NCBI GenBank assembly: GCA_902801125.1
Contig: CADCGT010000006.1
Span: forward strand, 578-64,577
From: an uncultured Pseudomonadota bacterium
GTDB taxonomy: Bacteria > Pseudomonadota > Alphaproteobacteria > Rs-D84
Direction of reading: 5' to 3'
Length of the DNA: 64,000 bases
Part shown: positions 1 through 64,000 of the stretch, piece by piece
Position numbering within the stretch: position 1 is the first letter of the stretch
How the letters are laid out: each line of letters opens with the position of its first letter
The notes under the pieces: generated by a model
The model's input: the letters and a program-made list of their open reading frames with translations, nothing else
What the model was told of the DNA's origin: nothing
Databases searched by the model: none
Made by a program: the position numbers and the translations under genes

Positions 1-512
1 TCTGTTGTTGCGACCGATTTGGCTGTTGTGGTGGGCTTGGATTTTTCAACCGGTTTAGGGTTGTTTCCTGCACCCGCACCGGTTTTCGTTTTTTTACAAA
101 TATCGGATTTAATAGAATCTTCTTTGTGTTGTTCCATATAAAAATCATATGTTTTTCCACTGTATACCAGATACGAAACTTGTTGGCTTGCATTTCTGTC
201 ACCACAATCTCGAATGTCTGATGAATTTTCATCTAAATACTCTTTGCTTTTTTCAACCCATCCTGATTCCTCGCATTTATAATACTTAGTATCTAAATCT
301 CTGACACCAATCATTGTGTTTAAATTGCATCCTTTTGAACCGCATTCATAATGATATGTGTGATCATCATAAGTGCCAGTATGAATGCAAAAATCAGTGT
401 TTGTACAATTGGTCATAATTTCCCAACATGCATCTGCCATTGCGCCGGTGGTGCAAAGCAGAATGGGCAATAAAATCATAAGCCGAAAAATGCGCAAAAT
501 TCCCCCTTTCAT
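1..512 (-). CDS. partial (3'-truncated by window edge) secreted cysteine-rich protein; N-terminus MKGGILRIFRLMILLPILLCTTGAMA is signal-peptide-like
   Basis: My own reverse-strand translation of bases 1-512 gives an open frame starting at ATG 510-512 and running off the window. Signal peptide is followed by many Cys. Not in the ORF track, presumably because it is incomplete. Confidence 0.4.
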   Translation of the reverse strand, partial: MKGGILRIFRLMILLPILLCTTGAMADACWEIMTNCTNTDFCIHTGTYDDHTYHYECGSKGCNLNTMIGVRDLDTKYYKCEESGWVEKSKEYLDENSSDIRDCGDRNASQQVSYLVYSGKTYDFYMEQHKEDSIKSDICKKTKTGAGAGNNPKPVEKSKPTTTAKSVATT

Positions 513-600
513 AACAAAAAAATTATAAAAAATTTCCGTGCGCAGTGTCAATAAAAAATTTGGGCATCCGTTTTCGGATGCCCAACTCACTAACCACTAA

Positions 601-2676
601 TTACGCCAATGCGCCAACCGACATTGTGATACGGCGAATACCGGAACTGATAGATTTTTCTTTGTTGATTTTTGCGCGAATAATTTCGCCGGTGTTATAC
701 ACATGCGTTCCACCGCACAGTTCGCACGACACATCGCCCGCGGTTATCACGCGAACCACATCACCATACTTTTCACCGAATAATGCCATCGCGCCACGTT
801 GTTTTGCCGCCTCTATCGGCATTTCTTCATGTGCGACATTCATTTTTGCGCCTATCCATTCATTGACCATATTTTCAACTGCAATCTTTTCTTGGTCCGT
901 CATTGCGCGCCCGAACGAAAAATCAAACCGCACAGAATCCGGTGCAACGCGCGAACCGCGTTGTTCTACATCGGTGTTCAAAACCTGGCGCAATGCCGCC
1001 TGTAAAAGGTGTGTCGCGGTGTGTGCACGCGCCGTCGCCGCGCGATTTTGCATATCAACAATCGTGCGCACCGTGTCACCAACCGATATTTTTTTCGCAA
1101 CCGTTCCGCGGTGTAAAACTATGCCACCGGCACGCGCGGCCTCGGTCACGGTGACGGCAACTTCGTCGCCAATTTTTATCGTGCCCATGTCGCCAACCTG
1201 GCCGCCTTGGGTGCCATAGAAATTTGTTTTATCCAACGCGATTTCAACTTCGTCACCGGCGTCGGCCGAATCTATAAATTCACCATCGCGCAGAATCGCC
1301 AAAACCGTTGATTCCAGATTTTCATCGGGCGCATATTTTGTCGCGTCTACCGTTGCCGGTAAATCGGTCCGCGATTCCCAGAATATTTTTGTGCCACGCG
1401 TGTTTGCGCGACTGCGTTCCTTTTGCGCCGACATTTCCGCCTCGAATCCGGGGACATCGACATCTATATTTTTTTCGCGCAGAATCATTTGCGTCAAATC
1501 CAACGGAAACCCGTATGTGTCAAACAATTTGAATGCCACCGCCCCCGGTAACACATTGCCGTGAATTTTTGGTAATTCATTGTCCAACAATTTCATGCCG
1601 TTGTTCAACATATCCGCAAAAGAATTTTCTTCGTTGGTAATAATTTCCACAACATGCGCCGCGTTTGTTTTTAATTCTGGGTATGCCGCACCCATTTGTT
1701 CCACCAACGCCGGATACAGGCGTGACAACAACGCACCATTGTGCCCAAGTATTTGACCATGACGCATTGCGCGACGCAAAATACGACGAATCACATATCC
1801 GCGGTCACTGTTTGATGGAATGACGCCATCGGCAATTGCGAACCCAACCGAACGCAAATGGTCGGTTATAACCTTGAAACTGGTTCGGTTTTCCGGGGTT
1901 TCGGCAACGCCCGTCACATCGGACACCGCGCGTTTAAGGTTCACAAACAAATCGGTATCATAGTTATCAATTTTTCCCTGGAGCATGGCGGCCCAACGTT
2001 CCAACCCCGCACCCGTATCGACATTCTTGTTGGGCAACGGCGTCAGGTTTCCATTCGCGTCGCGGTCATATTGCATAAAAACATCGTTCCATATTTCAAC
2101 GAAACGACCACCGTCTTCGTCGGGCGTACCCGGCATTCCGCCCGGGACATCTTTGCCAAAATCATAGAAAATTTCACTGCACGGGCCACACGGACCGGTG
2201 TCCCCGGCCGACCACCAATTATCTTTGCCCAAACGAATTGCCTCTTTGCCGGCGACTTTGCGCCAAATTGCCGCGGCTTCGTCATCCGATTCGTGCGCCG
2301 TCACAACAAGGCGCGCCGGGTCAATTCCAATAACGCGTGTCAACAAATCCCACGACATTTCAATCGCGCCTTCCTTGAAATAGTCCCCAAAAGACCAATT
2401 CCCTAACATTTCAAAGAATGTATGATGGCGACCATCGAAACCAACATCTTCTAAATCATTATGCTTGCCCCCCGCGCGAATACATTTTTGAACATCGGCC
2501 ACGCGCGGTGCCGGTGGATTTTCCAAACCCAAAAATATATTCTTCCATGGAACCATGCCGGCAACCGTGAACAGTAATGTTGGGTCATTCGGAACAAGTG
2601 ATGCCGATGGCACAATTTTATGCCCATGCGATTCAAAATAATTCAAAAAGACTTTGCGTATTTCATCATATGTCAT
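601..2676 (-). CDS. alaS: alanyl-tRNA synthetase, short form lacking the C-Ala domain
   Basis: N-terminus MTYDEIRKVFLNYFESHGHKIVPSASLVPNDPTLLF is the class II AlaRS catalytic core. Editing-domain HxxxH (HTATHLL) and CGGTH motifs are present. The protein is 691 aa and ends right after the editing domain. Confidence 0.9.
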   Translation of the reverse strand: MTYDEIRKVFLNYFESHGHKIVPSASLVPNDPTLLFTVAGMVPWKNIFLGLENPPAPRVADVQKCIRAGGKHNDLEDVGFDGRHHTFFEMLGNWSFGDYFKEGAIEMSWDLLTRVIGIDPARLVVTAHESDDEAAAIWRKVAGKEAIRLGKDNWWSAGDTGPCGPCSEIFYDFGKDVPGGMPGTPDEDGGRFVEIWNDVFMQYDRDANGNLTPLPNKNVDTGAGLERWAAMLQGKIDNYDTDLFVNLKRAVSDVTGVAETPENRTSFKVITDHLRSVGFAIADGVIPSNSDRGYVIRRILRRAMRHGQILGHNGALLSRLYPALVEQMGAAYPELKTNAAHVVEIITNEENSFADMLNNGMKLLDNELPKIHGNVLPGAVAFKLFDTYGFPLDLTQMILREKNIDVDVPGFEAEMSAQKERSRANTRGTKIFWESRTDLPATVDATKYAPDENLESTVLAILRDGEFIDSADAGDEVEIALDKTNFYGTQGGQVGDMGTIKIGDEVAVTVTEAARAGGIVLHRGTVAKKISVGDTVRTIVDMQNRAATARAHTATHLLQAALRQVLNTDVEQRGSRVAPDSVRFDFSFGRAMTDQEKIAVENMVNEWIGAKMNVAHEEMPIEAAKQRGAMALFGEKYGDVVRVITAGDVSCELCGGTHVYNTGEIIRAKINKEKSISSGIRRITMSVGALA

Positions 2677-2718
2677 TGTTGATTTTCCTTTTTAATTTGT
2701 GCGAATTATAGAACTTTA

Positions 2719-3504
2719 TTATTTTTCCGCAACCATATTTTGCGTGTTGGAAATTTCTGTCATTTTTGTAAATTTTTTTATTGTGCTGGCAATCGTCTTT
2801 TGTAGAATTAGTCCACGCGTATCATCGCGCCCCAATTTAATTACAACAAGATTTGTCCTGTTCATATATATAGGCGACATTTCCGGATGGCGCGTGCGAA
2901 CAAAAGTATTTATTCCCGCCCAAATCAATGGTGACGCCGGAACGTGATAACGCGCATTCGTCAACAAATCATTTACATCCGGCAAAATGGTTCGCAAAAA
3001 TTCCATAAATTCAAATATGATACCCGAACGAATCAATGTGCCATTTATTTCAAAATGTGGGCCGGTTTTTCCAATCGGTGCGCCATTGGTCCATGCGGGC
3101 GAAACCTTGAACACATCGGTCACAGAATCGGAAAGCGTCGTCGCATTTTGCACAATGGCAAAAGTGTTATCACCAACATCCGGCACGGTTGCATCAATCA
3201 GGATATCGGTTGCGCCGACAAACATAATCCAATCACATGGAATTTTTTTATCGCGAATAAATTCCACCATGTCAATGTGCGATTCCAATTCGCCAAGATT
3301 TTTTTCTGGATTTATAATATAAATTTTTCCACACGGATGCAACGCGCGCACCATACGCCGCGTAAGTTTTTCGCCCGGATTATTATTATAAATAACCACA
3401 ACCGCACCGCGCGCAACGCGTCGCAGCGGCGGCAACGACACGCGCAGCGCGTCCAAATCGGTGGTCGTAATTGCGACAACAATATGTGGTTTATGCCTAA
3501 ACAT
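2719..3504 (-). CDS. hypothetical protein, possible GT-A-fold glycosyltransferase
   Basis: N-terminal IVVAITTTD...VVVIYNNNPG resembles a GT2 nucleotide-binding start, and there is a TDILID DxD-like motif. Weak. Confidence 0.3.
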   Translation of the reverse strand: MFRHKPHIVVAITTTDLDALRVSLPPLRRVARGAVVVIYNNNPGEKLTRRMVRALHPCGKIYIINPEKNLGELESHIDMVEFIRDKKIPCDWIMFVGATDILIDATVPDVGDNTFAIVQNATTLSDSVTDVFKVSPAWTNGAPIGKTGPHFEINGTLIRSGIIFEFMEFLRTILPDVNDLLTNARYHVPASPLIWAGINTFVRTRHPEMSPIYMNRTNLVVIKLGRDDTRGLILQKTIASTIKKFTKMTEISNTQNMVAEK

Positions 3505-3588
3505 AATTAAATTGTAAATAAAACGGACAAGAATTGCAATTGGTTAGTTTTTTATGATATAATAGTCGTATAAACGGAAAGGTAAAAT

Positions 3589-4068
3589 ATGAAAAAACAA
3601 ATGATGTCTGCGATAATAATGTTGACCATCATAGTATTGATGGCGTCATTTGATTTTTCTTTGGATGGTTCGCCACCAATAAATTTGCCGGCCGACATAC
3701 GCGGAAATGCACTGTTTGTGTGTCCGGCGGCAAGTCCGTTTTGGGACGCGATTGCGGCGGGTTTTTCATTCTTTGCGCGGTATGTTTTAATGGGGTTCTT
3801 TTTCGCGACAATTATATTGGCGTTTATGTGGGGATGGGCGTTGTATCAAAACCTGTTGAAAGATTCGTTTAACAAAGACGCGTTTTCTAAACCATGGGGA
3901 TTTACCAAGTTATTATTCTGGGCGGGTGTAATTTTATTGATTATATTTAACACACCGAATCGTTATCGCCGGGTTGATGTGACGGGGAAAACCGGGGATT
4001 ATGTTTTGTGCGAAAATACCACGCCGGGGGCGGTGGCCGTGCGCAGTGATTTAGTTCATTCAAAATAG
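3589..4068 (+). CDS. hypothetical membrane protein (3 predicted TM segments)
   Basis: Hydrophobic segments LTIIVLMASF, GFFFATIILAFMWGWALY and LLFWAGVILLIIF. No recognisable motif. Confidence 0.4.
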   Translation: MKKQMMSAIIMLTIIVLMASFDFSLDGSPPINLPADIRGNALFVCPAASPFWDAIAAGFSFFARYVLMGFFFATIILAFMWGWALYQNLLKDSFNKDAFSKPWGFTKLLFWAGVILLIIFNTPNRYRRVDVTGKTGDYVLCENTTPGAVAVRSDLVHSK

Positions 4069-4269
4069 CAAAAATAAAAAAAATTTCGATTCTTGCAAAT
4101 ACATCTTGACTTAAATGGCGGAATTCTCTACGATTCGTTTAGGCAACACAGGCAATGCCCACGGAAATGGTTCGATTTGGAAATCGAATTGAACAAAACA
4201 AATGGTTTCTGAGGGCATTGCCATGTGATGCTGGGACACCTTTAAATAAATTTATGAAAGGAGAAATAA

Positions 4270-4542
4270 ATGAACAAACAACAATTGATTGAAGCAATCG
4301 CAAACGAAGTAGATGTGACCAAAGCAACCGCTGCGGCATGCCTGGACGCATTTATCAACACCGTCACCAAAGTTCTTAAAAAGAAAGGCGACGTTCGTTT
4401 GGTCGGTTTTGGAACATTCACAACCGCAAAACGCAAAGCCACCACTGGCCGCAACCCGCAAACGGGTGCTGCGATTAAGATTCCGGCATCGACCCAGCCG
4501 AAATTTAAACCTGGCAAGGCTTTGAAAGACGCTTTGAATTAA
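4270..4542 (+). CDS. hupB: HU/IHF-family nucleoid DNA-binding protein
   Basis: MNKQQLIEAIANE...GFGTFTTAKRKATTGRNPQTGAAIKIPA is the canonical HU fold sequence. RBS is AAAGGAGAAATAA ATG. Confidence 0.9.
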   Translation: MNKQQLIEAIANEVDVTKATAAACLDAFINTVTKVLKKKGDVRLVGFGTFTTAKRKATTGRNPQTGAAIKIPASTQPKFKPGKALKDALN

Positions 4543-4566
4543 ACAACTGTTTAATTTGTGTCCGAA

Positions 4567-4594
4567 CACCGCCCAACTTGGGCGGTGTTTTTTT
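4567..4594 (+). terminator. rho-independent terminator after hupB
   Basis: Hairpin CACCGCCCAACTTGGGCGGTG followed by TTTTTTT. Confidence 0.8.
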
Positions 4595-4649
4595 AGGTAC
4601 AATCTGGTGACGCCACGTACCAATTAAACTATTATCATTTTCATAAATT

Positions 4650-4679
4650 AAAATCCCCGTGAAATACACGGGGATTTTT
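4650..4679. terminator. bidirectional terminator hairpin downstream of the adhesin gene
   Basis: AAAA-CCCCGTG-aaata-CACGGGG-TTTTT; an A-run and a T-run flank a 7-bp GC stem. Confidence 0.7.
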
Positions 4680-4695
4680 GTATCCATGGGCGTCA

Positions 4696-6387
4696 TTAGA
4701 ACAATTTGAATTTATAATTTGTTCCTGCACGGATTGCAAATTGGGTTTTGTCACCCGTTGCAACACCGGCGCCGGCATTGACCGACCAATTGTCAGACAA
4801 CCCCATTGTGGCCCCAAATGCGACCGCAGATTGGTCATTGTAATAACCATATCCACCGCCGACCGATACTTCGCCACGTTTAACATTTGACACAGACACA
4901 GCCGACAAAGCGGTTGCCGCCGCAACACCGCCGGACACATTCTTTTCAAGTGTATCAACCTTTTTGTCGGTGTATGCGTTTGCGCGCGCCAATGTTTCGG
5001 CATTTGCCGACGCAAATTCATTGCGCAGTGCATCTTCGGCCGCGGTTGCGCGCCCTGCTTCGGCTTCAATTGCATCTTGCAATTCTTGGTCCGCAGATTC
5101 ACGCGCCGTCTTTTCGGTATCGATTTTGCCATCGGTGTATCCGTTCGCCTCGTCTATTGCTTCGCCTTTGGCCGTTGCAATCGCTTCATTGCGCGCTTCC
5201 ACTTCGGCATCGATTTTTTCATTTGTATATGCGTTCGCGTTTTGTTCCGCGGTGTCCGCCGAACCAGCCTCGTCATAATTAGACGCCAAACCGTCCGCAT
5301 ACTCTTGGGCGGCTTGTTCCGTTGCATCCAACGCGTTCTTGATATCACCATCCGCGATTGAAGCGGCAATCGCATCGTTCGCGCCATCCGTAATGGTTGT
5401 TGTAATTGGTGCATCATATACCGCCAATGCATCATTGCGGGCACCGTCGTTGGCATCGTATGCCGATACCGCCGCCGCTTGTGCTTCCTGGGCATCGGTC
5501 AACAAAGTCAATGCATCCGTATAAGTTCCATAATTTGTGGTCAGGGTATCAATTGTACCAGCGTCCGTATTATAAACCGTATTGGCATTATCAAATGCGG
5601 TCACTTCGGCCGCCGCATAACCATCAACGGTTGTTTTTGCCGTCGTAATTGCGGCAGAATCAGCCACAAATGCCGCAACCATTTCATTGCACGCGGTTTC
5701 AAGTGCCGTTCCGGCATCTGGGGTGACAACAATATTATTCGCATCAACAACGCCATCACCAGATGCATTTACATGGTAAACTGCACCGGTATCTGGGTCT
5801 GTATAGGAATACATATCACCGGTTAATGTGGGGGCCGCAGAACCGTCTGTGACATCAACAGATTCCGTGTTTGCATATGTGGCATTCAAAGCAACTGTTT
5901 CAGTAAATGATTGTGCCATATCACCCAAAGTCACGGTTTCACCCGCACCATTAACATATTGGTAATTGTCGCGTGAAATTTGTTCGTCTGCGGCGATTGT
6001 TTGATTTGATATAACGTTTGTTCCGTCCGCCACGCTTGCGCCGCTAAAATCACCCGCCGTTAAATCCGTCCCGGATGTCAAATCCGCCTGATTGCCTTCG
6101 GCGTTGGTATATGTAAAATCTGTCAAATCCGGGTCTGTGGACTGATTTGCCACATTAACGGTATCGCCATTTGAATTTACATATTGATACCCTACACCTG
6201 CGACGGCATCATCAACATTTACAATATCGCCACTGGCGTTTGTATAATTGCCGGCAAATGTGACATCTGTGTTTGCATTGGCCACAGAAGTGCTTAATGC
6301 GATAACACCCGCCAAGAATGCGTGGCGCAATACCGCACGATACTGGGCCGACAATTCTTTGATTGTTGTTTTGGATTGTCTTATCAT
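4696..6387 (-). CDS. trimeric autotransporter adhesin (YadA-like)
   Basis: Signal-peptide-like N-terminus. Long Ala/Thr/Asp-rich stalk with coiled-coil neck (NANAYTNEKIDAEVEARNEAIATAKGEA...). C-terminal about 70-aa YadA-type membrane anchor ending ...AIRAGTNYKFKLF. SD AAGGGA upstream. Confidence 0.8.
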   Translation of the reverse strand: MIRQSKTTIKELSAQYRAVLRHAFLAGVIALSTSVANANTDVTFAGNYTNASGDIVNVDDAVAGVGYQYVNSNGDTVNVANQSTDPDLTDFTYTNAEGNQADLTSGTDLTAGDFSGASVADGTNVISNQTIAADEQISRDNYQYVNGAGETVTLGDMAQSFTETVALNATYANTESVDVTDGSAAPTLTGDMYSYTDPDTGAVYHVNASGDGVVDANNIVVTPDAGTALETACNEMVAAFVADSAAITTAKTTVDGYAAAEVTAFDNANTVYNTDAGTIDTLTTNYGTYTDALTLLTDAQEAQAAAVSAYDANDGARNDALAVYDAPITTTITDGANDAIAASIADGDIKNALDATEQAAQEYADGLASNYDEAGSADTAEQNANAYTNEKIDAEVEARNEAIATAKGEAIDEANGYTDGKIDTEKTARESADQELQDAIEAEAGRATAAEDALRNEFASANAETLARANAYTDKKVDTLEKNVSGGVAAATALSAVSVSNVKRGEVSVGGGYGYYNDQSAVAFGATMGLSDNWSVNAGAGVATGDKTQFAIRAGTNYKFKLF

Positions 6388-6456
6388 GATTTTTTCCCTT
6401 TTGTTTGTTTAACGTTAATCCCGAAAAGGCCTTTCCTTTTGGAACATGAATAAATG

Positions 6457-6480
6457 GTAAAAAAACCTAGGTTTTTTTAC
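6457..6480. promoter_or_regulatory. hix/gix-like serine-invertase crossover site 1 (perfect 24-bp palindrome GTAAAAAAACCTAGGTTTTTTTAC)
   Basis: Compared from memory with Hin hixL TTCTTGAAAACCAAGGTTTTTGATAA and Gin gix sites: an A/T-rich arm, then AAACC, a central dinucleotide, then GGTTT. Confidence 0.6.
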
Positions 6481-6561
6481 GCCTGGTTTGGCAAAATTTG
6501 CGAATTTTATTACCCATTGTTTTTACTGTAAAAAAAATTTTTCATTTTTTGAAAAAAGTGG

Positions 6562-6567
6562 TTGACA
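6562..6567 (+). promoter_or_regulatory. candidate -35 hexamer TTGACA located just inside the putative invertible segment
   Basis: A consensus TTGACA abuts site 2, and a TAnnnT-like -10 lies across the site (TATACC) at 17-18 bp spacing. By palindrome symmetry an equivalent -10 (TACCAT on the minus strand) lies across site 1 facing the adhesin gene. Confidence 0.35.
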
Positions 6568-6588
6568 ATAAACCTAGGTTTTTTCTAT
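6564..6588. promoter_or_regulatory. hix/gix-like crossover site 2 (AATAAACCTAGGTTTTTTCTATA)
   Basis: Second copy of the AAACCTAGGTTT core, 107 bp centre-to-centre from site 1, immediately upstream of the recombinase gene. Confidence 0.55.
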
Positions 6589-6695
6589 ACCCCTTGAAAA
6601 CCGTCAACCCCGGTACTACATTGTGTTTGAAGTATGGGCGCCGTTTTTTTCGGTGCCTGTTTTTTTATAAATTACAGCATAAAAAGGAAACTATC

Positions 6696-7298
6696 ATGAT
6701 TTATGGTTATTGCCGCGTTTCAACCACGCATCAACACGAAGAAAACCAGCATTTTGTAATAGAAAAATTCGCACGAAAAAATAATTTGACGGTTGATATG
6801 TGGATAGAAGAAAAAATTTCAAGCGGAAAAAGATTAAAAGACCGCAAATTGGGCGCACTGTTAAACGAATTGAAATCTGGCGATATACTTATCACAACCG
6901 AAATATCCCGCCTTGGGCGCAGTTTGTTGGAAGTAATGGGAATTTTACAGATGTGCCTTGAACGCGATTGCCAGGTATGGACACTTAAAGAAAATTTTAG
7001 GCTTGGGACCGATATTCAATCAAAAGTTTTGGCGTTCGCGTTCGGACTGTCGGCGGAATTGTCGCGGTCACTGTTGCGGGAACGGGTGCGCGAAAGCCTT
7101 GCGCGGTTAAAGGCGGGTGGTAAAAAACTTGGCCGGCCAATCGGCGCACAATCGCGCGTATTAAAACTTACCAGGAATCAAAAGCGCGTCGCCCTGTTGA
7201 TGGCCCAAGGCGTAACAAAAACCGAAATCGCACGAATTATGCGTGTGCACAAGGTCACACTTTATAAATACCTAAGGAGCATGGGCCTTATGGAATAA
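6696..7298 (+). CDS. serine recombinase, DNA invertase/resolvase family (Hin/Gin/Pin-like)
   Basis: MIYGYCRVSTTHQ carries the catalytic Ser in the YxRVST motif. About 200 aa with a C-terminal HTH (GVTKTEIARIMRVHKVTLYKYL). Start chosen at the internal ATG 6696 of ORF 6498..7298. Confidence 0.85.
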   Translation: MIYGYCRVSTTHQHEENQHFVIEKFARKNNLTVDMWIEEKISSGKRLKDRKLGALLNELKSGDILITTEISRLGRSLLEVMGILQMCLERDCQVWTLKENFRLGTDIQSKVLAFAFGLSAELSRSLLRERVRESLARLKAGGKKLGRPIGAQSRVLKLTRNQKRVALLMAQGVTKTEIARIMRVHKVTLYKYLRSMGLME

Positions 7299-7312
7299 AT
7301 TATTCAAATAAA

Positions 7313-11499
<4,187 letters not shown>

Positions 11500-11502
11500 A
11501 AA

Positions 11503-11967
11503 TTATGGGATAACATTACCGAATATTCCGGCACGAACCGTTACTGCGGTTCCTGTGAGGGCCGATGCACAACGTTGGGCGCAAATTTTACCACATGATG
11601 CACCACCAGTGGCAGATACATACTGTCCATTAATCCAATATGTTTCGACCGGCAACAGCATTTTACACCCGCACATTACCCCGCTCGTCCCAGTACCGTT
11701 AATATTTACCGCTGACTGATTTTTTGATTTGACCCCTACATCAGTGGTGCTGGTTCCAAGTGACTGCCACGCACCGCATCCGGCGATACCACTTATTGTG
11801 CCAAATGAAAATGTTGCCGACCATGTACGCGCATCATTATCATACGATGTGGATGTGGGCGCAATATTTGGGTCCAACACAACCAACAAAGTGTCGTTTT
11901 TTACACACATATTTGCCGCATGTGCGGTCAGTGGCAATACAATCAATAACAATAATAATTTTTTCAT
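11503..11967 (-). CDS. secreted cysteine-rich protein (paralog A)
   Basis: Signal peptide MKKLLLLLIVLPLTAHA. Mature part starts MCVK and contains CGC and CxxxC motifs. Confidence 0.6.
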   Translation of the reverse strand: MKKLLLLLIVLPLTAHAANMCVKNDTLLVVLDPNIAPTSTSYDNDARTWSATFSFGTISGIAGCGAWQSLGTSTTDVGVKSKNQSAVNINGTGTSGVMCGCKMLLPVETYWINGQYVSATGGASCGKICAQRCASALTGTAVTVRAGIFGNVIP

Positions 11968-11978
11968 AATTTAACCCT

Positions 11979-12443
11979 TTACCAAATTGCGTTAAACATT
12001 GCCGTGCGGAATGTGGACGATGTTTTTACATTGTTTGCACATGCGGTTGCGCACGCCGCGCCGCACGCGTCGGCGGATGCATACGCGCCCGAATATACCC
12101 AATCGGACACCAATGGTTTTTGCATAGCACACCAACAATGCGCACCCGTCATTTCGCCCGACACCGACGACACCGTGGCATCCGCCGTATTCACCGTTCC
12201 CGCAATTTCGTTACACGCGGACGCGCCCTTGACCGTGTTGGTATTAAAACTGGACGTGGGATAATCAAACGTGACAATCCATGAACCCGCATTACCGGTT
12301 TCAATCGATACCCCATCACGCGATGTTGATAATTGAACCACATACGAATTTGTATGCACGCACATACCCGTCGCAAAAGACGATAAAGGTAATAATGCAA
12401 ACAAAGCCCAAGAAACAAACCGTAACATACTATTCCACCCCAT
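11979..12443 (-). CDS. secreted cysteine-rich protein (paralog B of 11503..11967)
   Basis: Signal peptide. Mature part starts MCVH with CWC and CGAACATAC motifs. Clear positional similarity to paralog A. Confidence 0.6.
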   Translation of the reverse strand: MGWNSMLRFVSWALFALLPLSSFATGMCVHTNSYVVQLSTSRDGVSIETGNAGSWIVTFDYPTSSFNTNTVKGASACNEIAGTVNTADATVSSVSGEMTGAHCWCAMQKPLVSDWVYSGAYASADACGAACATACANNVKTSSTFRTAMFNAIW

Positions 12444-13335
12444 GATATGTTTCGTTATTGTATTTAATATTTACCGTATTATTTGCCGCGCCAGGCAACA
12501 TATTTACATGACAAACCGTACCATTTACAAAACCGATATTTATAGATGGTGTTGTCACAGATTCCCCATATACAGGCAAATTTACCCCGGTTGATGTTCG
12601 CAAAGAATTGGCACCACCGGTGCATGGTAATTGCGGTGTACACAAATCGGGAATATTTGGTGCCATATATCGCAGGCATAAATCTGTATCGGTGGATGCG
12701 GAATAATTTGTTCCACACGTGCCGTCCGAACCCGCCCGCACATAGGCGGCATTTGGAAGGACCGCATAATAATTGTCCGGACAATTATCAACCGGATATG
12801 CCACGCAACCATTTGCCGTTGGGTAATATCCAACCGCACATTTTGCCGACCCCAAACCACGATTTGTTAAATAAGAAATTTCTTGCCGGGTTGCGACGGG
12901 CTGATACCCGGTGGTACACGAACCCGCAATCGATTGAATAAAAGTAAACGCATCATTTATTTCGCCATCCAGATAACCCGATGCACAATCATTTTGGACA
13001 TTATTCACGCATGCACCGTTTTCATACCTTTGGCCCGCACCACAATTTATGTGGTCCGATATGGGATATACAAATTCATTTGTAATAATCGTTGGAACAT
13101 ATCCGGAATTCGTTCCGCAACCGCCGGCAAATGAAGTAATTAAACTGTCCACTGCGATATCCGCCACAACATACCCGGCACGGCATGTATCACCACGCGC
13201 CACAAATGGCGCAATACAAAACATACAAAAAATTGCATATATCTGCTTCAATTTCCCCCCAAAGGCAACAAAACAACCGCCAATGAAAACTGACGGTCGG
13301 GGTGTTAGCAAATCACACAAAAGAAATGACCCCAA
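12430..13335 (-). CDS. secreted Cys/Gly/Tyr-rich protein with repeated CxxGY modules; start uncertain (a TTG near 13245 is possible)
   Basis: Overlaps the downstream paralog by 14 nt, which suggests an operon. Repeats CRAGY, CASGY, CTTGY and CAVGYY resemble the Cys-rich modules of the giant protein at 34029..38075. Confidence 0.5.
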   Translation of the reverse strand: MGSFLLCDLLTPRPSVFIGGCFVAFGGKLKQIYAIFCMFCIAPFVARGDTCRAGYVVADIAVDSLITSFAGGCGTNSGYVPTIITNEFVYPISDHINCGAGQRYENGACVNNVQNDCASGYLDGEINDAFTFIQSIAGSCTTGYQPVATRQEISYLTNRGLGSAKCAVGYYPTANGCVAYPVDNCPDNYYAVLPNAAYVRAGSDGTCGTNYSASTDTDLCLRYMAPNIPDLCTPQLPCTGGANSLRTSTGVNLPVYGESVTTPSINIGFVNGTVCHVNMLPGAANNTVNIKYNNETYHGVE

Positions 13336-13611
13336 CGGCCTTTGGTTAAACCTGTGGTATAGCCGTCGGCACCCCGACGGTCAAATTAATTCCGCCAGGG
13401 ATACAATAAAAGACGCATAAAGCGTCCCCATCGTGTGGATACGACACGCGTGCCGCCTTTTGTGTTGGCCTGCTAAGGCCCCGAATTCAATTCCCATTGA
13501 ATTCGCTTTTGATATTGCCAAATAAATAAAAACAACGCAAGCAAAAAAACACAAAAAAAATCCCGTCGGTGGTGTCGGCGGGATTTTTTATATAAAATGT
13601 CCATATAGATT

Positions 13612-13815
13612 TTATCGCACTGGACGCGCAATAAACATAAATATCAACCATATAACCGCGGCAACGCCGATAATGGCATAGACGATATTTGATACCATCG
13701 TTGCCGGTCCAAACAACCACGCAACCAGGTCAAAGCCGAATATACCGACCAATCCCCAATTTATCGCCCCAATAAATGTTAGTGGTGCAAGAATATAATC
13801 TGTTAAACCTTTCAT
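13612..13815 (-). CDS. DUF378-family small membrane protein
   Basis: MKGLTDYILAPLTFIGAINWGLVG is the typical DUF378 N-terminus. GGGAGA SD before ATG 13815. The longer ORF start at 13893 is unlikely. Confidence 0.6.
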   Translation of the reverse strand: MKGLTDYILAPLTFIGAINWGLVGIFGFDLVAWLFGPATMVSNIVYAIIGVAAVIWLIFMFIARPVR

Positions 13816-13907
13816 TTTTTTCTCCCATTGTTGCTTTGTCATAATTGACGATACCATTATACCGCGCACGTGGCATGCATACAATACGAACAAATACCTA
13901 TTAGTGG

Positions 13908-13967
13908 TTAGTGTTAGTGGTTTCTGGAATCAATTGCAAAATTATTCCAGATTTTACTAACCACTAA
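13908..13967. repeat. copy of composite palindromic repeat (heptad arms plus CTGGAAT/ATTCCAG core), lacking the hairpin module
   Basis: TTAGTGGTTAGTGTTAGTGG ... CTGGAATcaattgcaaaattATTCCAG ... ACTAACCACTAA; the arms are reverse complements of each other. Confidence 0.7.
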
Positions 13968-13993
13968 AAAAACGCCCGATTGGGCGTTTTGAA

Positions 13994-14200
13994 TTAGAAT
14001 CCGAAAACCATTCTTTGCTTTGATTGACGTTTCTTTTCGTTGCGAACGGCTTCTTCTTTTAAACGTTTGCGTTTTGTTGTTGGTTTTTCATAACGCTGGC
14101 GTTCTTTCATTTCACGATACAGTCCTTCTTTTTGGGACTTGCGTTTTGCGACGCGCAATGCCTGTTCGACGTTGTTATCACGAACCAGAACCTTTACCAT
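13994..14200 (-). CDS. rpsU: 30S ribosomal protein S21
   Basis: [21 protein letters not shown]...[15 protein letters not shown] matches the S21 pattern. A terminator hairpin ACGCCCGATTGGGCGT lies downstream on the minus strand. Confidence 0.85.
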
Positions 14201-14326
14201 AAACTATTCACCCCCTTTTGGTGATGTTGATATTTGTTATCTTGAACGCCGCCCATCTTCGTGCGCGTTGCGCACCCCGCCGCGGCACTAAATTTTCATT
14301 CCTCGCTATGCTTCGGTGAAAATTTG

Positions 14327-14404
14327 TGGTGGAGCTGATGGGACTCAAACCCACGACCTCCTGAATGCAAATCAGGCGCTCTAATCAACTGAGCTACAAC
14401 CCCA
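14327..14404 (-). tRNA. tRNA-Ala (anticodon UGC), CCA encoded
   Basis: Reverse complement is GGGGTTGTAGCTCAGTTGATTAGAGCGCCTGATTTGCATTCAGGAGGTCGTGGGTTTGAGTCCCATCAGCTCCACCA. G3:U70 pair and anticodon loop TTTGCAT. Confidence 0.9.
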
Positions 14405-14502
14405 GAACTCTGTGACGCGTATTTTATGTGTTTTTTATGCGAAAGTCAATAAAAAAATAAATGCTTTACACGCCCACGCCGAGTTTCTATAATCACCATG
14501 CT

Positions 14503-16299
14503 ATGAAAAAAATTATAAACAAAGTTAAGAACTTTATTCACGGTGACGCGTCAAACGCGCGCATCAAATGGTCGCTTTATGGTCGCATCTGGCGCGAAGT
14601 GGGAAAACCCCAATGGAAATGGTTGACGGCGGGTATTATCGCAACCATCTGTGCCGCCGGCGCCGAAGGTTATACTATAACCCTTGTTCAACGCGTTGTA
14701 GACCAGGCGTTTATCGAAAAAAATATGGATTCCACATATATAATCGGTTTGCTGATTATATTGGCGTTCGGATTAAAGGGCGCGTTTGGATATGCGCGTT
14801 CGCTGCTTATGGCCAAGGCGGGACTTACCGCATCGGCCAACCTGCAAAAGCGGATTTATGCACACATGATGCATATGGATGTTTCGGGATTCTATGGGAA
14901 TGGAATCGGAAAATATTTGAATTATTTTAGTGTCCAGGCCGGCGCGGTCTTGAATTTGGTGACGGGGACCATTGTTTCAACCGTGCAACAGATTGCGACA
15001 TTGATTATCACATTGGGCCTTATGATTTATTATGCGCCACAATTGTGTGCAATTTTGGTGTTTTTGGTGCCGGGTCTTATGATACCTATGGTTGCGATTA
15101 TGCGTAAACGTCGGAAACTGTCGCGGCAATCTTTCGGCATTGCAAACAATGTGGCCCAGCAAATAAACCAAACTCTGCGCGGGATGAAGACGATTCAGGC
15201 GTTTTCTAATCAAAAGGCCGAAATTAAACGGTTCGAACGTGTATTGAATGATTCAATCGTCAATTCGTATAAAAGCACCCAGGCCAACGGTCTGCGTTCC
15301 CCGTTGATGGAAATGGTGATTTCAATCGGGCTGTGCCTGGCCATGATTTTGGGTGGGCATTTTATTGTAAGTGGCGCAATCACAACCGGTGATTTTACGG
15401 CGTTTTTGTTGGCTATGACCGCGGCGTATAAACCCGCCAAGGCGATAACCGGCGTTGGTGATACGGTTCAGCATGGATTGCTTGCGGCGGAAATTTTGTT
15501 TGATTTCTTGGACACAAAGCCAACAATTCGCGATACGCGCGATGCAATTGAACTGCGTGCGGTGCAACCGTCGGTGGAATTCAAGAATGTTGATTTTGCC
15601 TATGTTCCCGAAGAACCGGTTTTGCGCGGTATCAACCTGCGCGTGCCGGCGGGCCGGGTTTGCGCCTTGGTCGGGCCAAGTGGCGGCGGTAAAACCACTA
15701 TGTTTAATTTGCTGGAACGGTTTTACGAACCCCAGAATGGAATTATCGCAATAAATGGACGCGACATACGGAAATACACTATTGATTCACTGCGCAGGAA
15801 TATCGCAGAGGTTTCCCAAGATGTATTCTTGTTCAATGATACGATAGAGGCGAACATAAAATATGGCGCGCCGAATGCAACACACGAAGCGGTTGTTGCC
15901 GCCGCGACGGCCGCAAACGCGCATGATTTTATTATGGAATTTCCAAACGGGTATGAATCGCGCGTTGGCGAAGGCGGGGCGTTGCTGTCGGGTGGACAAA
16001 AGCAACGTATCGCAATCGCGCGCGCAATATTAAAAGATGCGCCCATACTGTTATTGGACGAGGCGACATCCGCCCTGGATAGCGAAAGCGAGAAATTGAT
16101 TCAGATGGCATTGCAAGACCTGATGCGGGGACGCACGACGTTCGTGATTGCACACCGTTTGTCGACAATTTTGGATGCAGATATAATCTGTGTTATCAAG
16201 AACGGCCATATCATAGAGCAAGGAACCGACGCAGAATTGGTGGCATTGGACGGTGAGTATAAAAAACTGCGCGATATTCAAATCAAATCCAAGAAGTGA
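14503..16299 (+). CDS. msbA: ABC transporter, fused permease/ATPase (MsbA-like lipid exporter)
   Basis: Six N-terminal TM helices. Walker A GPSGGGKTT, signature LSGGQKQRIAIARA, Walker B ILLLDEATSALD. Confidence 0.8.
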   Translation: MKKIINKVKNFIHGDASNARIKWSLYGRIWREVGKPQWKWLTAGIIATICAAGAEGYTITLVQRVVDQAFIEKNMDSTYIIGLLIILAFGLKGAFGYARSLLMAKAGLTASANLQKRIYAHMMHMDVSGFYGNGIGKYLNYFSVQAGAVLNLVTGTIVSTVQQIATLIITLGLMIYYAPQLCAILVFLVPGLMIPMVAIMRKRRKLSRQSFGIANNVAQQINQTLRGMKTIQAFSNQKAEIKRFERVLNDSIVNSYKSTQANGLRSPLMEMVISIGLCLAMILGGHFIVSGAITTGDFTAFLLAMTAAYKPAKAITGVGDTVQHGLLAAEILFDFLDTKPTIRDTRDAIELRAVQPSVEFKNVDFAYVPEEPVLRGINLRVPAGRVCALVGPSGGGKTTMFNLLERFYEPQNGIIAINGRDIRKYTIDSLRRNIAEVSQDVFLFNDTIEANIKYGAPNATHEAVVAAATAANAHDFIMEFPNGYESRVGEGGALLSGGQKQRIAIARAILKDAPILLLDEATSALDSESEKLIQMALQDLMRGRTTFVIAHRLSTILDADIICVIKNGHIIEQGTDAELVALDGEYKKLRDIQIKSKK

Positions 16300-16302
16300 T
16301 TA

Positions 16303-16361
16303 TCCGTCCCGGCACCGTTGGTGCCGCGGCCGCGATAGGTGTTAGTGGTTAGTGGTTAGTG
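16303..16361. repeat. repeat copy: hairpin module plus GTTAGTG heptad arm, immediately after the msbA stop
   Basis: TCCGTCCCGGCACCGTTGGTGCCGCGGCCGCGATAGG followed by GTTAGTGGTTAGTGGTTAGTG. Near-identical to 20921..20985. Confidence 0.75.
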
Positions 16362-16396
16362 AAAATAAAAACCGACACAAGGTCGGTTTTGATTTT

Positions 16397-16472
16397 TGGT
16401 GGGGCCACAGGGACTCGAACCCTGGACCCAATGATTAAAAGTCATTTGCTCTACCAACTGAGCTATAGCCCC
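16397..16472 (-). tRNA. tRNA-Lys (anticodon UUU), CCA encoded
   Basis: Reverse complement is GGGGCTATAGCTCAGTTGGTAGAGCAAATGACTTTTAATCATTGGGTCCAGGGTTCGAGTCCCTGTGGCCCCACCA. Anticodon loop CTTTTAA. Confidence 0.9.
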
Positions 16473-16563
16473 AGAACTTTCTGTCTTTTTCCAGCAGTTC
16501 GGGGCAAATTATGACACATTTTTATAAAAAATCAAGCAAAAATCACAAAAATTATCATATTTT

Positions 16564-17292
16564 TTATTTTTGTGCGCCCGCCACCGGTGTTGCGGCCGCG
16601 GGCGTCGTCGCGGCGGCAAGTATATCGTCAAAGTTTTTTGCAACATTTGCCCCGGAATCCAGCCAATCGTTCACTGCGATAATAATGTTTTTTATGTGCC
16701 GTGCCACAATCCGCCGATTCCCGCCAAGTTTGTGCATCGCGACCATACGCGACATTTCGCGCGCCATCGCGGCCAGTGTTCGAACCTGGTCCGGGGACAT
16801 GGCATTTTCTTTGCCGAACCCCAACACCAGGTTTTCCAATTCTTCGTAATATTGGCGCAGCAATTCGATATATTCCCCGCGAATCTGCATTTGCCGCGCG
16901 ATGCGTGAATCGGTCCAATTTCGCATAGAAATTATTCCGCCCCGTGTTAGGCGCCCGCGCAATTTCATCATCCGCCGCAGAATCAGTATAACATGCAACA
17001 TAATCGTGTTTATCTTGTCATTCATTCCCGCAACAAGGCTTTCGCGCAGTCGCCGCGACACGCGCGTCGTCGTATAATCATACAGTAAAAATACCAGCGG
17101 TATCGCCAACAATGACGCAGAAATATTGCTTATCAGGCCTTCGATTGCGGGGTCGCGCACATTGTCCAGCGATACCGAAAACAACACCACGCCCCCGGCG
17201 ATAGAAACGATATAGGGCAACACCCGCAACAAGAAATTCCTTATTTTGTTTTTCATTGGCCGAATTTTATCATATCCGCCCCGAATTGTCAT
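16564..17292 (-). CDS. hypothetical membrane protein (two N-terminal TM helices plus a cytoplasmic helical domain)
   Basis: ORF with hydrophobic segments LLRVLPYIVSIAGGVVLFSV and LLAIPLVFLLY. Divergent from the 714-aa orphan gene. Confidence 0.45.
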   Translation of the reverse strand: MTIRGGYDKIRPMKNKIRNFLLRVLPYIVSIAGGVVLFSVSLDNVRDPAIEGLISNISASLLAIPLVFLLYDYTTTRVSRRLRESLVAGMNDKINTIMLHVILILRRMMKLRGRLTRGGIISMRNWTDSRIARQMQIRGEYIELLRQYYEELENLVLGFGKENAMSPDQVRTLAAMAREMSRMVAMHKLGGNRRIVARHIKNIIIAVNDWLDSGANVAKNFDDILAAATTPAAATPVAGAQK

Positions 17293-17391
17293 TGTGGATA
17301 AAATCCGCCGCGTCCTTGAAATCAGTGGTATTTTGTATTATAATAACAGTGTGGGGGGTGCAGGCACCCCCGGAACCCAAGGAGTCGGGCG

Positions 17392-19536
17392 ATGGCAATA
17401 TCTTTAAAAAACAAATTGTTTGATTACTTTGCACAAAGACATTTTGATTTGATGTCGCCAGAGGTGCGCGCCCGTTTTGACGAATATGCAAAAAATGGTG
17501 ACTTCCAAGGGCATATGAAACATTGGAATGATAATTTTGTAGGCGCAATGACACCGGACTTGGTTAATGTGCCAGCTGGCGGGACCAACGAACATCAGTT
17601 GACGCCAGATGAATGGGAAGAATTGTATGACGCATACCAGGAAGCGTTCCAAAATATGGACGTTGAGAAAGTACCAACTGTTGGTTTCGATAATGAATAT
17701 AAAAAGGCAACTAAGGACTTTATCGCGGAATGGTTTGGTAAATTTGCAGATGGCAAAGTTTTTATACAAAAAGAAGCAACTGTTTTTGCTAACGGTGTTT
17801 TATCGGCAGGAGCAAATAATTTAGCTGATTTTTTAGACGCCAACCCTACATTTAAAGATATATTTAAGAGACACCTCAAAGAAACATTTTCCGATATTAG
17901 TTATGGAGATTTTATAAATGGCTTAAGAACCAGTGAATATAACTCCAATACAAAATTTAGAGACAAGGTTATAGCCGTTGTTGAATACATAAGAGATTAT
18001 GGACCACAAGATGGCTATATTGCACCTGATAAATCAAGGTGGCCCGTCGGTGTAGGGTATGCTCCGCATCCTAATGGCGATGGAACATTTACTGCAACGG
18101 CAATCTCGCCGTTGTTGAATGACATATACACACACCCGGATATTGAATCTTGGTTTGAAATAAATCCGGCACAAAAACCAGTATGTGTTCAACGTTTTAA
18201 GGATAATTACACAAAAATATTTGATACGCTTTTGACCAAATCAAAGGTGCGTGAACATTTTTTTGCGCAAACAAACAATCCAATAATAACAGAACCTTTA
18301 AATGAAGCAATTAAACAAACAGATTACGCAAATAAAGATTCAAAAGATTATGTCCCAGAAAAATATCCTGACGAAAAAACTTGGGTACAAAGAATCCAAG
18401 ATTGGAAGGATGACACGTATGAAAACCATTTTAGGCGTTTTACAAACCCAAGTCGTGGCGCCCGTTTGTTTTTTAGTCCTTGGTCACAAAATATTATGAA
18501 AGCGTTTGATAAAGTGAAGATTAAACCAACTGATGGTCTTGAGGGAATATTATCAAAAAAATCTGAAATTTTGGACAAGTTAAAATCCAGTGCGACAGCG
18601 ACAGATTACTTTAAGTGGTTCACTGATACATTGGAAAAATTGAAAAAAAGCATGCCAGAAGCGATAGAGGGTGCATTGCGTAATGGCGGTCAAATGCGAG
18701 AAGTTGTTTCTGCCATAATGGCAGAAGCCGTTGAGAATGGAAAAATCAAAGAAGCCAAAACAGCTTTAGAAGTTTTATCGGTCGCAAAATACGGTCTATC
18801 AACAAGCAGAACCCTAGATAAATTGAGAGAAGATAAGGAATTATTCAATGTTTTTTCTAATAAAGATTTGTCGTGGAACAAAAACGAAGGTGTTAAATTT
18901 GTCACAAATGCAATTGATAAAACCGTTCGCGCCGGTGTGTTGGGGGTTGGTTTGGCGGCTACCGGGGTACGCAATTTAATATCGCGTCAAAGAGCAAAAA
19001 TTGGAAATGATATATCAAAAAATAAGATTTTGAATGATGCACACAAACATTGGAACGAAGAGGATTTGCAAAAAACTACAACGGATAAACGCGATGAAGC
19101 TACGAGAAATTTGGCAGATTTGGCCGCAGGTATAGGTAAATCTGGAACGGTAATTGCAAATGCGGCTGATTTGGCCGCTGCTGAGGTTGCTTTGGGGGGA
19201 ATGGCCGCAGGACCCGCTCGCGATAATCTAGAGGCAGACATCAAATTGTATAAAGAGTCTATAATAAACCAGCACAATGCAAATCAAGAATTAATTGATA
19301 TTGGTAATCGACAAGCAACTCGTGCGGCCGGCGACGATCCATACCAAGAGTTAGTTGCATATTGGCATATGTTGGAAAATGTCGGAAAAACCCATGCATT
19401 TACACTTGGTAGTATGGCCGTTAAACGCAAAAATATGTTAGAACGGGGTGCATCAGGAAAAAGCAAAGCAGAACAAATTTCTGAACAATATTTGGCTGAT
19501 TGGCGATCTAGATTCGGCGCCCTTAGAACTGCATAA
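17392..19536 (+). CDS. large hypothetical protein (714 aa), AT-rich, no signal peptide; candidate secreted effector
   Basis: Long intact ORF with a terminator just downstream and markedly lower GC than its neighbours. No recognisable catalytic motif. Confidence 0.5.
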   Translation: MAISLKNKLFDYFAQRHFDLMSPEVRARFDEYAKNGDFQGHMKHWNDNFVGAMTPDLVNVPAGGTNEHQLTPDEWEELYDAYQEAFQNMDVEKVPTVGFDNEYKKATKDFIAEWFGKFADGKVFIQKEATVFANGVLSAGANNLADFLDANPTFKDIFKRHLKETFSDISYGDFINGLRTSEYNSNTKFRDKVIAVVEYIRDYGPQDGYIAPDKSRWPVGVGYAPHPNGDGTFTATAISPLLNDIYTHPDIESWFEINPAQKPVCVQRFKDNYTKIFDTLLTKSKVREHFFAQTNNPIITEPLNEAIKQTDYANKDSKDYVPEKYPDEKTWVQRIQDWKDDTYENHFRRFTNPSRGARLFFSPWSQNIMKAFDKVKIKPTDGLEGILSKKSEILDKLKSSATATDYFKWFTDTLEKLKKSMPEAIEGALRNGGQMREVVSAIMAEAVENGKIKEAKTALEVLSVAKYGLSTSRTLDKLREDKELFNVFSNKDLSWNKNEGVKFVTNAIDKTVRAGVLGVGLAATGVRNLISRQRAKIGNDISKNKILNDAHKHWNEEDLQKTTTDKRDEATRNLADLAAGIGKSGTVIANAADLAAAEVALGGMAAGPARDNLEADIKLYKESIINQHNANQELIDIGNRQATRAAGDDPYQELVAYWHMLENVGKTHAFTLGSMAVKRKNMLERGASGKSKAEQISEQYLADWRSRFGALRTA

Positions 19537-19544
19537 GCTTTAAT

Positions 19545-19565
19545 CCCCCAACCGGGGGATTTTTT
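19545..19565 (+). terminator. rho-independent terminator
   Basis: CCCCCAACCGGGGG followed by ATTTTTT. Confidence 0.8.
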
Positions 19566-19652
19566 GTGTATAATTTAATTGAAATTCATGGGGGTGGGTG
19601 CTAAACTGGCCCCCGTAATAATTCATTTTAATTTCAACCAAAAGGAAAGAAT

Positions 19653-20912
19653 ATGTATATTATGGCCTTGAACTGTGGTTCGTCCAGTTTGAAATATCAA
19701 ATCTTTGATGCGGATTCTAAAAAACAAATTGTCGGCGGGAATGTCGAAAAAATCGGGTCGCCGGATTCTTTTATCACCCAGAAATACCCCGATGGAACCA
19801 AGCAAAAGAAAGAAACATCTATGAAAGACCATAACGAGGCATTGAATGTTGTTATGGGTATGCTGCGCGCGGCTTCTATTGACATGAATGAAATTCGTGG
19901 TGTTGGTCATCGCGTGGTTATGGGCGGTTCAAAATTCGCGTCTTCGGTGGAAATAAATAACGATGTTATGCGCGAAATTGAAAAGTGGCGCAATTTGATG
20001 CCGTTGCATATTCCGGCATCCCTTATGGGTATCGAAAGTGCGCGTCAAATGTTGCCAAACGCGACCCAGGTTGCCGTGTTTGATACCGCATTTATGCAGA
20101 CTATGCCAGAATACGCGTATCGATATGCGGTGCCGGATGCGTGGTATCGCAATTTGGGCGTGCGCCGCTATGGTTTCCACGGAACAAGCCACCTGTACGT
20201 ATCAAAGCGCGCGGCGGTGATGTTGGGCAAACCGGCGTCTGAATGTAATTTGATTACTATGCACATTGGTTCGGGTGCGTCGGGCGTCGCAATTAAAAAC
20301 GGCGTTGCGGTTGATACCACTTTGGGTATGACGCCGACCGCGGGGCTTATGATGGGAACACGGCCGGGCGATGTTGATGCGGGCGCGTTGCTTTATGTCA
20401 TGGAACAATTGAATTTGACCCCGGAACAAATGACAAAACATTTAAACAAAGATTCGGGGCACCTTGGGATTACAAAGTGCTTTGCGGACCGTCGCGATGT
20501 TGAAGAAAACCGCGAATCCAATCCAGACTGTAAATTGGCCTTGGAAATGGAGGTTCACACCGTCAAGAAATACATCGGTGCATTTATGGCCGAACTGGGG
20601 CATGTTGATGCGTTGGTCTTTACGGCGGGCGTTGGCGAAAACGATGATTACCTGCGCGGGCAATTCTGTTCGGGGTTGGAAGAATTGGGTATCAAATTGG
20701 ATGCCGAGAAAAACAAAAAGGCATTGGCGCGCCTTGATGCCGGCGAATGTGAAATTTCCACACCGGATTCCCGCGTGAAAGTATTTATGATTCCAACAAA
20801 CGAAGAAATCGTTATCGTGGAAGATACGTTGGGCATTATGAATAAAACCTATGATGCGAATCACCTTAAAATGAACTATTCTTTTGCGAAAATGAACGAC
20901 AAACAGAGATAG
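19653..20912 (+). CDS. ackA: acetate kinase
   Basis: ALNCGSSSLKYQIF N-terminus, the HLG...S motif and the overall ASKHA pattern. Confidence 0.9.
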   Translation: MYIMALNCGSSSLKYQIFDADSKKQIVGGNVEKIGSPDSFITQKYPDGTKQKKETSMKDHNEALNVVMGMLRAASIDMNEIRGVGHRVVMGGSKFASSVEINNDVMREIEKWRNLMPLHIPASLMGIESARQMLPNATQVAVFDTAFMQTMPEYAYRYAVPDAWYRNLGVRRYGFHGTSHLYVSKRAAVMLGKPASECNLITMHIGSGASGVAIKNGVAVDTTLGMTPTAGLMMGTRPGDVDAGALLYVMEQLNLTPEQMTKHLNKDSGHLGITKCFADRRDVEENRESNPDCKLALEMEVHTVKKYIGAFMAELGHVDALVFTAGVGENDDYLRGQFCSGLEELGIKLDAEKNKKALARLDAGECEISTPDSRVKVFMIPTNEEIVIVEDTLGIMNKTYDANHLKMNYSFAKMNDKQR

Positions 20913-21058
20913 TTGTTAGTCCGTCCCGGCACCGTTGGTGCCGCGGCCGCGACGGGTGTTAGTGTAAGTGGATAGTGGTTAGTGGGGTTTGGAATTAGTT
21001 TGTGATTATGAACTTATTCCAGAAATCACTAGCCACTAACACTATCTACTAATCACTG
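20913..21058. repeat. full-length composite palindromic repeat (hairpin module, heptad arm, core IR, complementary heptad arm), immediately after the ackA stop
   Basis: TCCGTCCCGGCACCGTTGGTGCCGCGGCCGCGACGGG; GTTAGTGTAAGTGGATAGTGGTTAGTGG; TTGGAAT...ATTCCAG; TCACTAGCCACTAACACTATCTACTAATCACTG. Confidence 0.75.
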
Positions 21059-21060
21059 TT

Positions 21061-21229
21061 TTTCCCTTGTGTTTTTGATAAAAACCGTGTATCATTTGCG
21101 ATGTGGTGCGGTTGGTATGCACCGCGAAAGTCCCGCAATCACTGATTCACTGCAAATAAAGTTATTTAACTTTATTCGTAATGGAATCACGTGATTGCGG
21201 AAATGTTAAATACAAAAAAAGGATTATAA
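21061..21229 (+). promoter_or_regulatory. structured 5' leader of rnj (nested inverted repeats)
   Basis: CCGCAATCAC ... GTGATTGCGG, a 10-bp long-range pair, encloses AATAAAGTTA/TAACTTTATT, and CACCGCG lies upstream. Confidence 0.4.
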
Positions 21230-23068
21230 ATGGTTAAATTACACAAACATGTCGAACCGGAACCGGTCGACGAAATTGATATTGACACGGCGGACGAAGA
21301 ATTGTCCGTGCATGTCGCCGCCGATAAATCGGCGCGCCCCGCAAAACACACGGACCCGGAATCAGACAAAAATGATGACAAGGTTTATTTTATGGCCCTT
21401 GGCGGGTTGGAACACGTCGGGCAAAATATGTACCTTTATAAATACAAAGGTAAGTTTTTGGTCGTTGATTGCGGGATGGGTTTCTTGGAAGAAGAAATCG
21501 GTGCGGGCGATGTGCAATACTGTGATACGACCTGGCTTGAAAAGCGCAAGAAAGATGTTGTCGCGTTCGTCATAACGCATGGACACGAAGACCATATTGG
21601 CGCATTGAAATACATTTGGCCAAAGTTCCGTAAACCGATTTACTGCACACGATTCCCGGCGGAAATTTTGCGCAAGACTTTCCGTGGAATCGAACTGGAT
21701 TTCGACCCAAAGAAAGACATTGTGGAATTTGACGCGGCGGGCGCAACACTTGATTTGAAACCGTTTACGGTTGAAACTTTCCATGTAAGCCATTCTGTGC
21801 CCGAGGCCCAGATGCTTATCATCAAAACCGGCGCGGGAAAAATTCTGCACACGGGTGATTGGACATTTAACGATGACAACCCGATTGAACCAGGAACCGA
21901 TTATGCGCGGTTGCGTGAAATTGGTTCAGACCCAAAATTGTTGGCGTGCGCGTGCGATTCAACTTCGTCGGCGCGTCAAACGGTTCAAACGACCGAGGTT
22001 CAAGTGCGTGATACACTGACCCAGATTATGCGTGATGCGCCGGGACGTGTTATCATTACCGGTTATTCGCGAAGCCTGGCACGCATGAAAATGTTTGCCG
22101 ATGCCGCACATGCCGCCGGGCGCGTGGCCGCAATCAAAGAACGCAGTAATCCAAACCCGGTGCCGTATGTCGGATTGCCGGAATTCCGTGAAATGGGAAT
22201 TGAATTTGGTTATTTAAAGGCGGATGATGTGTACCTGCATTCCGAGATAAAAGATTTGCCCGCCGAAAAACAGGCGATATTCCTTACCGGGTCCCAGGGC
22301 GAAAAGTTCGCGATGCTGACCCGCCTGTGCCGGGGGCAAGTTAAAGAATTGAAACTTATGCCGACGGATACCGTGGTGTTCAGTTCTATTATTATTCCCG
22401 GCCGCGAACAGGATGTTTCATTCCTTTATAACAAATTGGCGAAAATGGGTATTCATACGCATACAATTTATGACACCGACCATGTCCACGCCAGTGGTCA
22501 CGCCGGACGCCCAGAATTTGAACGGTTCTATGACATGGTTCACCCCCAGGTTTCAATCCCAATGCACGGGGATTATATCAATGAAATGCTGAACGGGAAA
22601 ATGGCGATGGAACGCGGTGGCGCAAAGCATATGATGTTGGTGCGCAACGGTGAAATGGTCGCATTGGCCGACGGCGCAGAACCCTATGTATGTGAAACAA
22701 TTGACACAGGATTCGTTGTTATGGAGGGTGAAACCGAACGCAGTGCCAACGACCAGGTTTATAAAAACCGCAAGAAAATCGCATCTAATGGCGCAATCTT
22801 TGTGACATTGCCGGTTGATAAACGCGGTTTCCTTAAAGGCACCCCAGAGGTTTCCAGTGCAGGCATTTTTGAATCCGATACAACCGGATTTATGAAACGC
22901 CAGATTCAGATAGAAATTACCAAGGCGATTGATGCACTGTCCAAGGCCGAAAGAAAATCGCAAGATAACCTAAGCCGTGCGGTGCAAACCGCCGCGAACA
23001 AGGTGGTGCGCGCGGCACTTGGCGCGGACAAAAAACCGCAATACAGTGTGCATTTTGTTCAAAAATAA
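21230..23068 (+). CDS. rnj: ribonuclease J (metallo-beta-lactamase/beta-CASP RNase) with an acidic N-terminal extension
   Basis: HGHEDHIG motif, beta-CASP region, TGDW motif. Confidence 0.85.
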   Translation: MVKLHKHVEPEPVDEIDIDTADEELSVHVAADKSARPAKHTDPESDKNDDKVYFMALGGLEHVGQNMYLYKYKGKFLVVDCGMGFLEEEIGAGDVQYCDTTWLEKRKKDVVAFVITHGHEDHIGALKYIWPKFRKPIYCTRFPAEILRKTFRGIELDFDPKKDIVEFDAAGATLDLKPFTVETFHVSHSVPEAQMLIIKTGAGKILHTGDWTFNDDNPIEPGTDYARLREIGSDPKLLACACDSTSSARQTVQTTEVQVRDTLTQIMRDAPGRVIITGYSRSLARMKMFADAAHAAGRVAAIKERSNPNPVPYVGLPEFREMGIEFGYLKADDVYLHSEIKDLPAEKQAIFLTGSQGEKFAMLTRLCRGQVKELKLMPTDTVVFSSIIIPGREQDVSFLYNKLAKMGIHTHTIYDTDHVHASGHAGRPEFERFYDMVHPQVSIPMHGDYINEMLNGKMAMERGGAKHMMLVRNGEMVALADGAEPYVCETIDTGFVVMEGETERSANDQVYKNRKKIASNGAIFVTLPVDKRGFLKGTPEVSSAGIFESDTTGFMKRQIQIEITKAIDALSKAERKSQDNLSRAVQTAANKVVRAALGADKKPQYSVHFVQK

Positions 23069-23074
23069 TACGAA

Positions 23075-23097
23075 CGCCCCAAACGGGGCGTTTTTTT
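23075..23097 (+). terminator. rho-independent terminator after rnj
   Basis: CGCCCCAAACGGGGCG followed by TTTTTTT. Confidence 0.85.
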
Positions 23098-23146
23098 AGC
23101 AAAAAAATTCTGGACATTAAAATTTAATTTTTATACAATTGAACCG

Positions 23147-23563
23147 TTGAAAACAAAGGAAGGAAATATGCCAACAAAAAACACAAAAAAAACCGCTGCA
23201 CGCCCGGCAACACGGCGCGCCGTTAAACCGGTTGCGGCGACGGCACCGGAACTGCACGAATGTCATTGTGGTTGCAAATGCACACCATTAAAGAAATGTT
23301 TCTATTTGGGCGGAATGTTTATATTGGGATTCTTGGTCGCATATTTTTGCGTTTGCCCATGCCACAAACATGGTCCAAAGATGCACAAAATGCACCCGGT
23401 ATTCGTGAATGGATGCCTGGACACGGAATCAATCAAATGTCCAAAGATGCGTGAAAATGTTGTTCGCATGGATTTGGATGGTAATGGTTGTATAAGCGAA
23501 ACCGAATTCCGCGAAGCAAAACGTGCAATGCGTCATGAAATGCATGAACGCAATGACGATTAA
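23147..23563 (+). CDS. small Cys/His-rich single-TM protein with a C-terminal EF-hand-like Ca-binding loop
   Basis: HECHCGCKC...CVCPCHKHGPKMHKMH followed by DLDGNGCISETEF (DxDxNG...E EF-hand loop). Lys/Arg-rich N-terminus. Confidence 0.45.
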   Translation: MKTKEGNMPTKNTKKTAARPATRRAVKPVAATAPELHECHCGCKCTPLKKCFYLGGMFILGFLVAYFCVCPCHKHGPKMHKMHPVFVNGCLDTESIKCPKMRENVVRMDLDGNGCISETEFREAKRAMRHEMHERNDD

Positions 23564-23580
23564 AAATCGTTTGTAATTCA

Positions 23581-23606
23581 AAAATGCCCGCAATCGCGGG
23601 CATTTT
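23581..23606. terminator. bidirectional terminator
   Basis: AAAATGCCCGCAATCGCGGGCATTTTT. Confidence 0.8.
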
Positions 23607-25108
23607 TATGCATATTGTTTTTCTTTAACCGAACGCAAGACATGCGATTTACCCTGGCGCATCAATTCATATATTCTGTTTATATTTCCACGACCACCGA
23701 TTTCCATGGCAACCCGTTTAGATTTATTTTGCGCCCTGGCCTTGTCGGCTTTGCATTGTTGCAATTTAGATTCATAAATATTTTTATTAAACCCATTGCA
23801 ATAATTATCAGAATGTTCGATTGATTTTTCGAAATTCTTGATTGCGTTGTCATAATCACCAAGTGCCCAATACGCCAACCCGGCATTATATGTTGCGAAC
23901 ATATATTTTTCACGTTCACCCATTGCAAGCACTTTACGACACAATTCGATACATTCCGTATGACGCCCCAAATGATAAAATGTAATCGCCATATCATTAT
24001 ACAGGTCCGCACTGTTACCATTTTGCGCTATGATTTGCTGATATAAATACATGGCACCACTATAATCCCCGGAATCATATATGGATTGCGCCAATTCGTA
24101 CAAATTGTTACGGTTTTCCATTTCTATAGATGTCTTGGTTGACGAACAAAATGCCAAGACAGCATTTTTATTACCGGTGCTTAACTTTGATACATAGTAT
24201 TTAATCGGATGCCCATTTTTGACAACGTATGTACAGATAGCATTTTTTGCCGCCGATAAATTCTTGTTGGTTAAGCATTTTGAAGCGGCCAAAGTATGAT
24301 AATAAGGCGCGCCAGCCGCAACAGATGTGCCAAGGTGGCCATCTACTTCTAATTCAAATAAATCAAGGCAATAATTGTCATAATTCAGATAAATAAGTGC
24401 TTCGTGGACACGGCGCGGTTCGATTCCGTTCATTTTGATTTGCGTATTCAAAATCTTACGGGCACATTTTTTTGCATCGCCGTAATTGTCTTTAATCTCG
24501 TCACAAAGTTTTCTGCCGATGGCTTCATCATTATAATAAACACTGGCGATTGCCGCAAATTGATTGATGGTTAATTCGGCACCCTTTAAATGATTAAACA
24601 ATTCGTTTAAATGCCGACCATTTTCCATATTTTCAAACCAACCAATACTGCCCGCATAAAGTTCATCTGGGGTCAACTTGCGCGGATTCGCGGCGTTGTG
24701 TGATTCCTTGTACGATTGAACATATTTACTGGTTTTTGTCCAATTGCCCTTGAAATTAAAATCCAGTTTACCATTTTTATTGACACCAAGCCAATACAAC
24801 CCAACGCCGACAGAATTTGCCGGTTTGTCAGAACGCTGTCTATCATTATGAAAATCTTGGCGCCAATTTTCGGTTGAAATCATAGATGCAAAAATGAACG
24901 GCTTGGCCTTGTTATATAACAAATCAAAGTTCGCACGAGTGTCGATTTTATACTTTTTATCAAATTCTGAAGTTTTTTCAACGACAACCTCTGTTGATAC
25001 TTCGTCTTCTTGATTCGAATTTTCGTCTTGATTTTTACAGCCAGCCCCACCCAAGGCAAGCCCACCAAGCAACATTACACCGAATAAATTTTTTTTCATA
25101 TTTGCCAT
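23606..25108 (-). CDS. lipoprotein with C-terminal TPR/Sel1-like repeats; N-terminal module paralogous to 31219..32802
   Basis: Lipobox LGGAGC after the signal. TPR-like YYNAGLAYWALGDYDNAIKNFEKSIE. Segment GVGLYWLGVNKNGKLDFNFKGN resembles VFWLGADNDIKINMKTLNSF in the lysozyme-TPR protein. Confidence 0.6.
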   Translation of the reverse strand: MANMKKNLFGVMLLGGLALGGAGCKNQDENSNQEDEVSTEVVVEKTSEFDKKYKIDTRANFDLLYNKAKPFIFASMISTENWRQDFHNDRQRSDKPANSVGVGLYWLGVNKNGKLDFNFKGNWTKTSKYVQSYKESHNAANPRKLTPDELYAGSIGWFENMENGRHLNELFNHLKGAELTINQFAAIASVYYNDEAIGRKLCDEIKDNYGDAKKCARKILNTQIKMNGIEPRRVHEALIYLNYDNYCLDLFELEVDGHLGTSVAAGAPYYHTLAASKCLTNKNLSAAKNAICTYVVKNGHPIKYYVSKLSTGNKNAVLAFCSSTKTSIEMENRNNLYELAQSIYDSGDYSGAMYLYQQIIAQNGNSADLYNDMAITFYHLGRHTECIELCRKVLAMGEREKYMFATYNAGLAYWALGDYDNAIKNFEKSIEHSDNYCNGFNKNIYESKLQQCKADKARAQNKSKRVAMEIGGRGNINRIYELMRQGKSHVLRSVKEKQYA

Positions 25109-25225
25109 ATTATTATGTCCTTTTGATTATAAAGTAGCACAAAAATATAAAATGTCAAGATTTTTAAGACGATTTTATAAAAAATAACCGCCCAGATGGG
25201 CGGTTGCCTGGATTTACATTATTAC

Positions 25226-25768
25226 CTATTTAAAATTGACCCGTGGTGCAACGCGTTCGGATTCATCCATTTCGAACAATTTTTCACGGGTGATGCCGAA
25301 CATACGCGCCACAATATTGGATGGGAATTGTTCAATTTGGGTGTTCAGCGCCATAACAACCGTATTATAAAATTGCCGTGCCGATTGAATCTTGGTTTCG
25401 GTGTCGGTCAATTCGCGTTGCAATTCAAGGAAATTTTCATTTGCACGCAGGGTCGGATACGCTTCGCCAAGGGCAAACAATTTATTCAACGCGCCGGACA
25501 GTCCCCGTTCCGCCGATGCAGATTCCAACGGGTTTGTTGTCATTGCCGCATTGCGCGCAGAAATAACCGCCGACAGAGTGTCTTTTTCATGCGCCGCCGC
25601 ACCACGCACGGTTTCAACCAGATTCGGTATCAAATCATACCGGCGTTTTAATTGCGTGTCGATTGTTGCCCATGCCTCGCGCGCCTGGTTCCGGCGGGAC
25701 ACCAGTCCATTATAAACCGCGATAATATATAGAACCAAAATTGCAACAATACCAATTGCCGTCCACAT
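25226..25768 (-). CDS. lemA: LemA-family membrane protein
   Basis: N-terminal TM then AWATIDTQLKRRYDLIPNLVETV...NENFLELQRELTDTE, the typical LemA sequence. Confidence 0.8.
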   Translation of the reverse strand: MWTAIGIVAILVLYIIAVYNGLVSRRNQAREAWATIDTQLKRRYDLIPNLVETVRGAAAHEKDTLSAVISARNAAMTTNPLESASAERGLSGALNKLFALGEAYPTLRANENFLELQRELTDTETKIQSARQFYNTVVMALNTQIEQFPSNIVARMFGITREKLFEMDESERVAPRVNFK

Positions 25769-25847
25769 GTTTCATCCTTTTGTTTTTTTATTTGTGATTA
25801 TATTTTATATCAAATCACATTAAAATCAAACAAAAATCTACATAGGG

Positions 25848-26486
25848 TTATTGCAGGCGACACTCACACATATGATTTACACATGAACAATGGTTGGGAT
25901 ACTCACAATCATCGGCCGTATTACACTGCGCACCATAAACGGTTTCATCCACCAAATTCCACAACAAACAATTCGCATCGGTATGTGACTGACCATCAAT
26001 CCAACTGGTACAAATTCTGTGTGTGACGGTTTTTTCCGGCAGGTTGGTCGCATTCTGCACCACCGATGCGGTCACCAATTTATCTGCGTCGGTACTTGAA
26101 TCATATGTTGTTGACCCGTCATAAATTCCGCGTGAACCACCAATTTGGCCACCAATACCATTATACATCACAACTGTGTCCCTCTCACCGGTGGGCATAT
26201 TGTTCATTACTGCAAAATCTAATTCTCTCACTGTAACCAAATCATTAGGAGCACAATCATCATCTTTTTCATTATTACAAATCCCGCGTTCGCCAATTTG
26301 TCCGGCTGTGCCTGTATATGTGACAACGGTTTCACCGGGTTCATCTTCGTTTGTACCCGCGACCGGAATTGTTGCCTGACGTGTGGTATCAACATAACTT
26401 TTCGATGTGACGATTGTGTCCGCAAAGACCGAATTTATCGCAATAACAGACGCGATTGTGCCAAATAAAAACAATTTTTTGCTCAT
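25848..26486 (-). CDS. secreted protein with an internal duplicated Gly-rich module and a Cys-rich C-terminus
   Basis: Start at MSKKLF (SD AAGGGGGAA upstream). Signal peptide. Repeats VVTYTGTAGQIGERGI and VVMYNGIGGQIGGSRGI. C-terminal ...CEYPNHCSCVNHMCECRLQ. Confidence 0.55.
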   Translation of the reverse strand: MSKKLFLFGTIASVIAINSVFADTIVTSKSYVDTTRQATIPVAGTNEDEPGETVVTYTGTAGQIGERGICNNEKDDDCAPNDLVTVRELDFAVMNNMPTGERDTVVMYNGIGGQIGGSRGIYDGSTTYDSSTDADKLVTASVVQNATNLPEKTVTHRICTSWIDGQSHTDANCLLWNLVDETVYGAQCNTADDCEYPNHCSCVNHMCECRLQ

Positions 26487-26522
26487 AGATTCCCCCTTTC
26501 CTTGGTTTAAAACAAAAACCAC

Positions 26523-26700
26523 CGAAAAATTCGAGTGGTTGGAGGTTCAGAACAATTGTATGCAAATTGTGTGCTTATTTTATGGGACGCACCCATATTA
26601 TTCACATCCCTCCAACCACACCGGGTTGGAGATTTTTCGTCATAAATGACGGCATACTATCGGGTTCTGACACCCCATCGGCGGAATACCCGTCGACATG
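26523..26700 (-). promoter_or_regulatory. structured 5' leader containing GGTTGGAGG / CCTCCAACC long-range pairing
   Basis: On the mRNA strand: CTCCAACCcggtgtGGTTGGAGGG, then about 60 nt, then CCTCCAACCAC. The SD-like GGAGG is sequestered by anti-SD-like CCTCC segments. Confidence 0.35.
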
Positions 26701-26806
26701 ATGATTTTATCATAATATAAAAATTCCTGTCAACAATTTATGCAAATAATTTAAAATTACAAACAAAAACGGACCATTCGGCCCGTTTAATACAAAAACA
26801 AAAATC

Positions 26807-27151
26807 TTATTTTTTCCAAAACGCAAATCCAGAACGTTTTTCTTTATGTTCTTCGTGGCTTTTGCGTTCTTCGCGGGCGCGCCGGCGTTCGGCACGACGT
26901 TCCTGGAATCGTTTTGCCGATTCTTCGTCGCGTTGAATCAATTTGATTGTTGTCACAGATAATTTGCCGTTGCGAACTTCTTCTTCAAATTCCACAATAT
27001 CGCCTTCGTTAAGAAAGCGCAATTCTGCATTTTTCAATGAACTTGAATGAACAAATACATCGTCTGTATTGCCGTCTGCATTTGGCGTGTCCGGCGCAAT
27101 AAAACCGAAACATTTTTTGCCGTTATACCATTTTACTTTACCTTGGCGCAT
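26807..27151 (-). CDS. cspA: cold-shock protein CspA family with a basic C-terminal tail
   Basis: GKVKWYNGKKCFGFIAPD...DVFVHSS are the RNP1/RNP2 motifs of the cold-shock domain. Confidence 0.85.
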   Translation of the reverse strand: MRQGKVKWYNGKKCFGFIAPDTPNADGNTDDVFVHSSSLKNAELRFLNEGDIVEFEEEVRNGKLSVTTIKLIQRDEESAKRFQERRAERRRAREERKSHEEHKEKRSGFAFWKK

Positions 27152-27275
27152 CTTTTATTCCTTTGCTAACCTTGTTTACGATTCAATCGTGGTTGGTTGA
27201 ATCCAATCCAATCTTGTCACAACGAAAAAACAAAATCAAGAAAAAATGTAAAACATTCAAAAGGATATTTATCCA

Positions 27276-28667
27276 TTACCGCTTTTTATTATTATAATAC
27301 CGATATACCGCATTCATTACAAAGTTAAACAGTTGCACCGCCAACGAATCACCCGGCAACGGCGCGCCATCGTGCGCCCGCGGCAAGGCCGAAACCAACA
27401 CAAAACGCGCCATAAAACGGAAAATCGCCATTTGTTGCGTCAAATCCAATTTTGATGAAGAATTTGTTATGTGAAAAATCTCGTTCTTGACGGCGACATC
27501 CAACTTTGCCGTTATCGTATCCAATATACGCGATGGATAATACAGTTTGCATTCACGCGGGAAACCTTCGAACAACGCAACATCGCCGGCGCGACTGTAT
27601 AAAATATTCCACCCCACCCGGTCAAACAAATCGTCAAGGCAACGGCATATCATCAAATTATATTCGCGTATGCCCCTTTCCATAAATTCAGACGATTCTT
27701 GTTCAAGTTTTTTATTTTTCATGTTTGGGTTTTCACGAATCGCGGCATAATAATCATGCGTTTTCCGTTCAAATTCAAAGAATGTTCGAACCTGGCATAT
27801 AATTTCCATTGGAATAATACAATCCGGCGTGCCGATATTCACAATAACCTTGGAATCGCGATAATTGCGCGGATTGCCGATGTCATAAAATTTATCGCGC
27901 ACCGACAATACGCGTTCCGGCATCATAACATTAAGGCGTTCGATAAAAGTGCGCGCCTGGGGTATCAAATCGAACAGGCATTTAACACGCCAAACATCAT
28001 TCAGATATTTATACGGTTTCTTGATTTTATCCAATTCACGAACAATTCTAACCACCAACGCGTCATTACTTTGCCCAAGCACCGACAACACGCCAACCGC
28101 CGCATCCGTCGTATAACGGGACGCAAAATGTTCGCGCACGCGTGCGATAATTGCATCAACATCTATTGATTTATCTGTATCCGATATAACACGCGATACC
28201 GCCGATATAATGTCTTCTATAAAGAAGCGGTAATATTTTCCTGTGACCTTGTCCAGGGCGCGGTCAATATTTTTCTGGGCCGCGACAATAACCGTCACAA
28301 TCGAAGAAACCGACAAATCAATTTTATGCCCCGCCCCAGATGTAAAAAATTGGTTCCGCATAGGGTCCGCATCCAAACGGTGATTGACCAAATACGACGA
28401 AAGCGGATTTATGTCGGCAATCTTGATTGGTTTATCAACCGAAGAATCAGTTATCGGGTCGTATTCGGTCACCGCCGTTTTCGGCGCACCGAAACATTTA
28501 CCAAGGACGTGAAAAACCTCGCGATAGGACCGCATACCATCGGCATAAAGGCGCGACATATAATCCGCCGTTTCATCATTTATGCGCCCGGCCCGCCGCG
28601 CATTTTCAATGATTTCAAGGTTATGCCGGTCGTGGTCTGCGGTCAAAAGGTTTACATCTGTTTGCAT
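27276..28667 (-). CDS. hypothetical protein with a putative RelA/SpoT-like (RSH) nucleotidyltransferase domain, orphan
   Basis: By-eye motif matches to small alarmone synthetases: WRVKCLFDLIPQAR (cf. GRVKxxxSIxxKxxRK), NYRDSKVIVNI (cf. GYRSYHLVV), EIICQVRT (cf. EIQIRT), then F...THDYY. No HD domain and the Mg-binding Asp is not evident. Confidence 0.35.
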   Translation of the reverse strand: MQTDVNLLTADHDRHNLEIIENARRAGRINDETADYMSRLYADGMRSYREVFHVLGKCFGAPKTAVTEYDPITDSSVDKPIKIADINPLSSYLVNHRLDADPMRNQFFTSGAGHKIDLSVSSIVTVIVAAQKNIDRALDKVTGKYYRFFIEDIISAVSRVISDTDKSIDVDAIIARVREHFASRYTTDAAVGVLSVLGQSNDALVVRIVRELDKIKKPYKYLNDVWRVKCLFDLIPQARTFIERLNVMMPERVLSVRDKFYDIGNPRNYRDSKVIVNIGTPDCIIPMEIICQVRTFFEFERKTHDYYAAIRENPNMKNKKLEQESSEFMERGIREYNLMICRCLDDLFDRVGWNILYSRAGDVALFEGFPRECKLYYPSRILDTITAKLDVAVKNEIFHITNSSSKLDLTQQMAIFRFMARFVLVSALPRAHDGAPLPGDSLAVQLFNFVMNAVYRYYNNKKR

Positions 28668-28671
28668 TTTA

Positions 28672-30141
28672 CTACTTCATAATCGGGAACAAAATGATGT
28701 CGCGCAATGTCGGTTGGTCGAACACGATACTGGCCAAGCGGTCAATCCCCAACCCCACCCCAGAAATCGGCGGGAACCCATGTTCCATCGCAAGGACGAA
28801 ATCATTGTCGGGGTTGAATGCTTCTTCTTCGCCACCGGCAATACTTTTCGCCTGGTCTTCGAATGCGCGGGCCTGTTGAATTGGGTTGACCAATTCGGAA
28901 TAACCCTTGCATAATTCGCCACCGGCAACCAATAATTGATACATATCCAAACGACGATCGTCTTCATCATTATGCCGTGCCAATGGTACCATATATGTTG
29001 GATAATTGTACAGGATTGTTGGCTGAACAATTTTATCGCGGATTTTCCGTTTGTAAACATAGTCAACCAAGGTCGCCAAAGATTTCAAATCTTCCAATTC
29101 ATCCATTGGGAACATGCCTTCGTCAACCAATTTTTGACGCAAGACATCAACATCATCAAAGTCCAAAATATTGCAACCGAAAAATTCGTTCATTTTCGCG
29201 GTGTAATCTATCATTTCATATTTTGAAAAGTCCAATTTTGTGCCCTGGTATTCAATTTGCAATGTGCCACGGGCGCGCATAATTAAATCTTGGACCAATG
29301 CCCATGTGAATTCAATATTGCGTTTGTAATCCCAATATGCCGCATACCATTCAATCATTGTAAATTCTTGCAGGTGCATCGCATCCATGCCTTCGTTGCG
29401 GAAATCTTTCGCAACTTCGTACACGCGGTCAAATCCGGCACCGATAGCCATCTTTAAGAATAATTCTGGCGATATGCGCAATTGGAAATCTGTATTCAAC
29501 GCGTTGTGATGGGTCGTGAACGGACGCGCCGCCGCACCCGATGCGATGTTTTGCATAATCGGTGTTTCAATTTCCAAGAATCCATGGTCATTCATAAAAT
29601 CACGCAGGTGCTGGGTCATCTTGAACCGCCCAAGCAACGCGTTACGCGATTCTGGATTCGAAATAATATCCAAATAGCGCTGACGATACCGCGTTTCCAT
29701 GTCTGTCAACCCGTGGAATTTTTCCGGCAACGGACGCAAGGCCTTGGCCAAGATTTCATACGCCGCGACACGCACGGTCAATTCGCCCGCCGTCGTATGA
29801 TATAATTCACCGGTAATACCGATAAAATCACCCATATCAACATTGGCCTTCATAAATTTATATTGTTCTTCGCCCAATTCTTCGCGCGACATAGAAAACT
29901 GGATTTCGCCATTTATATCATAAATGCGACCGAACATCAATTTACCCAACCAACGCAGCGCCGTCACGCGCCCGCACAGTTTTACCGCCGTCCCATCCGC
30001 CAATTCGCGGGATTCGGCAATCGTATGTGTGCGGTCAAATTTATCCTTCCATACAACACCATCGCGCGCGCGGATATTTTCCGCCTTTTGCAGCCGGGCC
30101 GTAAGTTCGTTTGTGGACATTGCGGTTGTATTTTCTGACAT
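28672..30141 (-). CDS. lysS: lysyl-tRNA synthetase, class II
   Basis: Class II motifs including GGELCKGYSEL, FELxxNG-like motif 2/3 regions, and an OB-fold N-domain. Start at MSENTT. Confidence 0.9.
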   Translation of the reverse strand: MSENTTAMSTNELTARLQKAENIRARDGVVWKDKFDRTHTIAESRELADGTAVKLCGRVTALRWLGKLMFGRIYDINGEIQFSMSREELGEEQYKFMKANVDMGDFIGITGELYHTTAGELTVRVAAYEILAKALRPLPEKFHGLTDMETRYRQRYLDIISNPESRNALLGRFKMTQHLRDFMNDHGFLEIETPIMQNIASGAAARPFTTHHNALNTDFQLRISPELFLKMAIGAGFDRVYEVAKDFRNEGMDAMHLQEFTMIEWYAAYWDYKRNIEFTWALVQDLIMRARGTLQIEYQGTKLDFSKYEMIDYTAKMNEFFGCNILDFDDVDVLRQKLVDEGMFPMDELEDLKSLATLVDYVYKRKIRDKIVQPTILYNYPTYMVPLARHNDEDDRRLDMYQLLVAGGELCKGYSELVNPIQQARAFEDQAKSIAGGEEEAFNPDNDFVLAMEHGFPPISGVGLGIDRLASIVFDQPTLRDIILFPIMK

Positions 30142-30405
30142 AACTTTTCCTTTTTGTTGTTTAAAAAAACGGGGCACCATAAAAGTGCGCCCGCAAATTT
30201 TATTGTGGTCGCACCGTTATAACAAAGATTTCTTGCCATATTGACGCATTTACTTGTTCCGTGCCTTGGTTAAACACATGCCCCCATTATGGACACTTTT
30301 ATTGCGGTTGTCAAAGGATTTATTTATAAAAATCGCAAAAATTGTCTGGTCTTGATTTTTTACTGCATTTATAATATCCCAACAATAATTTAAAAAAGTA
30401 AACAT

Positions 30406-30969
30406 ATGAACACCAGAATTGCAATCGATTTGGATAATACAGTTTTTGATACCGCACGTGTAATTCGCGGTATTTGTGAACGGCATAATGTCGATTTTAA
30501 TATACTTAAAACATATGACCCATATCAATGTGTACCAAAACATGTTGCAGATGAAATAATGGGGGCATTCGATTCCCCGGAACTGCGTAACATACCGGTT
30601 GTGAATGCCCGGATTCCGGAATTATTAAATCGCATGGTCGCCCGCGACGATATAGAAATCTATTTTATTACAGAACGTCCAATTGCTATGTCAGATATGG
30701 ATGTTAAGCAATTACAAAATGCGGGAATTGTATGTGATAAAAGTCGGGTTGTAAATCATAAACCTAAAATCGAGGCACTGCGCAAATACAACATTGATTT
30801 GTGTTTTGATGATTCGCCAAATGTTGTGCACGACTGTATTACAAACAATATTGATATTGTGATGATTTCAAATCCGGATACACCGTACAATCACCATTTG
30901 TGTGACAACGTGGAACATTACCCCGATTTGGCCACCGCACTGATAGAACACGGAATAATCACAAAATAA
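30406..30969 (+). CDS. HAD-superfamily 5'(3')-deoxyribonucleotidase-like hydrolase
   Basis: IAIDLDNTVFD is HAD motif I (DxDxT). About 190 aa, typical for this family. Confidence 0.55.
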   Translation: MNTRIAIDLDNTVFDTARVIRGICERHNVDFNILKTYDPYQCVPKHVADEIMGAFDSPELRNIPVVNARIPELLNRMVARDDIEIYFITERPIAMSDMDVKQLQNAGIVCDKSRVVNHKPKIEALRKYNIDLCFDDSPNVVHDCITNNIDIVMISNPDTPYNHHLCDNVEHYPDLATALIEHGIITK

Positions 30970-31218
30970 CAAGGCAAGGAAAAGAGAAAAAGAAATGGTC
31001 AAAAAAGTATATCCAATAAAATGGGATTCGGAATCTGGCAAATGGTTGTTGCAATATGCAACCACATCTGGGAACATCCAAAATGTGTTATCATCCGAAC
31101 GCACGGCATTGGAAAATTATTTGGATGAATTGAAAATTTTTCGTCGAACATGTGACCAAAAATCACACTAGTAATTATAAAGCCCCATAAGAACACGGGG
31201 CTTTTTTCATTCGGTATG

Positions 31219-32802
31219 CTATGCATATGTTTTACGCGCGGTGCGATTCATCGGACGTTTTGACATACGCGCCTTTAATTTTTGGGTGCCGGCATTATAG
31301 GCATGGGCCTTGGACTTTGATTTTGTCGTGCGTTCCGTACGCGCCACCGCGGCCGTCGCATCTTTTGATTTGTTCCCATGTGTTATCGCAAGTTTATAAT
31401 TCTTTAATGCACGTTCCGTATTACCTTGGGCCTCGTACGAGACGCCGGCATTATAGTATGCGGCCGCATATTGCGATTTGTCACCAATTCTGCATGTAAT
31501 TTCATGCACGCACGCGATTGCATCATCATATTCACCAAGTTGATTATGCGTTGCCGCCAAATCATTCCAAACCAATGCGTCATCCGGGTGTTCAGATAAT
31601 ATTTTTTCAAATCTCTTTTTTGCAGATTTATATTTGCCACCCTTAAATTCTGCAAGCGCCGTATCGTATTGTTTTTGATACATATCTTGCCGTGCGGCCG
31701 CGAATGTTATTGTTTTGCCATCCGATAATGTCGCCAATGCGTATTCATTACTATTAAATTCCGCCAAAATTTTGGGATTTATTTGTGCCAACAATTCACC
31801 AATAGTTTGTGATTTGAATGGTGTTTTTCCATCACGTGTGACCGGATTTTTAATCCATTCGTTAAACGAATTTAATGTTTTCATATTTATTTTTATATCG
31901 TTATCTGCGCCAAGCCAAAATACTTCGCGTTTTTCCCCCATCATAAGGAAAAATTCGTATATGGCCTGGATAGGCAAATTAAGAAATTCGCGCGGATTTA
32001 TATTTCCCATTAAAATTTGACCCTCAATCCAACGACGCGACCACATGCCACGCCCGCCAACGGTATATAATCCTAATATATCTGCAATTCGTCTGTCCGA
32101 TTCACCACCAATGGCACGCACACCAAACGAACGCGGCGAAACAACCGGATATTTTTCAAAACATTCGCGAACCATTTCCGCCGTCACATTATTTCCGTGT
32201 TTTTTGTATAATTTGCGCAGAGTTTCGTTTCTTTCACGATGATTTTTATCTTTGGGGTCTTCCATAAGTTTTGTTCCCGCATTATAAAACACGGACGCAA
32301 ATGCACATGCATGCGCCGCGTTATCTATGCGCAAATCTGGACAACCGACATCATAGCAATACATCAAAAAATATGTTTCACGGTTTTCTAAAAAGTGTAT
32401 CGATTCATCCCACGCACGCTCAATCGGAATCGGTTTAGTGTTTTTAGTGACTTTTTTACCATCACGTGTTGCAGTAACACCAAAAGCGATTGTCCACACA
32501 CCACGAGAATCTTGGTACGGAACGCAATATTTGCCAGACTTGTCTAATTTTACACCCTCGTTCAAAATAAGTTCTAACATCACATACGGAGTAATCGGTT
32601 TAAGCATATCACGATATTCACCGAATGTTAGATTCTTTTGAATATCTTGTCGTACAGGTGTGATCTGGTCGTATTCCAATGTTTGCGCATCACGTGAATT
32701 TGACTGTTTATTTTTGTTTATTGCGACACCACCCGCAACCAACCCCAATGTTGCGATTCCCAATGCAGATCTTGTAAGTTTTTTCTTGTTCGTCTGATTC
32801 AT
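31219..32802 (-). CDS. secreted GH24 (phage/T4-type) lysozyme-like domain fused to C-terminal TPR repeats
   Basis: LELILNEGVKLDKSGKYCVPYQDSRGVWTIAFGVT aligns with T4 lysozyme [28 protein letters not shown] (catalytic Glu, Asp and Thr positions). Signal/TM N-terminus. TPR-like YYNAGVSYEAQGNTERALKNYKLAI. Confidence 0.6.
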   Translation of the reverse strand: MNQTNKKKLTRSALGIATLGLVAGGVAINKNKQSNSRDAQTLEYDQITPVRQDIQKNLTFGEYRDMLKPITPYVMLELILNEGVKLDKSGKYCVPYQDSRGVWTIAFGVTATRDGKKVTKNTKPIPIERAWDESIHFLENRETYFLMYCYDVGCPDLRIDNAAHACAFASVFYNAGTKLMEDPKDKNHRERNETLRKLYKKHGNNVTAEMVRECFEKYPVVSPRSFGVRAIGGESDRRIADILGLYTVGGRGMWSRRWIEGQILMGNINPREFLNLPIQAIYEFFLMMGEKREVFWLGADNDIKINMKTLNSFNEWIKNPVTRDGKTPFKSQTIGELLAQINPKILAEFNSNEYALATLSDGKTITFAAARQDMYQKQYDTALAEFKGGKYKSAKKRFEKILSEHPDDALVWNDLAATHNQLGEYDDAIACVHEITCRIGDKSQYAAAYYNAGVSYEAQGNTERALKNYKLAITHGNKSKDATAAVARTERTTKSKSKAHAYNAGTQKLKARMSKRPMNRTARKTYA

Positions 32803-32865
32803 AATATTCCCCGGTTTTCACAAAGAATATTATATCACAAATCTAAATTTCGGGCAATGAATATA

Positions 32866-33975
32866 TTATATGGAATATTTTTCAAATACCCGATTCAATT
32901 GGTTATGAACGCGAATTATCGTTGCGCATTTTGCCATATGTTTAACCTTGGTCGCACCAATATACGTACAACACGATGCGATACCGCCGGCAATGTCTTG
33001 TAAAATTTTATCCAACGCACCGGTATAAGGTATCAACAATTCGCGCCCTTCGGATGTTTTATAGTCCGCCATGCCACCCGCAAATTTATTGTTCGCGTAT
33101 TCAGACGACATTCCATAATACGCCTTGAAGCGTTTGGTTTGGATGACGCGCGCGCCATTTGAAATTTCATTTGTTTCAAAATATTTTTCAATTATGTCGC
33201 CTGCGGCTTCGTCTGTGCCGGCAAAAATTCCGCCCGCCATAACAAAATCTGCGTTCAGGCAAAACGCCTTGCATATATCACCGACATCAACAATTCCACC
33301 ATCCGCACAAATATGCCCATTTACCGAATGTGCAATATCGGCACATTCCAAAACAAGTGACACCATCGGCGTTCCACACCCCGTCTGTTTGCGCGTCAAA
33401 CAGGCGGAACCACTGCCTATGCCACATTTAATAATATCTGCATAGTCCAATAATTTAAGGCACACATCGCCACTTGCGATATTTCCGGCCATAATCACAC
33501 TGTCGGGAAATTCTTGGCGCACACGCGTCAACACATCCAATGCGTTTGGAATATAAAAGTTTGGCGCATCAATACAGATATTGCGCGAATTTGTCCATTT
33601 ATATTTTGATTCTAATTCGTGTAATTTTTGAATTTCCAAATCCGCATTTTTTAACCCGATTGTGATGAACAAATTTTCCAACGGAATATTTTCACCACGA
33701 CAAGATTCCAAGAAAGCACCAATTTCATCAACCCTGTAATGTTTATGAAGTGTTGCAAACATACCGCGCGCCAATAATTTCTTGGCCACGGCAAAGTTCC
33801 CAACCGTTGCCATATTGGCATTAAACACACCAAGCCCGGTGCGCGATTGCCCATGTTTGAATTTAAAAGTTCGCACCAGGTTCACATCGCGACGCGAATT
33901 CAGGTTTATACCCATTTTTGGTCGAATTAAAATATCGCTGTAATCTAAATTAACTTCTGATAATATCTGTGTCAT
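32866..33975 (-). CDS. guaC: GMP reductase / IMP dehydrogenase-family oxidoreductase
   Basis: N-terminal ...LDYSDILIRPK... and the active-site Cys loop GIGSGSAC with a TIM-barrel pattern. Start at MTQIL. Confidence 0.6.
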   Translation of the reverse strand: MTQILSEVNLDYSDILIRPKMGINLNSRRDVNLVRTFKFKHGQSRTGLGVFNANMATVGNFAVAKKLLARGMFATLHKHYRVDEIGAFLESCRGENIPLENLFITIGLKNADLEIQKLHELESKYKWTNSRNICIDAPNFYIPNALDVLTRVRQEFPDSVIMAGNIASGDVCLKLLDYADIIKCGIGSGSACLTRKQTGCGTPMVSLVLECADIAHSVNGHICADGGIVDVGDICKAFCLNADFVMAGGIFAGTDEAAGDIIEKYFETNEISNGARVIQTKRFKAYYGMSSEYANNKFAGGMADYKTSEGRELLIPYTGALDKILQDIAGGIASCCTYIGATKVKHMAKCATIIRVHNQLNRVFEKYSI

Positions 33976-34028
33976 AAAAACCCCTTTCTCGGCATTATAT
34001 TCAGATAATTTGCCGAATTTCAAGGATT

Positions 34029-37000
34029 TTATTGTTCCGTTTTATTCCCAGTTATTGGGTCACGTTCCCCATTTATCAAACCGTCGTCATATGCCGTGTA
34101 TTGTTGACCATTGTACATAAGGTGCAATTTTGACAAAGTGTGGTCAGTGGGACTAAGCCCGACATAATGCACATCATTTTCAGCCAACTTTAAATTGATT
34201 GCCGGGGTCGTTGGCTTGACGGTTTTAGTATACACTACATAATCTCCAAAATGCAATTTGCGACCACAATCAGATTCTTCATCCGCACCATGCCCATATC
34301 CAACAGTTGTTAATCCGGGGGGGCATTCTGTGCGCGTATTATCCCCGGCAGCAGAATAAAAATCCACACCGACCATGGTGCATGACGTATTATTCGCGCT
34401 GTAATACCCCGCATCGCATGACCACGGACAATTGTTTGCCGCTGCAGAACCACTATATGAACTGTTTGCCGGTTTAGTGTTGGTACATGCCGTGCAAGCC
34501 GTTGCACCGGTATCCGCGGTATAGGTCCCAATCTCGCACATAGTGCACGCCATATTACCCGATGATGCTTTATATGTCCCTGCGGCACATGGTTCGCATG
34601 AAACCTTGCCATTCCAAGTTGTCCCATTTGTTGAACCTTCGTAGTTTGTAATATACTGCGTTGTTCCAGCTGGGCACATTGTCACCAAATTTGTTCCAAC
34701 AAACGTATTGCCCCACATATTTGTGTTTTTCGTGCTATCGTTCGCAATCAATCCCGCAAATGTGGTCGGCGGTATATAACCTGCCATATTCGTACAACCA
34801 TTAAATGTGCCATAGAACAAATTCTCTGCAGTTGTGGTTATACCACTAAACAATTCGGCCGGCATCGCGGTTAACCCTGTACATCCGTTAAATGTATCCT
34901 TGAACCAGCCAGTTTTATCGGTTCCACTGGCCGCGCCACTAATAACATCCGCGAACAAATCCGACGGTATTGTGGTCAATGATGTGCATCCCTCAAATGT
35001 GTATTCAAACATATTGGGCACCATTCCAGATGTCGTGATATCATCAAATAAATCGGATGGTATTGATGCCAATGACGAACAATTTTTAAATGTGTTGGCG
35101 AACATATTGGGTATGCCATTAATATTCATTCCGCTAAACAGTTCCGCTGGGACAGAGGCTAGCGACGTACAGTCACTAAATGTATCCCTAAACACACCGC
35201 CAGTACTGGTACCAGAAAGCCTGCTCCAACTTGATGAACTGGCGATAATATCATCAAACAATCCACTGGGAATTGTGGTCAAAGATGCGCAACCGGTGAA
35301 TGTTCCCTCAAACATATTGTCAACCGCGCCACTGGCGCTCATATCATCAAACAACCCACCGGGAATCACGGTCAGCGAAGCACAGTTAGCAAATGTATAT
35401 TCAAACATACCAATACCCAAAGAATCGACATCATCAAATAAATCAGATGGAATCGTGGTCAGTCCCGAACCGTCAAATGTATGATAAAACATGTGCCCCT
35501 GGGTCCTGGTTATGCCATCAAACAATGTACTGGGTATCGTGGTCAGGTTTGTCGCCCCCTTGAATGTTTCACGGAAAAACGGCAAAGCACTATTATTTGG
35601 GGTTGGGAACAACGCGGCCAAAGACCCTGAAACAGATGCGATTTTATCCTGGGTTCCGCCGGTTTGCCCGTAAAAACTTATTGCGGTATGCGACCAATTT
35701 CCATCATATCCCGTGGCAACACCACCAAATTTAATTGTATATGAACCGGTTGTTGCATATGTGTGGGAATACGTGTTTCCGGTTGAACTGGCACGCGTAA
35801 TTGTATCAACGGTGCCATCACCCCAATCTACATAGAACGTTCCAGTTGGTTCCCACATAAAAAATTTAAATTCACTTGTGTTGTTTGTGGTTGTGATGGC
35901 AAATTTTGCGGTCTCGCAAATACCGTCGGCCAAAAATTCATTTGCGGTGCATGCACGACATGCGCCATTATCACTGCCATAGCCCGTGTCACATTGCCAT
36001 GGACAATTATCAATTATCGCAGAACCTGTATAATGGCTGTTTGCCGGCTTATTGGTGCACGCCGTTTGCGTGTTGTCGCCGTTACCGGAATAATATCCGG
36101 TTTCAACCGCGGTGCACGATGTATTGTCCGCACTGTAATACCCCTCATCGCACAGCCATACGCACGCGTCATCAATAACGGACCATTTACTGTTTGCCGG
36201 TGGATCATCGGGGCATGCAACATAACATGATACACGACTACTCCATTCGGTTTCATAGCCAGTGTTATAATCATCCAATCCCGTCGGACAGGATGTGGCA
36301 ACCTTTGTGCCATAAAACGTTTCGGTCCACATATCAGTATCTGTCGGTGAATTGTTCGCAATCAGCCCCGCAAAAGTTGTTGGCGGAATATAACCAGACA
36401 AATTCGTTGCATTCTTGAATGTCGCCCGAAACAGACCAGATGCCGCGTTGGCAATGTTGCTGAACAAATCATCTGGAATTGCTGTTAATGATTTACAATT
36501 ACTAAATGTCTCGCGGAACATTTCGGTTGCACCGGTTGTCACGCCCGAAAACAATCCCGTCGGAATCTTATTTAGCGCATTACACCCATAAAATGTCTGA
36601 TAAAACATGTTCGATGCGTTTACGTTGCCGGTTATCCCAGTGAACAAGCCCGCCGGTATACTGGTCAGGTTGGTTGCCCCTTTGAATGTCTGATAAAAAC
36701 GCGGGTATTGCCCATTTGATGCACTCTTTTGCGGGAATATTGCAGATAACGAACCGGTCATTGATGCAATTTTACTGGCCGTAGGTGCAAAACTTATTGC
36801 GGGTGTAGTGGCAGTGGTATTATACGATGTTGTTGTCCCGGCAAACTTTACCGTGTGCACACCTGCGGTCGGCCAAGCACATGAATAGGTCTGTTTCGTA
36901 GTATTGGTGCGTGTGATGACCGTTCCAGCCGCATTATTGTCACCACTATACGTGGTCTGGGTCAACACACCATCGGTGCCACAATCAACATAGAACGTGC

Positions 37001-38075
37001 CAATCGCAGATATGTCAAACCGCAGTTCCGTCGTATCGGATGTTGTAGTTACGGTAAATTTATCCTGAAATTCGCATACACCATTTTCCATAACATAATT
37101 ATCATCGCACTCATACGGGCACGAATTAGATGTGGCGGACGCGGTATAGTGTGTGTGTATCGGAGCATTTGTACACATAATGCGGGTACTGGTAGAACCG
37201 TAGTTAGTAAGCGAAGCATTGGAATAGTATCCCACGCCGACATCCGAACACCCACCCGCCACGGGACCTGCTTCAAATGCGCCATTACCGGTCTTGAACG
37301 CATTTTGCTTCATATCATACACCCCTATCACATTATCGCTGTTGCGGCGGGCGGCGACAAAATTATGGACCAACACACCATCCTCGTACACTTGCAAGTC
37401 ATAAATACGCCCCTTGAACGAACGTGCCGCTTGTTTGTTACCAGCATCAAAAAGGTGAATTGTGGTGGCTGACTCTGCTATTTTACCTCCCTTAAAAGTG
37501 TCGGATTTGCTTCGCCCATCGTCGTATATTAATTCACGTGTGCCATTTGTTAACACATACTCAATTTGATGGACAGTTCCCGCCGTCATCGGATATACCG
37601 GACCTTCTAATCGGCTGCCTGATGACTGGGTCCACAATTTGAAATATGCGTTCCAACCAACTGAATACCCACCAGTTGCCTGGTTTCCGATAAAATTGAT
37701 GTTTGAACTGTTGGGTAAATCACTTGACACGCCGACACGCAATACACCACGAATTGTGGTCGCACTCGCGTTATGCGAGAACTCGGTATCAATCAGTTTG
37801 CCGTATGGGTTTTCAATGTACTCCAATCGGGTATATTCGGTTGAACCAAGGGCTGCGGGAGTCGCAATGAATGTTCCGGCGGCACAACTTCTTTTACAAT
37901 CAACCGCACTGGTTTTGATGTCGTTTGGATTGGCCGTGTATCCAGAGGGGCATTCAATACAGCTATCGCTGGAGGCATCATAATAGGTCGCGCCGGTACA
38001 CGTCGTATCAGCGTAAGCTATACCGATAAACAGAGTTATTATTGGTATCAAAAGAGCCCTAAAAATACCTTTCAT
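34029..38075 (-). CDS. giant secreted surface protein (1348 aa): GCC2/GCC3-like Cys-rich modules plus DUF285/BspA-like repeat arrays
   Basis: Signal peptide MKGIFRALLIPIITLFIGIAYA. C..C..GTY and CDxGYYS..NTSC modules. More than 10 copies of an about 25-aa repeat MF..TF..C.SLT.IP..LF. Confidence 0.75.
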   Translation of the reverse strand: MKGIFRALLIPIITLFIGIAYADTTCTGATYYDASSDSCIECPSGYTANPNDIKTSAVDCKRSCAAGTFIATPAALGSTEYTRLEYIENPYGKLIDTEFSHNASATTIRGVLRVGVSSDLPNSSNINFIGNQATGGYSVGWNAYFKLWTQSSGSRLEGPVYPMTAGTVHQIEYVLTNGTRELIYDDGRSKSDTFKGGKIAESATTIHLFDAGNKQAARSFKGRIYDLQVYEDGVLVHNFVAARRNSDNVIGVYDMKQNAFKTGNGAFEAGPVAGGCSDVGVGYYSNASLTNYGSTSTRIMCTNAPIHTHYTASATSNSCPYECDDNYVMENGVCEFQDKFTVTTTSDTTELRFDISAIGTFYVDCGTDGVLTQTTYSGDNNAAGTVITRTNTTKQTYSCAWPTAGVHTVKFAGTTTSYNTTATTPAISFAPTASKIASMTGSLSAIFPQKSASNGQYPRFYQTFKGATNLTSIPAGLFTGITGNVNASNMFYQTFYGCNALNKIPTGLFSGVTTGATEMFRETFSNCKSLTAIPDDLFSNIANAASGLFRATFKNATNLSGYIPPTTFAGLIANNSPTDTDMWTETFYGTKVATSCPTGLDDYNTGYETEWSSRVSCYVACPDDPPANSKWSVIDDACVWLCDEGYYSADNTSCTAVETGYYSGNGDNTQTACTNKPANSHYTGSAIIDNCPWQCDTGYGSDNGACRACTANEFLADGICETAKFAITTTNNTSEFKFFMWEPTGTFYVDWGDGTVDTITRASSTGNTYSHTYATTGSYTIKFGGVATGYDGNWSHTAISFYGQTGGTQDKIASVSGSLAALFPTPNNSALPFFRETFKGATNLTTIPSTLFDGITRTQGHMFYHTFDGSGLTTIPSDLFDDVDSLGIGMFEYTFANCASLTVIPGGLFDDMSASGAVDNMFEGTFTGCASLTTIPSGLFDDIIASSSSWSRLSGTSTGGVFRDTFSDCTSLASVPAELFSGMNINGIPNMFANTFKNCSSLASIPSDLFDDITTSGMVPNMFEYTFEGCTSLTTIPSDLFADVISGAASGTDKTGWFKDTFNGCTGLTAMPAELFSGITTTAENLFYGTFNGCTNMAGYIPPTTFAGLIANDSTKNTNMWGNTFVGTNLVTMCPAGTTQYITNYEGSTNGTTWNGKVSCEPCAAGTYKASSGNMACTMCEIGTYTADTGATACTACTNTKPANSSYSGSAAANNCPWSCDAGYYSANNTSCTMVGVDFYSAAGDNTRTECPPGLTTVGYGHGADEESDCGRKLHFGDYVVYTKTVKPTTPAINLKLAENDVHYVGLSPTDHTLSKLHLMYNGQQYTAYDDGLINGERDPITGNKTEQ

Positions 38076-38242
38076 ATTTTCTTATAATTTCTTGTCACCC
38101 GCAGAATTTCAGCAAAAATTTCCCTTTCCCCGAAAAAAACGGATGATAATTTTACCTCCCTTGTTATGTAGAAGCTTACTAAAATCGCAAAGATTGACGC
38201 AAGCATTTTTTTTGAAATTCGCATAAAAAAAATTATAAAAAA

Positions 38243-38327
38243 CTACTTCGGTGGCACATGCCACCTCGCCTCGCAACTCGCCCCTTTGCCGACAAAATCA
38301 AAAACCGCCCTTTCGGGTGTTTTTTTA
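38243..38327. repeat. left direct repeat of the tRNA-Gly-associated islet (copy of the about 110-bp unit without the tRNA-end segment)
   Basis: TACTTCGGTGGCACATGCCACCTCGCCTCGCAACTCGCCCCTTTGCCGACAAAATCAAAAACCGCCCTTTCGGG is about 97 percent identical to the units at 40941..41155. Confidence 0.75.
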
Positions 38328-40814
38328 TTGTGGTTTTCGCCCATCCCGGCCAATACTTTTGACCAATTTTTTTTGCTCTAATTTACGTGTTATTTTACTG
38401 AATAAATTTTCTTGTAATTTCTTTTTGGCGACAATAAAAGGATTTTGTTTTATTATTTTAATTCTGTGCCTTGGCAAATCAGCTATGGCGACATCTATAC
38501 CATGTATTTTGCATTTTTGTCCTTTGATTTGTTTATAAATTGGCCAACTTAATTTTATACTTTTTACATTGGTAAAATCGGCATTATGCAGTTTCAATTC
38601 GGCAACATCGCTGAAATCTAAATCACCCGATAGTTTGGCCCAGGACAAATTTACATATCCATCCTTTAAATTGAAAATTGGGTTCAAATTTGCATTTCTT
38701 AAATCGGCCCCCGTTAAAGACACAAAACATGGATAATCCGCATCATCAATATCACCCATAAACATCGCATTGGGATTAAACTTTATACCGGTAACACTGG
38801 TCAAATCGGCATAACTTAGGCGAACCACCCCTATATCACTAAAATCCCAATCACCCGCCAACACGGCCCCTTTCAGGTTCACAAACTCTTTGTCCGGGAA
38901 TATTATTTCTGTGACCTGGGTTAAATCAGCGTGCATCAAATTAAATTTTTTGACATTGCTGAAATCCCACTTACCCCCCAATTTGGCATATTCTAAATCT
39001 ATATTTTCTGAATCCGGAAATTTGATACTAGTGACCCGGGTTAAATCGGCACCTGATAATCTTACCTGTTCGCAATTGCTAAAATCCCAATTGCCCGCCA
39101 ACACGACACCATATAAATCCACAAATCCAGTATTTGGAAACTTTATGCTGTTAACCCTCGTTAAATCCGCATTTTGTAAATCTATATTATCCATATCCAT
39201 ATTGCTGAAATCCAAATCTCCGGATAATTTCGCATAAGACAAATCTATCATATTAGATCGTCGGTTAAATTTTATATCTGTGACATCGGTTAAATCGGCA
39301 CCACACAGAGTCAATAATTTTACATTGCTGAAATCTAAACCGCCCGATAATCTTGTTCTCGTAAGGTTTACTATATAACCATATGGATTAAATTTTATAC
39401 TGGATACACCGGTTAGATCTACCCCCCTTATATTTAAACTATCTACATCACTAAAATCCGGATTGCCCAACAGTTTAATTTTCGTTTCATCAAGTGTTAT
39501 TGCATCGGCATTCGGATTAAATTTTATATCTGTGACATCGGTTAAGTCGGCCTCACTCAAATCCAATGTTTTAACATTGCTGAAATCTAAACTGCCCGAT
39601 AACTTTATGGTTTTGTTTAATATGATTGACGCAGCGTTTGGATTAAACTTTATACCTGTGACATTGCACAAATCCAATTTTTTCAAAATAAGGTGTTTGA
39701 CACCGCTGAAATCCAATTCACCCGATAATTTTACACCCCGCATAGAATCAAATTGCACCTTGCGCCATGTCGACATATTTACAAATGTTATCGCCCCATC
39801 GGTAACATCCATAAATCGTTCACCATCCAATAATATGGTTTTTGTTGTCCCTTTGGCGCCGATTACCTTTATCTTTTTACCATGGATATATTTATTCAAA
39901 GCATAACACATTTCGGAGTCAGCACCCGCAACAGATATTATTTGACTGTTATCATGCGCCATATTTAAAATAAAACCATCGTAAAACAATAACTGGCTGC
40001 CATCGTCTTTAAGTTTTGTAATCGTACTGCCACTGAAATAATAATCGGGCCCAAAATAGATATTGTTTGTTTCATAATTGAATCGCACCAATTGGTCATT
40101 TACCATACGGAAATTGTCCGGCAATTGACTGTTGGTCGTATTAAATTCAACATGAAAATATTTTTTAAGCGCATCGCTTAATCCCGGAATAATATTGTCC
40201 GGGTTGTTACCAAATGTTGCATCTGGATTGGCAATCGTGTGATTATAGCGATTCTTTATTGATATAAATCCACCACTTCTGGCAATTTGAATCGATATAA
40301 CCGATGTTCCATATTCATCCTGGCGTTCAGGTTTGTCTGATGGTTGAATATGCCATTTTTTTGGTGACAATTTATCATCGCCCAACACTTCTTTTTTGAT
40401 GGCGTGTATCATATAATAGTTTATGTGCCGCTCTGGGTCACCAAAAGTGCACAATCTCTCATTTGGACGATAATACTTTTCAATAGAATTTTTTTGTTGT
40501 TCGGTTTTAACAACGAACGCCTCATAGCCGGCATCGCTTAATAATTGTAGCGGATTTTTGGTTGTTCGGGACACAGATCTTTCTTTGGACAAATAAATTT
40601 CTTGGATGACCTTGCGTAATTGTCTTGCTTCATCTGGATTTCGACCCGCAAATTCTAATATGTGCAAAATATTTGGAATGGCACATAAATCCCCATTGTG
40701 ATCTTCGTCCCCACGCATAATTTTGGCAAAAGTTTCCCCATGTTGCTTTTTTAATTTTTTGAAAATTTCTTCTGTATTTATATCGACCATTTGTGTTTTC
40801 CCTGTTGCGAACAT
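38325..40814 (-). CDS. pentapeptide-repeat protein (829 aa), AT-rich, no signal peptide; effector-like
   Basis: N-terminal 350-aa unique domain, then about a dozen about 40-aa units (...LSGxLDFSNVKxLxLxxADLTxVTxIKFNPNA...) built from A(D/N)LxX pentapeptides. Basic C-terminal tail. Confidence 0.7.
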   Translation of the reverse strand: MFATGKTQMVDINTEEIFKKLKKQHGETFAKIMRGDEDHNGDLCAIPNILHILEFAGRNPDEARQLRKVIQEIYLSKERSVSRTTKNPLQLLSDAGYEAFVVKTEQQKNSIEKYYRPNERLCTFGDPERHINYYMIHAIKKEVLGDDKLSPKKWHIQPSDKPERQDEYGTSVISIQIARSGGFISIKNRYNHTIANPDATFGNNPDNIIPGLSDALKKYFHVEFNTTNSQLPDNFRMVNDQLVRFNYETNNIYFGPDYYFSGSTITKLKDDGSQLLFYDGFILNMAHDNSQIISVAGADSEMCYALNKYIHGKKIKVIGAKGTTKTILLDGERFMDVTDGAITFVNMSTWRKVQFDSMRGVKLSGELDFSGVKHLILKKLDLCNVTGIKFNPNAASIILNKTIKLSGSLDFSNVKTLDLSEADLTDVTDIKFNPNADAITLDETKIKLLGNPDFSDVDSLNIRGVDLTGVSSIKFNPYGYIVNLTRTRLSGGLDFSNVKLLTLCGADLTDVTDIKFNRRSNMIDLSYAKLSGDLDFSNMDMDNIDLQNADLTRVNSIKFPNTGFVDLYGVVLAGNWDFSNCEQVRLSGADLTRVTSIKFPDSENIDLEYAKLGGKWDFSNVKKFNLMHADLTQVTEIIFPDKEFVNLKGAVLAGDWDFSDIGVVRLSYADLTSVTGIKFNPNAMFMGDIDDADYPCFVSLTGADLRNANLNPIFNLKDGYVNLSWAKLSGDLDFSDVAELKLHNADFTNVKSIKLSWPIYKQIKGQKCKIHGIDVAIADLPRHRIKIIKQNPFIVAKKKLQENLFSKITRKLEQKKLVKSIGRDGRKPQ

Positions 40815-40849
40815 TATATCACAAAAAACATAAAAAGTATTAATAAAAT

Positions 40850-41155
40850 TCGCCTCGCAACCCTGCGGATTCTCGCCCCTTTGCCGACAAAATTAAAAAC
40901 CGCCCTAACGGACGGTTTTAAAATTTTGGTGCGAGCAAAGTACTTCGGTGGCATATGCCACCTCGCCTCGCAACCCTGCGGGTTCTCGCCCCTTTGCCGA
41001 CAAAATCAAAAACCGCCCTTTCGGACGGTTTTAAAATTTTGGTGCGAGCAAAGTACTTCGGTGGCATATGCCACCTCGCCTCGCAACTCGCCCCTTTGCC
41101 GACAAAATCAAAAACCGCCCTTTCGGACGGTTTTAAAATTTTGGTGCGAGCAAAG
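40850..41155. repeat. tandem array (about 2.8 copies) of an about 110-bp unit adjoining the tRNA-Gly 3' end; each unit carries GGTGGCATATGCCACC (16-bp palindrome) and a copy of the tRNA 3' terminus
   Basis: Units at 40850-40940, 40941-41050 and 41051-41155 are near-identical; one has a 10-bp indel CCTGCGGGTT. Each ends TTTTGGTGCGAGCAAAG, the reverse complement of tRNA-Gly 3' CTTTGCTCGCACCA. Confidence 0.85.
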
Positions 41156-41218
41156 GGGCTCGAACCCTCGACCTCAACCTTGGCAAGGTTGCGCTCTAGC
41201 CAACTGAGCTACGCTCGC
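41142..41218 (-). tRNA. tRNA-Gly (anticodon GCC), CCA encoded
   Basis: Reverse complement is GCGAGCGTAGCTCAGTTGGCTAGAGCGCAACCTTGCCAAGGTTGAGGTCGAGGGTTCGAGCCCCTTTGCTCGCACCA. Confidence 0.85.
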
Positions 41219-41284
41219 GATTGCCCGCATATTCTTACACATCAAAATCCATTTTGCAAGCAAAAAATATTTTTCCGACAAACA

Positions 41285-42682
41285 TTAAATTCGACCCATA
41301 TTTTGACGCATCAAATCGGGCGTAATAGACCAATCCAAATCAATTTCTGGTTCCCAACCACCCGGTGTTTTATACCACATTTTTCCATTTTTTACCAAAT
41401 CGGTCAGCATTTTACGCAACAACGAATATTCCGGATTTTGTTTTAGTTTTTCTATTGCCTTGGCACATTCTTGATTTAAACGCGCGGAATTACGACGCAA
41501 TGTTATGTCCAAGTATGGATTATATGCCCGAATGCCGCCACGTTCCAACATATCGGCAAAATCCAAATCTTTTTGTAATTGCGATTCCAGCGTACCACTT
41601 ACGTCATTTGGATATTTGTTATTAAATTCCCTTGCCAAATAAACGTTGTTTCGTATCATTTTAATATATTTATCCAAATCGTCCACATATGATTGATACA
41701 CATCAACCATGGAATCGCCCATAATAAATTGCGGGGAAATGTATTTATGAACACACGCATCATAAATTTCACCAATATCACCCGTATTACACAAATGTAT
41801 TAAATCAAGGTAACGCAATCCGATTTGCTCGAATTCGCGTTCCAGTGTGCCGGAATGTCCTTTGTTATCACCAGTTGCACTGATTCCATGGGCCACCGCA
41901 TTATTCGCAACCGTATTAGAAAATTCATTTTCGTGTGCATAAACATATTGATAACCCATTTTATCCATCGCCATACGGACAACGGCCTCACGCAGGAAAT
42001 TTGTTAAAATAACCATCCGGGATTCTTCAAGCAATCCGCGAATAAACATGCGTTTGTCTTGCGCGGCATTATATACACGCCTTACGTATTCGTCGCGCAA
42101 CAAATTTTCCATTTCGTATTCGGTCAATTCGGCATTTGCATATTTTTCATATTCTTGACGAGATGATAATGGAACGAGTGATAAAATTGTTTCTATTTCT
42201 TGGTCTGTGAATTTATCTGTTTTATATGTAGATACATGTTCACCAATATTAAATAATCGACCATTATCGGGCCTTATAATATGTGTTGTTTCCGGCAGTA
42301 TCAAACCAGTATCGGGGTTTGGAATAAAAAATGTATCTTCGGATGCAACCATTCGCGGGTTTCCGTTTTTGGCAACAATATCGTTATACGGTGCCAAAAC
42401 CACAATTGGGGACGCATCCCAATTTCCACCCATGTGACTACTTACAATTTGATTCAATGTGAAATGGACCGTGGCACGCGCGTATTTATATCCTGTTGCC
42501 ATACCCGTGGTTGGGATATACACATTACCGTTTCGGTCGCGACGCGGCATATAATTTGTTGCATGCACACACAACCATTTATCCATATTGCCCGCCACAG
42601 AAAAATCCGAAGAATTAACAAAATATCCACGTCCATCTTGCATCAATTCTAATGCATCTTTGAAATCATTGATTTTTGCCAT
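41285..42682 (-). CDS. hypothetical protein (about 465 aa)
   Basis: Start at MAKINDFKD; the 5' extension of the ORF would overlap the upstream gene. No motif I can assign. Confidence 0.45.
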   Translation of the reverse strand: MAKINDFKDALELMQDGRGYFVNSSDFSVAGNMDKWLCVHATNYMPRRDRNGNVYIPTTGMATGYKYARATVHFTLNQIVSSHMGGNWDASPIVVLAPYNDIVAKNGNPRMVASEDTFFIPNPDTGLILPETTHIIRPDNGRLFNIGEHVSTYKTDKFTDQEIETILSLVPLSSRQEYEKYANAELTEYEMENLLRDEYVRRVYNAAQDKRMFIRGLLEESRMVILTNFLREAVVRMAMDKMGYQYVYAHENEFSNTVANNAVAHGISATGDNKGHSGTLEREFEQIGLRYLDLIHLCNTGDIGEIYDACVHKYISPQFIMGDSMVDVYQSYVDDLDKYIKMIRNNVYLAREFNNKYPNDVSGTLESQLQKDLDFADMLERGGIRAYNPYLDITLRRNSARLNQECAKAIEKLKQNPEYSLLRKMLTDLVKNGKMWYKTPGGWEPEIDLDWSITPDLMRQNMGRI

Positions 42683-42789
42683 TTTAGTTCCCTTTCTCTG
42701 CACCGAAATTTTATCATAAATCGGGCTATAATTCAAGCATGTATCATTTAAAAACCGCCCGGATGGGCGGTTCGTTTTATCGTTGTTGG

Positions 42790-43773
42790 TTAAAACCATT
42801 TCCATGGCTGCAACATTTTTAACATACTTATCGCCGTGCGTTTGTCCGCAAATGCGTGTCCACAACGCGGGCATACGATAAACGGTGCAATTATTGCCTT
42901 GTATTTCTTGTGAATCATTGACCAGATATACAATCCCAAAGCCCAGGCCGCAATTACCAACCCCCATGCGACATAGCCAAAATATTTGTTCACGGTGTTT
43001 GTTATAATCTGGACTACACCAAGGTTCGATTTTTCCAAATCGTTATAGATTTTCACCGCCACCGGCCACGAAGATGGACGCCACGGATATACGTGTTTGA
43101 TTCCATAGTTCGTCAACAGTGTCGTGCCCAGTCCGCCGGTGTTTTTGTCGATTTGTTTTTTGACGGCTTCATCAATCATTTTATCGACTTCGATTTGGGT
43201 CAATTTAACCAATTCTTTTTCGACAGTGTCCAATTTTTCATTTACCATTTTGGCGACATTGTCCACTTTGTCAACGGCGGCGTTTGCTTTACCGATTGCA
43301 GAATCCGCCTGGGCCACCGCTTTATCGACGCCATCGGTTTTTACACCGAATTTGTTTACCAACCCGGTCAGGCCCTTGACCCCGGATGTTGCCTGGGACG
43401 CCCGCGCGGTTTGTTCTTTGGCTTTGGCGGTGGTATCGGTCACTTTATCAACCTGTTTTTCAACGATTTTTACTTTCTCTATCGCGATGCCAACCGGTTT
43501 TTCCAAATTGATTGCATTTTTGATTCCGCCCAGTAATTTTTCATACTGTTCCACAATATTGCGTTGCAAATCAAAGAACATTGACACAACGATTGATTTC
43601 TTGATTGGGCCCGCATAATGTGATTTTACATAAAGCGGAAACCACGCAACGAACGCCAACCATATCACAGATACTATGATAAACACGCGTTTCGCATGCG
43701 TCACCACAGATGTTTTTTTCGCAACGGTTTTTGCGCCACCGCGGTCAATTACTTCGATTTCTTTTTTTGCCAT
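42790..43773 (-). CDS. hypothetical two-TM protein with a long Lys/Ala/Val coiled-coil region and a C-terminal CPRCG zinc-ribbon
   Basis: TM helix FIIVSVIWLAFVAWF, an apolipoprotein-like helical repeat region (VDKVTDTTAKAKEQT...), a second TM helix, then CPRCGHAF. Confidence 0.45.
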   Translation of the reverse strand: MAKKEIEVIDRGGAKTVAKKTSVVTHAKRVFIIVSVIWLAFVAWFPLYVKSHYAGPIKKSIVVSMFFDLQRNIVEQYEKLLGGIKNAINLEKPVGIAIEKVKIVEKQVDKVTDTTAKAKEQTARASQATSGVKGLTGLVNKFGVKTDGVDKAVAQADSAIGKANAAVDKVDNVAKMVNEKLDTVEKELVKLTQIEVDKMIDEAVKKQIDKNTGGLGTTLLTNYGIKHVYPWRPSSWPVAVKIYNDLEKSNLGVVQIITNTVNKYFGYVAWGLVIAAWALGLYIWSMIHKKYKAIIAPFIVCPRCGHAFADKRTAISMLKMLQPWKWF

Positions 43774-43857
43774 GTTGAATCCTTTCTGTTTTTTATGACA
43801 GGATTTTTCAACATTTGAAAAATAAAATCAACCGTTAGTTTTCGCCTGTGTAATTTT

Positions 43858-44259
43858 TTATTTTACATGTTCAAATAATTTATCTATGGTAGCCAAATTT
43901 TCAATTTGTTGTTTACGTAGTTTATCTTGCTCTTCTCTAGCACGACGAGCTTCTTCGTTTGCCCGTTGTTCGAGACGAATACCGTTTAACAGATTATATA
44001 ATTGTTGAGTTTCGGTGTGTAATTCGCCATCGTCTGGTGTTATTTTAACCCCTATTGGTGGCACAGAAAACCAAATTTCAAATTCTTTGTAAAATGTTCT
44101 TATACCGAAAACACGTTCTAATTTATGATTTTGAACCCTTATATCACCAGAAGTGCCATTATGAATCATTTCTACTATATATTCATCCTTGAAACCGTCT
44201 TTATTAACAACTTTCCGTAACTTACCAACAACTTGATTTTTATATTCTATTGTGTCCAT
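43858..44259 (-). CDS. hypothetical protein, translationally coupled to tgt (2-nt gap)
   Basis: ORF starts 2 nt after the tgt stop. C-terminal charged helix. Confidence 0.4.
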   Translation of the reverse strand: MDTIEYKNQVVGKLRKVVNKDGFKDEYIVEMIHNGTSGDIRVQNHKLERVFGIRTFYKEFEIWFSVPPIGVKITPDDGELHTETQQLYNLLNGIRLEQRANEEARRAREEQDKLRKQQIENLATIDKLFEHVK

Positions 44260-44261
44260 TT

Positions 44262-45383
44262 TTATTCCCCTGTGTAATTTTTTATAAATTCAGATTTGAA
44301 TTCCGCAAAACGGCCCTGCTCTACACTTTCGCGAATACCGCGCATAAGGTCTTGATAGAACCAAAGGTTATGCTGGGTAAGCAATGTCGCACCCAAAATT
44401 TCATTACATTTAATCAGGTGATGCAAATACGCGCGCGAAAGTTTACACGCCGGACAACCACATTCGTCATCGATTGGCGACGCGTCATCACGATATTTTG
44501 CATTACGCATATTCATTGTTCCGTGACGGGTAAATGCCATCGCGGTGCGTCCCGCACGTGTTGGCATAACACAATCGAACATATCAACCCCGCGTTCCAC
44601 CGCACCCAATATATCCAGTGGTGTGCCAACGCCCATTAAATACCGCGGTTTGTCCGTTGGCAGCATCGGCGCAACCACGCCAATCATATCAAACATAACA
44701 CTTTGCGGTTCCCCCACGGCCAGGCCGCCAATCGCATACCCGTCAAAACCTATTGCGGTCAATTCCCGCGCAGACTTTTCGCGCAGGTCGTGGAAATCTG
44801 CACCTTGGACAATGCCAAAAATTCCGTATCCCGGTCGGTCAATAAATGCCGCACGCGAACGCGCCGCCCAACGCGTCACCATATCTACATTTTTTTCCGC
44901 GCGGTCGCGCGTTGTTGGCAAATGCAAACATTCATCCAAAACCATTGTGATATTTGAATCAAGTTGATGTTGAATATGCACAGAATCTTCGGGACGCAGG
45001 AAATGTTTTATTCCGCCGTCAATGTGCGATGTAAATTCTACGCCTTCTTCTTTCATCTTTACCAGATTAGACAGCGACATAACCTGGAACCCGCCACTGT
45101 CGGTCAAAATCGGGCCATGCCAACCACCGAATTTGTGCAGCCCGCCCATTCTTTCCACCAAATCACCGCCCGGGCGCATCATTAAATGATATGTGTTGCC
45201 CAAAATAACTTCGGTTCCGGTCGCGCGAACCTGGTCCATGGTAAGTGCCTTGACCGTTGCCGCCGTGCCAACCGCCATAAAGGCCGGCGTTTGAAATGTT
45301 CCGTGCGCGGTTTCAACGCATCCGCGACGCGCATTTCCATCGGTTGCAATCAAATTAAATTTTAACGACATTTTTCCATCCAC
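44262..45383 (-). CDS. tgt: queuine tRNA-ribosyltransferase
   Basis: FQTPAFMAVGT, the active-site D...GG.QVMSL region, and the Zn site CGCPACKLSRAYLHHL. Confidence 0.9.
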   Translation of the reverse strand: MDGKMSLKFNLIATDGNARRGCVETAHGTFQTPAFMAVGTAATVKALTMDQVRATGTEVILGNTYHLMMRPGGDLVERMGGLHKFGGWHGPILTDSGGFQVMSLSNLVKMKEEGVEFTSHIDGGIKHFLRPEDSVHIQHQLDSNITMVLDECLHLPTTRDRAEKNVDMVTRWAARSRAAFIDRPGYGIFGIVQGADFHDLREKSARELTAIGFDGYAIGGLAVGEPQSVMFDMIGVVAPMLPTDKPRYLMGVGTPLDILGAVERGVDMFDCVMPTRAGRTAMAFTRHGTMNMRNAKYRDDASPIDDECGCPACKLSRAYLHHLIKCNEILGATLLTQHNLWFYQDLMRGIRESVEQGRFAEFKSEFIKNYTGE

Positions 45384-45760
45384 CTTTCTGCTAAAAATCT
45401 ATCTGCAAGGCTGATATTATCATATTTCCAACTTTGCCTTACCATCTGTTCATGGCCAACAAAATAATATATAAATGCCCGAACGCCAATCGGCAATTCC
45501 GGGTCATCCATAAAGCCCAACAACCAATCGCGTTGAAATTTGAACAGTGGAATAATTGATATATCACGACAATCTATGCCTGCGGCTTTACCGGTCACCA
45601 ATCTGTATAATTTATGTGTTTGCATTTTGGTTTCAATATATTTTATCTCTGTGTCATCGAACCATATTCCCCAATACGGTGCCATACCAAATATCGTCCC
45701 ATGGAAACGATTTTTCAAATCGATAAGTTGTGCCTTGGTGACATTTTTTGGATTTATCAT
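45362..45760 (-). CDS. hypothetical protein within the queA-tgt operon (overlaps the tgt start)
   Basis: ORF only; Trp-rich. Confidence 0.35.
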   Translation of the reverse strand: MINPKNVTKAQLIDLKNRFHGTIFGMAPYWGIWFDDTEIKYIETKMQTHKLYRLVTGKAAGIDCRDISIIPLFKFQRDWLLGFMDDPELPIGVRAFIYYFVGHEQMVRQSWKYDNISLADRFLAERWMEKCR

Positions 45761-45772
45761 TTTTGTATCCCT

Positions 45773-47047
45773 TTACTTGAAATTATCTTTCCAAATTTGT
45801 TGTAAATCGCCATCAAATTTTGGGCCGTGGGTTATAATTGACATTGGACCGTCATATATTCCGCGCGTATATTTCATAACATCATCGCACGTGACAGAAT
45901 CCGCCATTTCACAATCACGATAGAAATCATGTGCAATATTAAAATACCCCCAATCCAGGACGTTTCGCCGGCAACGTTCATAATTATTTTCCAAAAAGTT
46001 TGCGCGACTTAATTTGCTAAGGTTTTTGTATTTGCGCAAATCATCTTCGGTAACACCCGACACATAAACATCATGTGCGGCCTTGGCAATCAGTGCGACA
46101 ACACGCGCAACATTTTCCGGGGCCGTTTCGGTATACGGGCCACATATGGGCGAAAAAATATCGCCACGATTTGAAAAACCACAACCATACACCAAACCAT
46201 TATCACTGCGCAGAACATCATACATTGTTTCACGCAGTTTTTGTTCAAATTTACTAACACATGTATCTTGATATTTATTTTCCAATGTCGCCGGCCACAG
46301 GCACGGAAATAGAATTTCAATAACATCATTTTTTATTTCGGGCATTAAGTTGTGCGCGGTGCACGCACGGTATTGCCAACGGCGTTTTTTTTCTACATTA
46401 TGGGTTGGCAAGAAATTAAAACGGTCTTCCAATTTTTTTAGCAATTCATTTTTGTCTTCTATTTTGCCAGAAACACATATCAAACAATTTTTGGACGACA
46501 TACGCCGCGATGCAAATTCCAACATTTGTTCGCGCGTAAAAGATTTAATATTTTCCGGATTGCCAAGTGTCATTTCGCCATTTGGAACTTCTATGTCATA
46601 TAATTTTTTTTCTACGAACATTGTTTGTTTTACGCCGTTTTTAGACAAAGAGCGCCGCAATTCATCCAATATAACACCGCGTTCGTTTTCAATCATATTT
46701 GTATCAAACAAAGAATTTTGTATTCTGTCCGCCCAAAAATCCAACAGCACCCAAAGATTTTCAGACACAATCCGTCCAACAAATTTTAAATAATCTAAAC
46801 TTGTCGATGCATTGAACGAACCGCCATTATCGGCAATATAATCTTTGCCGGCACGCACGGTTGGAAAACGCGGTGTACCCTTGCAAAACATATGTTCACA
46901 AAAATGTGTAATACCGTATTCATGTGGTTCTTCATCGCCGGCACCGGTGCGAAAACAAATGCATACTTCGTCCGTTGCGACATCCATCGGGTCCAGTATT
47001 ACCGTCACACCATTAGAAAGTTTATGTAATGTTGGTTCAAATTTCAT
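45773..47047 (-). CDS. M16-family zinc peptidase (pitrilysin/insulinase-like)
   Basis: Inverted zincin motif HFCEH (HxxEH) with a downstream Glu region. GGAGA SD before MKFEPT. Confidence 0.75.
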   Translation of the reverse strand: MKFEPTLHKLSNGVTVILDPMDVATDEVCICFRTGAGDEEPHEYGITHFCEHMFCKGTPRFPTVRAGKDYIADNGGSFNASTSLDYLKFVGRIVSENLWVLLDFWADRIQNSLFDTNMIENERGVILDELRRSLSKNGVKQTMFVEKKLYDIEVPNGEMTLGNPENIKSFTREQMLEFASRRMSSKNCLICVSGKIEDKNELLKKLEDRFNFLPTHNVEKKRRWQYRACTAHNLMPEIKNDVIEILFPCLWPATLENKYQDTCVSKFEQKLRETMYDVLRSDNGLVYGCGFSNRGDIFSPICGPYTETAPENVARVVALIAKAAHDVYVSGVTEDDLRKYKNLSKLSRANFLENNYERCRRNVLDWGYFNIAHDFYRDCEMADSVTCDDVMKYTRGIYDGPMSIITHGPKFDGDLQQIWKDNFK

Positions 47048-48062
47048 CTGGATTCTCCTTTCTAAACAACAAACAGCAATCACCATAACTGAAAAATCTG
47101 TATTTTTCGGCGATGGCATGCCGGTACGCGGTCTTCATCTCGTCCAGGCCGCTAAACGCAGACACCAACATAAACAGTGTCGATTTTGGCAAATGAAAAT
47201 TGGTCAGCAACACATCCACCGCACGGAATTTATATCCCGGTGTGATAAAAATATCGGTGGTTTGGCAAATTGGTGCAACCCGCGCACTGGGCGTTGCATT
47301 TCGCGCGGCACTTTCAAGGGTGCGCAATGATGTTGTTCCAACCGCAATTATGCGGGTTGCGTTGTTTATTATTTCCGCCTGTTCTGGGGTAATGCAGCAC
47401 CATTCACTGTGCATTTTATGTTCGTTTAAATTTTCGGTTTTAACCGGCATCCATGTTCCCGCCCCCACATGCAATGTAATTTTTACTATTTTTGCACCGT
47501 GATTTTCAATTTCCGCCATCAATTCAGGCGTAAAATGCAACCCCGCCGTCGGCGCAGCCATTGACCCCAACGGGTCGGCATAGACCGTTTGATAACGCGC
47601 GCTGTCCGCCACTTCGGCATCGCGCTTCATATATGGTGGCAACGGCATTTTACCAACCCGCCCCAGCACATCAAAAACATTGTCACAATTAAACCGCAAC
47701 AGCAGTCCGCTTTCATTGTCTTTATCGACAACCGTTATTTGCGTGCCGTCCACCATTGTCAATATGTCGCCGATGTGAATCTTGGTAAACTTTCTGCACA
47801 GGCCCCACCAATTTTTATCATCCACCGCGGTGTGCAGTGTGATTTCATGCCCGTCCGCATCAAAGCGCGCCGGAATAACCCGCGAATTATTAAACACAAC
47901 GACATCGCCGGGGCGCAGGTAATCCAAAAAATCACGAATATGTTTATCTTGAATTTTATTACCATCAACCACCAACATACGCGAAGCATCGCGCCGTTCC
48001 AATGGATGCGACGCGATCAGTTCCGGTGGTAATTCAAAATCAAAATCCGATGTATGCAGCAT
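47037..48062 (-). CDS. queA: S-adenosylmethionine:tRNA ribosyltransferase-isomerase
   Basis: MLHTSDFDFELPPELIASHPLERRDASRMLVV is the canonical QueA N-terminus. Confidence 0.9.
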   Translation of the reverse strand: MLHTSDFDFELPPELIASHPLERRDASRMLVVDGNKIQDKHIRDFLDYLRPGDVVVFNNSRVIPARFDADGHEITLHTAVDDKNWWGLCRKFTKIHIGDILTMVDGTQITVVDKDNESGLLLRFNCDNVFDVLGRVGKMPLPPYMKRDAEVADSARYQTVYADPLGSMAAPTAGLHFTPELMAEIENHGAKIVKITLHVGAGTWMPVKTENLNEHKMHSEWCCITPEQAEIINNATRIIAVGTTSLRTLESAARNATPSARVAPICQTTDIFITPGYKFRAVDVLLTNFHLPKSTLFMLVSAFSGLDEMKTAYRHAIAEKYRFFSYGDCCLLFRKENPDEI

Positions 48063-48467
48063 TTATCTTTGATTTTCTTCGAACATTTTTTGTTTCATAT
48101 CGCTAAACTCTTTGTGTTGTTTCCTTGCATAAATACTGTCAGTATTGTAGCGAAGACGAGCAAAGCTTTCGTCCAAAATACGATCTTTTTGATAATATTT
48201 CTCTAGTCCAGGATACACATCAGGACCAACATAAATTATCACAGTATCACCCAATTGTAACCAGTCATAAAAATCACAAGTTTTAGGAACATTGTAAATT
48301 CTTTCGATACCCGTTTCGACATCATCTAACAAAAGAATTTTTTGATTTTCAATCGCCCCTATTCCGGTAATTACATTTTTATGTTCATATTTTTTACAAC
48401 CCGCCAATCCAAACAACAAAATCGTTGCAAGTGTTTTATAACCCGGACGAATTTTTAGATTTTTCAT
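48063..48467 (-). CDS. small lipoprotein, paralog 1 of 3
   Basis: MKNLKIRPGYKTLA...LAGC lipobox. Motif ETGIERIYN. Confidence 0.6.
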   Translation of the reverse strand: MKNLKIRPGYKTLATILLFGLAGCKKYEHKNVITGIGAIENQKILLLDDVETGIERIYNVPKTCDFYDWLQLGDTVIIYVGPDVYPGLEKYYQKDRILDESFARLRYNTDSIYARKQHKEFSDMKQKMFEENQR

Positions 48468-48529
48468 TTTGTTTGCCCCCGTGCCTGTTCTAAAATTGAA
48501 TCTTGTCTTGCAAATTCATTTTTTACCAT

Positions 48530-48934
48530 TTATTTGCTTTTTTCATCCCGTTCACGGCAAAGCTTTTGCCATTCGTATTCAAATTGTTTTGCCCATAACG
48601 TGTCTTCATAACGTTTGGTTAGGGTTTTCCGGTCGAAATACAAATCGGCATTCGTTGGGGTTAAAACCGCATGTTTATCATACGCAGGCGAAGCAAAACG
48701 CACGGTATCACCAACCATGAAATAAGGCATAATATTGTTCCGTATCCGTACCGCATGCAAGTCATTTGACATGCCTGTGGTATAAATTCTTTCAACACCA
48801 GTTTTTATGTCTTTGACACGCATACCGGTCGAACCCTTTTCCAAAATAACATTTTCATGCCGGCATGAAACAAACAACATGCCAAAAAACAAAGCAAGTG
48901 TTTTATAGCCCGGACGAATTTTTAGATTTTTCAT
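48530..48934 (-). CDS. small lipoprotein, paralog 2 of 3
   Basis: Identical N-terminus MKNLKIRPGYKTLA. FVSC lipobox. Motif IKTGVERIYT. Confidence 0.6.
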   Translation of the reverse strand: MKNLKIRPGYKTLALFFGMLFVSCRHENVILEKGSTGMRVKDIKTGVERIYTTGMSNDLHAVRIRNNIMPYFMVGDTVRFASPAYDKHAVLTPTNADLYFDRKTLTKRYEDTLWAKQFEYEWQKLCRERDEKSK

Positions 48935-48952
48935 TTTCTGACCCTTTTGATA

Positions 48953-49312
48953 TTATTTCTGTTTTGAAAATTTTGCTTGGACTTCATATTTTAATTTTGC
49001 GTTTTCAAATTCAGTTTTACGGCGTTGCAATTCAACATAATCACACGAAAGGTGCGAATTTTCCGGCGTAAACATCGTGGTGCGTGCATAATCCTTGGAA
49101 TTTAATGTGACCGTATCACCCGGAACCAGCCAGATTAAAACAGATTTCATCGCATCACTTTTTGACGCATCATAGATACGTGTGCGACCGGTTTTTATAT
49201 CGCGCAAGACCGCGCGTTCCATTGTCGCATTGGTGACAACATTTTTATTGTTTGCGCAACCCATTAACGCCAAAAGCGATAAAAAAGTTAAGTTTTTTAC
49301 ATTTTTTTTCAT
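48953..49312 (-). CDS. small lipoprotein, paralog 3 of 3
   Basis: LMGC lipobox. Motif IKTGRTRIYD. Confidence 0.55.
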   Translation of the reverse strand: MKKNVKNLTFLSLLALMGCANNKNVVTNATMERAVLRDIKTGRTRIYDASKSDAMKSVLIWLVPGDTVTLNSKDYARTTMFTPENSHLSCDYVELQRRKTEFENAKLKYEVQAKFSKQK

Positions 49313-49332
49313 TTTTGTGTCCTTTTGTTTTT

Positions 49333-50223
49333 TTATTTTTTAAATTCCAATCCTTGGTCGGTGTAATTTTCCGCCATGTTTTCCCAATTTTCTTCCACCC
49401 GCACAAACAGGTGCAAACGCGCATTCACGCCCCATTGGTCCTGGATATCGTGCCGTGCGGCGGTGCCAATTTTCTTTAATTGCGCGCCACCACGACCGAC
49501 AACAATCTTTTTGTGACCTTCACTTGCCACCATAATTTTTTGATATATGTCCAAAACGCCGTCTTCATCAACATCAACGCGTTCGGTCACAACATTTATG
49601 TGATACGGCAATTCTTGGTGTATATATCGATAAATCTTTTCCCGTGTCAATTCCGCCAGATACAGGTTATCCGGCACATCGACACTGTCCACCGCATCAA
49701 ACAAATATGGGGATTCCGGCATCACGGTCGCCAACGCGTCTAACATTTCCGCAATTCCGTCGTTTTTCATCGCAGAAATCATAAATATTGCGCCCCATGG
49801 TGCCAAAGTATTTAATTCCGCCGCAATCGGCAATAATTCAGACTTCTTTATCGCATCGGTTTTATTTAACGCAACAAAAATGTTCTTGTGGTCGCGAATT
49901 TTTTCAATTAAACCGCGCACCGTGTCGGTTATGCCATGCGTTGCGTCAATAATCAACAACACCGCGTCCGCATCCGATAACGCATCCATCGCCGCGCCAA
50001 CCATTGCGCGATCAAGGCGACGGTTCGGCCGAAACACCCCCGGCGTGTCAACAAATATCAATTGCCGCGCGCCCACCATTTTCACGGCACGCAGGTTTGT
50101 TCGCGTGGTTTGAACCTTGTGCGAAACGATTGAAACCTTGCGCCCCATGATTTGGTTCATAAGGGTGCTTTTCCCGGCGTTTGTCGGGCCAATAATTGCG
50201 ATAAATCCAGAATATGTCTTTGT
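49333..50223 (-). CDS. era: GTPase Era
   Basis: G1 GPTNAGKST, G3 DTPG, G4 NKTD, KH domain at the C-terminus. Confidence 0.9.
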   Translation of the reverse strand, partial: TKTYSGFIAIIGPTNAGKSTLMNQIMGRKVSIVSHKVQTTRTNLRAVKMVGARQLIFVDTPGVFRPNRRLDRAMVGAAMDALSDADAVLLIIDATHGITDTVRGLIEKIRDHKNIFVALNKTDAIKKSELLPIAAELNTLAPWGAIFMISAMKNDGIAEMLDALATVMPESPYLFDAVDSVDVPDNLYLAELTREKIYRYIHQELPYHINVVTERVDVDEDGVLDIYQKIMVASEGHKKIVVGRGGAQLKKIGTAARHDIQDQWGVNARLHLFVRVEENWENMAENYTDQGLEFKK

Positions 50224-50338
50224 CATAAAGAAAAGAATAACACACAAATTTCAAAAGTGAACAAAAAACTTGAATTTTCCACATGATATTCTAGTATAGG
50301 TATAAGAGAGAGTGCAACGCCAACCAAAAGGCTAACAC

Positions 50339-50869
50339 ATGGCAAAACAACAAGGCTTTACATTTTCTGACAAATGGAATTACAGATTTATGCAAATGGC
50401 GCAACTTATCGCGACATGGTCCAAGGATAACAGCACCAAGGTCGGTTGCGTAATTGTTGGTCCAAATAAAACAATATTATCCATGGGATACAATGGTTTT
50501 CCACGTGGCATACAAGACAATGTTCCGTCCAGATGGACACGCCCAACAAAATATGATTTTGTTGTTCACGCAGAAGAAAACGCCCTTTTAAATGCGGGAC
50601 GCAATGGGACCAGGTTGGACGGCGGTATTTTGTATGCAACGATGGCACCCTGCACTCGTTGCGCCGGTTCCATAATTCAAAGCGGTATTCGTGAAATAAT
50701 CTATTTGGACCCCGACCTGGACAGACAAATTCCGGGATGGCGCGATTCACTTGATATATCGTTTCAAATGTTTGAAGAAGCCGGTGTAAAATACAAATCA
50801 TTGGGCACCGCCCAAGATATGATGCAGAACATTACAAGAATGCAAAAAATCAACGATAATTCACGATAA
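50339..50869 (+). CDS. dCMP / cytidine-deoxycytidylate deaminase family protein
   Basis: Zinc motifs HAEENA and PCTRC. Confidence 0.8.
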   Translation: MAKQQGFTFSDKWNYRFMQMAQLIATWSKDNSTKVGCVIVGPNKTILSMGYNGFPRGIQDNVPSRWTRPTKYDFVVHAEENALLNAGRNGTRLDGGILYATMAPCTRCAGSIIQSGIREIIYLDPDLDRQIPGWRDSLDISFQMFEEAGVKYKSLGTAQDMMQNITRMQKINDNSR

Positions 50870-50929
50870 CAAAAACCCGCCATTCGGCGGGTTCAGAGGA
50901 AAACACAAGCAATTTAATTTGTTTTGCGG

Positions 50930-51799
50930 TTAAATGCTGTCTGCATTTACCCAACGACCGTTCTTCAAAAGACCCGGTGCCATACCTTCGTTGCTGCGCA
51001 ATGTGTCGATAACACGACGCGCCGCCGGTGCATCCAAATTCACAATACGAACCTTGAACATATCGCCTTCTTTGACGACGGTTGCATCGCCATACGGACG
51101 CATTTTTTGCACCAATGCGTTGGCACTGTCTTCGGCATAGAACGCTGCAACCTGGACACTGTAATCACCGGTGGATGTTGCAACCGGGGTTGGCGCCGGG
51201 GCCGGTTGTTCAACCGTGGTTGTTTCTTCCACCGCGGTTTGTGTTTGCGCGCCCGCACCAATTGTTGCATTCTTGACCGCAATAGATTGTTCTGGCATAA
51301 CCTGAACCTGGATCTTGGATTGATTGGTCAATCCAATCTTGCCCGCCGCCGTCGGCGACAAATCCATAATACGCGTATTCACAAATGGCCCACGATTATT
51401 TACACGAACAACCACCGATTGCCCGTTTTCAAGGTTGGTCACCTTGGCAATCGTCGGCAACGGCAAAGTCTTGCTTGTTGCGACCATTTGGTTCATATCG
51501 TATGTTTCACCGTTACTTGTTTTCGTACCGTTTAATTCGGTTGGAATTATGCCCGCCATACCGGTTTGATTATACGCATAATCTTCGGTTGGAATGTATT
51601 GCACATCTTCAACCTTGTATGCATTACCGATATAATAGCGCGGTGCCGCCGCCATCAAATACGTGTCGTTAAATGTTTCCGTGGCAAGTGTTTCTTCGCC
51701 AAAACCATCCGAACCGTATTCAGACCCGGTCGGTTTCGTTGTATCGGCACATGCCGCAAGCAAAGCGGTCAACACCGCCAATGATACCATTTTTTTCAT
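50930..51799 (-). CDS. rlpA: septal ring lytic transglycosylase RlpA (DPBB domain plus C-terminal SPOR domain), lipoprotein
   Basis: LAAC lipobox. DPBB core TLPLPTIAKVTNLENGQSVVVRVNNRGPF. C-terminal SPOR-like YSVQVAAFYAEDSANALVQKM. Confidence 0.75.
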   Translation of the reverse strand: MKKMVSLAVLTALLAACADTTKPTGSEYGSDGFGEETLATETFNDTYLMAAAPRYYIGNAYKVEDVQYIPTEDYAYNQTGMAGIIPTELNGTKTSNGETYDMNQMVATSKTLPLPTIAKVTNLENGQSVVVRVNNRGPFVNTRIMDLSPTAAGKIGLTNQSKIQVQVMPEQSIAVKNATIGAGAQTQTAVEETTTVEQPAPAPTPVATSTGDYSVQVAAFYAEDSANALVQKMRPYGDATVVKEGDMFKVRIVNLDAPAARRVIDTLRSNEGMAPGLLKNGRWVNADSI

Positions 51800-51868
51800 A
51801 TGGGACTCCTTACATTCTTTATGTAAAGTATTTTATCACATTAAAAGGCGAGTTTCAACTTTATTTTA

Positions 51869-53353
51869 TTATATTTTTTTATTTATCAGGTATGCAGTCG
51901 GCAAATACAGTATTCCATACCCCGCAATCGCCAATCCCAATGACACAATCCCAGTTATCGGCACAAACCACAGGCCTATGCCCAACACCCCGGATAACAC
52001 CCCAAACATTACCATCGCACGAATGGTTCGCGCATCAACACGGGTCAAACCACGACGACGACACGCCCGCCCCAAAAGGTAATTTTTAACATAACCACTT
52101 GCCACCACACCGATTGGTATCGCCAAATATCCAAATATCGGGAACAGCGCGACATATATAACCGACGCGACCGCAAGTGATGTAATACTGGTTTTAACCG
52201 GGGTCTTGACATCCTGGGACGCATAGAGTGTTTTACTGAAAATCTGGCTTATCAACATGGCGGGCAAGACGAAAACCTGGATCATAATTGCAATGGCGAC
52301 CGCATGTGTAGATTCGGCCGTCCATGCACCATATTCAAACAAATACCGAATTATTGGTTCCGCCAACACAAACAAACCCGCCACACACGGCATAATAAGC
52401 ATCATAGATTGTCGCATAGACGAATTCTGTTGAATATAAACGCTGCGCATATTTTTGTCCGCCAACGCATTAGAAATCGTTGACATTAACACCGTTCCAA
52501 CCGCAAGGCCAATCATCGCAAAAGGCAATTGCACAATACGGTCTGAATAATACAGCCATGATACCGCACCGCTTTCAAAACTTGCCACCAATGTGCCAAG
52601 TATAATTGTTATCTGGTAAAATCCGTTGCCAATAATACTTACCCCGAAACGTTTAAGCATCGTTTTAATTCCCGGCGTCATGCGTGGCATAATTAAATAC
52701 AAACCAAAATGTTTATGCCGCAAACGCGCCCACAGAACCAAACACTGAATCACGCCAGACGCCACAACCGTTCCCGCCATTATATATAAAACGGTATCCG
52801 ATGCACCGATTTGCATTGACACCAACAACGCACCAATAAGCATTATATTTAACAACACCGGCATAAACGCCGCCAACATAAACCGTGAAAACGCGTTCAA
52901 AACCGCCGATAAAAACGCCGCACTGCATATAAATATTACATAGAAAAACATTATACGCGATATAACAACCGTCAATTCCATCTTGCCCGGGACATCGGCA
53001 AATCCCGGCGCCAAAATCCAGACCACAATCGGCATAAATATTTCAAACACTATGGTTATGCCCAACAACACAACCGCCAACCAAGAAAAAACATTTTTCG
53101 CAAACGATTCGTCGTGTTTGGAATCCGCATACATAGGAATAAATATCGCAGACAACGCGCCTTCGCCAAGCAGGTCACGAAATAAATTTGGCAATTTGAA
53201 TGCCGCCAAAAATATGTCGGAAAGACGCCCCGCGCCCAAAACGCGCGCAATAAGCATATCGCGAATGAATCCGAATACGCGACTTATTCCGGTCATCATG
53301 CCGACCCCGAAAATATGTTTGCCAAGTTTCATAGTTTGGATTATACTCAACAT
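51869..53353 (-). CDS. murJ: lipid II flippase MurJ
   Basis: N-terminal ...TGISRVFGFIRDMLIARVLGAG with about 14 TM helices. The true start may be the internal MKLGKH. Confidence 0.85.
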   Translation of the reverse strand: MLSIIQTMKLGKHIFGVGMMTGISRVFGFIRDMLIARVLGAGRLSDIFLAAFKLPNLFRDLLGEGALSAIFIPMYADSKHDESFAKNVFSWLAVVLLGITIVFEIFMPIVVWILAPGFADVPGKMELTVVISRIMFFYVIFICSAAFLSAVLNAFSRFMLAAFMPVLLNIMLIGALLVSMQIGASDTVLYIMAGTVVASGVIQCLVLWARLRHKHFGLYLIMPRMTPGIKTMLKRFGVSIIGNGFYQITIILGTLVASFESGAVSWLYYSDRIVQLPFAMIGLAVGTVLMSTISNALADKNMRSVYIQQNSSMRQSMMLIMPCVAGLFVLAEPIIRYLFEYGAWTAESTHAVAIAIMIQVFVLPAMLISQIFSKTLYASQDVKTPVKTSITSLAVASVIYVALFPIFGYLAIPIGVVASGYVKNYLLGRACRRRGLTRVDARTIRAMVMFGVLSGVLGIGLWFVPITGIVSLGLAIAGYGILYLPTAYLINKKI

Positions 53354-53385
53354 AACTAAACAAAATCAAGATAGGAATAAACAAA

Positions 53386-54111
53386 ATGAAAAAAATATTT
53401 TTTGCAGCTTTTATTGGATTACTGGTTGCCGGATGCGCCGGTGACGCCCAAAAAATTGTTCCCCAAGAACCACTGGCCGACCTTTATGCGGCGGCGTATT
53501 CCGAATTTGAAGACCACGACTATGACGATGCCGCGGAAAAATTCTTGACCGCCGAAAATCAATATCCGGCGTCCCCGTGGGCCGCGGACGCGTTGGTTAT
53601 GGCGGCATATTCGCAATATCTGGATGATGATTTTGCGGGCGCGTTGCTTACCACCGACCGGTTTATGCGTTTTCACCCCGGTCACAAAGATGTTCCATAT
53701 GTAATGTACCTGCGCGGAATGTGCTATTATCGCCAGGTTAGCGATGTTCGCCGTGAACCCGGAATGTCGGTATATGCCCTGCAACAATTCCAACAATTGG
53801 TTGACCGATTCCCGCGGTCGCCATACGCCGAAAATGCGAAAAATAAAATCCACATCTTGAAAAATTATATCGCGGGCAAAGTTATGTATTCTGCACGCAC
53901 AGATATGAAGAAAGAAAACTGGGCATCGGCGATTACCAAATTTCAATCCGTTATTACCGACGCACCGGAAACCGTTATGCCGGCCGAAGCAATGTACCGA
54001 TTGACCGAAGCGTATACTGCAATCGGCCTTAAACCCCAGGCGGACGGATATGCAGAAATGTTAAAACTGAATTTCCCGGACAGTAATTGGGCCAAGAAAT
54101 TGGAAAAATAA
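53386..54111 (+). CDS. bamD: outer membrane protein assembly factor BamD (TPR lipoprotein)
   Basis: VAGCAG lipobox. TPR repeats. Adjacent to cell-envelope genes. Confidence 0.7.
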   Translation: MKKIFFAAFIGLLVAGCAGDAQKIVPQEPLADLYAAAYSEFEDHDYDDAAEKFLTAENQYPASPWAADALVMAAYSQYLDDDFAGALLTTDRFMRFHPGHKDVPYVMYLRGMCYYRQVSDVRREPGMSVYALQQFQQLVDRFPRSPYAENAKNKIHILKNYIAGKVMYSARTDMKKENWASAITKFQSVITDAPETVMPAEAMYRLTEAYTAIGLKPQADGYAEMLKLNFPDSNWAKKLEK

Positions 54112-54115
54112 AAAT

Positions 54116-54505
54116 ATGCGACGCCTTACCGACCAAGATATTGCCGATATGATTGGTGCACCATTTGCGCCCGACGATAATGCAACGCGTCGGCGGGTTC
54201 GCGGTGAATTAAAATTATCGCAACGCATTCCAAAACCCGTGCATATTCCATCGCACGCGACACTTGATTTGCACATGCACACCATTGAACAGGCATGGGG
54301 TGAAATTATGGAATTGGCAACATCGGGCGCGCACGACGCCACCATTATCACGGGCGCAAGTGGAATACTTAAAATCAAATTTCAAGAATGGGCGCGCGAA
54401 AGTATACTGGCGCCACATATTATATCGTGCCACCCATTAAACAACGGCAGTTTTGCCGTCCGTTTCCGAAAAATTACCGACACATGCGGTGACCGGGTTC
54501 AATAA
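54116..54505 (+). CDS. Smr-domain protein
   Basis: LDLHMHTIEQAW...IITGASG matches the Smr LDLHG...G.G pattern. Confidence 0.5.
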   Translation: MRRLTDQDIADMIGAPFAPDDNATRRRVRGELKLSQRIPKPVHIPSHATLDLHMHTIEQAWGEIMELATSGAHDATIITGASGILKIKFQEWARESILAPHIISCHPLNNGSFAVRFRKITDTCGDRVQ

Positions 54506-55334
54506 AATCAATTGGGTCAATATGTTCGCCGCCCCGTAATACGGCGTAATGCAGGTGCGGACCGGTGCTTTGCCCCGTATTTCCGGTGTATCCAATCATG
54601 CACCCCGCCGACACCCGGTCACCACGCGACACCGCCACAGAATTAAAATGACAATACTTGGTGGCGTACCCACCACCGTGTTCGATAATCAAACCATTTC
54701 CACAAGTTTTATTCATATTAAAGACCGTTTTAACCGTGCCGTTTGCCGGCGCATAGACCGGTGTATTTATTACCGCATGAAAATCCATACCATAGTGAAA
54801 TTTGCGTCCAAACAGATTGCGTGGGCCATATTTGGAAGATATGCACGCCATATACCCCAAAGGATTGCCATACGGAATGTCACGATTGGCAAAAGATGAA
54901 TTTCGATTTGCACAATTTGAATCATTCGCCGTGGGCGGATTATACGGTGATGTGTACGGTTGCCCGTGGTCCGGAAATTCCACATACGGCAAATTCGGCG
55001 TTGTGACCGGTGGCGGTGTAAGTGTGCCATCGGCATTTTCGGTGTATCCGTATTCAGATATCAATTCTTGGCGCGCAATACGGTTGCGCCGTTCGGCCGT
55101 GGCCAGTTCATCTTCCCATTTTGGCATCGCATATGCGCACCCGGAAATACAGTTTCCATTATCGTCATATTCGCTTTCGAATTGTTCGTATCCGTCACTT
55201 TTTAATAAAAGCCTGTCAACAAAAGACAAATCGTCCACCGTGCGCGGAAACGCGGTTGGTTGCAAAAAACCGGCGCGTGCCGCCACCGCACAGAAAATCC
55301 CCACCGAACAAAGTGCCATTACCTTTAATCGCAT
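54474..55334 (-). CDS. M23-family (LytM) peptidoglycan endopeptidase
   Basis: HYGMDF, GxxGxTG-type NTGQSTGPHLHY motifs (HxxxD and HxH). Confidence 0.8.
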   Translation of the reverse strand: MRLKVMALCSVGIFCAVAARAGFLQPTAFPRTVDDLSFVDRLLLKSDGYEQFESEYDDNGNCISGCAYAMPKWEDELATAERRNRIARQELISEYGYTENADGTLTPPPVTTPNLPYVEFPDHGQPYTSPYNPPTANDSNCANRNSSFANRDIPYGNPLGYMACISSKYGPRNLFGRKFHYGMDFHAVINTPVYAPANGTVKTVFNMNKTCGNGLIIEHGGGYATKYCHFNSVAVSRGDRVSAGCMIGYTGNTGQSTGPHLHYAVLRGGEHIDPIDFIEPGHRMCR

Positions 55335-55409
55335 GTTGTAATTTTACCACATTTTCATATAAAAATAAATCTGTTGATTGAAAGTATTTTTTTTAATACT
55401 ATTTGAAAC

Positions 55410-56342
55410 ATGAAAAAAATCAAAACTGTTTATGACCATATAAAATCAAATAACATCAAGACGGCGATGCTGGTTATACTGTTTCCGGTGATTTTTATCG
55501 CGTTGGTGTTTTTATTCACATGGATTGTGATGCCGATGGGCGACGCGATAAACACCGCGGTTCGCGTGGCGGTGCCAACCTTTGCGGTGTGTATAATATG
55601 GACGTTGATATCGTGGGCGTTTGGTGATTCTATGATGTTGTCTATGGCGGGCGCGAAACAAATAAACGACACCGACCCAGATTACAAATATATCTTTAAA
55701 TCGGTTGAAAATGTTGCGTTGGCGGCCGGGTTGCCGACGCCACGCGTATATGTAATAAACGATTCCGGCCTGAACGCGTTTGCAACGGGGCGCAGTCCAC
55801 GCGATGCAACGGTTGCACTGACCCGCGGAATTATCCAGAAATTGGACCGATTGGAATTAGAGGGCGTAATTGCGCATGAAATGTCACATATTGGGAATCG
55901 CGATATACGGCTTGATATGTTTATTATTACCGGCATTGGCGTCACGGTATTTATTGCGGACGCGTTATTGCGTGGCATGACATATTCCACACCGCGCAAC
56001 GACGACAAGAATAATTCTGCGTCGGTTATGATGATGGTGTGGTTGGCATTCACGGTGTTTAATCTTGTTATAACACCGGTATTGCGCATGGCGATTTCAC
56101 GTCGGCGTGAATACGCGGCGGATGCAACCGGCGCGCGCATCACAAGAAACCCAATCGCATTGGCAAATGCATTGCGAAAAATATCGAGGAATTCGGCGGT
56201 TAAATCTTTGTCGTCGCAAAGCGCGATGGCGTCGGTCTGTATTGCAAACCCGTTGGGACGGCGGGCGTTTTTGGGTGAAATATTGGCGACACACCCACCG
56301 GTTCAAAAACGCATAGAACGATTGGAATCTATGGTGATTTAG
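55410..56342 (+). CDS. htpX: M48-family zinc metalloprotease HtpX-like
   Basis: HEMSHIGNRD (HExxH) flanked by TM helices. Confidence 0.8.
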   Translation: MKKIKTVYDHIKSNNIKTAMLVILFPVIFIALVFLFTWIVMPMGDAINTAVRVAVPTFAVCIIWTLISWAFGDSMMLSMAGAKQINDTDPDYKYIFKSVENVALAAGLPTPRVYVINDSGLNAFATGRSPRDATVALTRGIIQKLDRLELEGVIAHEMSHIGNRDIRLDMFIITGIGVTVFIADALLRGMTYSTPRNDDKNNSASVMMMVWLAFTVFNLVITPVLRMAISRRREYAADATGARITRNPIALANALRKISRNSAVKSLSSQSAMASVCIANPLGRRAFLGEILATHPPVQKRIERLESMVI

Positions 56343-56366
56343 GTTGAACAAGGAAAGGGGAAAGAT

Positions 56367-56933
56367 ATGGCAAACCTGCATTTTCATTATGGCGTGATGA
56401 GCAGTTCAAAATCGGCGGCACTGATTATAAACGCATATAACTATAAGCAAAACGGCATCGCGACCGAGGTTATAAAACCCGCAATGGACACGCGGTTCGG
56501 TGCAACCAAGATAACATCGCGAATTGGTCTGTCGGTGGATGCGTTGGCGTTAAGGGGGCTGGATGAATACACAATAAAACCGGAAACCCGGGTATTATTG
56601 GTGGACGAAGTTCAATTCTTCACGCCCGCAGACATAGACCGATTGGTATATATTGCCGATGCCAAGGGTAAAATTGTTATGTGCTATGGTTTAATGGTGG
56701 ACAGCAACGAACAAATGTTCCCGGCATCAAAACGATTGGTAGAGGTTGGCGCAAAATTACACCTGTTGAAATCTAACTGTCAAATGCCGGGATGTTTGCA
56801 TATGGCGACACACCATTTGCGGTTCGATGCAAACGGCCGCGTGATTCGCGCGGGGGAACAATTTGCATTGGGTGATTCAAATTATAAATCCGTATGCCGG
56901 ATGCATTTTAATCAAATTTACCGCGGCCGGTAA
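56367..56933 (+). CDS. tdk: thymidine kinase
   Basis: P-loop GVMSSSKS, DExQFF and a C-terminal Zn ribbon CxxC...C. Confidence 0.85.
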   Translation: MANLHFHYGVMSSSKSAALIINAYNYKQNGIATEVIKPAMDTRFGATKITSRIGLSVDALALRGLDEYTIKPETRVLLVDEVQFFTPADIDRLVYIADAKGKIVMCYGLMVDSNEQMFPASKRLVEVGAKLHLLKSNCQMPGCLHMATHHLRFDANGRVIRAGEQFALGDSNYKSVCRMHFNQIYRGR

Positions 56934-56979
56934 ATTTTTTCTTGCATTCGGAATATTTTGGTATAGAATAATGTGCGTT

Positions 56980-57056
56980 GCACCCATAGCTCAACTGGAT
57001 AAAGCGTCTGACTACGGATCAGAAGACTGAGGGTTCGAATCCTTCTGGGTGCGCCA
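56980..57056 (+). tRNA. tRNA-Arg (anticodon ACG), CCA encoded
   Basis: GCACCCATAGCTCAACTGGATAAAGCGTCTGACTACGGATCAGAAGACTGAGGGTTCGAATCCTTCTGGGTGCGCCA. Anticodon loop CTACGGA. Confidence 0.85.
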
Positions 57057-57062
57057 GGATAA

Positions 57063-57098
57063 AAATAAAACACGGTTCAACACCGTGTTTTATTTTTA
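57063..57098 (+). terminator. terminator hairpin after tRNA-Arg
   Basis: AAAACACGGTTCAACACCGTGTTTTATTTTT. Confidence 0.7.
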
Positions 57099-57103
57099 TC
57101 GTC

Positions 57104-57327
57104 GCCCCCGGGCATGCGAACCCGACAAGTTGCGAAGCAACGAAGGGTTCGACAATGAGTAAGCGAAAACAAGCAATAGCGCAGTTTGAGTGCCAACGAA
57201 TGCCCCGAAGGCACTTATGCCGAGGGAAAACAAGTAGATTTGATAAACGCAGTGCAATCAAATCGTCACGGTTTGCGCGCAGCCGGCACATATTTATGTG
57301 CCGCGCGAGCGAATCCTTCTGGGGGCA
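57104..57327 (+). other. noncoding segment ending in a 14-nt duplicate of the tRNA-Arg T-arm/acceptor (CGAATCCTTCTGGG); candidate att remnant or small structured RNA
   Basis: GCCCCCG at 57104 can pair with CTGGGGGC at 57319. Internal hairpins CGAACCC.../...GGGTTCG and GTTGCGAAGCAAC. No ORF. Confidence 0.4.
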
Positions 57328-57389
57328 TATTTAACCGCAACTTGCTTTTGTAAATATAATAATGTATAATTATGCATGACGTTAGCCAT

Positions 57390-57552
57390 TGCTACGTCGG
57401 GGCTTAAAGACCCTGAGATTCATAGTGTCCGCGGGGACAAAAAATACCTCCAACTGTTACGGTTGGAGGGCGGTGATATATATAAATAAACCCGCTATCT
57501 TTCTATGAATCATAGTCTTTAACCTCCAACCGCTTATTTATAGCGGTTTTAC
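57390..57552 (+). promoter_or_regulatory. structured leader ending in an intrinsic terminator 22 nt before the next start codon (attenuator or riboswitch candidate)
   Basis: GAGATTCATAG...CTATGAATC long-range pair. CCTCCAACtgttacGGTTGGAGG hairpin. Terminator CCGCTtatttatAGCGG followed by TTTT. Confidence 0.4.
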
Positions 57553-57573
57553 TGTTGAAAAGAGGTTTAAAAA

Positions 57574-58371
57574 ATGGAAAGCAAATATTGTTCTATGTGT
57601 GGTCGTCCGATAGGCATCGCCCGTTTACGCGCGATGCCAGATACAACTATTTGCGCTAAATGCATAACAAAAGACAGGGATGATATTGACGATGAATGGA
57701 TCGATTTTTTAGATGATGTAGAATCAGCTCTGTCTGATATCGATACCAATGTAATTAACAAAGTTCGTGCTGTCTTAAAGCAAAAAATAAAAAAAATTAT
57801 CGAGAACGAAAAAACAGTTAAAAACAAAGAAGAATCGATAACAGAACTTTATAATGACAGACTGATACGTCAACAACACGAACATACTATACAGCAATAT
57901 CAAGCAACCGAACATATTTTAAACAAAAAAATTTCTGAATTTATGCAAAATGAATATAAATTAAAAAATCAAATCAATTCATTAAAAAAATTGATACCAA
58001 ATTTTATTATGGATGGGAAAATTGAATTGTGTGTCAACCAACAACGAAAAAGTCAAACTAGTCCGGATATATGCGGGAATATGACAATAAACCATTTCAA
58101 GTATCTTGAATGTAATATCAATATTGTTTTATGGAAACAAACTGATAGGCAAAATAATTTTTATGTTGGCTATCTAAATAAAGGTGGAATAATTTCACAC
58201 GAGCACAAGATAAAACTTGTGCGAACAAATAATCAAAAAACAAAAGGCAATATTCTATTAGACGGAATACAATATGATGTGTTGGTTGATATACAAAAAA
58301 ACACTGATTCAAATCCAAATAGCGACAAATGTGTTTGTGGCTATATATATTTTTTCAGCATTAATGATTAA
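57574..58371 (+). CDS. hypothetical AT-rich protein with an N-terminal DksA/TraR-type C4 zinc finger
   Basis: CSMCGRPIG...TICAKC, then a Lys/Asn-rich coiled coil. Marked GC drop compared with flanking genes. Confidence 0.5.
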   Translation: MESKYCSMCGRPIGIARLRAMPDTTICAKCITKDRDDIDDEWIDFLDDVESALSDIDTNVINKVRAVLKQKIKKIIENEKTVKNKEESITELYNDRLIRQQHEHTIQQYQATEHILNKKISEFMQNEYKLKNQINSLKKLIPNFIMDGKIELCVNQQRKSQTSPDICGNMTINHFKYLECNINIVLWKQTDRQNNFYVGYLNKGGIISHEHKIKLVRTNNQKTKGNILLDGIQYDVLVDIQKNTDSNPNSDKCVCGYIYFFSIND

Positions 58372-58515
58372 CGCGGAAATATTTTATTTATTGTTTATCA
58401 AGGCAATGTTTGGGTGCGCCACCCTTCGCCAAGGCTATAGAAATTCAAAACGATCTGTTTGCTTTTATTGAATTTTTATGGTATAATACCATGCGTTAAC
58501 ACAAGGGGTAACACA

Positions 58516-58884
58516 ATGAATGCACAAGAAAAAATGGGAAAAGTTATTATCGGAACCGTTCGTGCCGTTATGCGCGGACGCAACTTTGATGTTGATATTC
58601 AACCGGTTGAAACAAATAAACTTGAAACAATTATGGGTAAATCGGACAAAGGCACTTTCAAAATTGTATATGACCACAGTAAAATATATGTGAAGGTGAA
58701 CGATCAAGAAATGACATTTGATAATCAATGGGACGAAAGTTTTATAATACTTAACAGCACAATAAAACATCAATGCTATGGATATCGCAATAATCACTAT
58801 TATCGCGACGATAAAGGCAATTGGATAAAAATGCCGGCCAAAACCGGGCTGTTTGCACGGATTTTTGGCAAACGCGCAAAATAA
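58516..58884 (+). CDS. hypothetical protein (AT-rich)
   Basis: ORF with a terminator downstream. Start at MNAQEK. Confidence 0.4.
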   Translation: MNAQEKMGKVIIGTVRAVMRGRNFDVDIQPVETNKLETIMGKSDKGTFKIVYDHSKIYVKVNDQEMTFDNQWDESFIILNSTIKHQCYGYRNNHYYRDDKGNWIKMPAKTGLFARIFGKRAK

Positions 58885-58887
58885 AAA

Positions 58888-58913
58888 ACCGACCGTTTGG
58901 TCGGTTTTTTTTT
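58888..58913. terminator. bidirectional terminator between the hypothetical gene and secG
   Basis: AAAAAACCGACCGTTTGGTCGGTTTTTTTTT. Confidence 0.85.
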
Positions 58914-58923
58914 CAATGAATTT

Positions 58924-59307
58924 TTATTTGTTTTTATCATCCGTGGCGGGTGCCGGTTCCGACGGGGTCGATTGCACAGGTGTTGCTGGTGCAGATTCCG
59001 GTGCCGGCGTTGATTCATTTGCCAATTCGTCCGCCGCCAATTCTTGACGCAGGCCACTTTGCGCATCACCAATGCCCGATTTTGCCGAAACAATCGCCAA
59101 CGCCGCACATAAAACAAAAAACACTATCGCCAACCATGCTGTTAGTTTGGTCAGAAAATTTCCCGCCGCCGCACCGGTCAACGCACCGCCAAACATCGAC
59201 GCCGCAGACGAACCGGACATGCCGCTGCCTTCGGATTTCTGTAATAATATAATACCAGTCATAAACACCGCGACAATAATCAACAATACCAATAAAATCG
59301 AAAACAT
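58924..59307 (-). CDS. secG: preprotein translocase subunit SecG
   Basis: Two TM helices with the LLQKSEGSGM and G..FGG motifs typical of SecG. Confidence 0.8.
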   Translation of the reverse strand: MFSILLVLLIIVAVFMTGIILLQKSEGSGMSGSSAASMFGGALTGAAAGNFLTKLTAWLAIVFFVLCAALAIVSAKSGIGDAQSGLRQELAADELANESTPAPESAPATPVQSTPSEPAPATDDKNK

Positions 59308-59339
59308 TTTTTAATTCCTTTGATTTATTCTGTTTAATT

Positions 59340-59984
59340 TTAATTATCAATTTGTGAATTTGCAAGTTTTTTGAACAGTGCCGCCGCCGCCGCGATACTT
59401 GCCGCCTTTTTTGATGTCCCGGAACCGGTTGCGGTTTGCCCCATCGCCGTCACATCCGCAGTGAAAATCGGGCTGTGCGCCGGGCCCGTCACATCAAGGA
59501 AAGTATATACCGGCAACGCGCCGTTGTCATGTTTTTGAACATATTCTTGCAGTTTTGTTTTGGAATCTTTGGGGGCTTCGGCCTCGGCCGCGGCAAGTGG
59601 ACGCCATATTTCGGCAATAAACTTACGCGTTTCTTCAAAACCACTGTCGAAATACATCGCACCAAGGACCGCCTCCATCGCGTTCGCAATCAGGTGCCGT
59701 TTACGCCCGCCCGTAAAATGCCCGTGCCGCAACGATTTGTCTAATTCCATGCGAATTGCAACCGCCGCCAATGTGTCCGTCGAAACCAATACCGCAAAAC
59801 GACGCGCCAATTCGCCCTCGGTTTCGGTCGGAAACATCTGGTACAGCAATGTCGCCACCGACAGACCCAAAACGCGGTCACCAACAAATTCAAGTTTTTC
59901 GTTATTGTGCGATGTATTCACCCCACTCTGCGTCATAGCAAGGTCCAACAGTGATTCATCTTTGAATCTGTATTTTAATTTCAT
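59340..59984 (-). CDS. rnc: ribonuclease III
   Basis: RNase III signature NEKLEFVGDRVLGL and a C-terminal dsRBD. Start at MKLKYRF. Confidence 0.85.
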   Translation of the reverse strand: MKLKYRFKDESLLDLAMTQSGVNTSHNNEKLEFVGDRVLGLSVATLLYQMFPTETEGELARRFAVLVSTDTLAAVAIRMELDKSLRHGHFTGGRKRHLIANAMEAVLGAMYFDSGFEETRKFIAEIWRPLAAAEAEAPKDSKTKLQEYVQKHDNGALPVYTFLDVTGPAHSPIFTADVTAMGQTATGSGTSKKAASIAAAAALFKKLANSQIDN

Positions 59985-60004
59985 TGTTGTGTCCTTTTTT
60001 ATCT

Positions 60005-60883
60005 TTAATGTATGCCTTTGCCGAAACGATTCCACCGCATTTTAACATCCCAATTCCAAAATGCAATCATTGGCGACGCATAATTGTGCGAATACCATAC
60101 GAACCATACGCGCCCAAGGACATTATCCACCGGCACAAAGCCGACATCGGCACGGCTGTCATTACTGTTATCGCGATTGTCACCCATAAAGAACAAATGG
60201 TTTTCGGGGACCGTATATTCAATCGTGTTGTCCATATATTCACTGTCCGAAAATTCTATGATACTGTGTTCGACGCCGTTGGGTAAAACCTCGGTATATT
60301 CGGTGGCGGGAAAGACACCACAAACACCGCTGTGCGCGTGGCACAGTGCATCGTCTTTGTATTCAATGGTGTAATTGAAATCCGCCGGCGCACCATCAAC
60401 CAAGATTTTATTGCCACGCACCGCCATATTTTCATAATAATACCCCGTGCGACGCAACGAACGTGGCAAAACCGCAACCACATATGGACGCGGGTCTTTG
60501 CGTTCCAACGTGTGGCCATTGATGACAAGGCGGCCGCCTTTGACCTGAATCCGGTCGCCCGGCATTCCAACAAGGCGTTTTACAAAATCAACCGATTCAT
60601 TTTTCGGATTACGAAACACGATAACATCACCCACATTTGGCATTTTCTTGAATACGCGTCCGTTCCACAGTTTCCACGAACCAAACGGGAAAGAATAACG
60701 CGAATATCCATACGCCCATTTTTGCACAAAAATATGGTCGCCGATATGCAACGACGGTATCATAGACCCCGATGGAATATTAAATGGTTCAAGAAACAAA
60801 CTTCGGAAAACGACAGCTATCAAAATACCGTAAAACAGTGTATCAAACCATTCACGTGCGCGATTTTTGGGTTTATTTAGCAT
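60005..60883 (-). CDS. lepB: signal peptidase I
   Basis: SGSMIPSL (catalytic Ser box), then the K-box and a GDNRDNSNDSR box. Confidence 0.85.
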   Translation of the reverse strand: MLNKPKNRAREWFDTLFYGILIAVVFRSLFLEPFNIPSGSMIPSLHIGDHIFVQKWAYGYSRYSFPFGSWKLWNGRVFKKMPNVGDVIVFRNPKNESVDFVKRLVGMPGDRIQVKGGRLVINGHTLERKDPRPYVVAVLPRSLRRTGYYYENMAVRGNKILVDGAPADFNYTIEYKDDALCHAHSGVCGVFPATEYTEVLPNGVEHSIIEFSDSEYMDNTIEYTVPENHLFFMGDNRDNSNDSRADVGFVPVDNVLGRVWFVWYSHNYASPMIAFWNWDVKMRWNRFGKGIH

Positions 60884-60957
60884 ATTTTTTCCTTTCCTTT
60901 GGTAAAATTTATGTTTCGCATTTTATAACTTGAAATCGATTATGGCAAGTTTATAAT

Positions 60958-62487
60958 GTGAAAATCATGATTTCTTTAAATTCTATTATTTTCAATGGTA
61001 TGGACGCAACAAAAATTGATGTCCAGGTGCAAATGTCGGCGGGTCTTGGCAAACAAGAGTTCAAGATAATCGGCCTTGCAGATCGGGCGGTCAAAGAATC
61101 TGCGGAACGCATTGTGAATGTGTTGGCGGCGTTGGGGTTGCAATTACCAAACCGGCGATTGACGGTGAACCTGTCGCCGGCGGACGTGGAAAAAAGTGGC
61201 GCACATTTCGATTTGCCAATTCTGTGCGGAATTTTGTGCGCGTTTGATGTTTTACCCCAAGATAAATTATCACAATATGTCATTATTGGCGAAGTTGGAT
61301 TAAACGGAACCATCGTTAAAACCAATGGAATTTTGGCGGCAAGTGTTTGGGCAAACAAAAACAAAATGGGAATCATTTGCCCCGGCGCCCAAGGACCCGA
61401 GGCGCGCCTTGCCGGACATGAAAATATTTTGGCACCGAATCATGTATTGGAATTGATAAATCATTTTAATGGCAAATGCCCATTGGTCTTGCCTGATATG
61501 CCGGTGGCCCCAACAACACACAACGCGAACACAGATATGGCCGATGTCCATGGCCAGGCGGCCGCAAAACGCGCACTGGAAATCGCCGCGGCGGGCGGGC
61601 ACGCAATGTTGATGGTCGGACCGCCGGGGTCGGGTAAAACAATGTTGGCGTCGCGGTTGCCAACAATTATGCCGGAAATGGGTGCGGATGAAATGCTGGA
61701 AACATCTATTATTTATTCTATTGCGGGTGGTCTTGATGGCAAGACATTGATGTCGCATCGCCCATTCCGCAGTGTTCATCATACCGCAAGTCCGGTCGCG
61801 TTGGCCGGCGGTGGGTCGGACGCCAAACCAGGCGAGATTTCTTTGGCGCATAATGGTGTTTTGTTCCTTGACGAATTGCCAGAATTTAATCGCGCAACAT
61901 TGGAAATACTGCGTCAACCAATGGAATCGGGTAAAATTATGATTTCCCGCGCACGACGCAACGCAACATATCCGGCACAATTTCAATTGATTGCGGCGAT
62001 GAATCCGTGTCCGTGTGGGCATTTGGGGAATGCCGCCCTGGCCTGTTCCCGCGCCCCCAGATGTGCCGAGGCATACCAAAATAAAATTTCCGGCCCATTA
62101 TTGGACCGAATCGATTTACATGTAGATGTTGACGCGGTCAACCCATGGGAAATGAAAACGGCCGCTTCCACACCATCGGAATCCAGCGCAACAATTCGCG
62201 AACGCGTTGTACGCGCACGCAACGCACAAATATCGCGCCAGGGTTATGTGAACGCGCGCCTTGATGGGGCCGATTTGGAAAAATATGCCGCGCTTTCCGA
62301 TGAAATGACGAACTTCCTTAATACCGCGGCGGAAAAGATGGGGATGTCGGCACGCGGATACAACCGTATTAAACGCATCGCGCGCACGATTGCAGACCTG
62401 CGCGGGGCCAGGGATATAGAAATGCCCGATTTAGCCGAGGCATTGTCATACCGTCCAATACATCGCGGAAAATATGGCGTAAAATAA
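60958..62487 (+). CDS. comM: YifB/ComM-family Mg-chelatase-like AAA+ ATPase
   Basis: Lon-like N-domain, Walker A GPPGSGKT, Walker B LFLDE, and a C-terminal subunit ChlI domain. Confidence 0.85.
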   Translation: MKIMISLNSIIFNGMDATKIDVQVQMSAGLGKQEFKIIGLADRAVKESAERIVNVLAALGLQLPNRRLTVNLSPADVEKSGAHFDLPILCGILCAFDVLPQDKLSQYVIIGEVGLNGTIVKTNGILAASVWANKNKMGIICPGAQGPEARLAGHENILAPNHVLELINHFNGKCPLVLPDMPVAPTTHNANTDMADVHGQAAAKRALEIAAAGGHAMLMVGPPGSGKTMLASRLPTIMPEMGADEMLETSIIYSIAGGLDGKTLMSHRPFRSVHHTASPVALAGGGSDAKPGEISLAHNGVLFLDELPEFNRATLEILRQPMESGKIMISRARRNATYPAQFQLIAAMNPCPCGHLGNAALACSRAPRCAEAYQNKISGPLLDRIDLHVDVDAVNPWEMKTAASTPSESSATIRERVVRARNAQISRQGYVNARLDGADLEKYAALSDEMTNFLNTAAEKMGMSARGYNRIKRIARTIADLRGARDIEMPDLAEALSYRPIHRGKYGVK

Positions 62488-62492
62488 TCAGA

Positions 62493-63431
62493 TTAGAATT
62501 CCAAACGCACGCCCAACATAACATTGGTATAAATAAGATGCTTTGCACTTACCCAATCAAGGTGGCGCGTATCATCCACATTCGTCAAACGGTATTTAAC
62601 ACGCGGGATATATGAAACGCGCGCCCCAAAATCCAAGAACAGATTATCCGCAATACCGTATGAAAAACCCAATGCCGCAACACCCGCGATGTTTGTCGTG
62701 TTTGTTGTAGATTTATAGAAATTTACCACCGTTCCGTCCGATTCGCCAAATTCTTGTAATATCTGGAAACTGGACAGGTCGCCCGAATTATCAAACAAAG
62801 TAAATGTTGTTTTCGTATCGGCATAACCAAACCCAATTCCAACATACGGAATCATTGTATGTGTCGGCTTTACATACCCGTCAAAGAAATCGTAAAACGC
62901 CATAAAACTTACCAAATCGGTGGACATTGCCGATTGTGCGCCACCAATATCAAAATTCGGAATGGTTGAACCATTGCTTAATTTCATATCGCCGGAAAAC
63001 AGTGGGGTTTTGTTATAATCAACCTCGGCAAAACGGTCCCAGCCAAGTTCCAAACGCCATTGTGAATGATTTGGCAAAATCCACCCGACACTTGCGCCGG
63101 CGGCAAACCCGATTTCCGACATTTTTGGAATCGACAGGCCACCAAGTCCGCCCGTTGCATATTCAAACCCGGCCGCACAATCGGTGCCGGTATATTCCGT
63201 CACTTCGCCGGTTGTTGGGTTCACGCAATATGAAAACACAATTGATGTGTCATTTGACATTTTTGAATACGCGTATGTCGCCCCACCACGCAATGACACC
63301 GCCGCGCGACCGCCATTATCATAGTAAGATGTGTCGTATGTATATTCGCCGGAATATTGCCAATTCGCCAACGCCGGCGCGACATTCAATGCAACAGATG
63401 CACATAAAAGACCAAAAATTCTTTTTCTCAT
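62493..63431 (-). CDS. outer-membrane beta-barrel protein (porin/OMP-like)
   Basis: Signal peptide. Alternating amphipathic beta-strand pattern. C-terminal ...GVRLEF with a terminal Phe. Confidence 0.5.
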   Translation of the reverse strand: MRKRIFGLLCASVALNVAPALANWQYSGEYTYDTSYYDNGGRAAVSLRGGATYAYSKMSNDTSIVFSYCVNPTTGEVTEYTGTDCAAGFEYATGGLGGLSIPKMSEIGFAAGASVGWILPNHSQWRLELGWDRFAEVDYNKTPLFSGDMKLSNGSTIPNFDIGGAQSAMSTDLVSFMAFYDFFDGYVKPTHTMIPYVGIGFGYADTKTTFTLFDNSGDLSSFQILQEFGESDGTVVNFYKSTTNTTNIAGVAALGFSYGIADNLFLDFGARVSYIPRVKYRLTNVDDTRHLDWVSAKHLIYTNVMLGVRLEF

Positions 63432-63512
63432 ACCGACATTATATCACAAATTTTAATAATAAAAAACACATTTTATTATAAAAAGAATGTGGGAAAAATC
63501 CCACATTCATAT

Positions 63513-63977
63513 TTACGCCCTTTCGTCACCATGATTGAACAAGCCCAAAAGCCCGCGGCGACGTCGTTTCGCTGATTCTTTGATGTTAGACAAATGCCCA
63601 AGCAACCAAGCACCATAAGCCGATGTGTATGCCGGATACCCATTTGCCGCGGCATTATAGCTATACGGTTGCCGGTTGTTATGCGCAATCAATGAATTGC
63701 TAACCGTCCTCATAACCGGTTCGGGATCAACGTGCTGAATTGCGTCCGCGCCACCAACGAATCCAACGGCACCCGCCAATTTGCGACGCGCGGTCAATTC
63801 TTGGTCGATATAATTACGGATATCGCCAATCTTTTCATCCAATGCCGCCGCGATTTGCTCTAATTCTTCGCTGTCAAATTCAGAATCAGAATATGTTTCA
63901 CCATAGGCACTCAATCTTGACACCGGATACCAACGGCCGGTCGGGCGCCTTGAATTACCCTTCAGGCCCGTTTCCAA
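63513..63977 (-). CDS. hypothetical protein (may extend beyond the window at its 5' end)
   Basis: ORF only. Confidence 0.3.
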   Translation of the reverse strand: METGLKGNSRRPTGRWYPVSRLSAYGETYSDSEFDSEELEQIAAALDEKIGDIRNYIDQELTARRKLAGAVGFVGGADAIQHVDPEPVMRTVSNSLIAHNNRQPYSYNAAANGYPAYTSAYGAWLLGHLSNIKESAKRRRRGLLGLFNHGDERA

Positions 63978-64000
63978 ATAGAATGGTATTTTGATATTGT

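Follow-up and report, generated by a model that had tools for sequence, protein, structure and literature searches.

Between a gene for a surface adhesin and a divergent gene for a small serine recombinase, the window analyzed here (the whole stretch of 64,000 nucleotides, from an uncultured alphaproteobacterium of the lineage Rs-D84) contains two closely spaced palindromes. This arrangement raises the question of whether the recombinase inverts the DNA lying between the palindromes and, if so, what such an inversion does to the adjacent genes. Taken together, the results presented below make it very probable that the locus is a phase-variation switch built on a split promoter, with the recombinase inverting a segment of 107 bp, and judging from the sequence this inversion most likely switches the surface adhesin on and off.

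The features of the locus are listed in Table 1. The divergent gene had been described in the initial annotation as encoding a YadA-like adhesin, which was confirmed by the presence of a YadA_anchor domain at the end of the protein. The gene is preceded by the Shine-Dalgarno sequence AAGGGA (minus strand, 6395–6400), and in nine of ten relatives tested the gene divergent from the recombinase also encodes a YadA_anchor protein. The length of the adhesin differs among strains (563, 587, 589 and 593 aa). Relatives seem to carry a hairpin at the same place in the 5′ UTR, with another sequence (a weak observation, made by eye).

Table 1. Coordinates of the features of the switch locus (positions are those of the window)
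Feature	Position	Strand	Remarks
YadA-type trimeric autotransporter adhesin, 563 aa	4696–6387	−	YadA_anchor, residues 504–560; long signal-peptide-like N-terminus
Hairpin in predicted adhesin 5′ UTR	6418–6445	−	Fold −9.5 kcal/mol; z-score only −0.95
Predicted fixed −10 (TACCAT) of split adhesin promoter	6454–6459	−	Overlaps outer arm of site 1; ATGGTA on plus strand
Recombination site 1, hix-like, 26 bp	6456–6481		Contains palindrome 6457–6480; central dinucleotide T6468-A6469
Invertible segment, 107 bp	6469–6575		In the window, −35 toward recombinase (R orientation; predicted adhesin-OFF)
Promoter-like match TTTACA, 17 nt, TAAAAT	6504–6532	−	Inside segment; adhesin-facing in the window; scan score 10/12
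Predicted mobile half-promoter: UP-element-like A-tract (6552–6557) and −35 TTGACA (6562–6567)	6552–6567	+	Inner arm of site 2
Recombination site 2, hix-like	6563–6588		Core AAACCTAGGTTT at 6570–6581; central dinucleotide T6575-A6576
Putative fixed promoter P2: TTGAAA, 17 nt, TACATT	6594–6622	+	From promoter scan; just outside site 2
Terminator-like hairpin and T-run in recombinase leader	6634–6667	+	10-pair stem with 6 G-C, then TTTTTTT; −16.3 kcal/mol
Small serine recombinase, 200 aa, Mpi-like invertase	6696–7298	+	Shine-Dalgarno AAGGAA, 6684–6689; presumed catalyst

The locus is chromosomal, located between alaS and ligA, and syntenic in all contigs of the same species. A transposase was called at none of these loci, base composition gave no sign of a foreign island, and an Rfam search of positions 6200–6900 found nothing near any gathering score. 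An HU-type gene (4270–4542), annotated as hupB, is indeed present; its proximity, which had been mentioned in connection with the switch, was rejected as evidence in either direction, the gene being only a conserved neighbor.

The start codon of the recombinase was placed at the ATG at 6696, because all homologs begin with MIYGYCRVS. The protein matches the Pfam Resolvase domain (residues 2–143, E 8e-30) and, weakly, HTH_7 (residues 157–194; 22.4 bits, below the 23.8-bit cut-off). Orthologs from many species are 74–84% identical to it, and residues R7, S9, R72 and R75 are invariant among 33 of them. The catalytic Ser and Arg residues, together with the sub-threshold C-terminal HTH match, place the enzyme in the superfamily of small serine recombinases, although the Asp conserved in Hin, Gin and the resolvases is replaced by Ser (ISRLGR vs LDRLGR). 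The view that the enzyme is of the Hin/Gin type did not hold. Its nearest solved structure is Gin (PDB, E 8e-12), followed by the Tn3 and gamma-delta resolvases (E about 1e-6), but identity to Gin is 31% over 198 aligned positions, whereas Hin, Gin, Cin and Pin share about 60% or more with one another. The best NCBIfam match is the Mpi family NF009949 (E 4e-77; residues 1–197 aligned to a model of 203 positions), with 258.4 bits against a cut-off of 272 bits. Mpi is the closest named family, yet by the NCBI rule the protein is not its equivalog.

Comparison of the two palindromes reproduced the coordinates, core and centre spacing reported for them previously. The sequence GTAAAAAAACCTAGGTTTTTTTAC (6457–6480) is a perfect 24-nt palindrome, and the site centers, between 6468 and 6469 and between 6575 and 6576, are 107 bp apart. 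With at most one mismatch, AAACCTAGGTTT occurs at two places in the 64 kb, which are the two sites (0.14 expected); the looser AAACCNNGGTTT adds eight matches across the 64-kb window against 5.3 expected, i.e. a chance level, and thus no further sites. As in the Hin/Gin/Cin/Pin systems, the sites are 26 bp long, with inverted 12-bp half-sites flanking a 2-bp core, and lie in inverted orientation. Both are conserved in Ca. Enterousia (order Rs-D84), across 30 related loci in which the spacing between them is mostly 106–111 bp, site 1 is kept approximately 220–230 nt upstream of the recombinase start, and the recombinase adjoins the sites in every case. The core dinucleotides of 31 called site pairs were AA/TT (18 pairs), TT/AA (3) or TA/TA (9); the last one (L083, CT/TC) was called only weakly and has no orientation, and a direct-repeat configuration was found in none of the 31. 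The palindromic TA core, which had been singled out as a difficulty for orientation control, is present in the window but proved to be particular to some species; in most relatives one site has AA and its partner TT, a true inverted repeat.

The proposal that the segment carries only a −35 element, and that its inversion completes the adhesin promoter, gained support from the related loci. In an alignment of the switches normalized to one orientation, AAAAAA..GGTTGAC is conserved and a semi-conserved ATTGTTTTTA motif is found mid-segment. TTGAC or TTGAT is always located on one inner arm, at positions 9–14 from a site center. On the adhesin-side arm, TAnnnT lies 16–18 nt from the landing point of the mobile −35 in 28 of 30 loci, although such counts overstate the number of independent observations, because related loci share ancestry; at the mirror position on the recombinase-side arm it was found in none of the 30. 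The inner positions of this −10 vary (TACCAT, TATCAT, TATACT, TAACAT, TAGAAT and others). In silico inversion rebuilt a sigma-70-like promoter directed at the adhesin, always in the same place, in 24 of the 30 loci, as judged by sigma-70 consensus rules that may not be those of this uncultured alphaproteobacterium. Because the −10 occurs on the adhesin-side arm and is missing from the opposite one, we predict that the adhesin is ON solely in the orientation that turns the −35 toward it, and that the window represents the OFF state. The −10 overlaps a recombinase half-site, TACC being common to the inner arms, so that recombinase binding and not promoter function could account for some of its conservation.

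The best-scoring promoter-like match within positions 6300–6800 is TTTACA-17 nt-TAAAAT, inside the segment. If this were a complete promoter, reading from 6532 to 6504 on the minus strand, the polarity would be reversed: the window would be adhesin-ON, and inversion would either silence the adhesin (OFF) or direct the promoter at the recombinase. Such a reading is quite unlikely, since the complete internal match is confined to the species of the window, and adhesin-facing matches in the R state are found in only 5 of the 30 loci, at scattered positions, unlike the split promoter with its constant position. Moreover, the switch region is very A/T-rich (GC 0.34), so chance promoter matches are expected, and this one is probably of that kind.

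The initial annotation also envisaged reciprocal control, in which the mobile −35 would form a promoter with whichever side it faces, adhesin and recombinase thus being expressed in alternation, and it placed a TAnnnT −10 across site 2. The right arm in the window does contain TATACC at a spacing of 18 nt, resembling a −10, but neither this hexamer nor CTATAC at 17 nt has the final T. Given that TAnnnT at 16–18 nt is absent from that arm in all 30 loci, that many loci have GCGACC or TTGAAC there, and that a distinct promoter (P2) is conserved in the interval from site 2 to the recombinase, we regard reciprocal control as decidedly unlikely. TTGAMA-16–18 nt-TAnnnN begins 16–18 nt from the center of site 2 in 20 of 30 relatives and at approximately 36 nt in four more, which gives a separate fixed promoter in 24 of 30 loci; CTTGAMA and TATAT are conserved alignment columns. 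We take P2 to be the promoter of the recombinase itself. In 24 of 30 relatives, the stretch from P2 to the ATG contains a GC-rich hairpin with at least five T residues immediately after it, the stem sequences differing (a count from per-locus folding, as the RNAalifold alignment was too gappy and gave four pairs only). We take this putative leader hairpin to be an attenuator that keeps the recombinase low.

The prediction that a serine invertase flips the segment between this site pair was examined by scanning for the junction expected after in silico inversion. This identified L091, a metagenome contig from the same species, whose flanks are collinear with those of the window (192/194 and 187/194 identical positions) and whose recombinase is one residue away. 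The inner segment of L091 matches that of the window at 92 of 95 positions when flipped, compared to 52 of 95 unflipped, and the comparison confines the crossover to 6460–6474 (site 1) and 6570–6584 (site 2). A second clean pair was found among relatives (L021 vs L023): 193 of 194 flank positions are identical, and the inner segments agree at 97 of 99 positions flipped and 57 of 99 unflipped. The SIG52 pair L039/L040 has opposite orientations as well, but its copies are too diverged to be accepted as a clean flip. Both orientations thus exist in the species of the window and in relatives, with breakpoints at the inverted repeats in each clean pair; the segment inverts in nature at these sites. 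Orientation, which was read throughout from consensus assemblies, could be called at 29 species-level loci, of which 23 face the recombinase (R) and 6 the adhesin (L). Within the species, 12 of 13 contigs share the orientation of the window (predicted OFF), including all ten contigs with an identical recombinase; the contig of a 99%-identical variant (P0001) is likewise unflipped.

The reliance on consensus assemblies and the shared orientation of 12 of the 13 contigs would also fit inverted contigs being assembly artefacts, or ancient fixed rearrangements, instead of products of ongoing switching. In the case of L091, an artefact is argued against by its SNPs, because two of the three in this segment also occur in unflipped strains (one of these in L007 only). 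Repeats of 12–24 bp are, in addition, expected to be shorter than the final k-mers of assemblers, so that a flip needs supporting reads. Only 2–3 nt distinguish the flipped from the unflipped segments, and their flanks are approximately 97–99% identical, which indicates that the inversions are recent; they also recur in several species, and in contig L033 the break falls inside site 1, as mixed orientations predict. An artefactual or ancient origin is therefore very improbable. That the palindromes serve only as operators or as a res-like accessory site, with no strand exchange, is the least credible reading and can practically be dismissed: although the divergent layout recalls Tn3/gamma-delta, site 2 abuts P2, and the TA core of this species is palindromic as in res site I, a sole operator function is contradicted by the inverted segments of L091 and L023, and there are two sites instead of three subsites, with AA/TT inverted-repeat cores in most relatives. 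Operator binding may nevertheless occur in addition to inversion.

The split-promoter switch can be pictured as follows. The recombinase would bind both sites and exchange strands at their central dinucleotides, thereby inverting the 107 bp between them. The moving part would be the A-tract and the −35 TTGACA, 9–14 bp from one crossover point, and not a complete promoter. With the −35 facing the adhesin gene, TTGACA and TACCAT would stand 17 nt apart, with the recombination site as the spacer, and the adhesin would be transcribed (ON); with the −35 facing the recombinase, as in the window, this promoter would not be formed (OFF). The recombinase would be transcribed separately from the fixed promoter P2, whose position abutting site 2 would allow the enzyme to regulate its own promoter, and the transcript would cross the leader hairpin, resulting in a low enzyme level and a low switching rate. 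We infer that this recombinase is the catalyst of inversion, and we infer equally the promoter logic (i.e. which state is ON), the attenuation and the autoregulation.

A loop of 107 bp leaves very little room for synapsis, and neither an accessory factor nor an enhancer was recognized by sequence. To our knowledge, a segment of 106–111 bp would be the shortest for which inversion by a serine recombinase is known. The short loop would suggest synapsis without a distant enhancer, with help from HU or from bending intrinsic to the A-tract.

Several known systems share part of this design. In Tn3 and gamma-delta, res lies between divergent genes and the resolvase represses both; the layout, with sites that overlap promoters and permit autoregulation, is common to both cases, but those elements perform resolution at three subsites, whereas here two chromosomal sites support inversion. 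Segments of at least 1 kb had been used as the yardstick for judging the present one unusual. This was the wrong comparison, as the nearest family, Mpi, inverts short promoter regions. The Mpi segments of Bacteroides span approximately 170–220 bp and contain a whole promoter, compared to 107 bp with the −35 half only, and the Mpi repeat consensus differs from the hix-like AAACC-NN-GGTTT. Mpi is, like the enzyme of the window, a serine recombinase of ~200 aa, and the family model was matched over its whole length. Mpi (Ssr2) of the gut bacterium Bacteroides fragilis flips promoter regions upstream of surface-structure genes (PMC5903667, PMC10403206); it works in trans, and its targets comprise at least 13 regions dispersed through the genome (PMC5903667). 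In the window, by contrast, the enzyme is encoded beside one switch, with no further sites in 64 kb, and the host is an alphaproteobacterium.

Short invertible elements controlling adhesins are also known from E. coli, where the 260-bp ipuS controls the autotransporter UpaE; fimS and ipuS are inverted by tyrosine recombinases, have 7–9-bp repeats and contain a whole promoter (PMC6083910). They resemble the present locus in that a short invertible promoter element adjoins a recombinase gene and gives ON/OFF expression of an adhesin. They differ from it in the enzyme, which here is a serine recombinase acting on palindromic hix-like sites, and in the promoter, which here is predicted to be split across the crossover. 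In the Hin/hix and Gin/gix systems, inversion likewise controls a surface protein, and the sites share with ours the 26-bp length, the 12-bp inverted half-sites, the 2-bp core (inverted AA/TT in most relatives) and the AAACC-NN-GGTTT found as the inner sequence of hixL. Their segments, however, measure ~1–4 kb; in the present locus, the recombinase is encoded outside the segment and only half a promoter moves. The hix site is 26 bp long, and Hin needs a 60-bp enhancer (PMC4817059). That enhancer is bound by Fis, while no counterpart was recognized here by sequence.

In the literature, the phrase “split promoter” in connection with inversion, recombinase and phase variation was absent from the 15 top-ranked of 365 papers, and searches for papers linking trimeric autotransporters to serine-recombinase invertons, or dealing with inversion in Rs-D84, found none among the papers covered. 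We consider the switch to be real, its ON/OFF activity being predicted.

The uncultured bacteria of Ca. Enterousia/Rs-D84 inhabit gut and rumen and have reduced genomes of ~0.75–1 Mb, which lack most biosynthetic pathways (PMC12306168), and they probably depend on attachment to something. The module may be the main means of attachment control in these probable epibionts or parasites. The full combination, in which a recombination site doubles as a sigma-70 spacer, RNA polymerase and recombinase compete for the same ~30 bp in the ON state, a loop of 106–111 bp is flipped and the module is the main attachment control, is put forward tentatively, with a chance that we place just short of even. 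If true, a crossover-split promoter on a ~107-bp loop would extend what is known of short-range synapsis by serine invertases, and would be a natural example of recombinase-based genetic memory in a very compact form. In these MAGs, the genes annotated as “recombinase family protein” probably encode switch enzymes of the host and are not markers of mobile elements. A conserved ON/OFF switch of an adhesin would be among the few regulatory devices that these genomes keep, and its orientation ratios could be read directly from existing metagenomes, thus providing a handle on the lifestyle of these bacteria.

In 10 same-species contigs, and then in an eleventh, the 107-bp segment between the two crossover sites (site 1, 6456-6481; site 2, 6563-6588) was found in the orientation of the window. 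JGI metagenomes were scanned for GTAAAAAAACCTAGGTTTATTGTCAAC, a junction that exists only after inversion, and a single contig, designated L091, was matched. Its recombinase is one residue apart from that of the window and its flanks are collinear with those of the window (192/194 and 187/194 identical nucleotides), while the sequence between the sites agrees at 92/95 positions when reverse-complemented and at only 52/95 otherwise. Since two of the three SNPs in the segment recur in unflipped strains, in one case in the same-species locus L007 alone, L091 represents a natural variant. With it, the exchange point can be placed within 6460-6474 and 6570-6584, the central TA included. The homologous loci L021 and L023 make up another clean pair, with flanks 193/194 identical on each side and inner segments matching at 97/99 positions when flipped. 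Both pairs have nearly identical flanks and a flipped inner segment, and this comparative evidence, drawn like all that concerns the switch from consensus assemblies, confirms that the segment inverts.

The mobile -35 element points towards the recombinase (R state) in 23 of the 29 callable species-level loci and towards the adhesin (L state) in six; in the species of the window, 12 of 13 contigs are in the R orientation, predicted to be OFF. The MAG contig L033 (JBKSNB010000041.1; 1,986 bp) starts, at positions 1-20, in the inner arm of site 1 (TTTTGCACC...), where an assembly graph is expected to break if a sample holds both orientations.

The features of the switch in the window are listed in the table. 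The palindromes, their centre-to-centre distance of 107 bp, TTGACA and TACCAT are all present where the initial annotation had placed them, and the domain search agreed with it on the flanking genes, a recombinase and a divergent YadA-like adhesin. No further copy of the AAACCTAGGTTT 12-mer (≤1 mismatch) was detected in the 64-kb window (chance expectation 0.14).

Features of the inversion switch and its flanking genes in the window
Feature	Position	Strand	Location or description	Basis
Perfect 24-nt palindrome	6457-6480		Site 1	Sequence inspection
Second AAACCTAGGTTT core	6570-6581		Site 2	Sequence inspection
TTGACA (-35)	6562-6567	+		Sequence inspection
ATGGTA (TACCAT on the minus strand)	6454-6459		Predicted -10 of the adhesin side	
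P2: TTGAAA, 17 nt, TACATT	6594-6622	+	Predicted complete promoter just outside site 2	
GC-rich hairpin, directly followed by a T-run	6634-6667	+	Between P2 and the start codon; -16 kcal/mol	
Recombinase gene (200 aa)	6696-7298	+	Resolvase catalytic domain; weak, sub-threshold resolvase-type HTH match	
Adhesin gene	4696-6387	-	C-terminal end of the product is a YadA membrane anchor	

The switches were aligned after normalisation to one orientation. The mobile segment keeps an A-tract followed by GGTTGAC(A/T), so that the -35 hexamer occupies positions 9-14 counted from one of the crossover points. In 28/30 loci (this and all other locus counts concern phylogenetically related, and so not independent, loci), the adhesin-side outer arm carries a TAnnnT hexamer (TACCAT, TATCAT, TATACT, TAACAT, TAGAAT, TACCGT and others) 16-18 nt, usually 17, from the point where the -35 element would land after inversion. 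The inner arms read TACC, as in the outer arm, and then GCC instead of AT, so that only the adhesin side has the T that closes the -10 element. When rules from E. coli were applied as promoter criteria to this uncultured alphaproteobacterium and its relatives, in silico L-state constructs of 24/30 loci contained an adhesin-facing promoter, its position unchanged from locus to locus, and R-state constructs yielded any adhesin-facing match in only 5/30, at scattered positions. The switch is therefore predicted to be a split promoter. The adhesin would be ON when the -35 element faces its gene and otherwise OFF, so that OFF is the predicted state of the window and ON that of L091. This polarity carries a caveat: from 6532 to 6504 on the minus strand, inside the segment, a promoter-like match faces the adhesin in the OFF state, although it is not conserved. 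The central idea of the initial annotation is borne out by the natural inversions, the conserved sites and the promoter rebuilt in silico: the locus is a real, conserved DNA-inversion switch.

The idea that the mobile -35 element controls the recombinase reciprocally found no support, since the equivalent TAnnnT hexamer is present on the recombinase-side arm in 0/30 loci and a separate P2-like motif, which mostly begins 16-18 nt away from the centre of the site, was identified in 24/30 relatives. The one inaccuracy of the initial annotation is the -10 element that it placed across site 2, where CTATAC and TATACC both lack a final T. The hairpin and T-run arrangement is also found in 24/30 relatives, with differing stem sequences. 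P2 and the leader hairpin suggest that the recombinase would be expressed constitutively yet in attenuated form, and site 2 is so placed that bound enzyme could act on its own promoter. The recombinase is assigned as the putative catalyst of inversion by adjacency and co-conservation.

Counted from the recombinase start, the sites of the relatives lie ~220-230 and ~110-125 nt upstream, with a centre spacing of mostly 106-111 bp. The central dinucleotides of the 31 called site pairs (left/right) are AA/TT (18), TT/AA (3) and TA/TA (9), the remaining pair (locus L083, CT/TC) being a weak call without orientation. No direct-repeat core configuration was found among these pairs, and the inverted configuration reads as the signature of inversion-type recombination sites. 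This also meets the concern of the initial annotation that a palindromic TA core would normally remove orientation control: the TA core is a variant of some species, and TA loci are found both ways round (the window versus L091; loci L022/L025, L state, versus L038, R state). Core mismatches prevent ligation in the recombinant orientation in the Hin system (PMC4817059). If the core is symmetric, orientation would presumably be set by the geometry of the synapse.

Site 2 of locus L015 (its positions 3870-3885) has the core ATTCCTTGGTTT instead of AAACC..GGTTT and may be a mutationally locked OFF variant. Two classes of half-site can be told apart in the window and its relatives, a short one (GGTTTTTnnACC) and a long one (GGTTwAAwnTnAACCAyTT). 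R-state sites each consist of two arms of one class and are near-symmetric, whereas in the L state both sites are hybrid; speculatively, this difference may bias the direction of switching and underlie the excess of R (OFF) loci. A semi-conserved ATTGTTTTTA motif near the segment centre (6510-6530 in the window, mid-segment in relatives) could be bound or bent by an accessory protein. Loci L027 and L032 have a variant layout, with the centre of site 2 located 54 nt before the recombinase ATG and an upstream gene (a 335-aa ORF in L032) that is not an adhesin; neither P2 nor the leader hairpin was detected in them.

The locus is surrounded by housekeeping genes (alaS, the HU gene, ligA and a class A PBP gene). 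A YadA_anchor protein is encoded divergently in 9/10 relatives tested, and many other divergent genes of relatives share the N-termini MxRQSKTTIKELSAQYR or MKKHLILTSL. Within the species (the window and L001-L010) the adhesin is 563, 587, 589 or 593 aa long, with near-identical switch and recombinase, which suggests variation in passenger-domain repeats. A 63-aa ORF (4505-4696, minus strand) adjoins the adhesin stop codon, is called in most same-species contigs (a 48-aa ORF in its place in L009) and gave no match in an NCBIfam search; it may share a transcript with the adhesin as its partner. The translation-start regions of adhesin and recombinase (6383-6402 and 6681-6700, each with SD, ATG and the next two bases) form a 20-nt inverted repeat with 85% complementarity. 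By eye it is not kept in relatives, and it is probably mere SD similarity. The 106-aa zinc ribbon and TM2 domain protein encoded convergently with the recombinase (7313-7633, minus strand), present in all same-species contigs, appears unconnected with the switch.

Independent gut and rumen metagenomes supplied at least 23 contigs that encode an identical recombinase, among them a 1.0-Mb scaffold (ERZ1104449), always in the same gene order. The relatives are uncultured Alphaproteobacteria named Candidatus Enterousia, members of the order Rs-D84 with metabolically reduced genomes of ~0.75-1 Mb (PMC12306168). Recombinase identity is 74-84% across many species and the catalytic domain is mostly invariant; this unusually high conservation fits a host gene under purifying selection rather than a mobile-element enzyme. 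Some genomes encode two to four paralogous recombinases of this family (loci L057, L077, L079 and L089 of one horse-faeces MAG; L029 and L042; L039 and L040) and thus may carry several switches. L039 and L040, from one MAG, have similar flanks and opposite -35 orientations, with divergence too high for a clean flip.

Among solved structures, the best match of the recombinase is the Gin invertase (E 8e-12; only 31% identity), followed by the Tn3 and gamma-delta resolvases (~1e-6). In NCBIfam it is nearest to the "master DNA invertase Mpi family" (full length, E 4e-77, 258 bits against a 272-bit cut-off). In Bacteroides fragilis, Mpi, itself a serine recombinase, flips at least 13 regions, among them the promoters of seven polysaccharide loci (PMC5903667, PMC10403206). 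Promoter invertons of the Mpi type would therefore be the nearest known system, from which the hix-like sites set the present one apart. An autotransporter adhesin under invertible-promoter control is already known from E. coli (ipuS/UpaE), where, however, tyrosine recombinases act and the whole promoter lies inside a 260-bp element (PMC6083910), in contrast to the serine recombinase, half promoter and ~107-bp segment described here. Neither this system nor inversion in Rs-D84 was described in the literature searched, which was incomplete; no trimeric autotransporter was linked there to a serine-recombinase inverton, nor was the term "split promoter" used in the phase-variation papers covered. 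The switch belongs with the known serine-invertase promoter invertons, those of the Mpi-like kind, as a new variant whose unusual aspect is the split-promoter design. Its distinctive features are a crossover site that would serve as the promoter spacer, a mobile part predicted to hold only half a promoter, a segment of ~107 bp, and conservation of the module in a reduced-genome lineage.

Follow-up and report, generated by a model that had tools for sequence, protein, structure and literature searches.

A mosaic of GTTAGTG heptad arrays, GC-rich hairpin modules and an AT-rich core at gene ends in a gut alphaproteobacterial lineage

Four intergenic sites in the window examined here (the whole stretch of 64,000 nucleotides that was analysed) carry runs of the heptad GTTAGTG. 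We consider that these sites represent a mosaic of small non-coding DNAs with fast turnover, mobile or recombining, in the interval between stop codon and terminator, a reading to which we assign a probability of roughly one half. The mosaic is composed of heptad arrays, GC-rich hairpin modules and an AT-rich core, and these parts vary independently of one another. Their anatomy could be traced, they are polymorphic between strains and are shared across loci and across genera, and the GC modules enter the heptad at one fixed phase. A first-pass annotation of the same DNA had described the four sites as occurrences of one 'composite' palindromic repeat; all four are present, but a mosaic of at least three independently varying parts describes them better than a single element.

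The window lies within a 326-kb scaffold of a ruminant-gut metagenome. Genes were identified through Pfam matches on the same contigs and tRNAs with ARAGORN; close homologs of AckA were found in MAGs labelled 'Alphaproteobacteria bacterium'. Below, W denotes the window strain, and L-numbers (for example, L254, L255 and L042) denote orthologous or matching loci from other assemblies. The relevant features of the window are as follows.

562-583, minus strand: intrinsic terminator hairpin of alaS, GGGCATCC-N6-GGATGCCC, then a T-run; context, outside the repeat (sequence)
588-603, minus strand: alaS stop TAA (601-603) fused to two heptads, ATTAGTG GTTAGTG, which fill the stop-to-terminator spacer (sequence, 14-mer scan; spacer of relatives unrelated)
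601-2676, minus strand: alaS (Pfam)
6498-7298, strand not given: gene for a Hin/resolvase-type serine recombinase, 6.6 kb from the 13900 copy (Pfam)
13900-13919, plus strand: left arm of the copy in the rpsU-DUF378 spacer, ATTAGTG GTTAGTG TTAGTG (sequence, TRF)
13920-13954, no strand assigned: AT-rich core hairpin of that copy, CTGGAAT…ATTCCAG, inverted relative to L254/L255 (fold, core scan, alignment)
13955-13968, minus strand: right arm of that copy, TACTAAC CACTAA, corresponding to the two direct heptads of L254, inverted along with the core (alignment)
13969-13990, minus strand: rpsU terminator (sequence)
13994-14200, minus strand: rpsU (Pfam); the DUF378 gene is on the far side of the 13900 copy
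14461-16299, plus strand: ABC exporter gene (msbA-like), followed by tRNA-Lys (Pfam, ARAGORN)
16300-16340, plus strand: TTA linker and GC hairpin module A (TCCGTCCCGGCACCGTTGGTGCCGCGGCCGCGATAGGT), directly 3' of the msbA-like TGA stop (16297-16299); the module is without counterpart in the L252/L264 array (pattern scan, fold)
16341-16361, plus strand: msbA-site array of three perfect GTTAGTG heptads (five in L254/L255), then a terminator at 16368-16390 (14-mer scan, TRF, terminator scan)
19653-20912, plus strand: ackA, followed by the RNase J gene rnj (Pfam)
20910-20919, plus strand: ackA stop TAG inside degenerate heptads GATAGTT GTTAG (sequence, strain comparison)
20920-20957, plus strand: second copy of GC hairpin module A, missing from L255/L256 of the same species (pattern scan, fold, strain comparison)
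20958-20985, plus strand: left arm of the ackA element, GTTAGTG TAAGTG GATAGTG GTTAGTG, 26/26 identical to the L042 left arm (alignment)
20986-21026, no strand assigned: core hairpin of the ackA element, TGGAAT-N20-ATTCCA, 30/42 identical to the L254 rpsU-site core (fold, core scan, alignment)
21027-21058, minus strand: right arm of the ackA element, CACTAGC CACTAAC ACTATC TACTAAT CACTG; together with the core end, 89% identical over 37 nt to L042 (fold, alignment)
21059-21078, plus strand: U-rich tail TTTTTCCCTTGTGTTTTTG after the long ackA hairpin; this flank is kept in all relatives, including those that lack the element (sequence, strain comparison)

The heptads were strongly concentrated at these places. 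When the 14-mer GTTAGTGGTTAGTG was searched with up to two mismatches, nine matches were found in the 64-kb window (0.22 expected), all of them in the four sites (588-601, 13900-13968, 16341-16361 and 20958-21046); of ten exact GTTAGTG heptamers in the window, only one fell elsewhere. TRF placed period-7 arrays at 13901, 16341 and 20958, and elsewhere in the window detected only a 2-unit CAATTAT. The TGGAAT-N-ATTCCA core was present in two copies (13925-13949 and 20990-21021), and the tally for 64 kb was two arm-core-arm copies and two solo arrays; a further 17 kb of the W genome beyond the window contained no heptad copies. The locus was identical in three independent assemblies, which rules out chance or assembly artefact as its origin. 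One assembly contig (L123) ended inside module A, as would be expected of a dispersed repeat.

The heptads at alaS, msbA and ackA have the GTTAGTG orientation in the mRNA sense and are located between the stop codon and an intrinsic terminator or, for ackA, a U-run. The proposal that copies lie directly 3' of stop codons is correct for these three genes, but not for the copy at 13900-13968, which is located beyond the rpsU terminator and upstream of a putative DUF378 promoter (TTGTAT-17-TATAAT). The alaS fragment, previously placed at 577-598, actually occupies 588-601, the first of its units sharing sequence with the TAA stop. Similarly, the full element does adjoin the ackA stop as had been stated, but the TAG itself belongs to a degenerate heptad (GATAGTT GTTAGTC). 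The long imperfect hairpin suggested in the first pass was reproduced by folding: the ackA copy was predicted to form the GC hairpin and one long arm-core-arm hairpin (-69.2 kcal/mol, z = -6.5), and a long arm-core-arm hairpin was also predicted for the 13900 copy (z = -7.0). In both copies, inverted terminal arms of ∼30-40 nt pair in the predicted fold, and such arms recur in L042. At gathering threshold, Rfam gave no family match in the window beyond four tRNAs, and a permissive scan of 20850-21250 returned only far-sub-threshold matches to miRNA hairpins.

At least four types of GC module (A-D) could be distinguished, with lengths of 32-38 nt (38 nt for module A). That two hairpin modules of the window are similar had been recognized before, and the hairpin core of module A, CCGGCACCGTTGGTGCCG, was indeed found exactly at 16309 and 20926 and at no other window position, within a block of 45 nt common to both sites (96% identity). 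The predicted stem of module A is all-GC and nested, with CCGTC/GACGG as the outer and GGCACC/GGTGCC as the inner pairs around a GTT loop. TCCGTC stands at the start of modules A, C and D and is predicted to pair with the 3' GACGG. The 5' junction, TTA(G)↓T(C/T)C, was identical in every module copy, and modules always followed TTA(G)↓T within a heptad. An insertion could be viewed in the rpsU spacer, in which the filled site of L255 differed from the empty site of L254 by a clean 35-nt module D between GTTAG and TG, without duplication, although this is a single such pair. GC modules insert at a fixed heptad phase (TTA(G)↓T…GG↓GT) with no evident target duplication.

Modules A and D recurred at 97-100% identity across loci and genomes; for example, the module D copies in the L124 ackA spacer and the L255 rpsU spacer agreed at 35 of 36 positions. 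Strings of modules A, B and C, separated by GTTAGT units and with heptad arrays on the flanks, were present in two metagenome contigs (L219 and L225), and module B occurred there in four tandem copies with a 40-nt period. Modules occurred singly or in direct tandem (L225), and no inverted doublets were observed. Most other metagenome matches to the 18-mer hairpin core proved to be chance matches in high-GC coding DNA, and only L219 and L225 were true family members. Module A was missing from the heptad array at the msbA site of L252 and L264, and is therefore a later insertion into an older array.

The comparison of orthologous loci that the first-pass annotation had recommended was carried out with loci obtained through AckA and S21 variants, and both presence/absence and structural polymorphism were seen. 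W, L254 and L255 belong to one species, with flanks 98-99% identical. After ackA, W and L254 have the layout module A, arm, TGGAAT core, arm. L255 and L256, whose AckA protein is identical to that of L254, had no module A, five left heptads and four right heptads, and the 77 nt between their arms was an unrelated sequence holding a canonical terminator. The unit number of the left arm varied among close strains (4 vs 3 vs 5, flanks 98% identical), and the msbA array contained three heptads in W vs five in L254/L255. In the rpsU spacer, L254 had five direct heptads followed by the core, whereas W had three heptads followed by the inverted core plus two heptads; the two cores were identical at 35 of 35 positions only after reverse-complementing W. 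In relatives with ∼82% identity, an ordinary spacer and terminator followed ackA and alaS, and the msbA site carried heptads but no module A. Both sites were empty in L252, L260 and L264, and the alaS spacer of relatives had unrelated sequence at the heptad position. A further polymorphic site was detected after the TK gene: L247, a strain related to W, carried four heptads between the TK stop and the terminator, with the stop inside the first unit (GATAGTG), and the site was unfilled in L246 and held no heptads in the W genome.

Taken over all loci, solo arrays between stop codon and terminator were found at alaS, at msbA, at TK of L247, in L042 and in L051, and arm pairs enclosing terminators in L255, L257, L042 and L002. 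Copies of the repeat are therefore present beyond the window, as had been anticipated (L219, L225, L247, L042 and L255). In a scan of the other fetched loci, no match to the TGGAAT…ATTCCA core pattern was obtained. No consistent direct repeat indicative of target-site duplication could be observed at the outer arm ends of W, L042, L255, L257 or copies in other phyla, where the repetitive arms blur the boundaries.

A terminating role had been suggested for the elements, and for the ackA copy this appears plausible. In W, its hairpin is followed by the U-tract UUUUUCCCUUGUGUUUUUG, and no other terminator precedes the conserved rnj leader. An ackA terminator was present in every strain but differed in construction: L252 had a plain hairpin, L255 a terminator enclosed by the arms, and W the arm-core-arm hairpin with a U-run. 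Thus, the W copy, a long hairpin plus U-run, probably serves as the ackA terminator. It should be noted that a consensus terminator scan did not call this copy, whose stem is long and rich in GU and AU pairs. More generally, the repeat structures may act as 3' hairpins on the transcript.

Sharing beyond the species was most evident in L042, a MAG labelled Candidatus Enterousia, which is a separate alphaproteobacterial genus. Genes for an IHF/HU-like protein and an M13 peptidase flank its element, which thus occupies a site non-orthologous to that of W ackA. Nevertheless, the L042 left arm was identical to W 20958-20983 at 26 of 26 positions, with the variant units in the same order (GTTAGTG-TAAGTG-GATAGTG-GTTAGT), and its right side (ATTCCAGAAA plus arm) matched the W ackA element at 33 of 37 positions. 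The L042 element also has an extra internal terminator. Such identity of arm and core end at non-orthologous loci argues for a discrete spreading element, beyond local slippage. Viral-contig scans for the 26-nt arm and for the core/arm junction gave no match.

Intergenic heptanucleotide repeats are a known class in bacteria (PMC4679880, PMC4692102), and the description of the present repeat as 'novel' with a 'distinctive heptad periodicity' was overstated, since GTTAGTG inverted arms occur in many phyla as well. Known examples include the TAACTGA repeats of Beggiatoaceae, Cyanobacteria and Bacteroidetes (PMC4679880) and the GGGAATC repeats of Xanthomonas/Nostoc, which lie on the sense strand no more than 50 bp from stop codons and at times occur as inverted pairs (PMC4692102); STRR of Calothrix is another example in the class. 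According to PMC4679880, which cites Mrazek 2007, no class of long SSR is more abundant than heptanucleotides in many bacteria, and slippage of the polymerase is proposed as their origin. Like these repeats, the sites studied here have tandem 7-nt units above chance in short intergenic arrays of scattered phylogenetic distribution, with unit-number polymorphism between strains, and stops in their reading frames confine the arrays to gene ends. On the other hand, GTTAGTG is a different heptad with stops on both strands, its arrays host GC hairpin inserts, and in contrast with the mainly direct TAACTGA repeats it is paired as inverted arms with near-exclusive polarity.

The suggested likeness to REP- and MITE-type families was supported. 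REPs are short palindromic sequences outside coding regions, located for the most part on the 3' side of genes (Di Nocera 2013, PMC3733652; Bertels and Rainey 2011, PMC3116915), and in Alphaproteobacteria CGTC-tagged REPs predominate, for which a dedicated transposase is not known (PMC3733652). The GC modules resemble REP/BIME/REPIN sequences in being small, GC-rich, extragenic palindromes mostly 3' of genes, between tandem or convergent ORFs, in forming mosaic clusters with linker motifs, and in the occurrence of hairpin doublets. A short conserved tag 5' of the hairpin, here TTAG↓TCCGTC with CGTC included, is also shared with CGTC REPs. However, the end motif of those REPs (CGTC/TGTC/CCTC) is unpaired, whereas the CGTC of the modules is predicted to pair with the 3' GACG. 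Groups CGTC-1 to CGTC-4 are characterized by an 8-9 bp stem starting from A/T pairs, a 4-5 nt loop and a 3-nt CCA-like tail (PMC3733652), none of which is found in module A; nor do the modules form head-to-head dimers as REPs do, but sit within heptad arrays, in the same orientation. The fixed 5' junction TTA(G)↓T and the clean 35-nt insert without duplication, seen in one filled/empty pair, are reminiscent of IS200/IS605-type (HUH) elements, although no Y1_Tnp (RAYT) match was present in the available annotation of W and of the relatives' flanks.

Terminator-carrying MITEs, such as the Correia elements of Neisseria and the RPEs of Rickettsia, are ∼100-150 bp long, with terminal inverted repeats and a long hairpin. 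Their insertion sites are at the ends of genes, where they can provide terminators or processing sites, and their presence or absence is polymorphic between strains. Inverted terminal arms bounding a short non-coding element, and presence or absence at orthologous sites, are common to these MITEs and the mosaic. By contrast, the arms here consist of 7-nt units of varying number, no TA or other target duplication was seen, strains differ by swaps or inversions of the interior, and there is no known parent IS. The SDRs of Nostoc punctiforme, which Elhai and co-workers reportedly described in 2008 as hairpin-forming mobile repeats of 21-27 nt within tandem heptameric repeats, are comparable as well; the SDRs would differ from the present modules (32-38 nt) in host phylum and in sequence. 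The mosaic is thus intergenic repeat DNA comparable to REPs, MITEs and heptanucleotide repeats, and not a new kind of system.

Under the mobile or recombining mosaic that we favor, the GTTAGTG arrays would grow and shrink by slippage. Each unit reads TAG on one strand and TAA on the complementary one; arrays can therefore persist only outside coding sequence and can abut or even supply a stop. The arm-core-arm hairpin (∼100 nt) may represent a miniature non-autonomous mobile or recombining element whose interior could invert, be swapped or carry a terminator, and the GC REP-like modules would insert at one heptad phase. Taken together, the constant insertion target, the missing duplication and the module hairpins resemble HUH/Y1 transposition and REP biology. 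Spread might proceed by transposition, which for the GC modules could be of a single-strand HUH/Y1-like type, by gene conversion through the arms, or by both, and any cellular benefit would be secondary to selfish or neutral persistence. No transposase partner (Y1/HUH or DDE) was detected in ∼80 kb of the W genome (10 window ORFs scanned) or in the Pfam-annotated flanks of relatives. It should also be noted that only two core-bearing copies were present in 64 kb, which speaks against mobility, and that the strong strand polarity of the arms could reflect selection for function, which would speak against a selfish nature.

This polarity was apparent when the heptad was followed across phyla. 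A genome collection was scanned with the 14-mer, and viral contigs were scanned as well; all figures below refer to the matches listed, which came in no known order, and the viral set includes near-duplicate contigs. In both samples ORF contexts rest on a crude definition of ORFs (from stop to stop, with a minimum of 100 aa), and an edge-by-edge census of gene starts and ends was set aside, as spurious ORFs in high-GC DNA made it too noisy. Arrays of 3-19 GTTAGTG units were found in Cyanobacteria, Planctomycetota, Acidobacteriota, Chloroflexota, Victivallales, Bacteroidales, Firmicutes and others (at least 120 genome matches), and also in viral contigs. Many of them were inverted pairs around unrelated interiors of 10-390 nt. 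Among the matches listed, the polarity GTTAGTG…CACTAAC outnumbered the reverse by 28:2 in genomes and by 27:0 in viral contigs (∼20 of the 27 distinct). Likewise, a long ORF ended at the 5' edge of the array more often with GTTAGTG sense than antisense (44:9 in genomes and 43:4 in viral contigs, among the matches listed), and the listed pairs were flanked by convergent ORFs in 9 cases, tandem ORFs in 13 and divergent ORFs in 2.

As controls, the composition-matched heptad GTTAGGT, which also contains TAG/TAA, had no polarity and no strand bias among the matches listed, and GTTGATG was mostly located in coding sequence; TAACTGA arrays were overwhelmingly direct (both among the matches listed). 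The idea that GTTAGTG is uniquely common was rejected, as triplets of other heptads occurred at ≥16, ≥31 and ≥107 loci in viral contigs vs ≥40 for GTTAGTG. Given these comparable abundances, GTTAGTG is unusual in arrangement rather than in frequency. The array mismatches spared TAG positions in the viral sample and showed no clear sparing in the genome sample. A canonical terminator followed only 9 of 115 listed arrays of other phyla, and the link to terminators is thus specific to the loci of Alphaproteobacteria. Moreover, given the unrelated interiors, a single transposon family is not defined by the arms alone, some of which may originate in place. In gut Alphaproteobacteria with an identical S21 protein, other TAG-containing heptads (TAGATAA and TAGAGAA) were found after the rpsU terminator. 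The strand polarity and the stop-adjacency statistics are the main unexplained facts, and they keep a functional explanation alive.

Two alternatives deserve consideration. According to the first, which we regard as unlikely, the sites would arise purely in situ, slippage beside stop codons producing arrays, hairpin-templated strand switching copying an array across a hairpin or terminator already there and so yielding inverted arms with no transposition, and the sharing among loci being convergence of a simple repeat. Slippage has been proposed for bacterial heptanucleotide SSRs (PMC4679880, citing Mrazek 2007), and the differing heptad numbers between strains, the unrelated and often terminator-bearing arm interiors across phyla, the inversion in place that distinguishes W from L254 at rpsU, and the negative searches for a transposase and a target duplication (∼80 kb, annotated flanks and arm ends) would all fit. 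However, the 26/26 arm with its ordered variant units and the homologous core end shared by W and L042 are hard to obtain by convergence, modules A and D recur at 97-100% identity across loci and genomes, and symmetric slippage does not predict a near-exclusive GTTAGTG…CACTAAC polarity.

The second, likewise of low probability in our view, is that the arrays are a selected, strand-specific cis signal on transcript or DNA. Candidate roles would be a TAG every 7 nt that stops ribosomes in three frames ahead of the terminator, a modulation of Rho loading by C-free (GUUAGUG)n sense RNA or by G-free, C-rich (CACUAAC)n antisense or read-through RNA, and binding sites for a single-strand binding protein of CSP or S1 type that reads the heptad. 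The strand bias and pairing ratios, which were obtained in two independent samples and were absent from the GTTAGGT control, are consistent with such a signal, and so are the spared TAG positions of viral-contig arrays and the TAG-containing heptads after rpsU mentioned above. In addition, heptamer repeats are bound by CspB, and TAACTGA repeats have been proposed to act in translation (PMC4679880). Against this, arrays within the species vary in number, invert and take inserts with no sign of constraint, the same genes of close relatives are without arrays, and TAG positions were not clearly protected in the genome sample. The arrays here, with 2-5 units, are also below the length of a full Rho site, the 13900 copy sits beyond a terminator, and crude ORF calling and near-duplicate viral contigs lie behind the bias counts. 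Furthermore, stop adjacency follows automatically from the GTTAGTG…CACTAAC polarity together with exclusion from coding sequence.

A broader idea, which we consider improbable, is that (G-N-TAGTG)n…(CACTA-N-C)n hairpins form a single cross-phylum intergenic class of bacteria and viruses with obligatory polarity, either moved by an unrecognised machinery that reads 7 nt or selected as a gene-end insulator through six-frame stops and C-free/G-free RNA asymmetry. If this were true, the gut-alphaproteobacterial mosaic, with its phase-specific module insertion, would offer a view into the working of that machinery. Finally, an invertible switch, in which a site-specific recombinase such as the Hin/resolvase-type enzyme encoded 6.6 kb away would flip the core between heptad arms for phase variation of the neighbours, is suggested by the inversion of core plus two heptads between same-species strains in the rpsU-DUF378 spacer, but is very improbable, given that the likely DUF378 promoter is outside the inverted segment, the core has no promoter-like site, the L254/L255 orientation is without a second arm, a single inversion event was seen, and the arms are not known to resemble any invertase site.

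Returning to the mobile or recombining mosaic, its presence explains assembly breaks at these loci and the differences in the 3' ends of alaS, msbA, ackA and rpsU among strains that are ∼98% identical. It also calls for caution in annotation, because in this lineage repeat DNA can be the source of terminators and stop codons. To the extent that the literature could be searched, the GTTAGTG heptad in bacteria and its cross-phylum regularity (GTTAGTG…CACTAAC, on the sense strand after stops, which GTTAGGT does not share) have not been described. The within-species dynamics of the mosaic are unusually informative: from empty site to array, to array with GC module, and to arm-core-arm with swapped or inverted interior, the strains provide a natural series for the movement of palindromic repeats without a visible transposase.

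The spacer between ackA and rnj, the gene of RNase J, contains a conserved long hairpin in front of rnj:

21128-21210, long hairpin leader, upstream of rnj (21230-23068)

Its outer stem is formed by CCGCAATCAC…GTGATTGCGG and its inner stem by AATAAAGT…ACTTTATT. The hairpin was near-invariant in six relatives, at nucleotide identities down to ~82%, whereas the remainder of the spacer turned over among them. The hairpin had no match in Rfam. This leader may regulate RNase J in cis.

Another group of features was found around a tRNA-Gly gene:

38240-38324, extra copy of the 113-nt unit (85 nt, 94% identical)
38325-40814, minus strand, ORF of 829 aa
40850-41177, tandem repeat (113-nt unit, 2.8 copies) that overlaps tRNA-Gly on the latter's 3' side
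41142-41218, minus strand, tRNA-Gly

The 85-nt copy and the tandem array lie on opposite sides of the ORF, and every unit of the repeat contains a terminator-like hairpin. This layout looks like that of duplicated tRNA-proximal segments on either side of an inserted gene. The ORF itself has periodic internal repeats of ~120-126 nt (8 copies, 63-87% identity), and its predicted product is a repeat-domain protein.

Two further loci were noted in the window:

6498-7298, plus strand, small serine recombinase gene (Resolvase N-terminal domain and C-terminal HTH_7)
48063-48467, minus strand, ORF of 134 aa
48530-48934, minus strand, adjacent paralogous ORF of 134 aa

The domain order of the recombinase is that of the Hin/resolvase architecture. 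Its gene adjoins a YadA-anchor adhesin gene, and 6.6 kb separate it from the element that has its core in opposite orientations in different strains. The 5' regions of the paralogous ORFs shared 91% identity across 53 nt, and neither ORF had a match in Pfam.

A difference from a relative was observed downstream of msbA, where the tRNA-Lys gene and its bidirectional terminator occur in opposite orientations in the window (16368-16472) and in the related locus L124 (520-645). In L124, a promoter and then tRNA-Lys follow the 3' end of msbA, both on the msbA strand.

With regard to repeats in other genomes, six high-GC viral contigs (L274, L279, L289, L294, L295 and L307; GC 64-66%) carry the same inverted heptad arms, in the variants GGTAGTG/GATAGTG, between divergent genes. 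These arms reach the start codons or Shine-Dalgarno sequences of the genes, so that each of the two genes would have (CACUAAC)n as its 5' UTR sequence. Other gut Alphaproteobacteria with an identical S21 protein have different TAG-containing short tandem repeats past the rpsU terminator:

L465, L468, L470 and L473, about 1740-1800, alternative repeats downstream of rpsU

Their units are the heptads TAGATAA, TAGAGAA and TAGAGCA and the octamer TGATAGAG. Finally, the spacer after ackA in L124 (4243-5150) is enlarged to ~900 bp and filled with nested GC-rich palindromes, including several distinct short hairpin repeats (for example, CCCCGTGGAACGGGG and CCCTTTCCCTGGGAAAGGG), which suggests that further repeat families are present in the lineage.

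Follow-up and report, generated by a model that had tools for sequence, protein, structure and literature searches.

Gene X lies between lysS and a cold-shock-domain gene on the minus strand of the window, the whole 64-kb stretch of DNA that was analysed. The locus contains the following features:

30286..30314, minus strand: promoter-like site TTGACA-17-CATAAT (11/12) upstream of lysS, from a consensus scan only
28672..30180, minus strand: lysS, class II lysyl-tRNA synthetase (Pfam tRNA-synt_2, E 2e-71, and tRNA_anti-codon)
27276..28667, minus strand: gene X, divergent RSH-fold protein; ATG-initiated ORF of 463 aa, stop codon at 27276-27278
27093..27282, minus strand: X-csp intergenic region, weakly similar to the cspA thermoregulator 5' UTR (Rfam RF01766)
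26807..27151, minus strand: csp, cold-shock-domain gene downstream of X (Pfam CSD, E 2e-15)
26767..26788, minus strand: terminator-like hairpin followed by a T-run, directly past csp, from a consensus scan only

The preliminary description had placed a 463-aa ORF between lysS and csp, and the ORF and the Pfam matches of its neighbors (tRNA-synt_2 and CSD) agree with this. The lysS stop and the X start codon are 4 nt apart (junction ...ATGAAGTAG TAAA ATGCAA). The consensus scan found no terminator-like site between lysS and X and flagged none between X and csp; the promoter-like site is a candidate operon promoter and the hairpin a candidate operon end. The thermoregulator resemblance scores 26.3 bits in Rfam (E 5e-4), below the gathering score of 78. 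The X-csp spacer (124 nt) contains only spurious ORFs of 25-44 aa, and no antitoxin-sized ORF adjoins X, which matches the earlier remark that no antitoxin gene is adjacent. The genes around X are lysS, csp and lemA, with no secretion-system genes in adjacent positions. In the window, which is ~7% of a genome of ~0.9-1 Mb, we found no canonical RSH, (p)ppGpp/HD hydrolase, or canonical DksA.

X is a highly divergent member of the RSH superfamily, a stand-alone SYNTH domain without a hydrolase domain. Its AF2 model (pLDDT 89.3, pTM 0.87) is predicted to have the RSH SYNTH fold, a mixed sheet of five strands with helices on its flanks. The top ~50 Foldseek matches of the model in the PDB are all RSH SYNTH domains, and include RelP, RelQ, CapRel, FaRel, and Rel. 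The best match is RelP (6ewz, E 4.5e-5, probability 1.0, TM (target) ~0.5); RelQ (5ded_H) aligns over 125 columns with an rmsd of 3.2 A, and further matches are CapRel (9erv and 7ztb), FaRel (8pu1), and an exported SAS (8vx3). In BFVD, a viral structure library, the model matches RelA/SpoT, YjbM, and Tas1 proteins. By DSSP, its secondary structure is beta-alpha-[insertion]-beta-alpha-beta-beta-beta-alpha-alpha, the SAS topology. The Foldseek queries (X and P0154, a relative described below) were predicted models, not experimental structures. The RSH synthetase fold proposed in the preliminary description is borne out by these searches, as is the absence of an HD hydrolase domain; X has no Pfam or NCBIfam domain of any kind.

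Profile comparison points to the same superfamily with lower probabilities. The A2 profile was aligned by hhalign with seven PDB-verified RSH sequences, and query residues 208-306 correspond to RelQ 53-155 (E 2e-4). With the insertion described below removed, the E value is 1.4e-5 and the probability 80%; the probabilities of X against RSH are only 46-80%. The score of 37.6 is ~10 sd above 30 column-shuffled controls (mean 14.3, sd 2.3, maximum 19.2). A low-stringency alignment reaches RelQ residue 203, and identity to RelQ and RelP is 12-18%. PF04607 (RelA_SpoT, gathering threshold 27 bits) has no match to X even at E<=10, and sub-threshold matches of 10.8-15 bits occur in only 3 of 43 family members, all distant ones, on the homologous segment. 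Scans of X and distant relatives against Pfam, NCBIfam, PADLOC, and PHROGs returned nothing significant. A single-sequence search of the PDB gave only designed helical repeats, and a search with the A2 profile gave phosphomevalonate kinase at E 0.5; both were dismissed as noise.

A sister clade is encoded by other uncultured Alphaproteobacteria (P0154 and P0168, ~600 aa; P0150 and P0156, ~460 aa). It has 23% identity to X, and the two profiles (A1 and A5) align over residues 9-314 with a probability of 99.7% and E 9e-27; the homology ends at around residue 314. An independent model of P0154 (pLDDT 78) retrieves the same RSH set in Foldseek, with RelP at E 9.8e-6, so the predicted RSH fold is common to both clades. 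Also shared are invariant KxxxRxxxK, DxxR, Y-(R/Y)-D-x-K, and E..Q..TH..Y motifs. In the sister clade, unlike in X, EIQ(L/I)K is canonical and not interrupted by a 2-residue insert; its members carry other C-terminal domains and lie beside flagellin and Sel1-repeat genes, away from lysS. A further homologue search that started from the distant clade gave only 18 proteins, none of them Pfam-annotated, and yielded no bridging family.

Along the protein, from the N-terminus, we distinguish these regions (all conservation refers to 84 orthologues):

28302..28667, minus strand: N-terminal region, residues 1-122, three helices and a beta-meander (DSSP of the model); family-specific
28344-28382, minus strand: invariant HRLDADPMRNQFF motif within the N-terminal region (conservation)
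28242..28301, minus strand: strand and helix IVTVIVAAQKNIDRALDKVT, residues 123-142 (hhalign with the insertion removed)
28005..28241, minus strand: helical insertion of ~80 residues, 143-221 (DSSP helices 144-164, 170-183, 189-197, 202-213, and 218-221)
27732..28004, minus strand: catalytic core beta-alpha-beta-beta-beta-alpha, residues 222-312 (hhalign against the RSH set)
27981-27998, minus strand: Mg-Asp strand D224-V-W-R227-V-K229 (hhalign; conservation)
27849-27875, minus strand: G-loop NPRNYRDSK with Y269 (hhalign; conservation)
27783-27806, minus strand: E288-I-I-C-Q292-V-R294-T, an EIQIRT with a 2-residue insert (hhalign; conservation)
27747-27761, minus strand: T-H304-D-Y-Y307 (conservation)
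27597..27731, minus strand: loop and long helix, residues 313-357 (DSSP helix 319-357), ending in an invariant RVGWNILY
27279..27596, minus strand: C-terminal helical region, residues 358-463, specific to the Enterousia clade (DSSP; conservation)
27294-27305, minus strand: conserved R-Y-Y tail closing X (conservation)

The N-terminal region is also kept in the sister clade, within the aligned residues 9-314. We propose that residues 123-142 are the equivalent of the RSH beta1/alpha RxKxxxSxxxK element, which would form the donor triphosphate site. In X the insertion connects the phosphate-binding helix to the Mg-Asp strand; in RelQ the connection is ~12 residues long. The insertion is the least conserved part of X among the 84 orthologues, and its length varies in distant relatives (large variable gaps in alignment A3). 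Residues 313-357 are likely the counterpart of the SAS C-terminal helix.

Residue roles were drawn from the RelP and FaRel2 structures (PMC5794853, PMC7983052, PMC11782079). The Mg2+-coordinating acids of known enzymes are D264/E323 in RelSeq, D107/E174 in RelP, and D72/E139 in RelQ (PMC5794853, PMC7983052). In the hhalign alignment D224 (DVWRVK) corresponds to RelQ D72, the catalytic Mg-Asp of DxxGxR, and E288 to RelQ E139; both are invariant in 84 of 84 orthologues and in 43 of 43 sequences that include the distant clade. The G-loop is the beta3-beta4 loop that bears the acceptor-base-stacking tyrosine, Y116 in RelQ and Y151 in RelP (PMC5794853). Y269 aligns with RelQ Y116 and is kept in 83 of 84 orthologues; the rest of its loop, N265-P-R-N-Y-R-D271, is invariant. 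E288 and Q292 form the EIQ motif, with the 2-residue insertion in the EIQIRT strand. R227, R270, K273, Q292, R294, and H304 are likewise invariant in all 84 orthologues, and most catalytic-type residues are also invariant in the distant clade. Every core residue numbered in the list above, Y307 included, is kept in at least 83 of 84 orthologues.

The donor triphosphate motif RxKxxxSxxxKxxR lies on beta1/alpha (K80, S84, K88, and R91 in RelP; PMC5794853, PMC11782079). Only with insertion residues 143-207 removed does hhalign place K132, R136, and K140 at RelQ K48, S52, and K56; when the beta1/alpha segment is aligned by itself, the register is unchanged (E 0.3). None of the three residues varies in the 84 orthologues or in the 43 sequences with the distant clade included. 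In the insertion-removed alignment the serine of the motif is replaced by R136 and its last arginine by G143/K144. As judged from these alignments, X has kept the two Mg2+-ligating acids (D224 and E288), the acceptor-stacking Y269, and Q292 of EIQ, and probably the triphosphate lysines K132 and K140.

The main departure is at the donor base. The arginine pair that sandwiches the donor adenine is described as highly conserved (RelQ R46/R77, RelSeq R241/R269, FaRel2 R64/R95; PMC7983052). In X these positions are A130 and K229, the R46 alignment relying on removal of the insertion. The A130 position is Ala in 78, Ser in 4, and Gly in 2 of the 84 orthologues, and K229 is present in 83. The invariant R227 occupies the canonical glycine position (RelQ G75). 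With both sandwiching arginines replaced and an invariant R227, donor geometry or identity may differ from that of known RSH enzymes. R227 is at +3 from D224, on the same strand face as the canonical Arg at +5, and could substitute for it.

The preliminary description had listed four motif strings in the order in which they occur: WRVKCLFDLIPQAR at residues 226-239, NYRDSKVIVNI at 268-278, EIICQVRT at 288-295, and THDYY at 303-307. Its pairings of NYRDSK with GYRSYH and of EIICQVRT with EIQIRT agree with hhalign. Its reading of WRVKCLFDLIPQAR as a G-loop-like RxKxxxSxxxK element is contradicted by hhalign and by the predicted topology, which place it on the Mg-Asp (DxxGxR) strand and the next helix, a shift of one structural element. 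It had also reported that no DxxG Mg-site was evident, whereas the invariant D224 aligns with RelQ D72. With this Mg-binding residue in place in all 84 orthologues, the particular argument made there for a pseudo-enzyme does not hold.

A pseudo-enzyme can also be argued for on other grounds. X would then have the RSH fold but lost pyrophosphokinase activity. It might sense nucleotides by binding them, or play a structural or regulatory role alongside another component such as LysRS or the ribosome. The replaced stacking arginines, the arginine at the canonical glycine, the insertion in the EIQIRT strand, the ~80 residues inserted next to the donor site, and a divergence too great for PF04607 all fit such a loss. 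Hardest to explain without catalysis is that D224, E288, K132, K140, and Y269 (83/84) are kept across 84 orthologues and the distant clade, and R227 could stand in for the canonical arginine. We regard lost activity as unlikely.

The preliminary description called X an orphan, which it is not. Although unannotated, the protein has 612 homologues (E<=1e-3), all without a name ("hypothetical"), and 270 species-representative genomes contain a relative. The top matches are in Candidatus Enterousia and other uncultured gut Alphaproteobacteria (order Rs-D84, genomes <1 Mb). Among the best 80 of the 270 relatives, the order lysS-X-csp is kept in ~95% of loci, with lysS directly upstream in ~76 and csp downstream on the same strand in ~74. 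X is a core gene of a lysS-X-csp operon in the Enterousia clade. It is under strong purifying selection, with a dN/dS of ~0.1 (range 0.04-0.14), and 117 of 463 residues are invariant in 84 orthologues. No relatives were found in the 2.9 million viral contigs of IMG/VR.

These data bear on two readings raised in the preliminary description. One is a toxic SAS, which here would be either a fused toxin-antitoxin or a CapRel-like antiphage system whose C-terminal region auto-inhibits the active site. CapRel and FaRel are in the Foldseek list, fused systems need no separate antitoxin gene, and the C-terminal R-Y-Y tail loosely recalls the YXXY plug of pZFD antitoxins (PMC11782079). The reading fits poorly with the lack of PADLOC matches, viral relatives, or an adjoining antitoxin ORF, and no zinc-finger-like domain was detected by Pfam. 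Occurrence in 270 species-level genomes, a position fixed among housekeeping genes (best 80), and the low dN/dS with many invariant residues are unlike fast-evolving, patchy defense genes, and dispensable cargo is rare in genomes <1 Mb (PMC12306168). A toxic SAS is very unlikely.

The other is a secreted effector, an alarmone synthetase that a symbiont or parasite would deliver into neighboring or host cells. Obligate symbiosis with other cells, or parasitism on them, is predicted for the Rs-D84 bacteria (PMC12306168). Some SAS enzymes are exported and need not come with an immunity gene (PMC12691689); one of these (8vx3) is among the fold matches. By simple hydropathy only, X has no signal peptide or transmembrane segment (maximum 19-residue hydropathy 1.34, polar N-terminus), Pfam and NCBIfam show no secretion-associated domains, its neighbors are lysS, csp, and lemA rather than secretion genes, and its sequence is very strongly conserved. 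Export is the least probable of the readings that we considered.

FaRel2, CapRel, and PhRel2 pyrophosphorylate the tRNA 3'-CCA adenosine. X could similarly be an RSH-fold pyrophosphokinase whose acceptor is RNA, for example this adenosine, and not a free nucleotide. It would then restrain translation as a regulated housekeeping factor with functional ties to LysRS and Csp. Fold and catalytic residues fit this too, CapRel and FaRel structures are among the matches, and SYNTH domains are known to modify tRNA (PMC11782079, PMC11559606). In ~95% of the Enterousia-clade genomes (80 loci), the genes that flank X in its operon encode a tRNA synthetase and an RNA chaperone, and the protein has a pI of 8.5 with basic insertion and C-terminal regions. 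However, the RSHs known to modify tRNA are toxins of patchy distribution that are paired with an antitoxin or fused to an antitoxin domain; X is a core gene without a partner. Basic residues (R257, K259, R267, R270, and K273) cluster round the G-loop tyrosine; a large positive patch there is reported to set alarmone synthetases apart from tRNA-modifying toxSAS, and the patch of FaRel2 is smaller (PMC11782079). At the sequence level the cluster in X appears to resemble the alarmone-synthetase pattern. Linkage to lysS is also missing in relatives at 35-39% identity (L087 and L088) and at 23% (L004). The adjacency therefore says little about function; we set it aside as functional evidence, since it is probably clade-specific synteny. 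An RNA substrate seems doubtful.

Our preferred reading, to which we give a probability of about one in two, is that X is a SYNTH pyrophosphokinase of the RSH superfamily with a family-specific N-terminal region, an ~80-residue insertion, and a C-terminal region. Most likely it is an active housekeeping enzyme with a remodelled donor pocket. X would bind a nucleoside triphosphate donor with Mg2+. A purine nucleotide stacked on Y269 would receive the donor's beta,gamma-pyrophosphate at its 3'-OH, giving an alarmone, most likely (p)ppGpp, with (p)ppApp possible. In the donor-base pocket, A130 and K229 would take the place of the sandwich arginines and R227 that of the canonical glycine. X may be co-transcribed and probably translationally coupled with lysS and so would be made constitutively, and its activity may be controlled post-translationally via the extra domains. 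Against this reading, the window (~7% of the genome) contains no hydrolase and a constitutive synthetase without one would be expected to be harmful, PF04607 is blind to X, both stacking arginines are replaced, and the EIQIRT strand has a 2-residue insert. As a very divergent RSH relative retained as a core gene across a whole order of gut bacteria, X probably represents a new type of stress-signal enzyme.

A more specific version is possible but tentative. The X family may be an unrecognised RSH subfamily and the main, perhaps only, alarmone-type synthetase of Rs-D84, gut symbionts with reduced genomes. The re-engineered donor pocket (A130, R227, and K229 for R, G, and R) might accept another donor or give a non-canonical product, and a fixed stoichiometry with LysRS might couple signalling to lysyl-tRNA charging or to LysRS-derived Ap4A.

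RSH enzymes are central to bacterial growth, persistence, toxin-antitoxin systems, and antiphage defense, and RSH catalogues derive from sequence profiles. The X family escapes these profiles although a whole order of uncultured bacteria of gut and rumen, with genomes <1 Mb, keeps it as a strongly conserved core gene. It is a clean case of structure prediction rescuing an annotation missed by sequence methods. If X is active, a non-canonical enzyme maintains nucleotide-alarmone chemistry in minimal-genome symbionts. SYNTH domains would then span a wider range of sequences and architectures, with a large donor-site insertion and with other residues in place of the "strictly conserved" adenine-stacking arginines, and X would be a concrete target for work on donor and acceptor specificity in RSH evolution.

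Long RSH proteins (Rel, RelA, and SpoT) have a homologous SYNTH domain, and Rel structures are lower in the match lists. The (R/K)-D of their RxKD/DYI region aligns with R257-D258, and HWAYK of Rel has an H-x-x-Y spacing similar to that of THDYY. X is ~60% of their length, and unlike them it has no HD hydrolase, TGS, helical, ZFD, or ACT/RRM domain detectable by Pfam.

The toxSAS, CapRel, and FaRel2 enzymes and the Tas1/Apk (p)ppApp synthetases have the SYNTH fold as well. CapRel is built like X, its SYNTH domain having helices on the N-terminal side and a region of regulatory type on the C-terminal side, all in one polypeptide. The distribution and evolution of X are not toxin-like, and an antitoxin gene, pZFD, PAAR domain, and secretion context are all absent. 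The strictly conserved donor-site residues of FaRel2 (R64, G93, and R95) are altered.

The closest structural matches are RelQ and RelP (SAS1/SAS2; PDB 5DEC, 5DED, 6EWZ, and 6FGK). At ~210 aa they are much shorter than X (463 aa), and unlike them X carries ~80 inserted helical residues that set the phosphate helix apart from the Asp strand, an N-terminal elaboration of ~120 residues, and a C-terminal region of ~105. Relative to RelQ, R46/R77 are changed to A130/K229, G75 to R227, and S52 to R136, and EIQIRT has a 2-residue insert. Like X, RelQ and RelP consist of one SYNTH domain without a hydrolase domain, in the order beta-alpha-beta-alpha-beta-beta-beta-alpha-alpha with a long C-terminal helix. 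The Mg ligands and G-loop tyrosine of RelQ align with residues of X, its phosphate lysines do so once the insertion is removed, and the Q and R of its EIQIRT correspond to Q292 and R294.

We predict that the 463-aa protein encoded between lysS and csp (X; residue numbers refer to it unless stated otherwise) is an active enzyme, a housekeeping pyrophosphokinase of the cytoplasm that synthesizes an alarmone. This is its most likely function, with a probability of about 0.5. The genes are arranged as follows:

28672..30180, minus strand, lysS, class II lysyl-tRNA synthetase (Pfam tRNA-synt_2, E 2e-71)
27276..28667, minus strand, X, open reading frame with an ATG start and 463 codons
26807..27151, minus strand, csp, cold-shock-domain gene downstream of X

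lemA also follows on this strand. Four nucleotides separate the lysS stop from the X start codon (junction ...ATGAAGTAG-TAAA-ATGCAA). A consensus scan found a promoter-like site upstream of lysS (11/12 match), a T-run preceded by a hairpin lies 3′ of csp, and the scan flagged no terminator in either the lysS-X or the X-csp interval. X would be transcribed together with lysS and is probably translationally coupled to it. The X-csp spacer has no plausible antitoxin ORF. The Rfam model of the cspA thermoregulator weakly matches a segment that covers this spacer and the start of csp (27093-27282, minus strand; 26 bits, below the gathering score of 78; E 5e-4), which suggests that csp has its own regulatory leader despite the absence of a terminator before it.

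X has no match in Pfam, NCBIfam, PADLOC or PHROGs, and PDB sequence searches returned noise only. The preliminary description called it an orphan; 612 proteins match it at E<=1e-3, every named one a "hypothetical protein", so it is unannotated instead. The family is narrow, since HMMER, run without filters against 1.84 billion representatives at 50% identity, recovered only 36 clusters. Relatives occur in 270 genomes (scan of one genome per species), and the best 80 of these are rumen and gut MAGs assigned to Candidatus Enterousia or to "uncultured Alphaproteobacteria/Rickettsiales"; they include a closed chromosome of 958,618 bp. Enterousia is placed in the order Rs-D84, a group of bacteria with genomes <1 Mb that are predicted to live as obligate symbionts or parasites (PMC12306168). 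Where a source is named for more distant relatives (19-41% identity), it is likewise an Alphaproteobacteria MAG. No relative was found in 2.9 million viral contigs. An alphaproteobacterial lysS-X-csp block with 61% identity to X is present in a bin labelled Bacteroides fragilis (CAVGNU010000014.1); its contig is probably mis-binned.

Among the 80 related genomes, lysS directly precedes X on the same strand in about 76 and csp is downstream in about 74. Across 84 orthologues 117 of the 463 positions are invariant, and pairwise comparisons give dN/dS of 0.04-0.14 at nearly saturated dS. Strong purifying selection thus acts on X, a core gene. The linkage to lysS is confined to the Enterousia clade and gets little functional weight, because other relatives have unrelated contexts: a U32 peptidase gene (locus L087, 39% identity), ruvB and a CdiA_C-like gene (L088, protein P0129, 35% identity), and two flagellin genes directly before and a Sel1-repeat gene after (L004, 23% identity). 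At L088 the 117-aa gene with the CdiA_C toxin-domain match (4379-4732) is 270 nt upstream of the RSH-like gene.

Large, little-annotated proteins are strikingly abundant in the window, given a genome <1 Mb. These five are probably surface proteins:

4696-6387, minus strand, 563-aa YadA-anchor autotransporter
17392-19536, plus strand, 714-aa protein with no Pfam match
34029-38075, minus strand, 1348-aa protein with one Ephrin_rec_like repeat
38325-40814, minus strand, 829-aa protein with pentapeptide repeats
41285-42967, minus strand, 560-aa protein with no match

Two paralogous proteins of ~500 aa flank the operon region (23606-25108 and 31219-32802, both minus strand; BLASTP E 1e-13 over the TPR part). 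Each has a hydrophobic or lipoprotein-like N-terminal start, a central region without an assigned family, and C-terminal TPR repeats. A serine resolvase/invertase gene (6498-7298, plus strand; Pfam Resolvase, E 1e-29) adjoins an NAD-dependent DNA ligase and is possibly a mobile-element remnant in an otherwise housekeeping region.

A confident AlphaFold2 model of X built on 43 sequences (pLDDT 89.3, pTM 0.87) has 28 Foldseek matches in the PDB at E<=1e-3, and the top 50 are all synthetase (SYNTH) domains of RelA/SpoT homologues (RSH). These include RelP 6ewz (E 4.5e-5, probability 1.0), RelQ 5ded/5dec/5f2v, the small alarmone synthetase (SAS) SAS2 6fgk, the 2be3 and 3l9d proteins, FaRel 8pu1, Rel 7oiw/1vj7/8acu, CapRel 9erv/7ztb and an exported SAS, 8vx3. 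A viral structure library gave phage RelA/SpoT, YjbM-like and Tas1 proteins. As an independent test we modelled P0154 (607 residues, 23% identity, pLDDT 78), for which the 49 best PDB matches are all RSH SYNTH domains (RelP, E 9.8e-6). It belongs to a sister clade of 590-610-aa proteins from other uncultured Alphaproteobacteria (L004 6001-7800; P0154, P0157-P0173), homologous to the X clade over residues 9-314 (hhalign probability 99.7%, E 9e-27). The clades have the N-terminal region and RSH core in common, and the EIQ(I/L)K strand is canonical in the sister clade. The preliminary description named a lack of any match to the RSH fold as counting against its proposal; both predicted models match RSH SYNTH domains, and X very probably belongs to the RSH superfamily at the fold level. 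That X is a fused toxin like CapRel is very improbable, and that it is an exported effector is the most improbable reading of all; both fit poorly with a gene that keeps its place among housekeeping genes throughout the lineage and is under strong purifying selection, that gave no signal in defence-library, viral or secretion searches, and that shows no signal peptide by hydropathy.

The four peptide strings quoted in the preliminary description are present in X (residues 226-239, 268-278, 288-295 and 303-307). We aligned the family profile to seven SYNTH sequences checked against PDB entries (RelQ 5ded, 2be3, 3l9d, RelSeq 1vj7, and Rel of S. aureus, B. subtilis and M. tuberculosis). Residues 208-306 align with RelQ 53-155 at E 2e-4 (hhalign score 37.6, against a mean of 14.3, sd 2.3 and maximum of 19.2 for 30 column-shuffled controls, and 14.6 for a reversed profile). 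In this register D224 corresponds to RelQ D72 (the Mg-Asp of DxxGxR), R227 to G75 (the canonical Gly), K229 to R77 (adenine-stacking Arg) and R257-D258 to R105-D106 (RxKD/DYI region). In the G-loop, Y269, R270 and K273 correspond to Y116, R117 and H120. In EIQIRT, E288 (Mg ligand), Q292, R294 and T295 correspond to E139, Q141, R143 and T144, with I290 and C291 as a two-residue insertion within the strand. This places the string first paired with "GRVKxxxSIxxK" on the Mg-Asp strand and the next helix, and the Mg site reported missing is D224, invariant in 43/43 and 84/84 sequences. The proposed RxKxxxSxxxK counterpart lies upstream, after strand 123-128 (Q131-K132-xxx-R136-xxx-K140). With the insertion 143-207 deleted, the alignment rises to probability 80% (E 1.4e-5) and pairs A130, K132, R136 and K140 with RelQ R46, K48, S52 and K56; this register also returned, at weak significance, in an alignment of the N-terminal segment by itself. 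The sister-clade model has a matching beta-alpha unit with invariant K185xxxR189xxxK193. The modelled order in X is beta(123-128), alpha(134-142), five inserted helices (144-221), beta(226-232), alpha(235-248), beta(253-258), beta(272-277), beta(286-293), alpha(294-312) and alpha(319-357), which in the model is SAS topology plus an insertion.

RSH structures show Mg2+ coordinated by an Asp and a Glu, the terminal phosphates bound by two lysines, the donor adenine between two "highly conserved" arginines, and the acceptor base stacked on the G-loop Tyr (PMC5794853, PMC7983052, PMC11782079). In the 84 X orthologues the Mg ligands and the EIQ glutamine are retained and invariant, the Tyr is present in 83, and the putative counterparts of both lysines are invariant too. 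Unlike canonical RSH, X has A130 and K229 where the stacking arginines would align, and an invariant Arg, R227, at the Gly position. That X is a pseudo-enzyme or sensor is quite unlikely. R227, at +3 from D224, would face the same strand side as the canonical Arg at +5 and could take over base stacking. A large positive patch near the G-loop Tyr is reported to tell nucleotide-alarmone synthetases from the tRNA-modifying FaRel2 (PMC11782079). A dense, invariant basic cluster surrounds Y269 (R257, K259, R267, R270, K273) and, by its likeness to this patch at the sequence level, favours a nucleotide as the predicted acceptor; a housekeeping pyrophosphokinase directed at RNA or tRNA is unlikely.

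Regulation of the predicted alarmone synthetase may run through the N-terminal, insertion and C-terminal regions that are specific to its family. No canonical RSH or alarmone hydrolase is encoded within the 64-kb window. A 265-aa ORF (57574-58371, plus strand) has a DksA/TraR-type C4 zinc finger in its first 30 residues (CSMCGRP...CAKC; Pfam zf-dskA_traR, E 4e-8), then a long extension rich in lysine and asparagine that matches no family; the architecture is not that of canonical DksA, and the ORF may matter should this lineage use (p)ppGpp.

The family is undetected by Pfam, unnamed in source databases and was not found in the literature searched, and X is of interest for the RSH, stringent-response and minimal-genome fields. 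A C-terminal R-Y-Y-(K/N)-K tail is conserved in the family consensus (residues 455-458 in X, window 27294-27305). It is loosely reminiscent of the YXXY tyrosine plug that pZFD antitoxins insert to close off the ATP site in toxic SAS enzymes (PMC11782079). The fold and predicted chemistry of X are of an already known kind; the family has an architecture of its own and a donor pocket that appears to be remodelled.

Follow-up and report, generated by a model that had tools for sequence, protein, structure and literature searches.

Does the gene that lies behind tRNA-Gly(GCC) at this locus owe its place to an integrase, the repeats around it being the scars of its arrival, or did it enter repeats that were already there? 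The window, as the whole 64,000-nucleotide stretch analysed here is called, had been described in the initial annotation as carrying an islet in which a single effector-like gene was enclosed by attL/attR-like copies of the tRNA end. The features of the locus are listed in Table 1. As that description had it, tRNA-Gly is followed by about 2.8 tandem copies of a unit. The array was recovered at 40850-41155 with a period of 113 (2.8 copies, 92% matches, score 503); it begins within the 3' end of the tRNA, with which it overlaps at 41142-41155. These last 14 nucleotides of the tRNA, CTTTGCTCGCACCA (the 14-mer below), are the segment that is reiterated in the repeat units. TGGTGCGAGCAAAG occurs exactly three times in the 64 kb (at 41142, 41040 and 40927), the copy at 41142 being the tRNA's own end, against a chance expectation of 0.02, and none of 100 shuffles reached three copies. 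Two full units (102 and 113 nt) and a truncated one stand behind the tRNA, built on the plan terminator, core of 60-75 nt, 14-mer. Every unit had been said to end with a copy of the tRNA 3' terminus; both full units do, and the truncated third unit and the distal copy do not. The distal copy itself lies where it had been reported, near 38243-38327 (38240-38324, 94% identity to 41050-41134); it ends at GAAGTA. Likewise, the 16-bp perfect palindrome attributed to each unit, GGTGGCATATGCCACC, is present in two units only (41060 and 40947): the distal unit has a version with one mismatch (38250), and the third, gene-proximal unit is truncated before it.

Table 1. Annotated features of the tRNA-Gly(GCC) locus (positions in the window)
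Feature	Position	Strand	Basis or remark
Putative tRNA-Gly promoter region, TTGCAA ... TAAGAAT	41219-41267	-	By eye
tRNA-Gly(GCC), CCA encoded	41142-41218	-	ARAGORN; Rfam tRNA 65.9 bits
Unit 1, 102 nt: AAATTTT, terminator hairpin 41111-41134, core without P2; 3' part with P3 palindrome 41060-41075, CGAAGTA, 14-mer 41040-41053	41040-41141	-	Covariance model 74 bits
Unit 2, 113 nt: plan of unit 1 plus P2 hairpin AACCC-GCA-GGGTT; terminator 41009-41032, P3 40947-40962, 14-mer 40927-40940	40927-41039	-	Covariance model 99.2 bits
Unit 3, truncated, 77 nt: terminator 40896-40919, core up to ...TTGCGAGGCGA; without P3 and 14-mer	40850-40926	-	
AT-rich promoter/leader of inserted gene	40791-40849	-	Sequence inspection
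Extended -10 TGATATAAT; Shine-Dalgarno-like AGGGAAAA	40813-40821; 40796-40803	-	Sequence inspection
Inserted gene, 821 aa (829 aa from ATG at 40814)	38325-40790	-	ORF call; start as in L043
Distal 'last' unit: 3' half of terminator fused to gene end, complete core without P2; P3 38250-38265 with one mismatch; 14-mer absent	38244-38324	-	Covariance model 36.9 bits
Conserved junction and promoter/leader of next gene, GTTTTTTATAATTTTTTTTATGCGAATTTC...GCTTGCG...	38076-38243	-	Window vs L051 and L052
Next gene, 1348-aa protein	34029-38075	-	Ortholog: 395-aa protein of L051

ARAGORN and the Rfam tRNA model called only the true tRNA and did not recognise the repeat units as cloverleaf. An Rfam scan of 37500-42000 (E<=10) returned the tRNA and chance matches only (e.g. 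RNAI, driven by the terminator), and no rtT family. The putative promoter of the tRNA was not among the calls of a consensus scan; a near-identical sequence precedes the tRNA in L051 and L052. The array varied among three assemblies of one strain, the flanks of which were identical: 11 nt at 40974-40984 in unit 2 are missing from L001, and L043 has one full unit fewer, the whole of unit 2 being absent. The copy number in the window is therefore uncertain.

The borders of the gene did not coincide with the 14-mer. The proximal (left) border lies inside the truncated core, after GCGAGGCGA, and the distal (right) border inside the stem of a terminator; the inserted element is thus not enclosed between two direct repeats of the tRNA 3' end. 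An empty-site comparison, as had been proposed, was provided by the closest relatives (L051, L053 and L054, the neighbouring protein up327 of which is 98% identical). These do not have the gene: behind their tRNA come unit 1 and the last core, and then the downstream junction known from the window, with the next gene's ortholog after it. Because tRNA, unit and last core are directly joined to the next gene, they are true empty sites, and the distal unit of the window is orthologous to their last core. Further empty sites were found in L009/L010/L013/L015, L014 and L038. The comparison of these sequences supports the reading of the 821-aa gene as a strain-specific insertion.

Integrase-type islands do occur at tRNA-Gly in relatives (L025, L052 and L034/L039), where 15-19 nt of the tRNA 3' end are repeated at their borders. 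Those of L025 (1.84 kb between the tRNA and the repeat match) and L052 retain what is left of an integrase N terminus, together with repeated motifs of the arm type, and L034 and L039 have a 0.9-kb cassette in common. The 14-mers of the units, like that of the tRNA itself, serve as borders of such islands, namely as left borders in L052 and L034/L039. Cargo genes have entered the array repeatedly and at differing positions: similar truncations of a unit precede different cargo genes in L003 and L030, and L037 is an independent instance of the layout in which a unit, a cargo gene and a last core without 14-mer follow each other.

The initial explanation takes the gene for cargo that belongs to an integrative islet (CIME-like), either decayed or mobilised in trans, and the units for attL/attR and reiterated att sites that repeated insertion by an integrase left at the tRNA 3' end. 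It would account for the empty sites in close relatives, for the lower G+C of the gene and for the islands with 15-19-nt tRNA-end flanks just described, and tandem ssrA islands with reiterated 3'-end repeats, some of them integrase-less, are known from Dehalococcoides (PMC3146451). We nevertheless consider it improbable. The borders fall in a core and in a terminator stem, with a distal copy that stops short of the 14-mer; the same junction of GAAGTA to CTTTGC is found in units of genomes into which the gene never came, and these repeats are conserved throughout the lineage; a unit, about 100 bp long, has no cargo; and the protein's nearest homologs have neither tRNAs nor units next to them. 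Besides, the window has no integrase, as was stated from the beginning: among its called genes none matched a tyrosine integrase (Phage_integrase), and only a small resolvase was seen, near 6.7-7.3 kb.

If the units are not scars of this gene, their distribution should be looked at in its own right. More than 40 contigs from related uncultured Alphaproteobacteria were found to contain the module, each time behind tRNA-Gly and nowhere else; the sequence of this tRNA is identical among all related loci that have the full-length gene. Thirty-six metagenome contigs were chosen by GAAGTA plus the 14-mer, so that conservation of that stretch in these 36 loci is by construction; further relatives were found through proteins. 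Where an intact tRNA was present in the 36 contigs, the match lay about 90-200 nt behind its 3' end, with L025 and its island as the sole exception. L003, which was found via a neighbouring protein, has the identical tRNA followed by one full and one truncated unit with a different sequence in P3, the hairpin formed by the palindrome. The covariance model R1 matched tRNA-Gly arrays only, in 240 kb, 379 kb and 27 kb (window plus loci). The search for copies elsewhere that had been recommended (about 400 kb, covariance model) accordingly gave the 3' end of tRNA-Gly and nothing else, and a dispersed repeat was rejected, as neither the motif nor the model was found away from these arrays. A phage origin was rejected too: the 20-mer of GAAGTA and 14-mer occurs 0 times in IMG/VR, and blastn against phage genomes gave only terminator-like pieces of 25-30 nt. 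A small ORF within the unit was dismissed because its only ATG sits in the variable loop of P3 and is not conserved.

Conservation within the unit was strikingly uneven. Over 28 loci the mean identity was 58% in the 60 nt upstream, 52% in spacer and terminator and 36% in P3, against 98% in each of the core blocks A and B. Three unpaired blocks show 98-100% conservation; P3 and the terminator, in contrast, have drifted, and their changes are compensatory. Copies from one locus are more alike than copies across loci, with P3 and terminator sequences in common within a locus, and their number ranges from 1 to 3, varying even within one strain; both fit ongoing unequal crossing-over or gene conversion. 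Some of the relatives found through proteins possess the tRNA and the terminator and no core (L057, L064 and L065, with 94%, 88% and 81% neighbour identity, respectively), which indicates that the core is dispensable. Last cores are often degenerate (L052, L003, L038, L008, L018 and L023). All cores that bear the 14-mer are intact, and those without it decay.

These observations have to be weighed against the notion that the units are functionless scars: a 3' part of tRNA-Gly would have been displaced or duplicated along with its flank, unequal crossing-over would have multiplied it, and concerted evolution alone would keep the copies alike, the gene having landed among them by chance. The variable copy number within one strain, the P3 and terminator sequences common to the copies of a locus, the absence of the core from some relatives and the degenerate last cores would all be explained in this way. 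Concerted evolution, however, homogenises within a genome and not between genomes, whereas here blocks are 98-100% identical between genomes with flanks that are 52-58% identical, and helices change with compensation. The decay is moreover confined to cores that lack the 14-mer. We consider mere scars improbable.

In P3, changes on both sides were seen in 5 of the 6 pairs (47 cells), and none of 500 shuffles reached the observed score. When the helix was slid as a control, pairing fell from 97.6% to 29-49%. P2, the other hairpin, showed one compensatory change, and in the helix that closes the core like an acceptor stem both strands are invariant, the 3' strand being fixed by the search pattern. 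Helices that covary between conserved unpaired blocks suggest that the core is a structured element, of RNA or of DNA. The palindrome had been regarded as a possible protein-binding site. Its sequence differs in nearly every lineage with the pairing kept, which argues against a sequence-specific protein site, and this candidate was rejected. As to the origin of the core, R1 and tRNA-Gly gave a full-length and colinear alignment from the D-loop to CCA, weak outside the 14-mer (13.7 bits in total), with GAGG(U)CGAGG in common and with P2 opposite the anticodon arm and P3 opposite the T arm.

A separate matter is the level, RNA or DNA, at which the core has its effect. Its helices contain 4 G.U pairs versus 3 A.C mismatches without strand bias, its folding energies are modestly better than those of shuffles (z -1.1 to -3.1), and the whole core can be folded into one long imperfect hairpin. 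At most loci a strong intrinsic terminator stands between the tRNA and each core, and no promoter was seen ahead of the cores; together this argues against an abundant RNA. L019, L033 and L036 have no terminator between tRNA and core, so that co-transcription is possible there.

The unit could act as DNA, either as a miniature, non-autonomous module for integration or recombination or as a secondary attB with a recombinase-binding arm. Its blocks (three GCGAG motifs, CGAAGTA and the 14-mer) would then be protein-binding sites and its hairpins extruded or single-stranded DNA, as in integron attC or REP. A patchy presence in close relatives combined with strongly conserved blocks is expected of a selfish recombinase-dependent DNA element too. 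The use of unit 14-mers as left island borders (L052, L034/L039), the single long hairpin, the wobble pairs without strand bias and the terminators ahead of the cores point in the same direction, as do the small resolvase genes that were seen repeatedly close to the locus (L011, L025 and L030). We regard this possibility as rather unlikely, since no recombinase is consistently adjacent, the unit does not resemble the termini of the integrase-type islands that occur at this tRNA, viral contigs held 0 occurrences and phages no meaningful match, a 100-bp unit would be unable to circularise alone, and the truncation points before cargo genes vary by 5-10 nt, which is not site-specific. An integron-like attC appears unlikely: there is no IntI, the cassettes come with promoters of their own and differ in orientation, and R'/R'' boxes were not seen.

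What looked like an island with att scars would thus be a conserved, tRNA-derived structured module without an Rfam family. The descriptive part of this reading, a tRNA-linked conserved module with the gene inserted into a pre-existing array, appears very probable. Taken as a whole, the explanation of the array as a tandem repeat of the tyrT/rtT kind, linked to its tRNA and forming a recombination hot spot, and not as a set of insertion scars of the gene, has about an even chance of being correct, and an RNA-level mode of action of the core, judged from its sequence, seems possible though somewhat less than evenly so. The unit consists of the 3' flank of the tRNA (spacer and intrinsic terminator) followed by the core, and the core may be a diverged and 5'-truncated copy of tRNA-Gly, in which the anticodon-arm-like P2 is optional and the variable P3 replaces the T arm. 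It retains the 3' strand of the tRNA with CCA, and this strand could pair with the upstream conserved GCGAG motifs into an acceptor-stem-like helix. Core RNA could arise by read-through or co-transcription with tRNA-Gly and, since it ends in CCA like a tRNA, be trimmed there by the enzymes of tRNA maturation to give an accessory trailer RNA. Secondarily, the reiterated tRNA ends and local homology would make the array a hot spot of gene gain.

The 821-aa gene, with its own promoter, has replaced about 60 nt, from P3 of one unit to the terminator of the next. Being inside a pre-existing array, it is therefore flanked by units. Its right junction may stem from a crossover between two similar terminators, giving the hybrid AACACCCGAAAGGGCGGTTTTT; a hybrid terminator at this place points to recombination with DNA of a relative and not to an integrase. 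To the more inferential points, that the core acts as RNA, that the hot spot is secondary and that the right junction is a crossover of similar terminators, we would give slightly less than an even chance. A further step is tentative and, on balance, doubtful: the core may represent a previously undescribed tRNA-Gly-derived family of structured RNAs, D-arm-less and tRNA-like or minihelix-like, in which the acceptor end and CCA are genuine. The tRNA-Gly(GCC) trailer would be its source in a large lineage of uncultured gut and rumen Alphaproteobacteria, and it would have an accessory function of its own (e.g. as an acceptor-end mimic or decoy for processing enzymes, a synthetase or tRNA-targeting toxins), the reiterated tRNA ends being the landing pads that build the gene-cassette hot spot. 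If the core is RNA, trailer RNAs would gain a new class that mimics tRNA. Should it be a DNA module instead, it would exemplify how reiterated tRNA ends organise a hot spot of gene gain.

The inserted gene was confirmed as the single gene between the repeat copies, where the only long ORF is 38325-40814, and as AT-rich (36% G+C versus about 44%). The 829 aa given for it correspond to this ORF; the second ATG, at 40790, is the likely start, as called in assembly L043, since the first one overlaps the -10 box. The protein has an N-terminal domain of about 305 aa and unknown fold, solenoid repeats of 40-42 aa and a basic helical tail (16 K/R in the last 60 residues). As was claimed, it lacks an N-terminal signal-like segment. 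Its labelling as a pentapeptide-repeat effector proved weak. PF00805 scored 26.7 bits over the whole protein (cut-off 20.2) and no single stretch passes, the NCBIfam HetL model remained far below its cut-off (35.8 versus 260), the similarity to PipB was negligible (17 bits versus 274), and a secretion system was not noted within the window. Foldseek gave LRR ectodomains as the best matches, with weak scores, and AlbG as the 25th (E=0.14). The N-terminal domain was modelled confidently and found no known relative, by structure or otherwise. The family has more than 2,500 members, in which this domain is fused to interchangeable repeat domains, and its proteins are candidates for a role in host or phage interaction in these organisms. 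That it is always tRNA-linked was rejected, as the closest homologs are surrounded by housekeeping genes and have no tRNA nearby; their places are between rpsU/DUF378 and a PBP gene, between mreB and xseB/mutS, and beside rpsP. With pentapeptide-repeat and LRR-type solenoids the protein shares a C-terminal beta-solenoid with A(D/N)LxD-like motifs and weak Pfam/NCBIfam pentapeptide matches; it differs in the 40-42-aa period and in its N-terminal domain.

Three known systems resemble the array. 3'ETS-leuZ of E. coli is a functional RNA derived from a tRNA 3' external transcribed spacer. Such RNAs, like the core, are non-tRNA elements in a tRNA trailer, and release by tRNA processing would apply to both. 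Here, however, terminators usually intervene, and the element is a tRNA-derived repeat, known from sequence, instead of a unique spacer. Functional RNAs from these spacers are among the subjects reviewed in PMC8166272. With tRNA and tmRNA islands such as those at Dehalococcoides ssrA (PMC3146451) the locus has reiterated gene 3' ends downstream and strain-variable cargo in common, and L025, L052 and L034/L039 fit this type; the window gene, in contrast, is not bounded by a 3'-end repeat and has no integration module, and the 100-nt units share one conserved structured core and occur without cargo. The module is tied to one tRNA gene in many uncultured gut and rumen bacteria, and its closest parallel is found in the little-understood rtT repeats of E. 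coli. At tyrT/tyrV an RNA is made from the repeat unit of the tRNA operon (PMC3318445; bioRxiv 10.1101/2024.07.17.603846). The tyrV array of E. coli K-12, which was checked directly, consists of 3.1 copies of 178 bp, every unit of which has AATCCTTCCCCCACCACCA, the 3' end of tRNA-Tyr, and the sRNA RttR is annotated in its first unit. Both arrays start inside the tRNA 3' end, carry the tRNA 3' nucleotides and CCA in every full unit, number about three copies and are patchy among strains. They have no sequence or Rfam similarity and are analogous, not homologous: the array described here belongs to a tRNA for Gly and not Tyr, its units of 102-113 nt contain an intrinsic terminator and a truncated-tRNA-like core with covarying hairpins, it extends over a broad uncultured lineage, and genes have been inserted into it.

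The initial annotation had described repeats that adjoin the 3' end of tRNA-Gly(GCC), with a further copy at some distance and one gene in between. This description was correct according to ARAGORN, Rfam, Tandem Repeats Finder and the open reading frames. TGGTGCGAGCAAAG, the reverse complement of the last 14 nt of the tRNA (the 14-mer), occurs three times in 64 kb, against 0.02 occurrences expected by chance, and three were not reached in any shuffle. The initial annotation had each unit end in the tRNA 3' terminus, but the distal copy, beyond the inserted gene, has no 14-mer. Similarly, the 16-nt palindrome ascribed to each unit is found in two units, whereas the distal copy contains a version with one mismatch and unit 3 ends before it. 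The arrays of other assemblies of the same strain are unlike that of the window: L001 is without 11 nt (40974-40984) and L043 is one whole unit short, while 17-22 kb of their flanks are identical. The window matches a 328-kb metagenome scaffold, probably of rumen or gut type. Its genes near the array are ordinary bacterial housekeeping genes, and related proteins carry the source label 'MAG: Alphaproteobacteria bacterium'.

Features of the tRNA-Gly locus and of other sites discussed in the text (window coordinates)
Feature	Position	Strand	Source or remark
tRNA-Gly(GCC)	41142-41218	minus	ARAGORN + Rfam
Tandem array	40850-41155		Tandem Repeats Finder; period 113 nt, 2.8 copies
Distal copy	38240-38324		94% identity to unit 1
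Single long ORF between unit copies	38325-40814	minus	
N-terminal 305 aa of inserted protein	39876-40790	minus	AlphaFold
504-aa protein	41285-42799	minus	
1348-aa surface-type protein	34029-38075	minus	
Resolvase	about 6696-7298		34 kb off tRNA-Gly
tRNA-Arg(ACG)	56980-57330	plus	span that takes in the tRNA, a terminator after it and the partial tRNA copy
GAGCGAATCCTTCTGGGGGC	57308-57327		

On the minus (transcribed) strand the tRNA-Gly 3' end (...CTTTGCTCGCACCA) is followed by a unit that opens with AAATTTT and a strong intrinsic terminator. Past the terminator the order is GTCGG-CAAAGGGGCGAG, an optional hairpin P2 (AACCC-GCA-GGGTT), TT-GCGAGGCGAG, the hairpin P3, which is the palindrome, CGAAGTA and CTTTGCTCGCACCA; the part between terminator and 14-mer is referred to as the core. 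Unit 3 breaks off past GCGAGGCGA. In the AT-rich stretch next to it, the first ATG of the inserted gene overlaps with an extended -10 box, TGATATAAT. Translation therefore probably begins at the ATG at 40790, the start also called in L043, and yields 821 aa. The stop codon abuts a hybrid terminator, AACACCCGAAAGGGCGGTTTTT, after which a complete core ending in GAAGTA passes into the next gene's leader, GTTTTTTATAATTTTTTTTATGCG....

The related genome L003, reached via the upstream protein, has an identical tRNA-Gly and, built to the same plan, a full unit and a truncated one; its P3 sequence differs (GGCAACTTTAGTTGCC), and another gene comes next. Scanning metagenome contigs for GAAGTA plus the 14-mer yielded 36 loci; no match was present in viral contigs. 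On every contig with an intact tRNA-Gly the motif lies ~90-200 nt past the tRNA 3' end, except in L025, where an island lies in between. Other relatives were reached via proteins and so without bias from the DNA pattern. In this set the window's strain, L003 (72% neighbour identity) and L051-L054, including L052, have cores. Cores are absent from L057 (94%), L064 (88%) and L065 (81%), which have the tRNA and terminator only. The core module is therefore accessory. Cores that bear a 14-mer are all intact, whereas degeneration or truncation is frequent in last cores that lack one. At five loci (L013, L015, L021, L026 and L038) the last 14-mer is succeeded by another conserved non-coding element, AACAAGC-N3-GCGCAGTTCNAGC ... 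TTGCGCNNAG-hairpin-GAGCGAA, of which the window has a longer relative within its tRNA-Arg trailer (57168).

Conservation was expressed as mean pairwise identity across 28 loci. It amounted to 58% in the 60 nt upstream of tRNA-Gly, 52% in spacer and terminator and 36% in P3, and reached 98% in both unpaired blocks of the core. When 31 distinct cores were aligned, five of the six P3 pairs showed two-sided changes (47 cells), with a covariation score that was reached by none of 500 shuffles; P3 pairing fell from 97.6% to 29-49% once the partners were slid. P2 showed one compensatory change. The helix that may close the core (GCGAG paired to CUCGC, with or without GG paired to the CC of CCA) is invariant, and covariation is therefore uninformative there. 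Wobble counts were 4 G.U versus 3 A.C, with no bias towards either strand. The initial annotation had proposed a search for further copies; R1, a covariance model of the core, matched tRNA-Gly arrays only in all window and relative sequence examined. R1 aligned with tRNA-Gly itself over its full length, from D-loop to CCA, but weakly (13.7 bits), with GAGG(U)CGAGG in common and with P2 and P3 opposite the anticodon arm and the T arm, respectively. From this alignment the core may be read as a diverged, 5'-truncated tRNA-Gly copy that kept the acceptor 3' strand.

Because conserved unpaired blocks lie between covarying helices, the end is tRNA-like and co-transcription of the core with tRNA-Gly is possible in three lineages, we lean tentatively towards a module that would act as RNA. 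A DNA recombination module, the less likely alternative, is favoured by the patchy distribution and by the terminators that precede the cores. The repeats first noticed at this locus are real and now better defined. They form a structured module, rtT-like and apparently derived from the tRNA, which may seed a hot spot of gene gain and into which one strain-specific gene has been inserted.

A comparison with related genomes, as the initial annotation had suggested, revealed empty sites. In the closest relatives L051, L053 and L054, whose neighbour protein is 98% identical, the tRNA and unit 1 are joined to a last core that has no 14-mer; the GTTTTTTATAATTTTTTTTATGCG junction known from the window comes next, and then a 395-aa protein orthologous to the window's 1348-aa one. 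These are true empty sites, in which the inserted gene is missing from an otherwise similar array. The window therefore corresponds to such a pre-existing array plus a promoter-bearing gene. The latter replaced ~60 nt, a stretch that began at P3 of one unit and reached the 5' arm of the terminator in the unit after it, and has units on both sides because its place is within the array. The view that the repeats are att-like borders of this gene is not supported, as the array predates the gene, the distal core has no 14-mer and unit 3 ends after GCGAGGCGA. The layout of unit, cargo and last core arose independently in the locus L037; in L003 and L030 truncated cores precede other cargo genes, with break points 5-10 nt apart. 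Further relatives have an IMPDH-like gene or a large surface-protein gene immediately 3' of the units. The closest homologs of the inserted protein are encoded among housekeeping genes, with neither tRNAs nor units nearby.

Integrase-mediated insertion at the tRNA-Gly 3' end, also put forward initially, does occur in relatives, but does not explain the gene in the window. A 1.84-kb island lies immediately 3' of tRNA-Gly in L025 and a 2.9-kb island after unit 1 in L052; both open with an integrase N-terminus remnant, have repeated GTGTCAAGCAAA-like motifs at both ends and terminate in ...TTCC-CTTTGCTCGCACCA. A 0.9-kb cassette common to L034 and L039 has the same type of end. The integrase mechanism therefore exists in the lineage, and the 14-mers of the units can be used as attachment sites.

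Several other variable elements were observed. In L017 and L022 a small GIY-YIG-like ORF (MFYVYILQS...KFYIGY) directly follows the 14-mer of unit 1, and in L017 another core comes after it, another cargo type at the same point. Upstream of the tRNA-Gly promoter, the 504-aa protein gene, for which no family was found, is missing from the closest relatives L051-L057, where a 327-aa gene abuts tRNA-Gly; this locus thus has another insertion that varies by strain. The 1348-aa protein matches Ephrin_rec_like and PARCEL repeats and has only its N- and C-terminal parts in common with its ortholog (L051, 10531-11718), its internal repeat region being strongly expanded or contracted. The relative orientation of the tRNA-unit block and the TGT/327-aa block varies by locus (e.g. 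L003, L006, L008, L016). Genes for small serine recombinases (resolvases; MIYGYCRVST...) were repeatedly seen close to the tRNA-Gly/IMPDH region, in L011, L025, L030 and L007, where they adjoin a conserved 150-200-aa protein; the window has one resolvase gene. QueA has 341 aa in the window and 502-538 aa in L051, L053, L057 and L065, where a DUF559 (Vsr-like endonuclease) domain is placed between two Queuosine_synth halves, as if an intein-like element or an invasive endonuclease had been inserted. About 250 nt downstream of tRNA-Arg(ACG), GAGCGAATCCTTCTGGGGGC is a partial copy of its T-loop and 3' strand, preceded by a perfect 8-bp hairpin (CGGCACAT-ATTT-ATGTGCCG). The window thus has partial tRNA copies linked to two of its tRNA genes.

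The inserted protein, at most a putative effector, had been called a pentapeptide-repeat protein, a label that is marginal: its repeats have a period of 40-42 aa and, judged from the predicted structure, seem to resemble LRR solenoids more closely than classical pentapeptide proteins. AlphaFold gave confident models, with a pLDDT of 88 for the full-length protein and 92.6 for residues 1-305. For this N-terminal part neither a structural nor a sequence relative was detected outside its own family. It heads more than 2,500 proteins, the C-terminal halves of which consist of such pentapeptide-like repeats or of BspA-type LRRs (LRR_5); the C-terminal repeat domains of the family are swappable. In L049 members occur as adjacent paralogs.

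Tandem islands with reiterated 3'-end repeats, including segments without integrase, are described for the ssrA gene of Dehalococcoides (PMC3146451). The islands of the relatives fit this type, whereas the inserted gene of the window does not. The closest known arrangement is the tyrT/tyrV array of Escherichia coli with RttR (PMC3318445). Checked directly, it consists of 3.1 copies of a 178-bp unit that begin within tyrV, with the tRNA-Tyr 3' end including CCA in each unit and the sRNA RttR annotated in the first. According to Rfam, the tRNA-Gly array is analogous, not homologous, to it.
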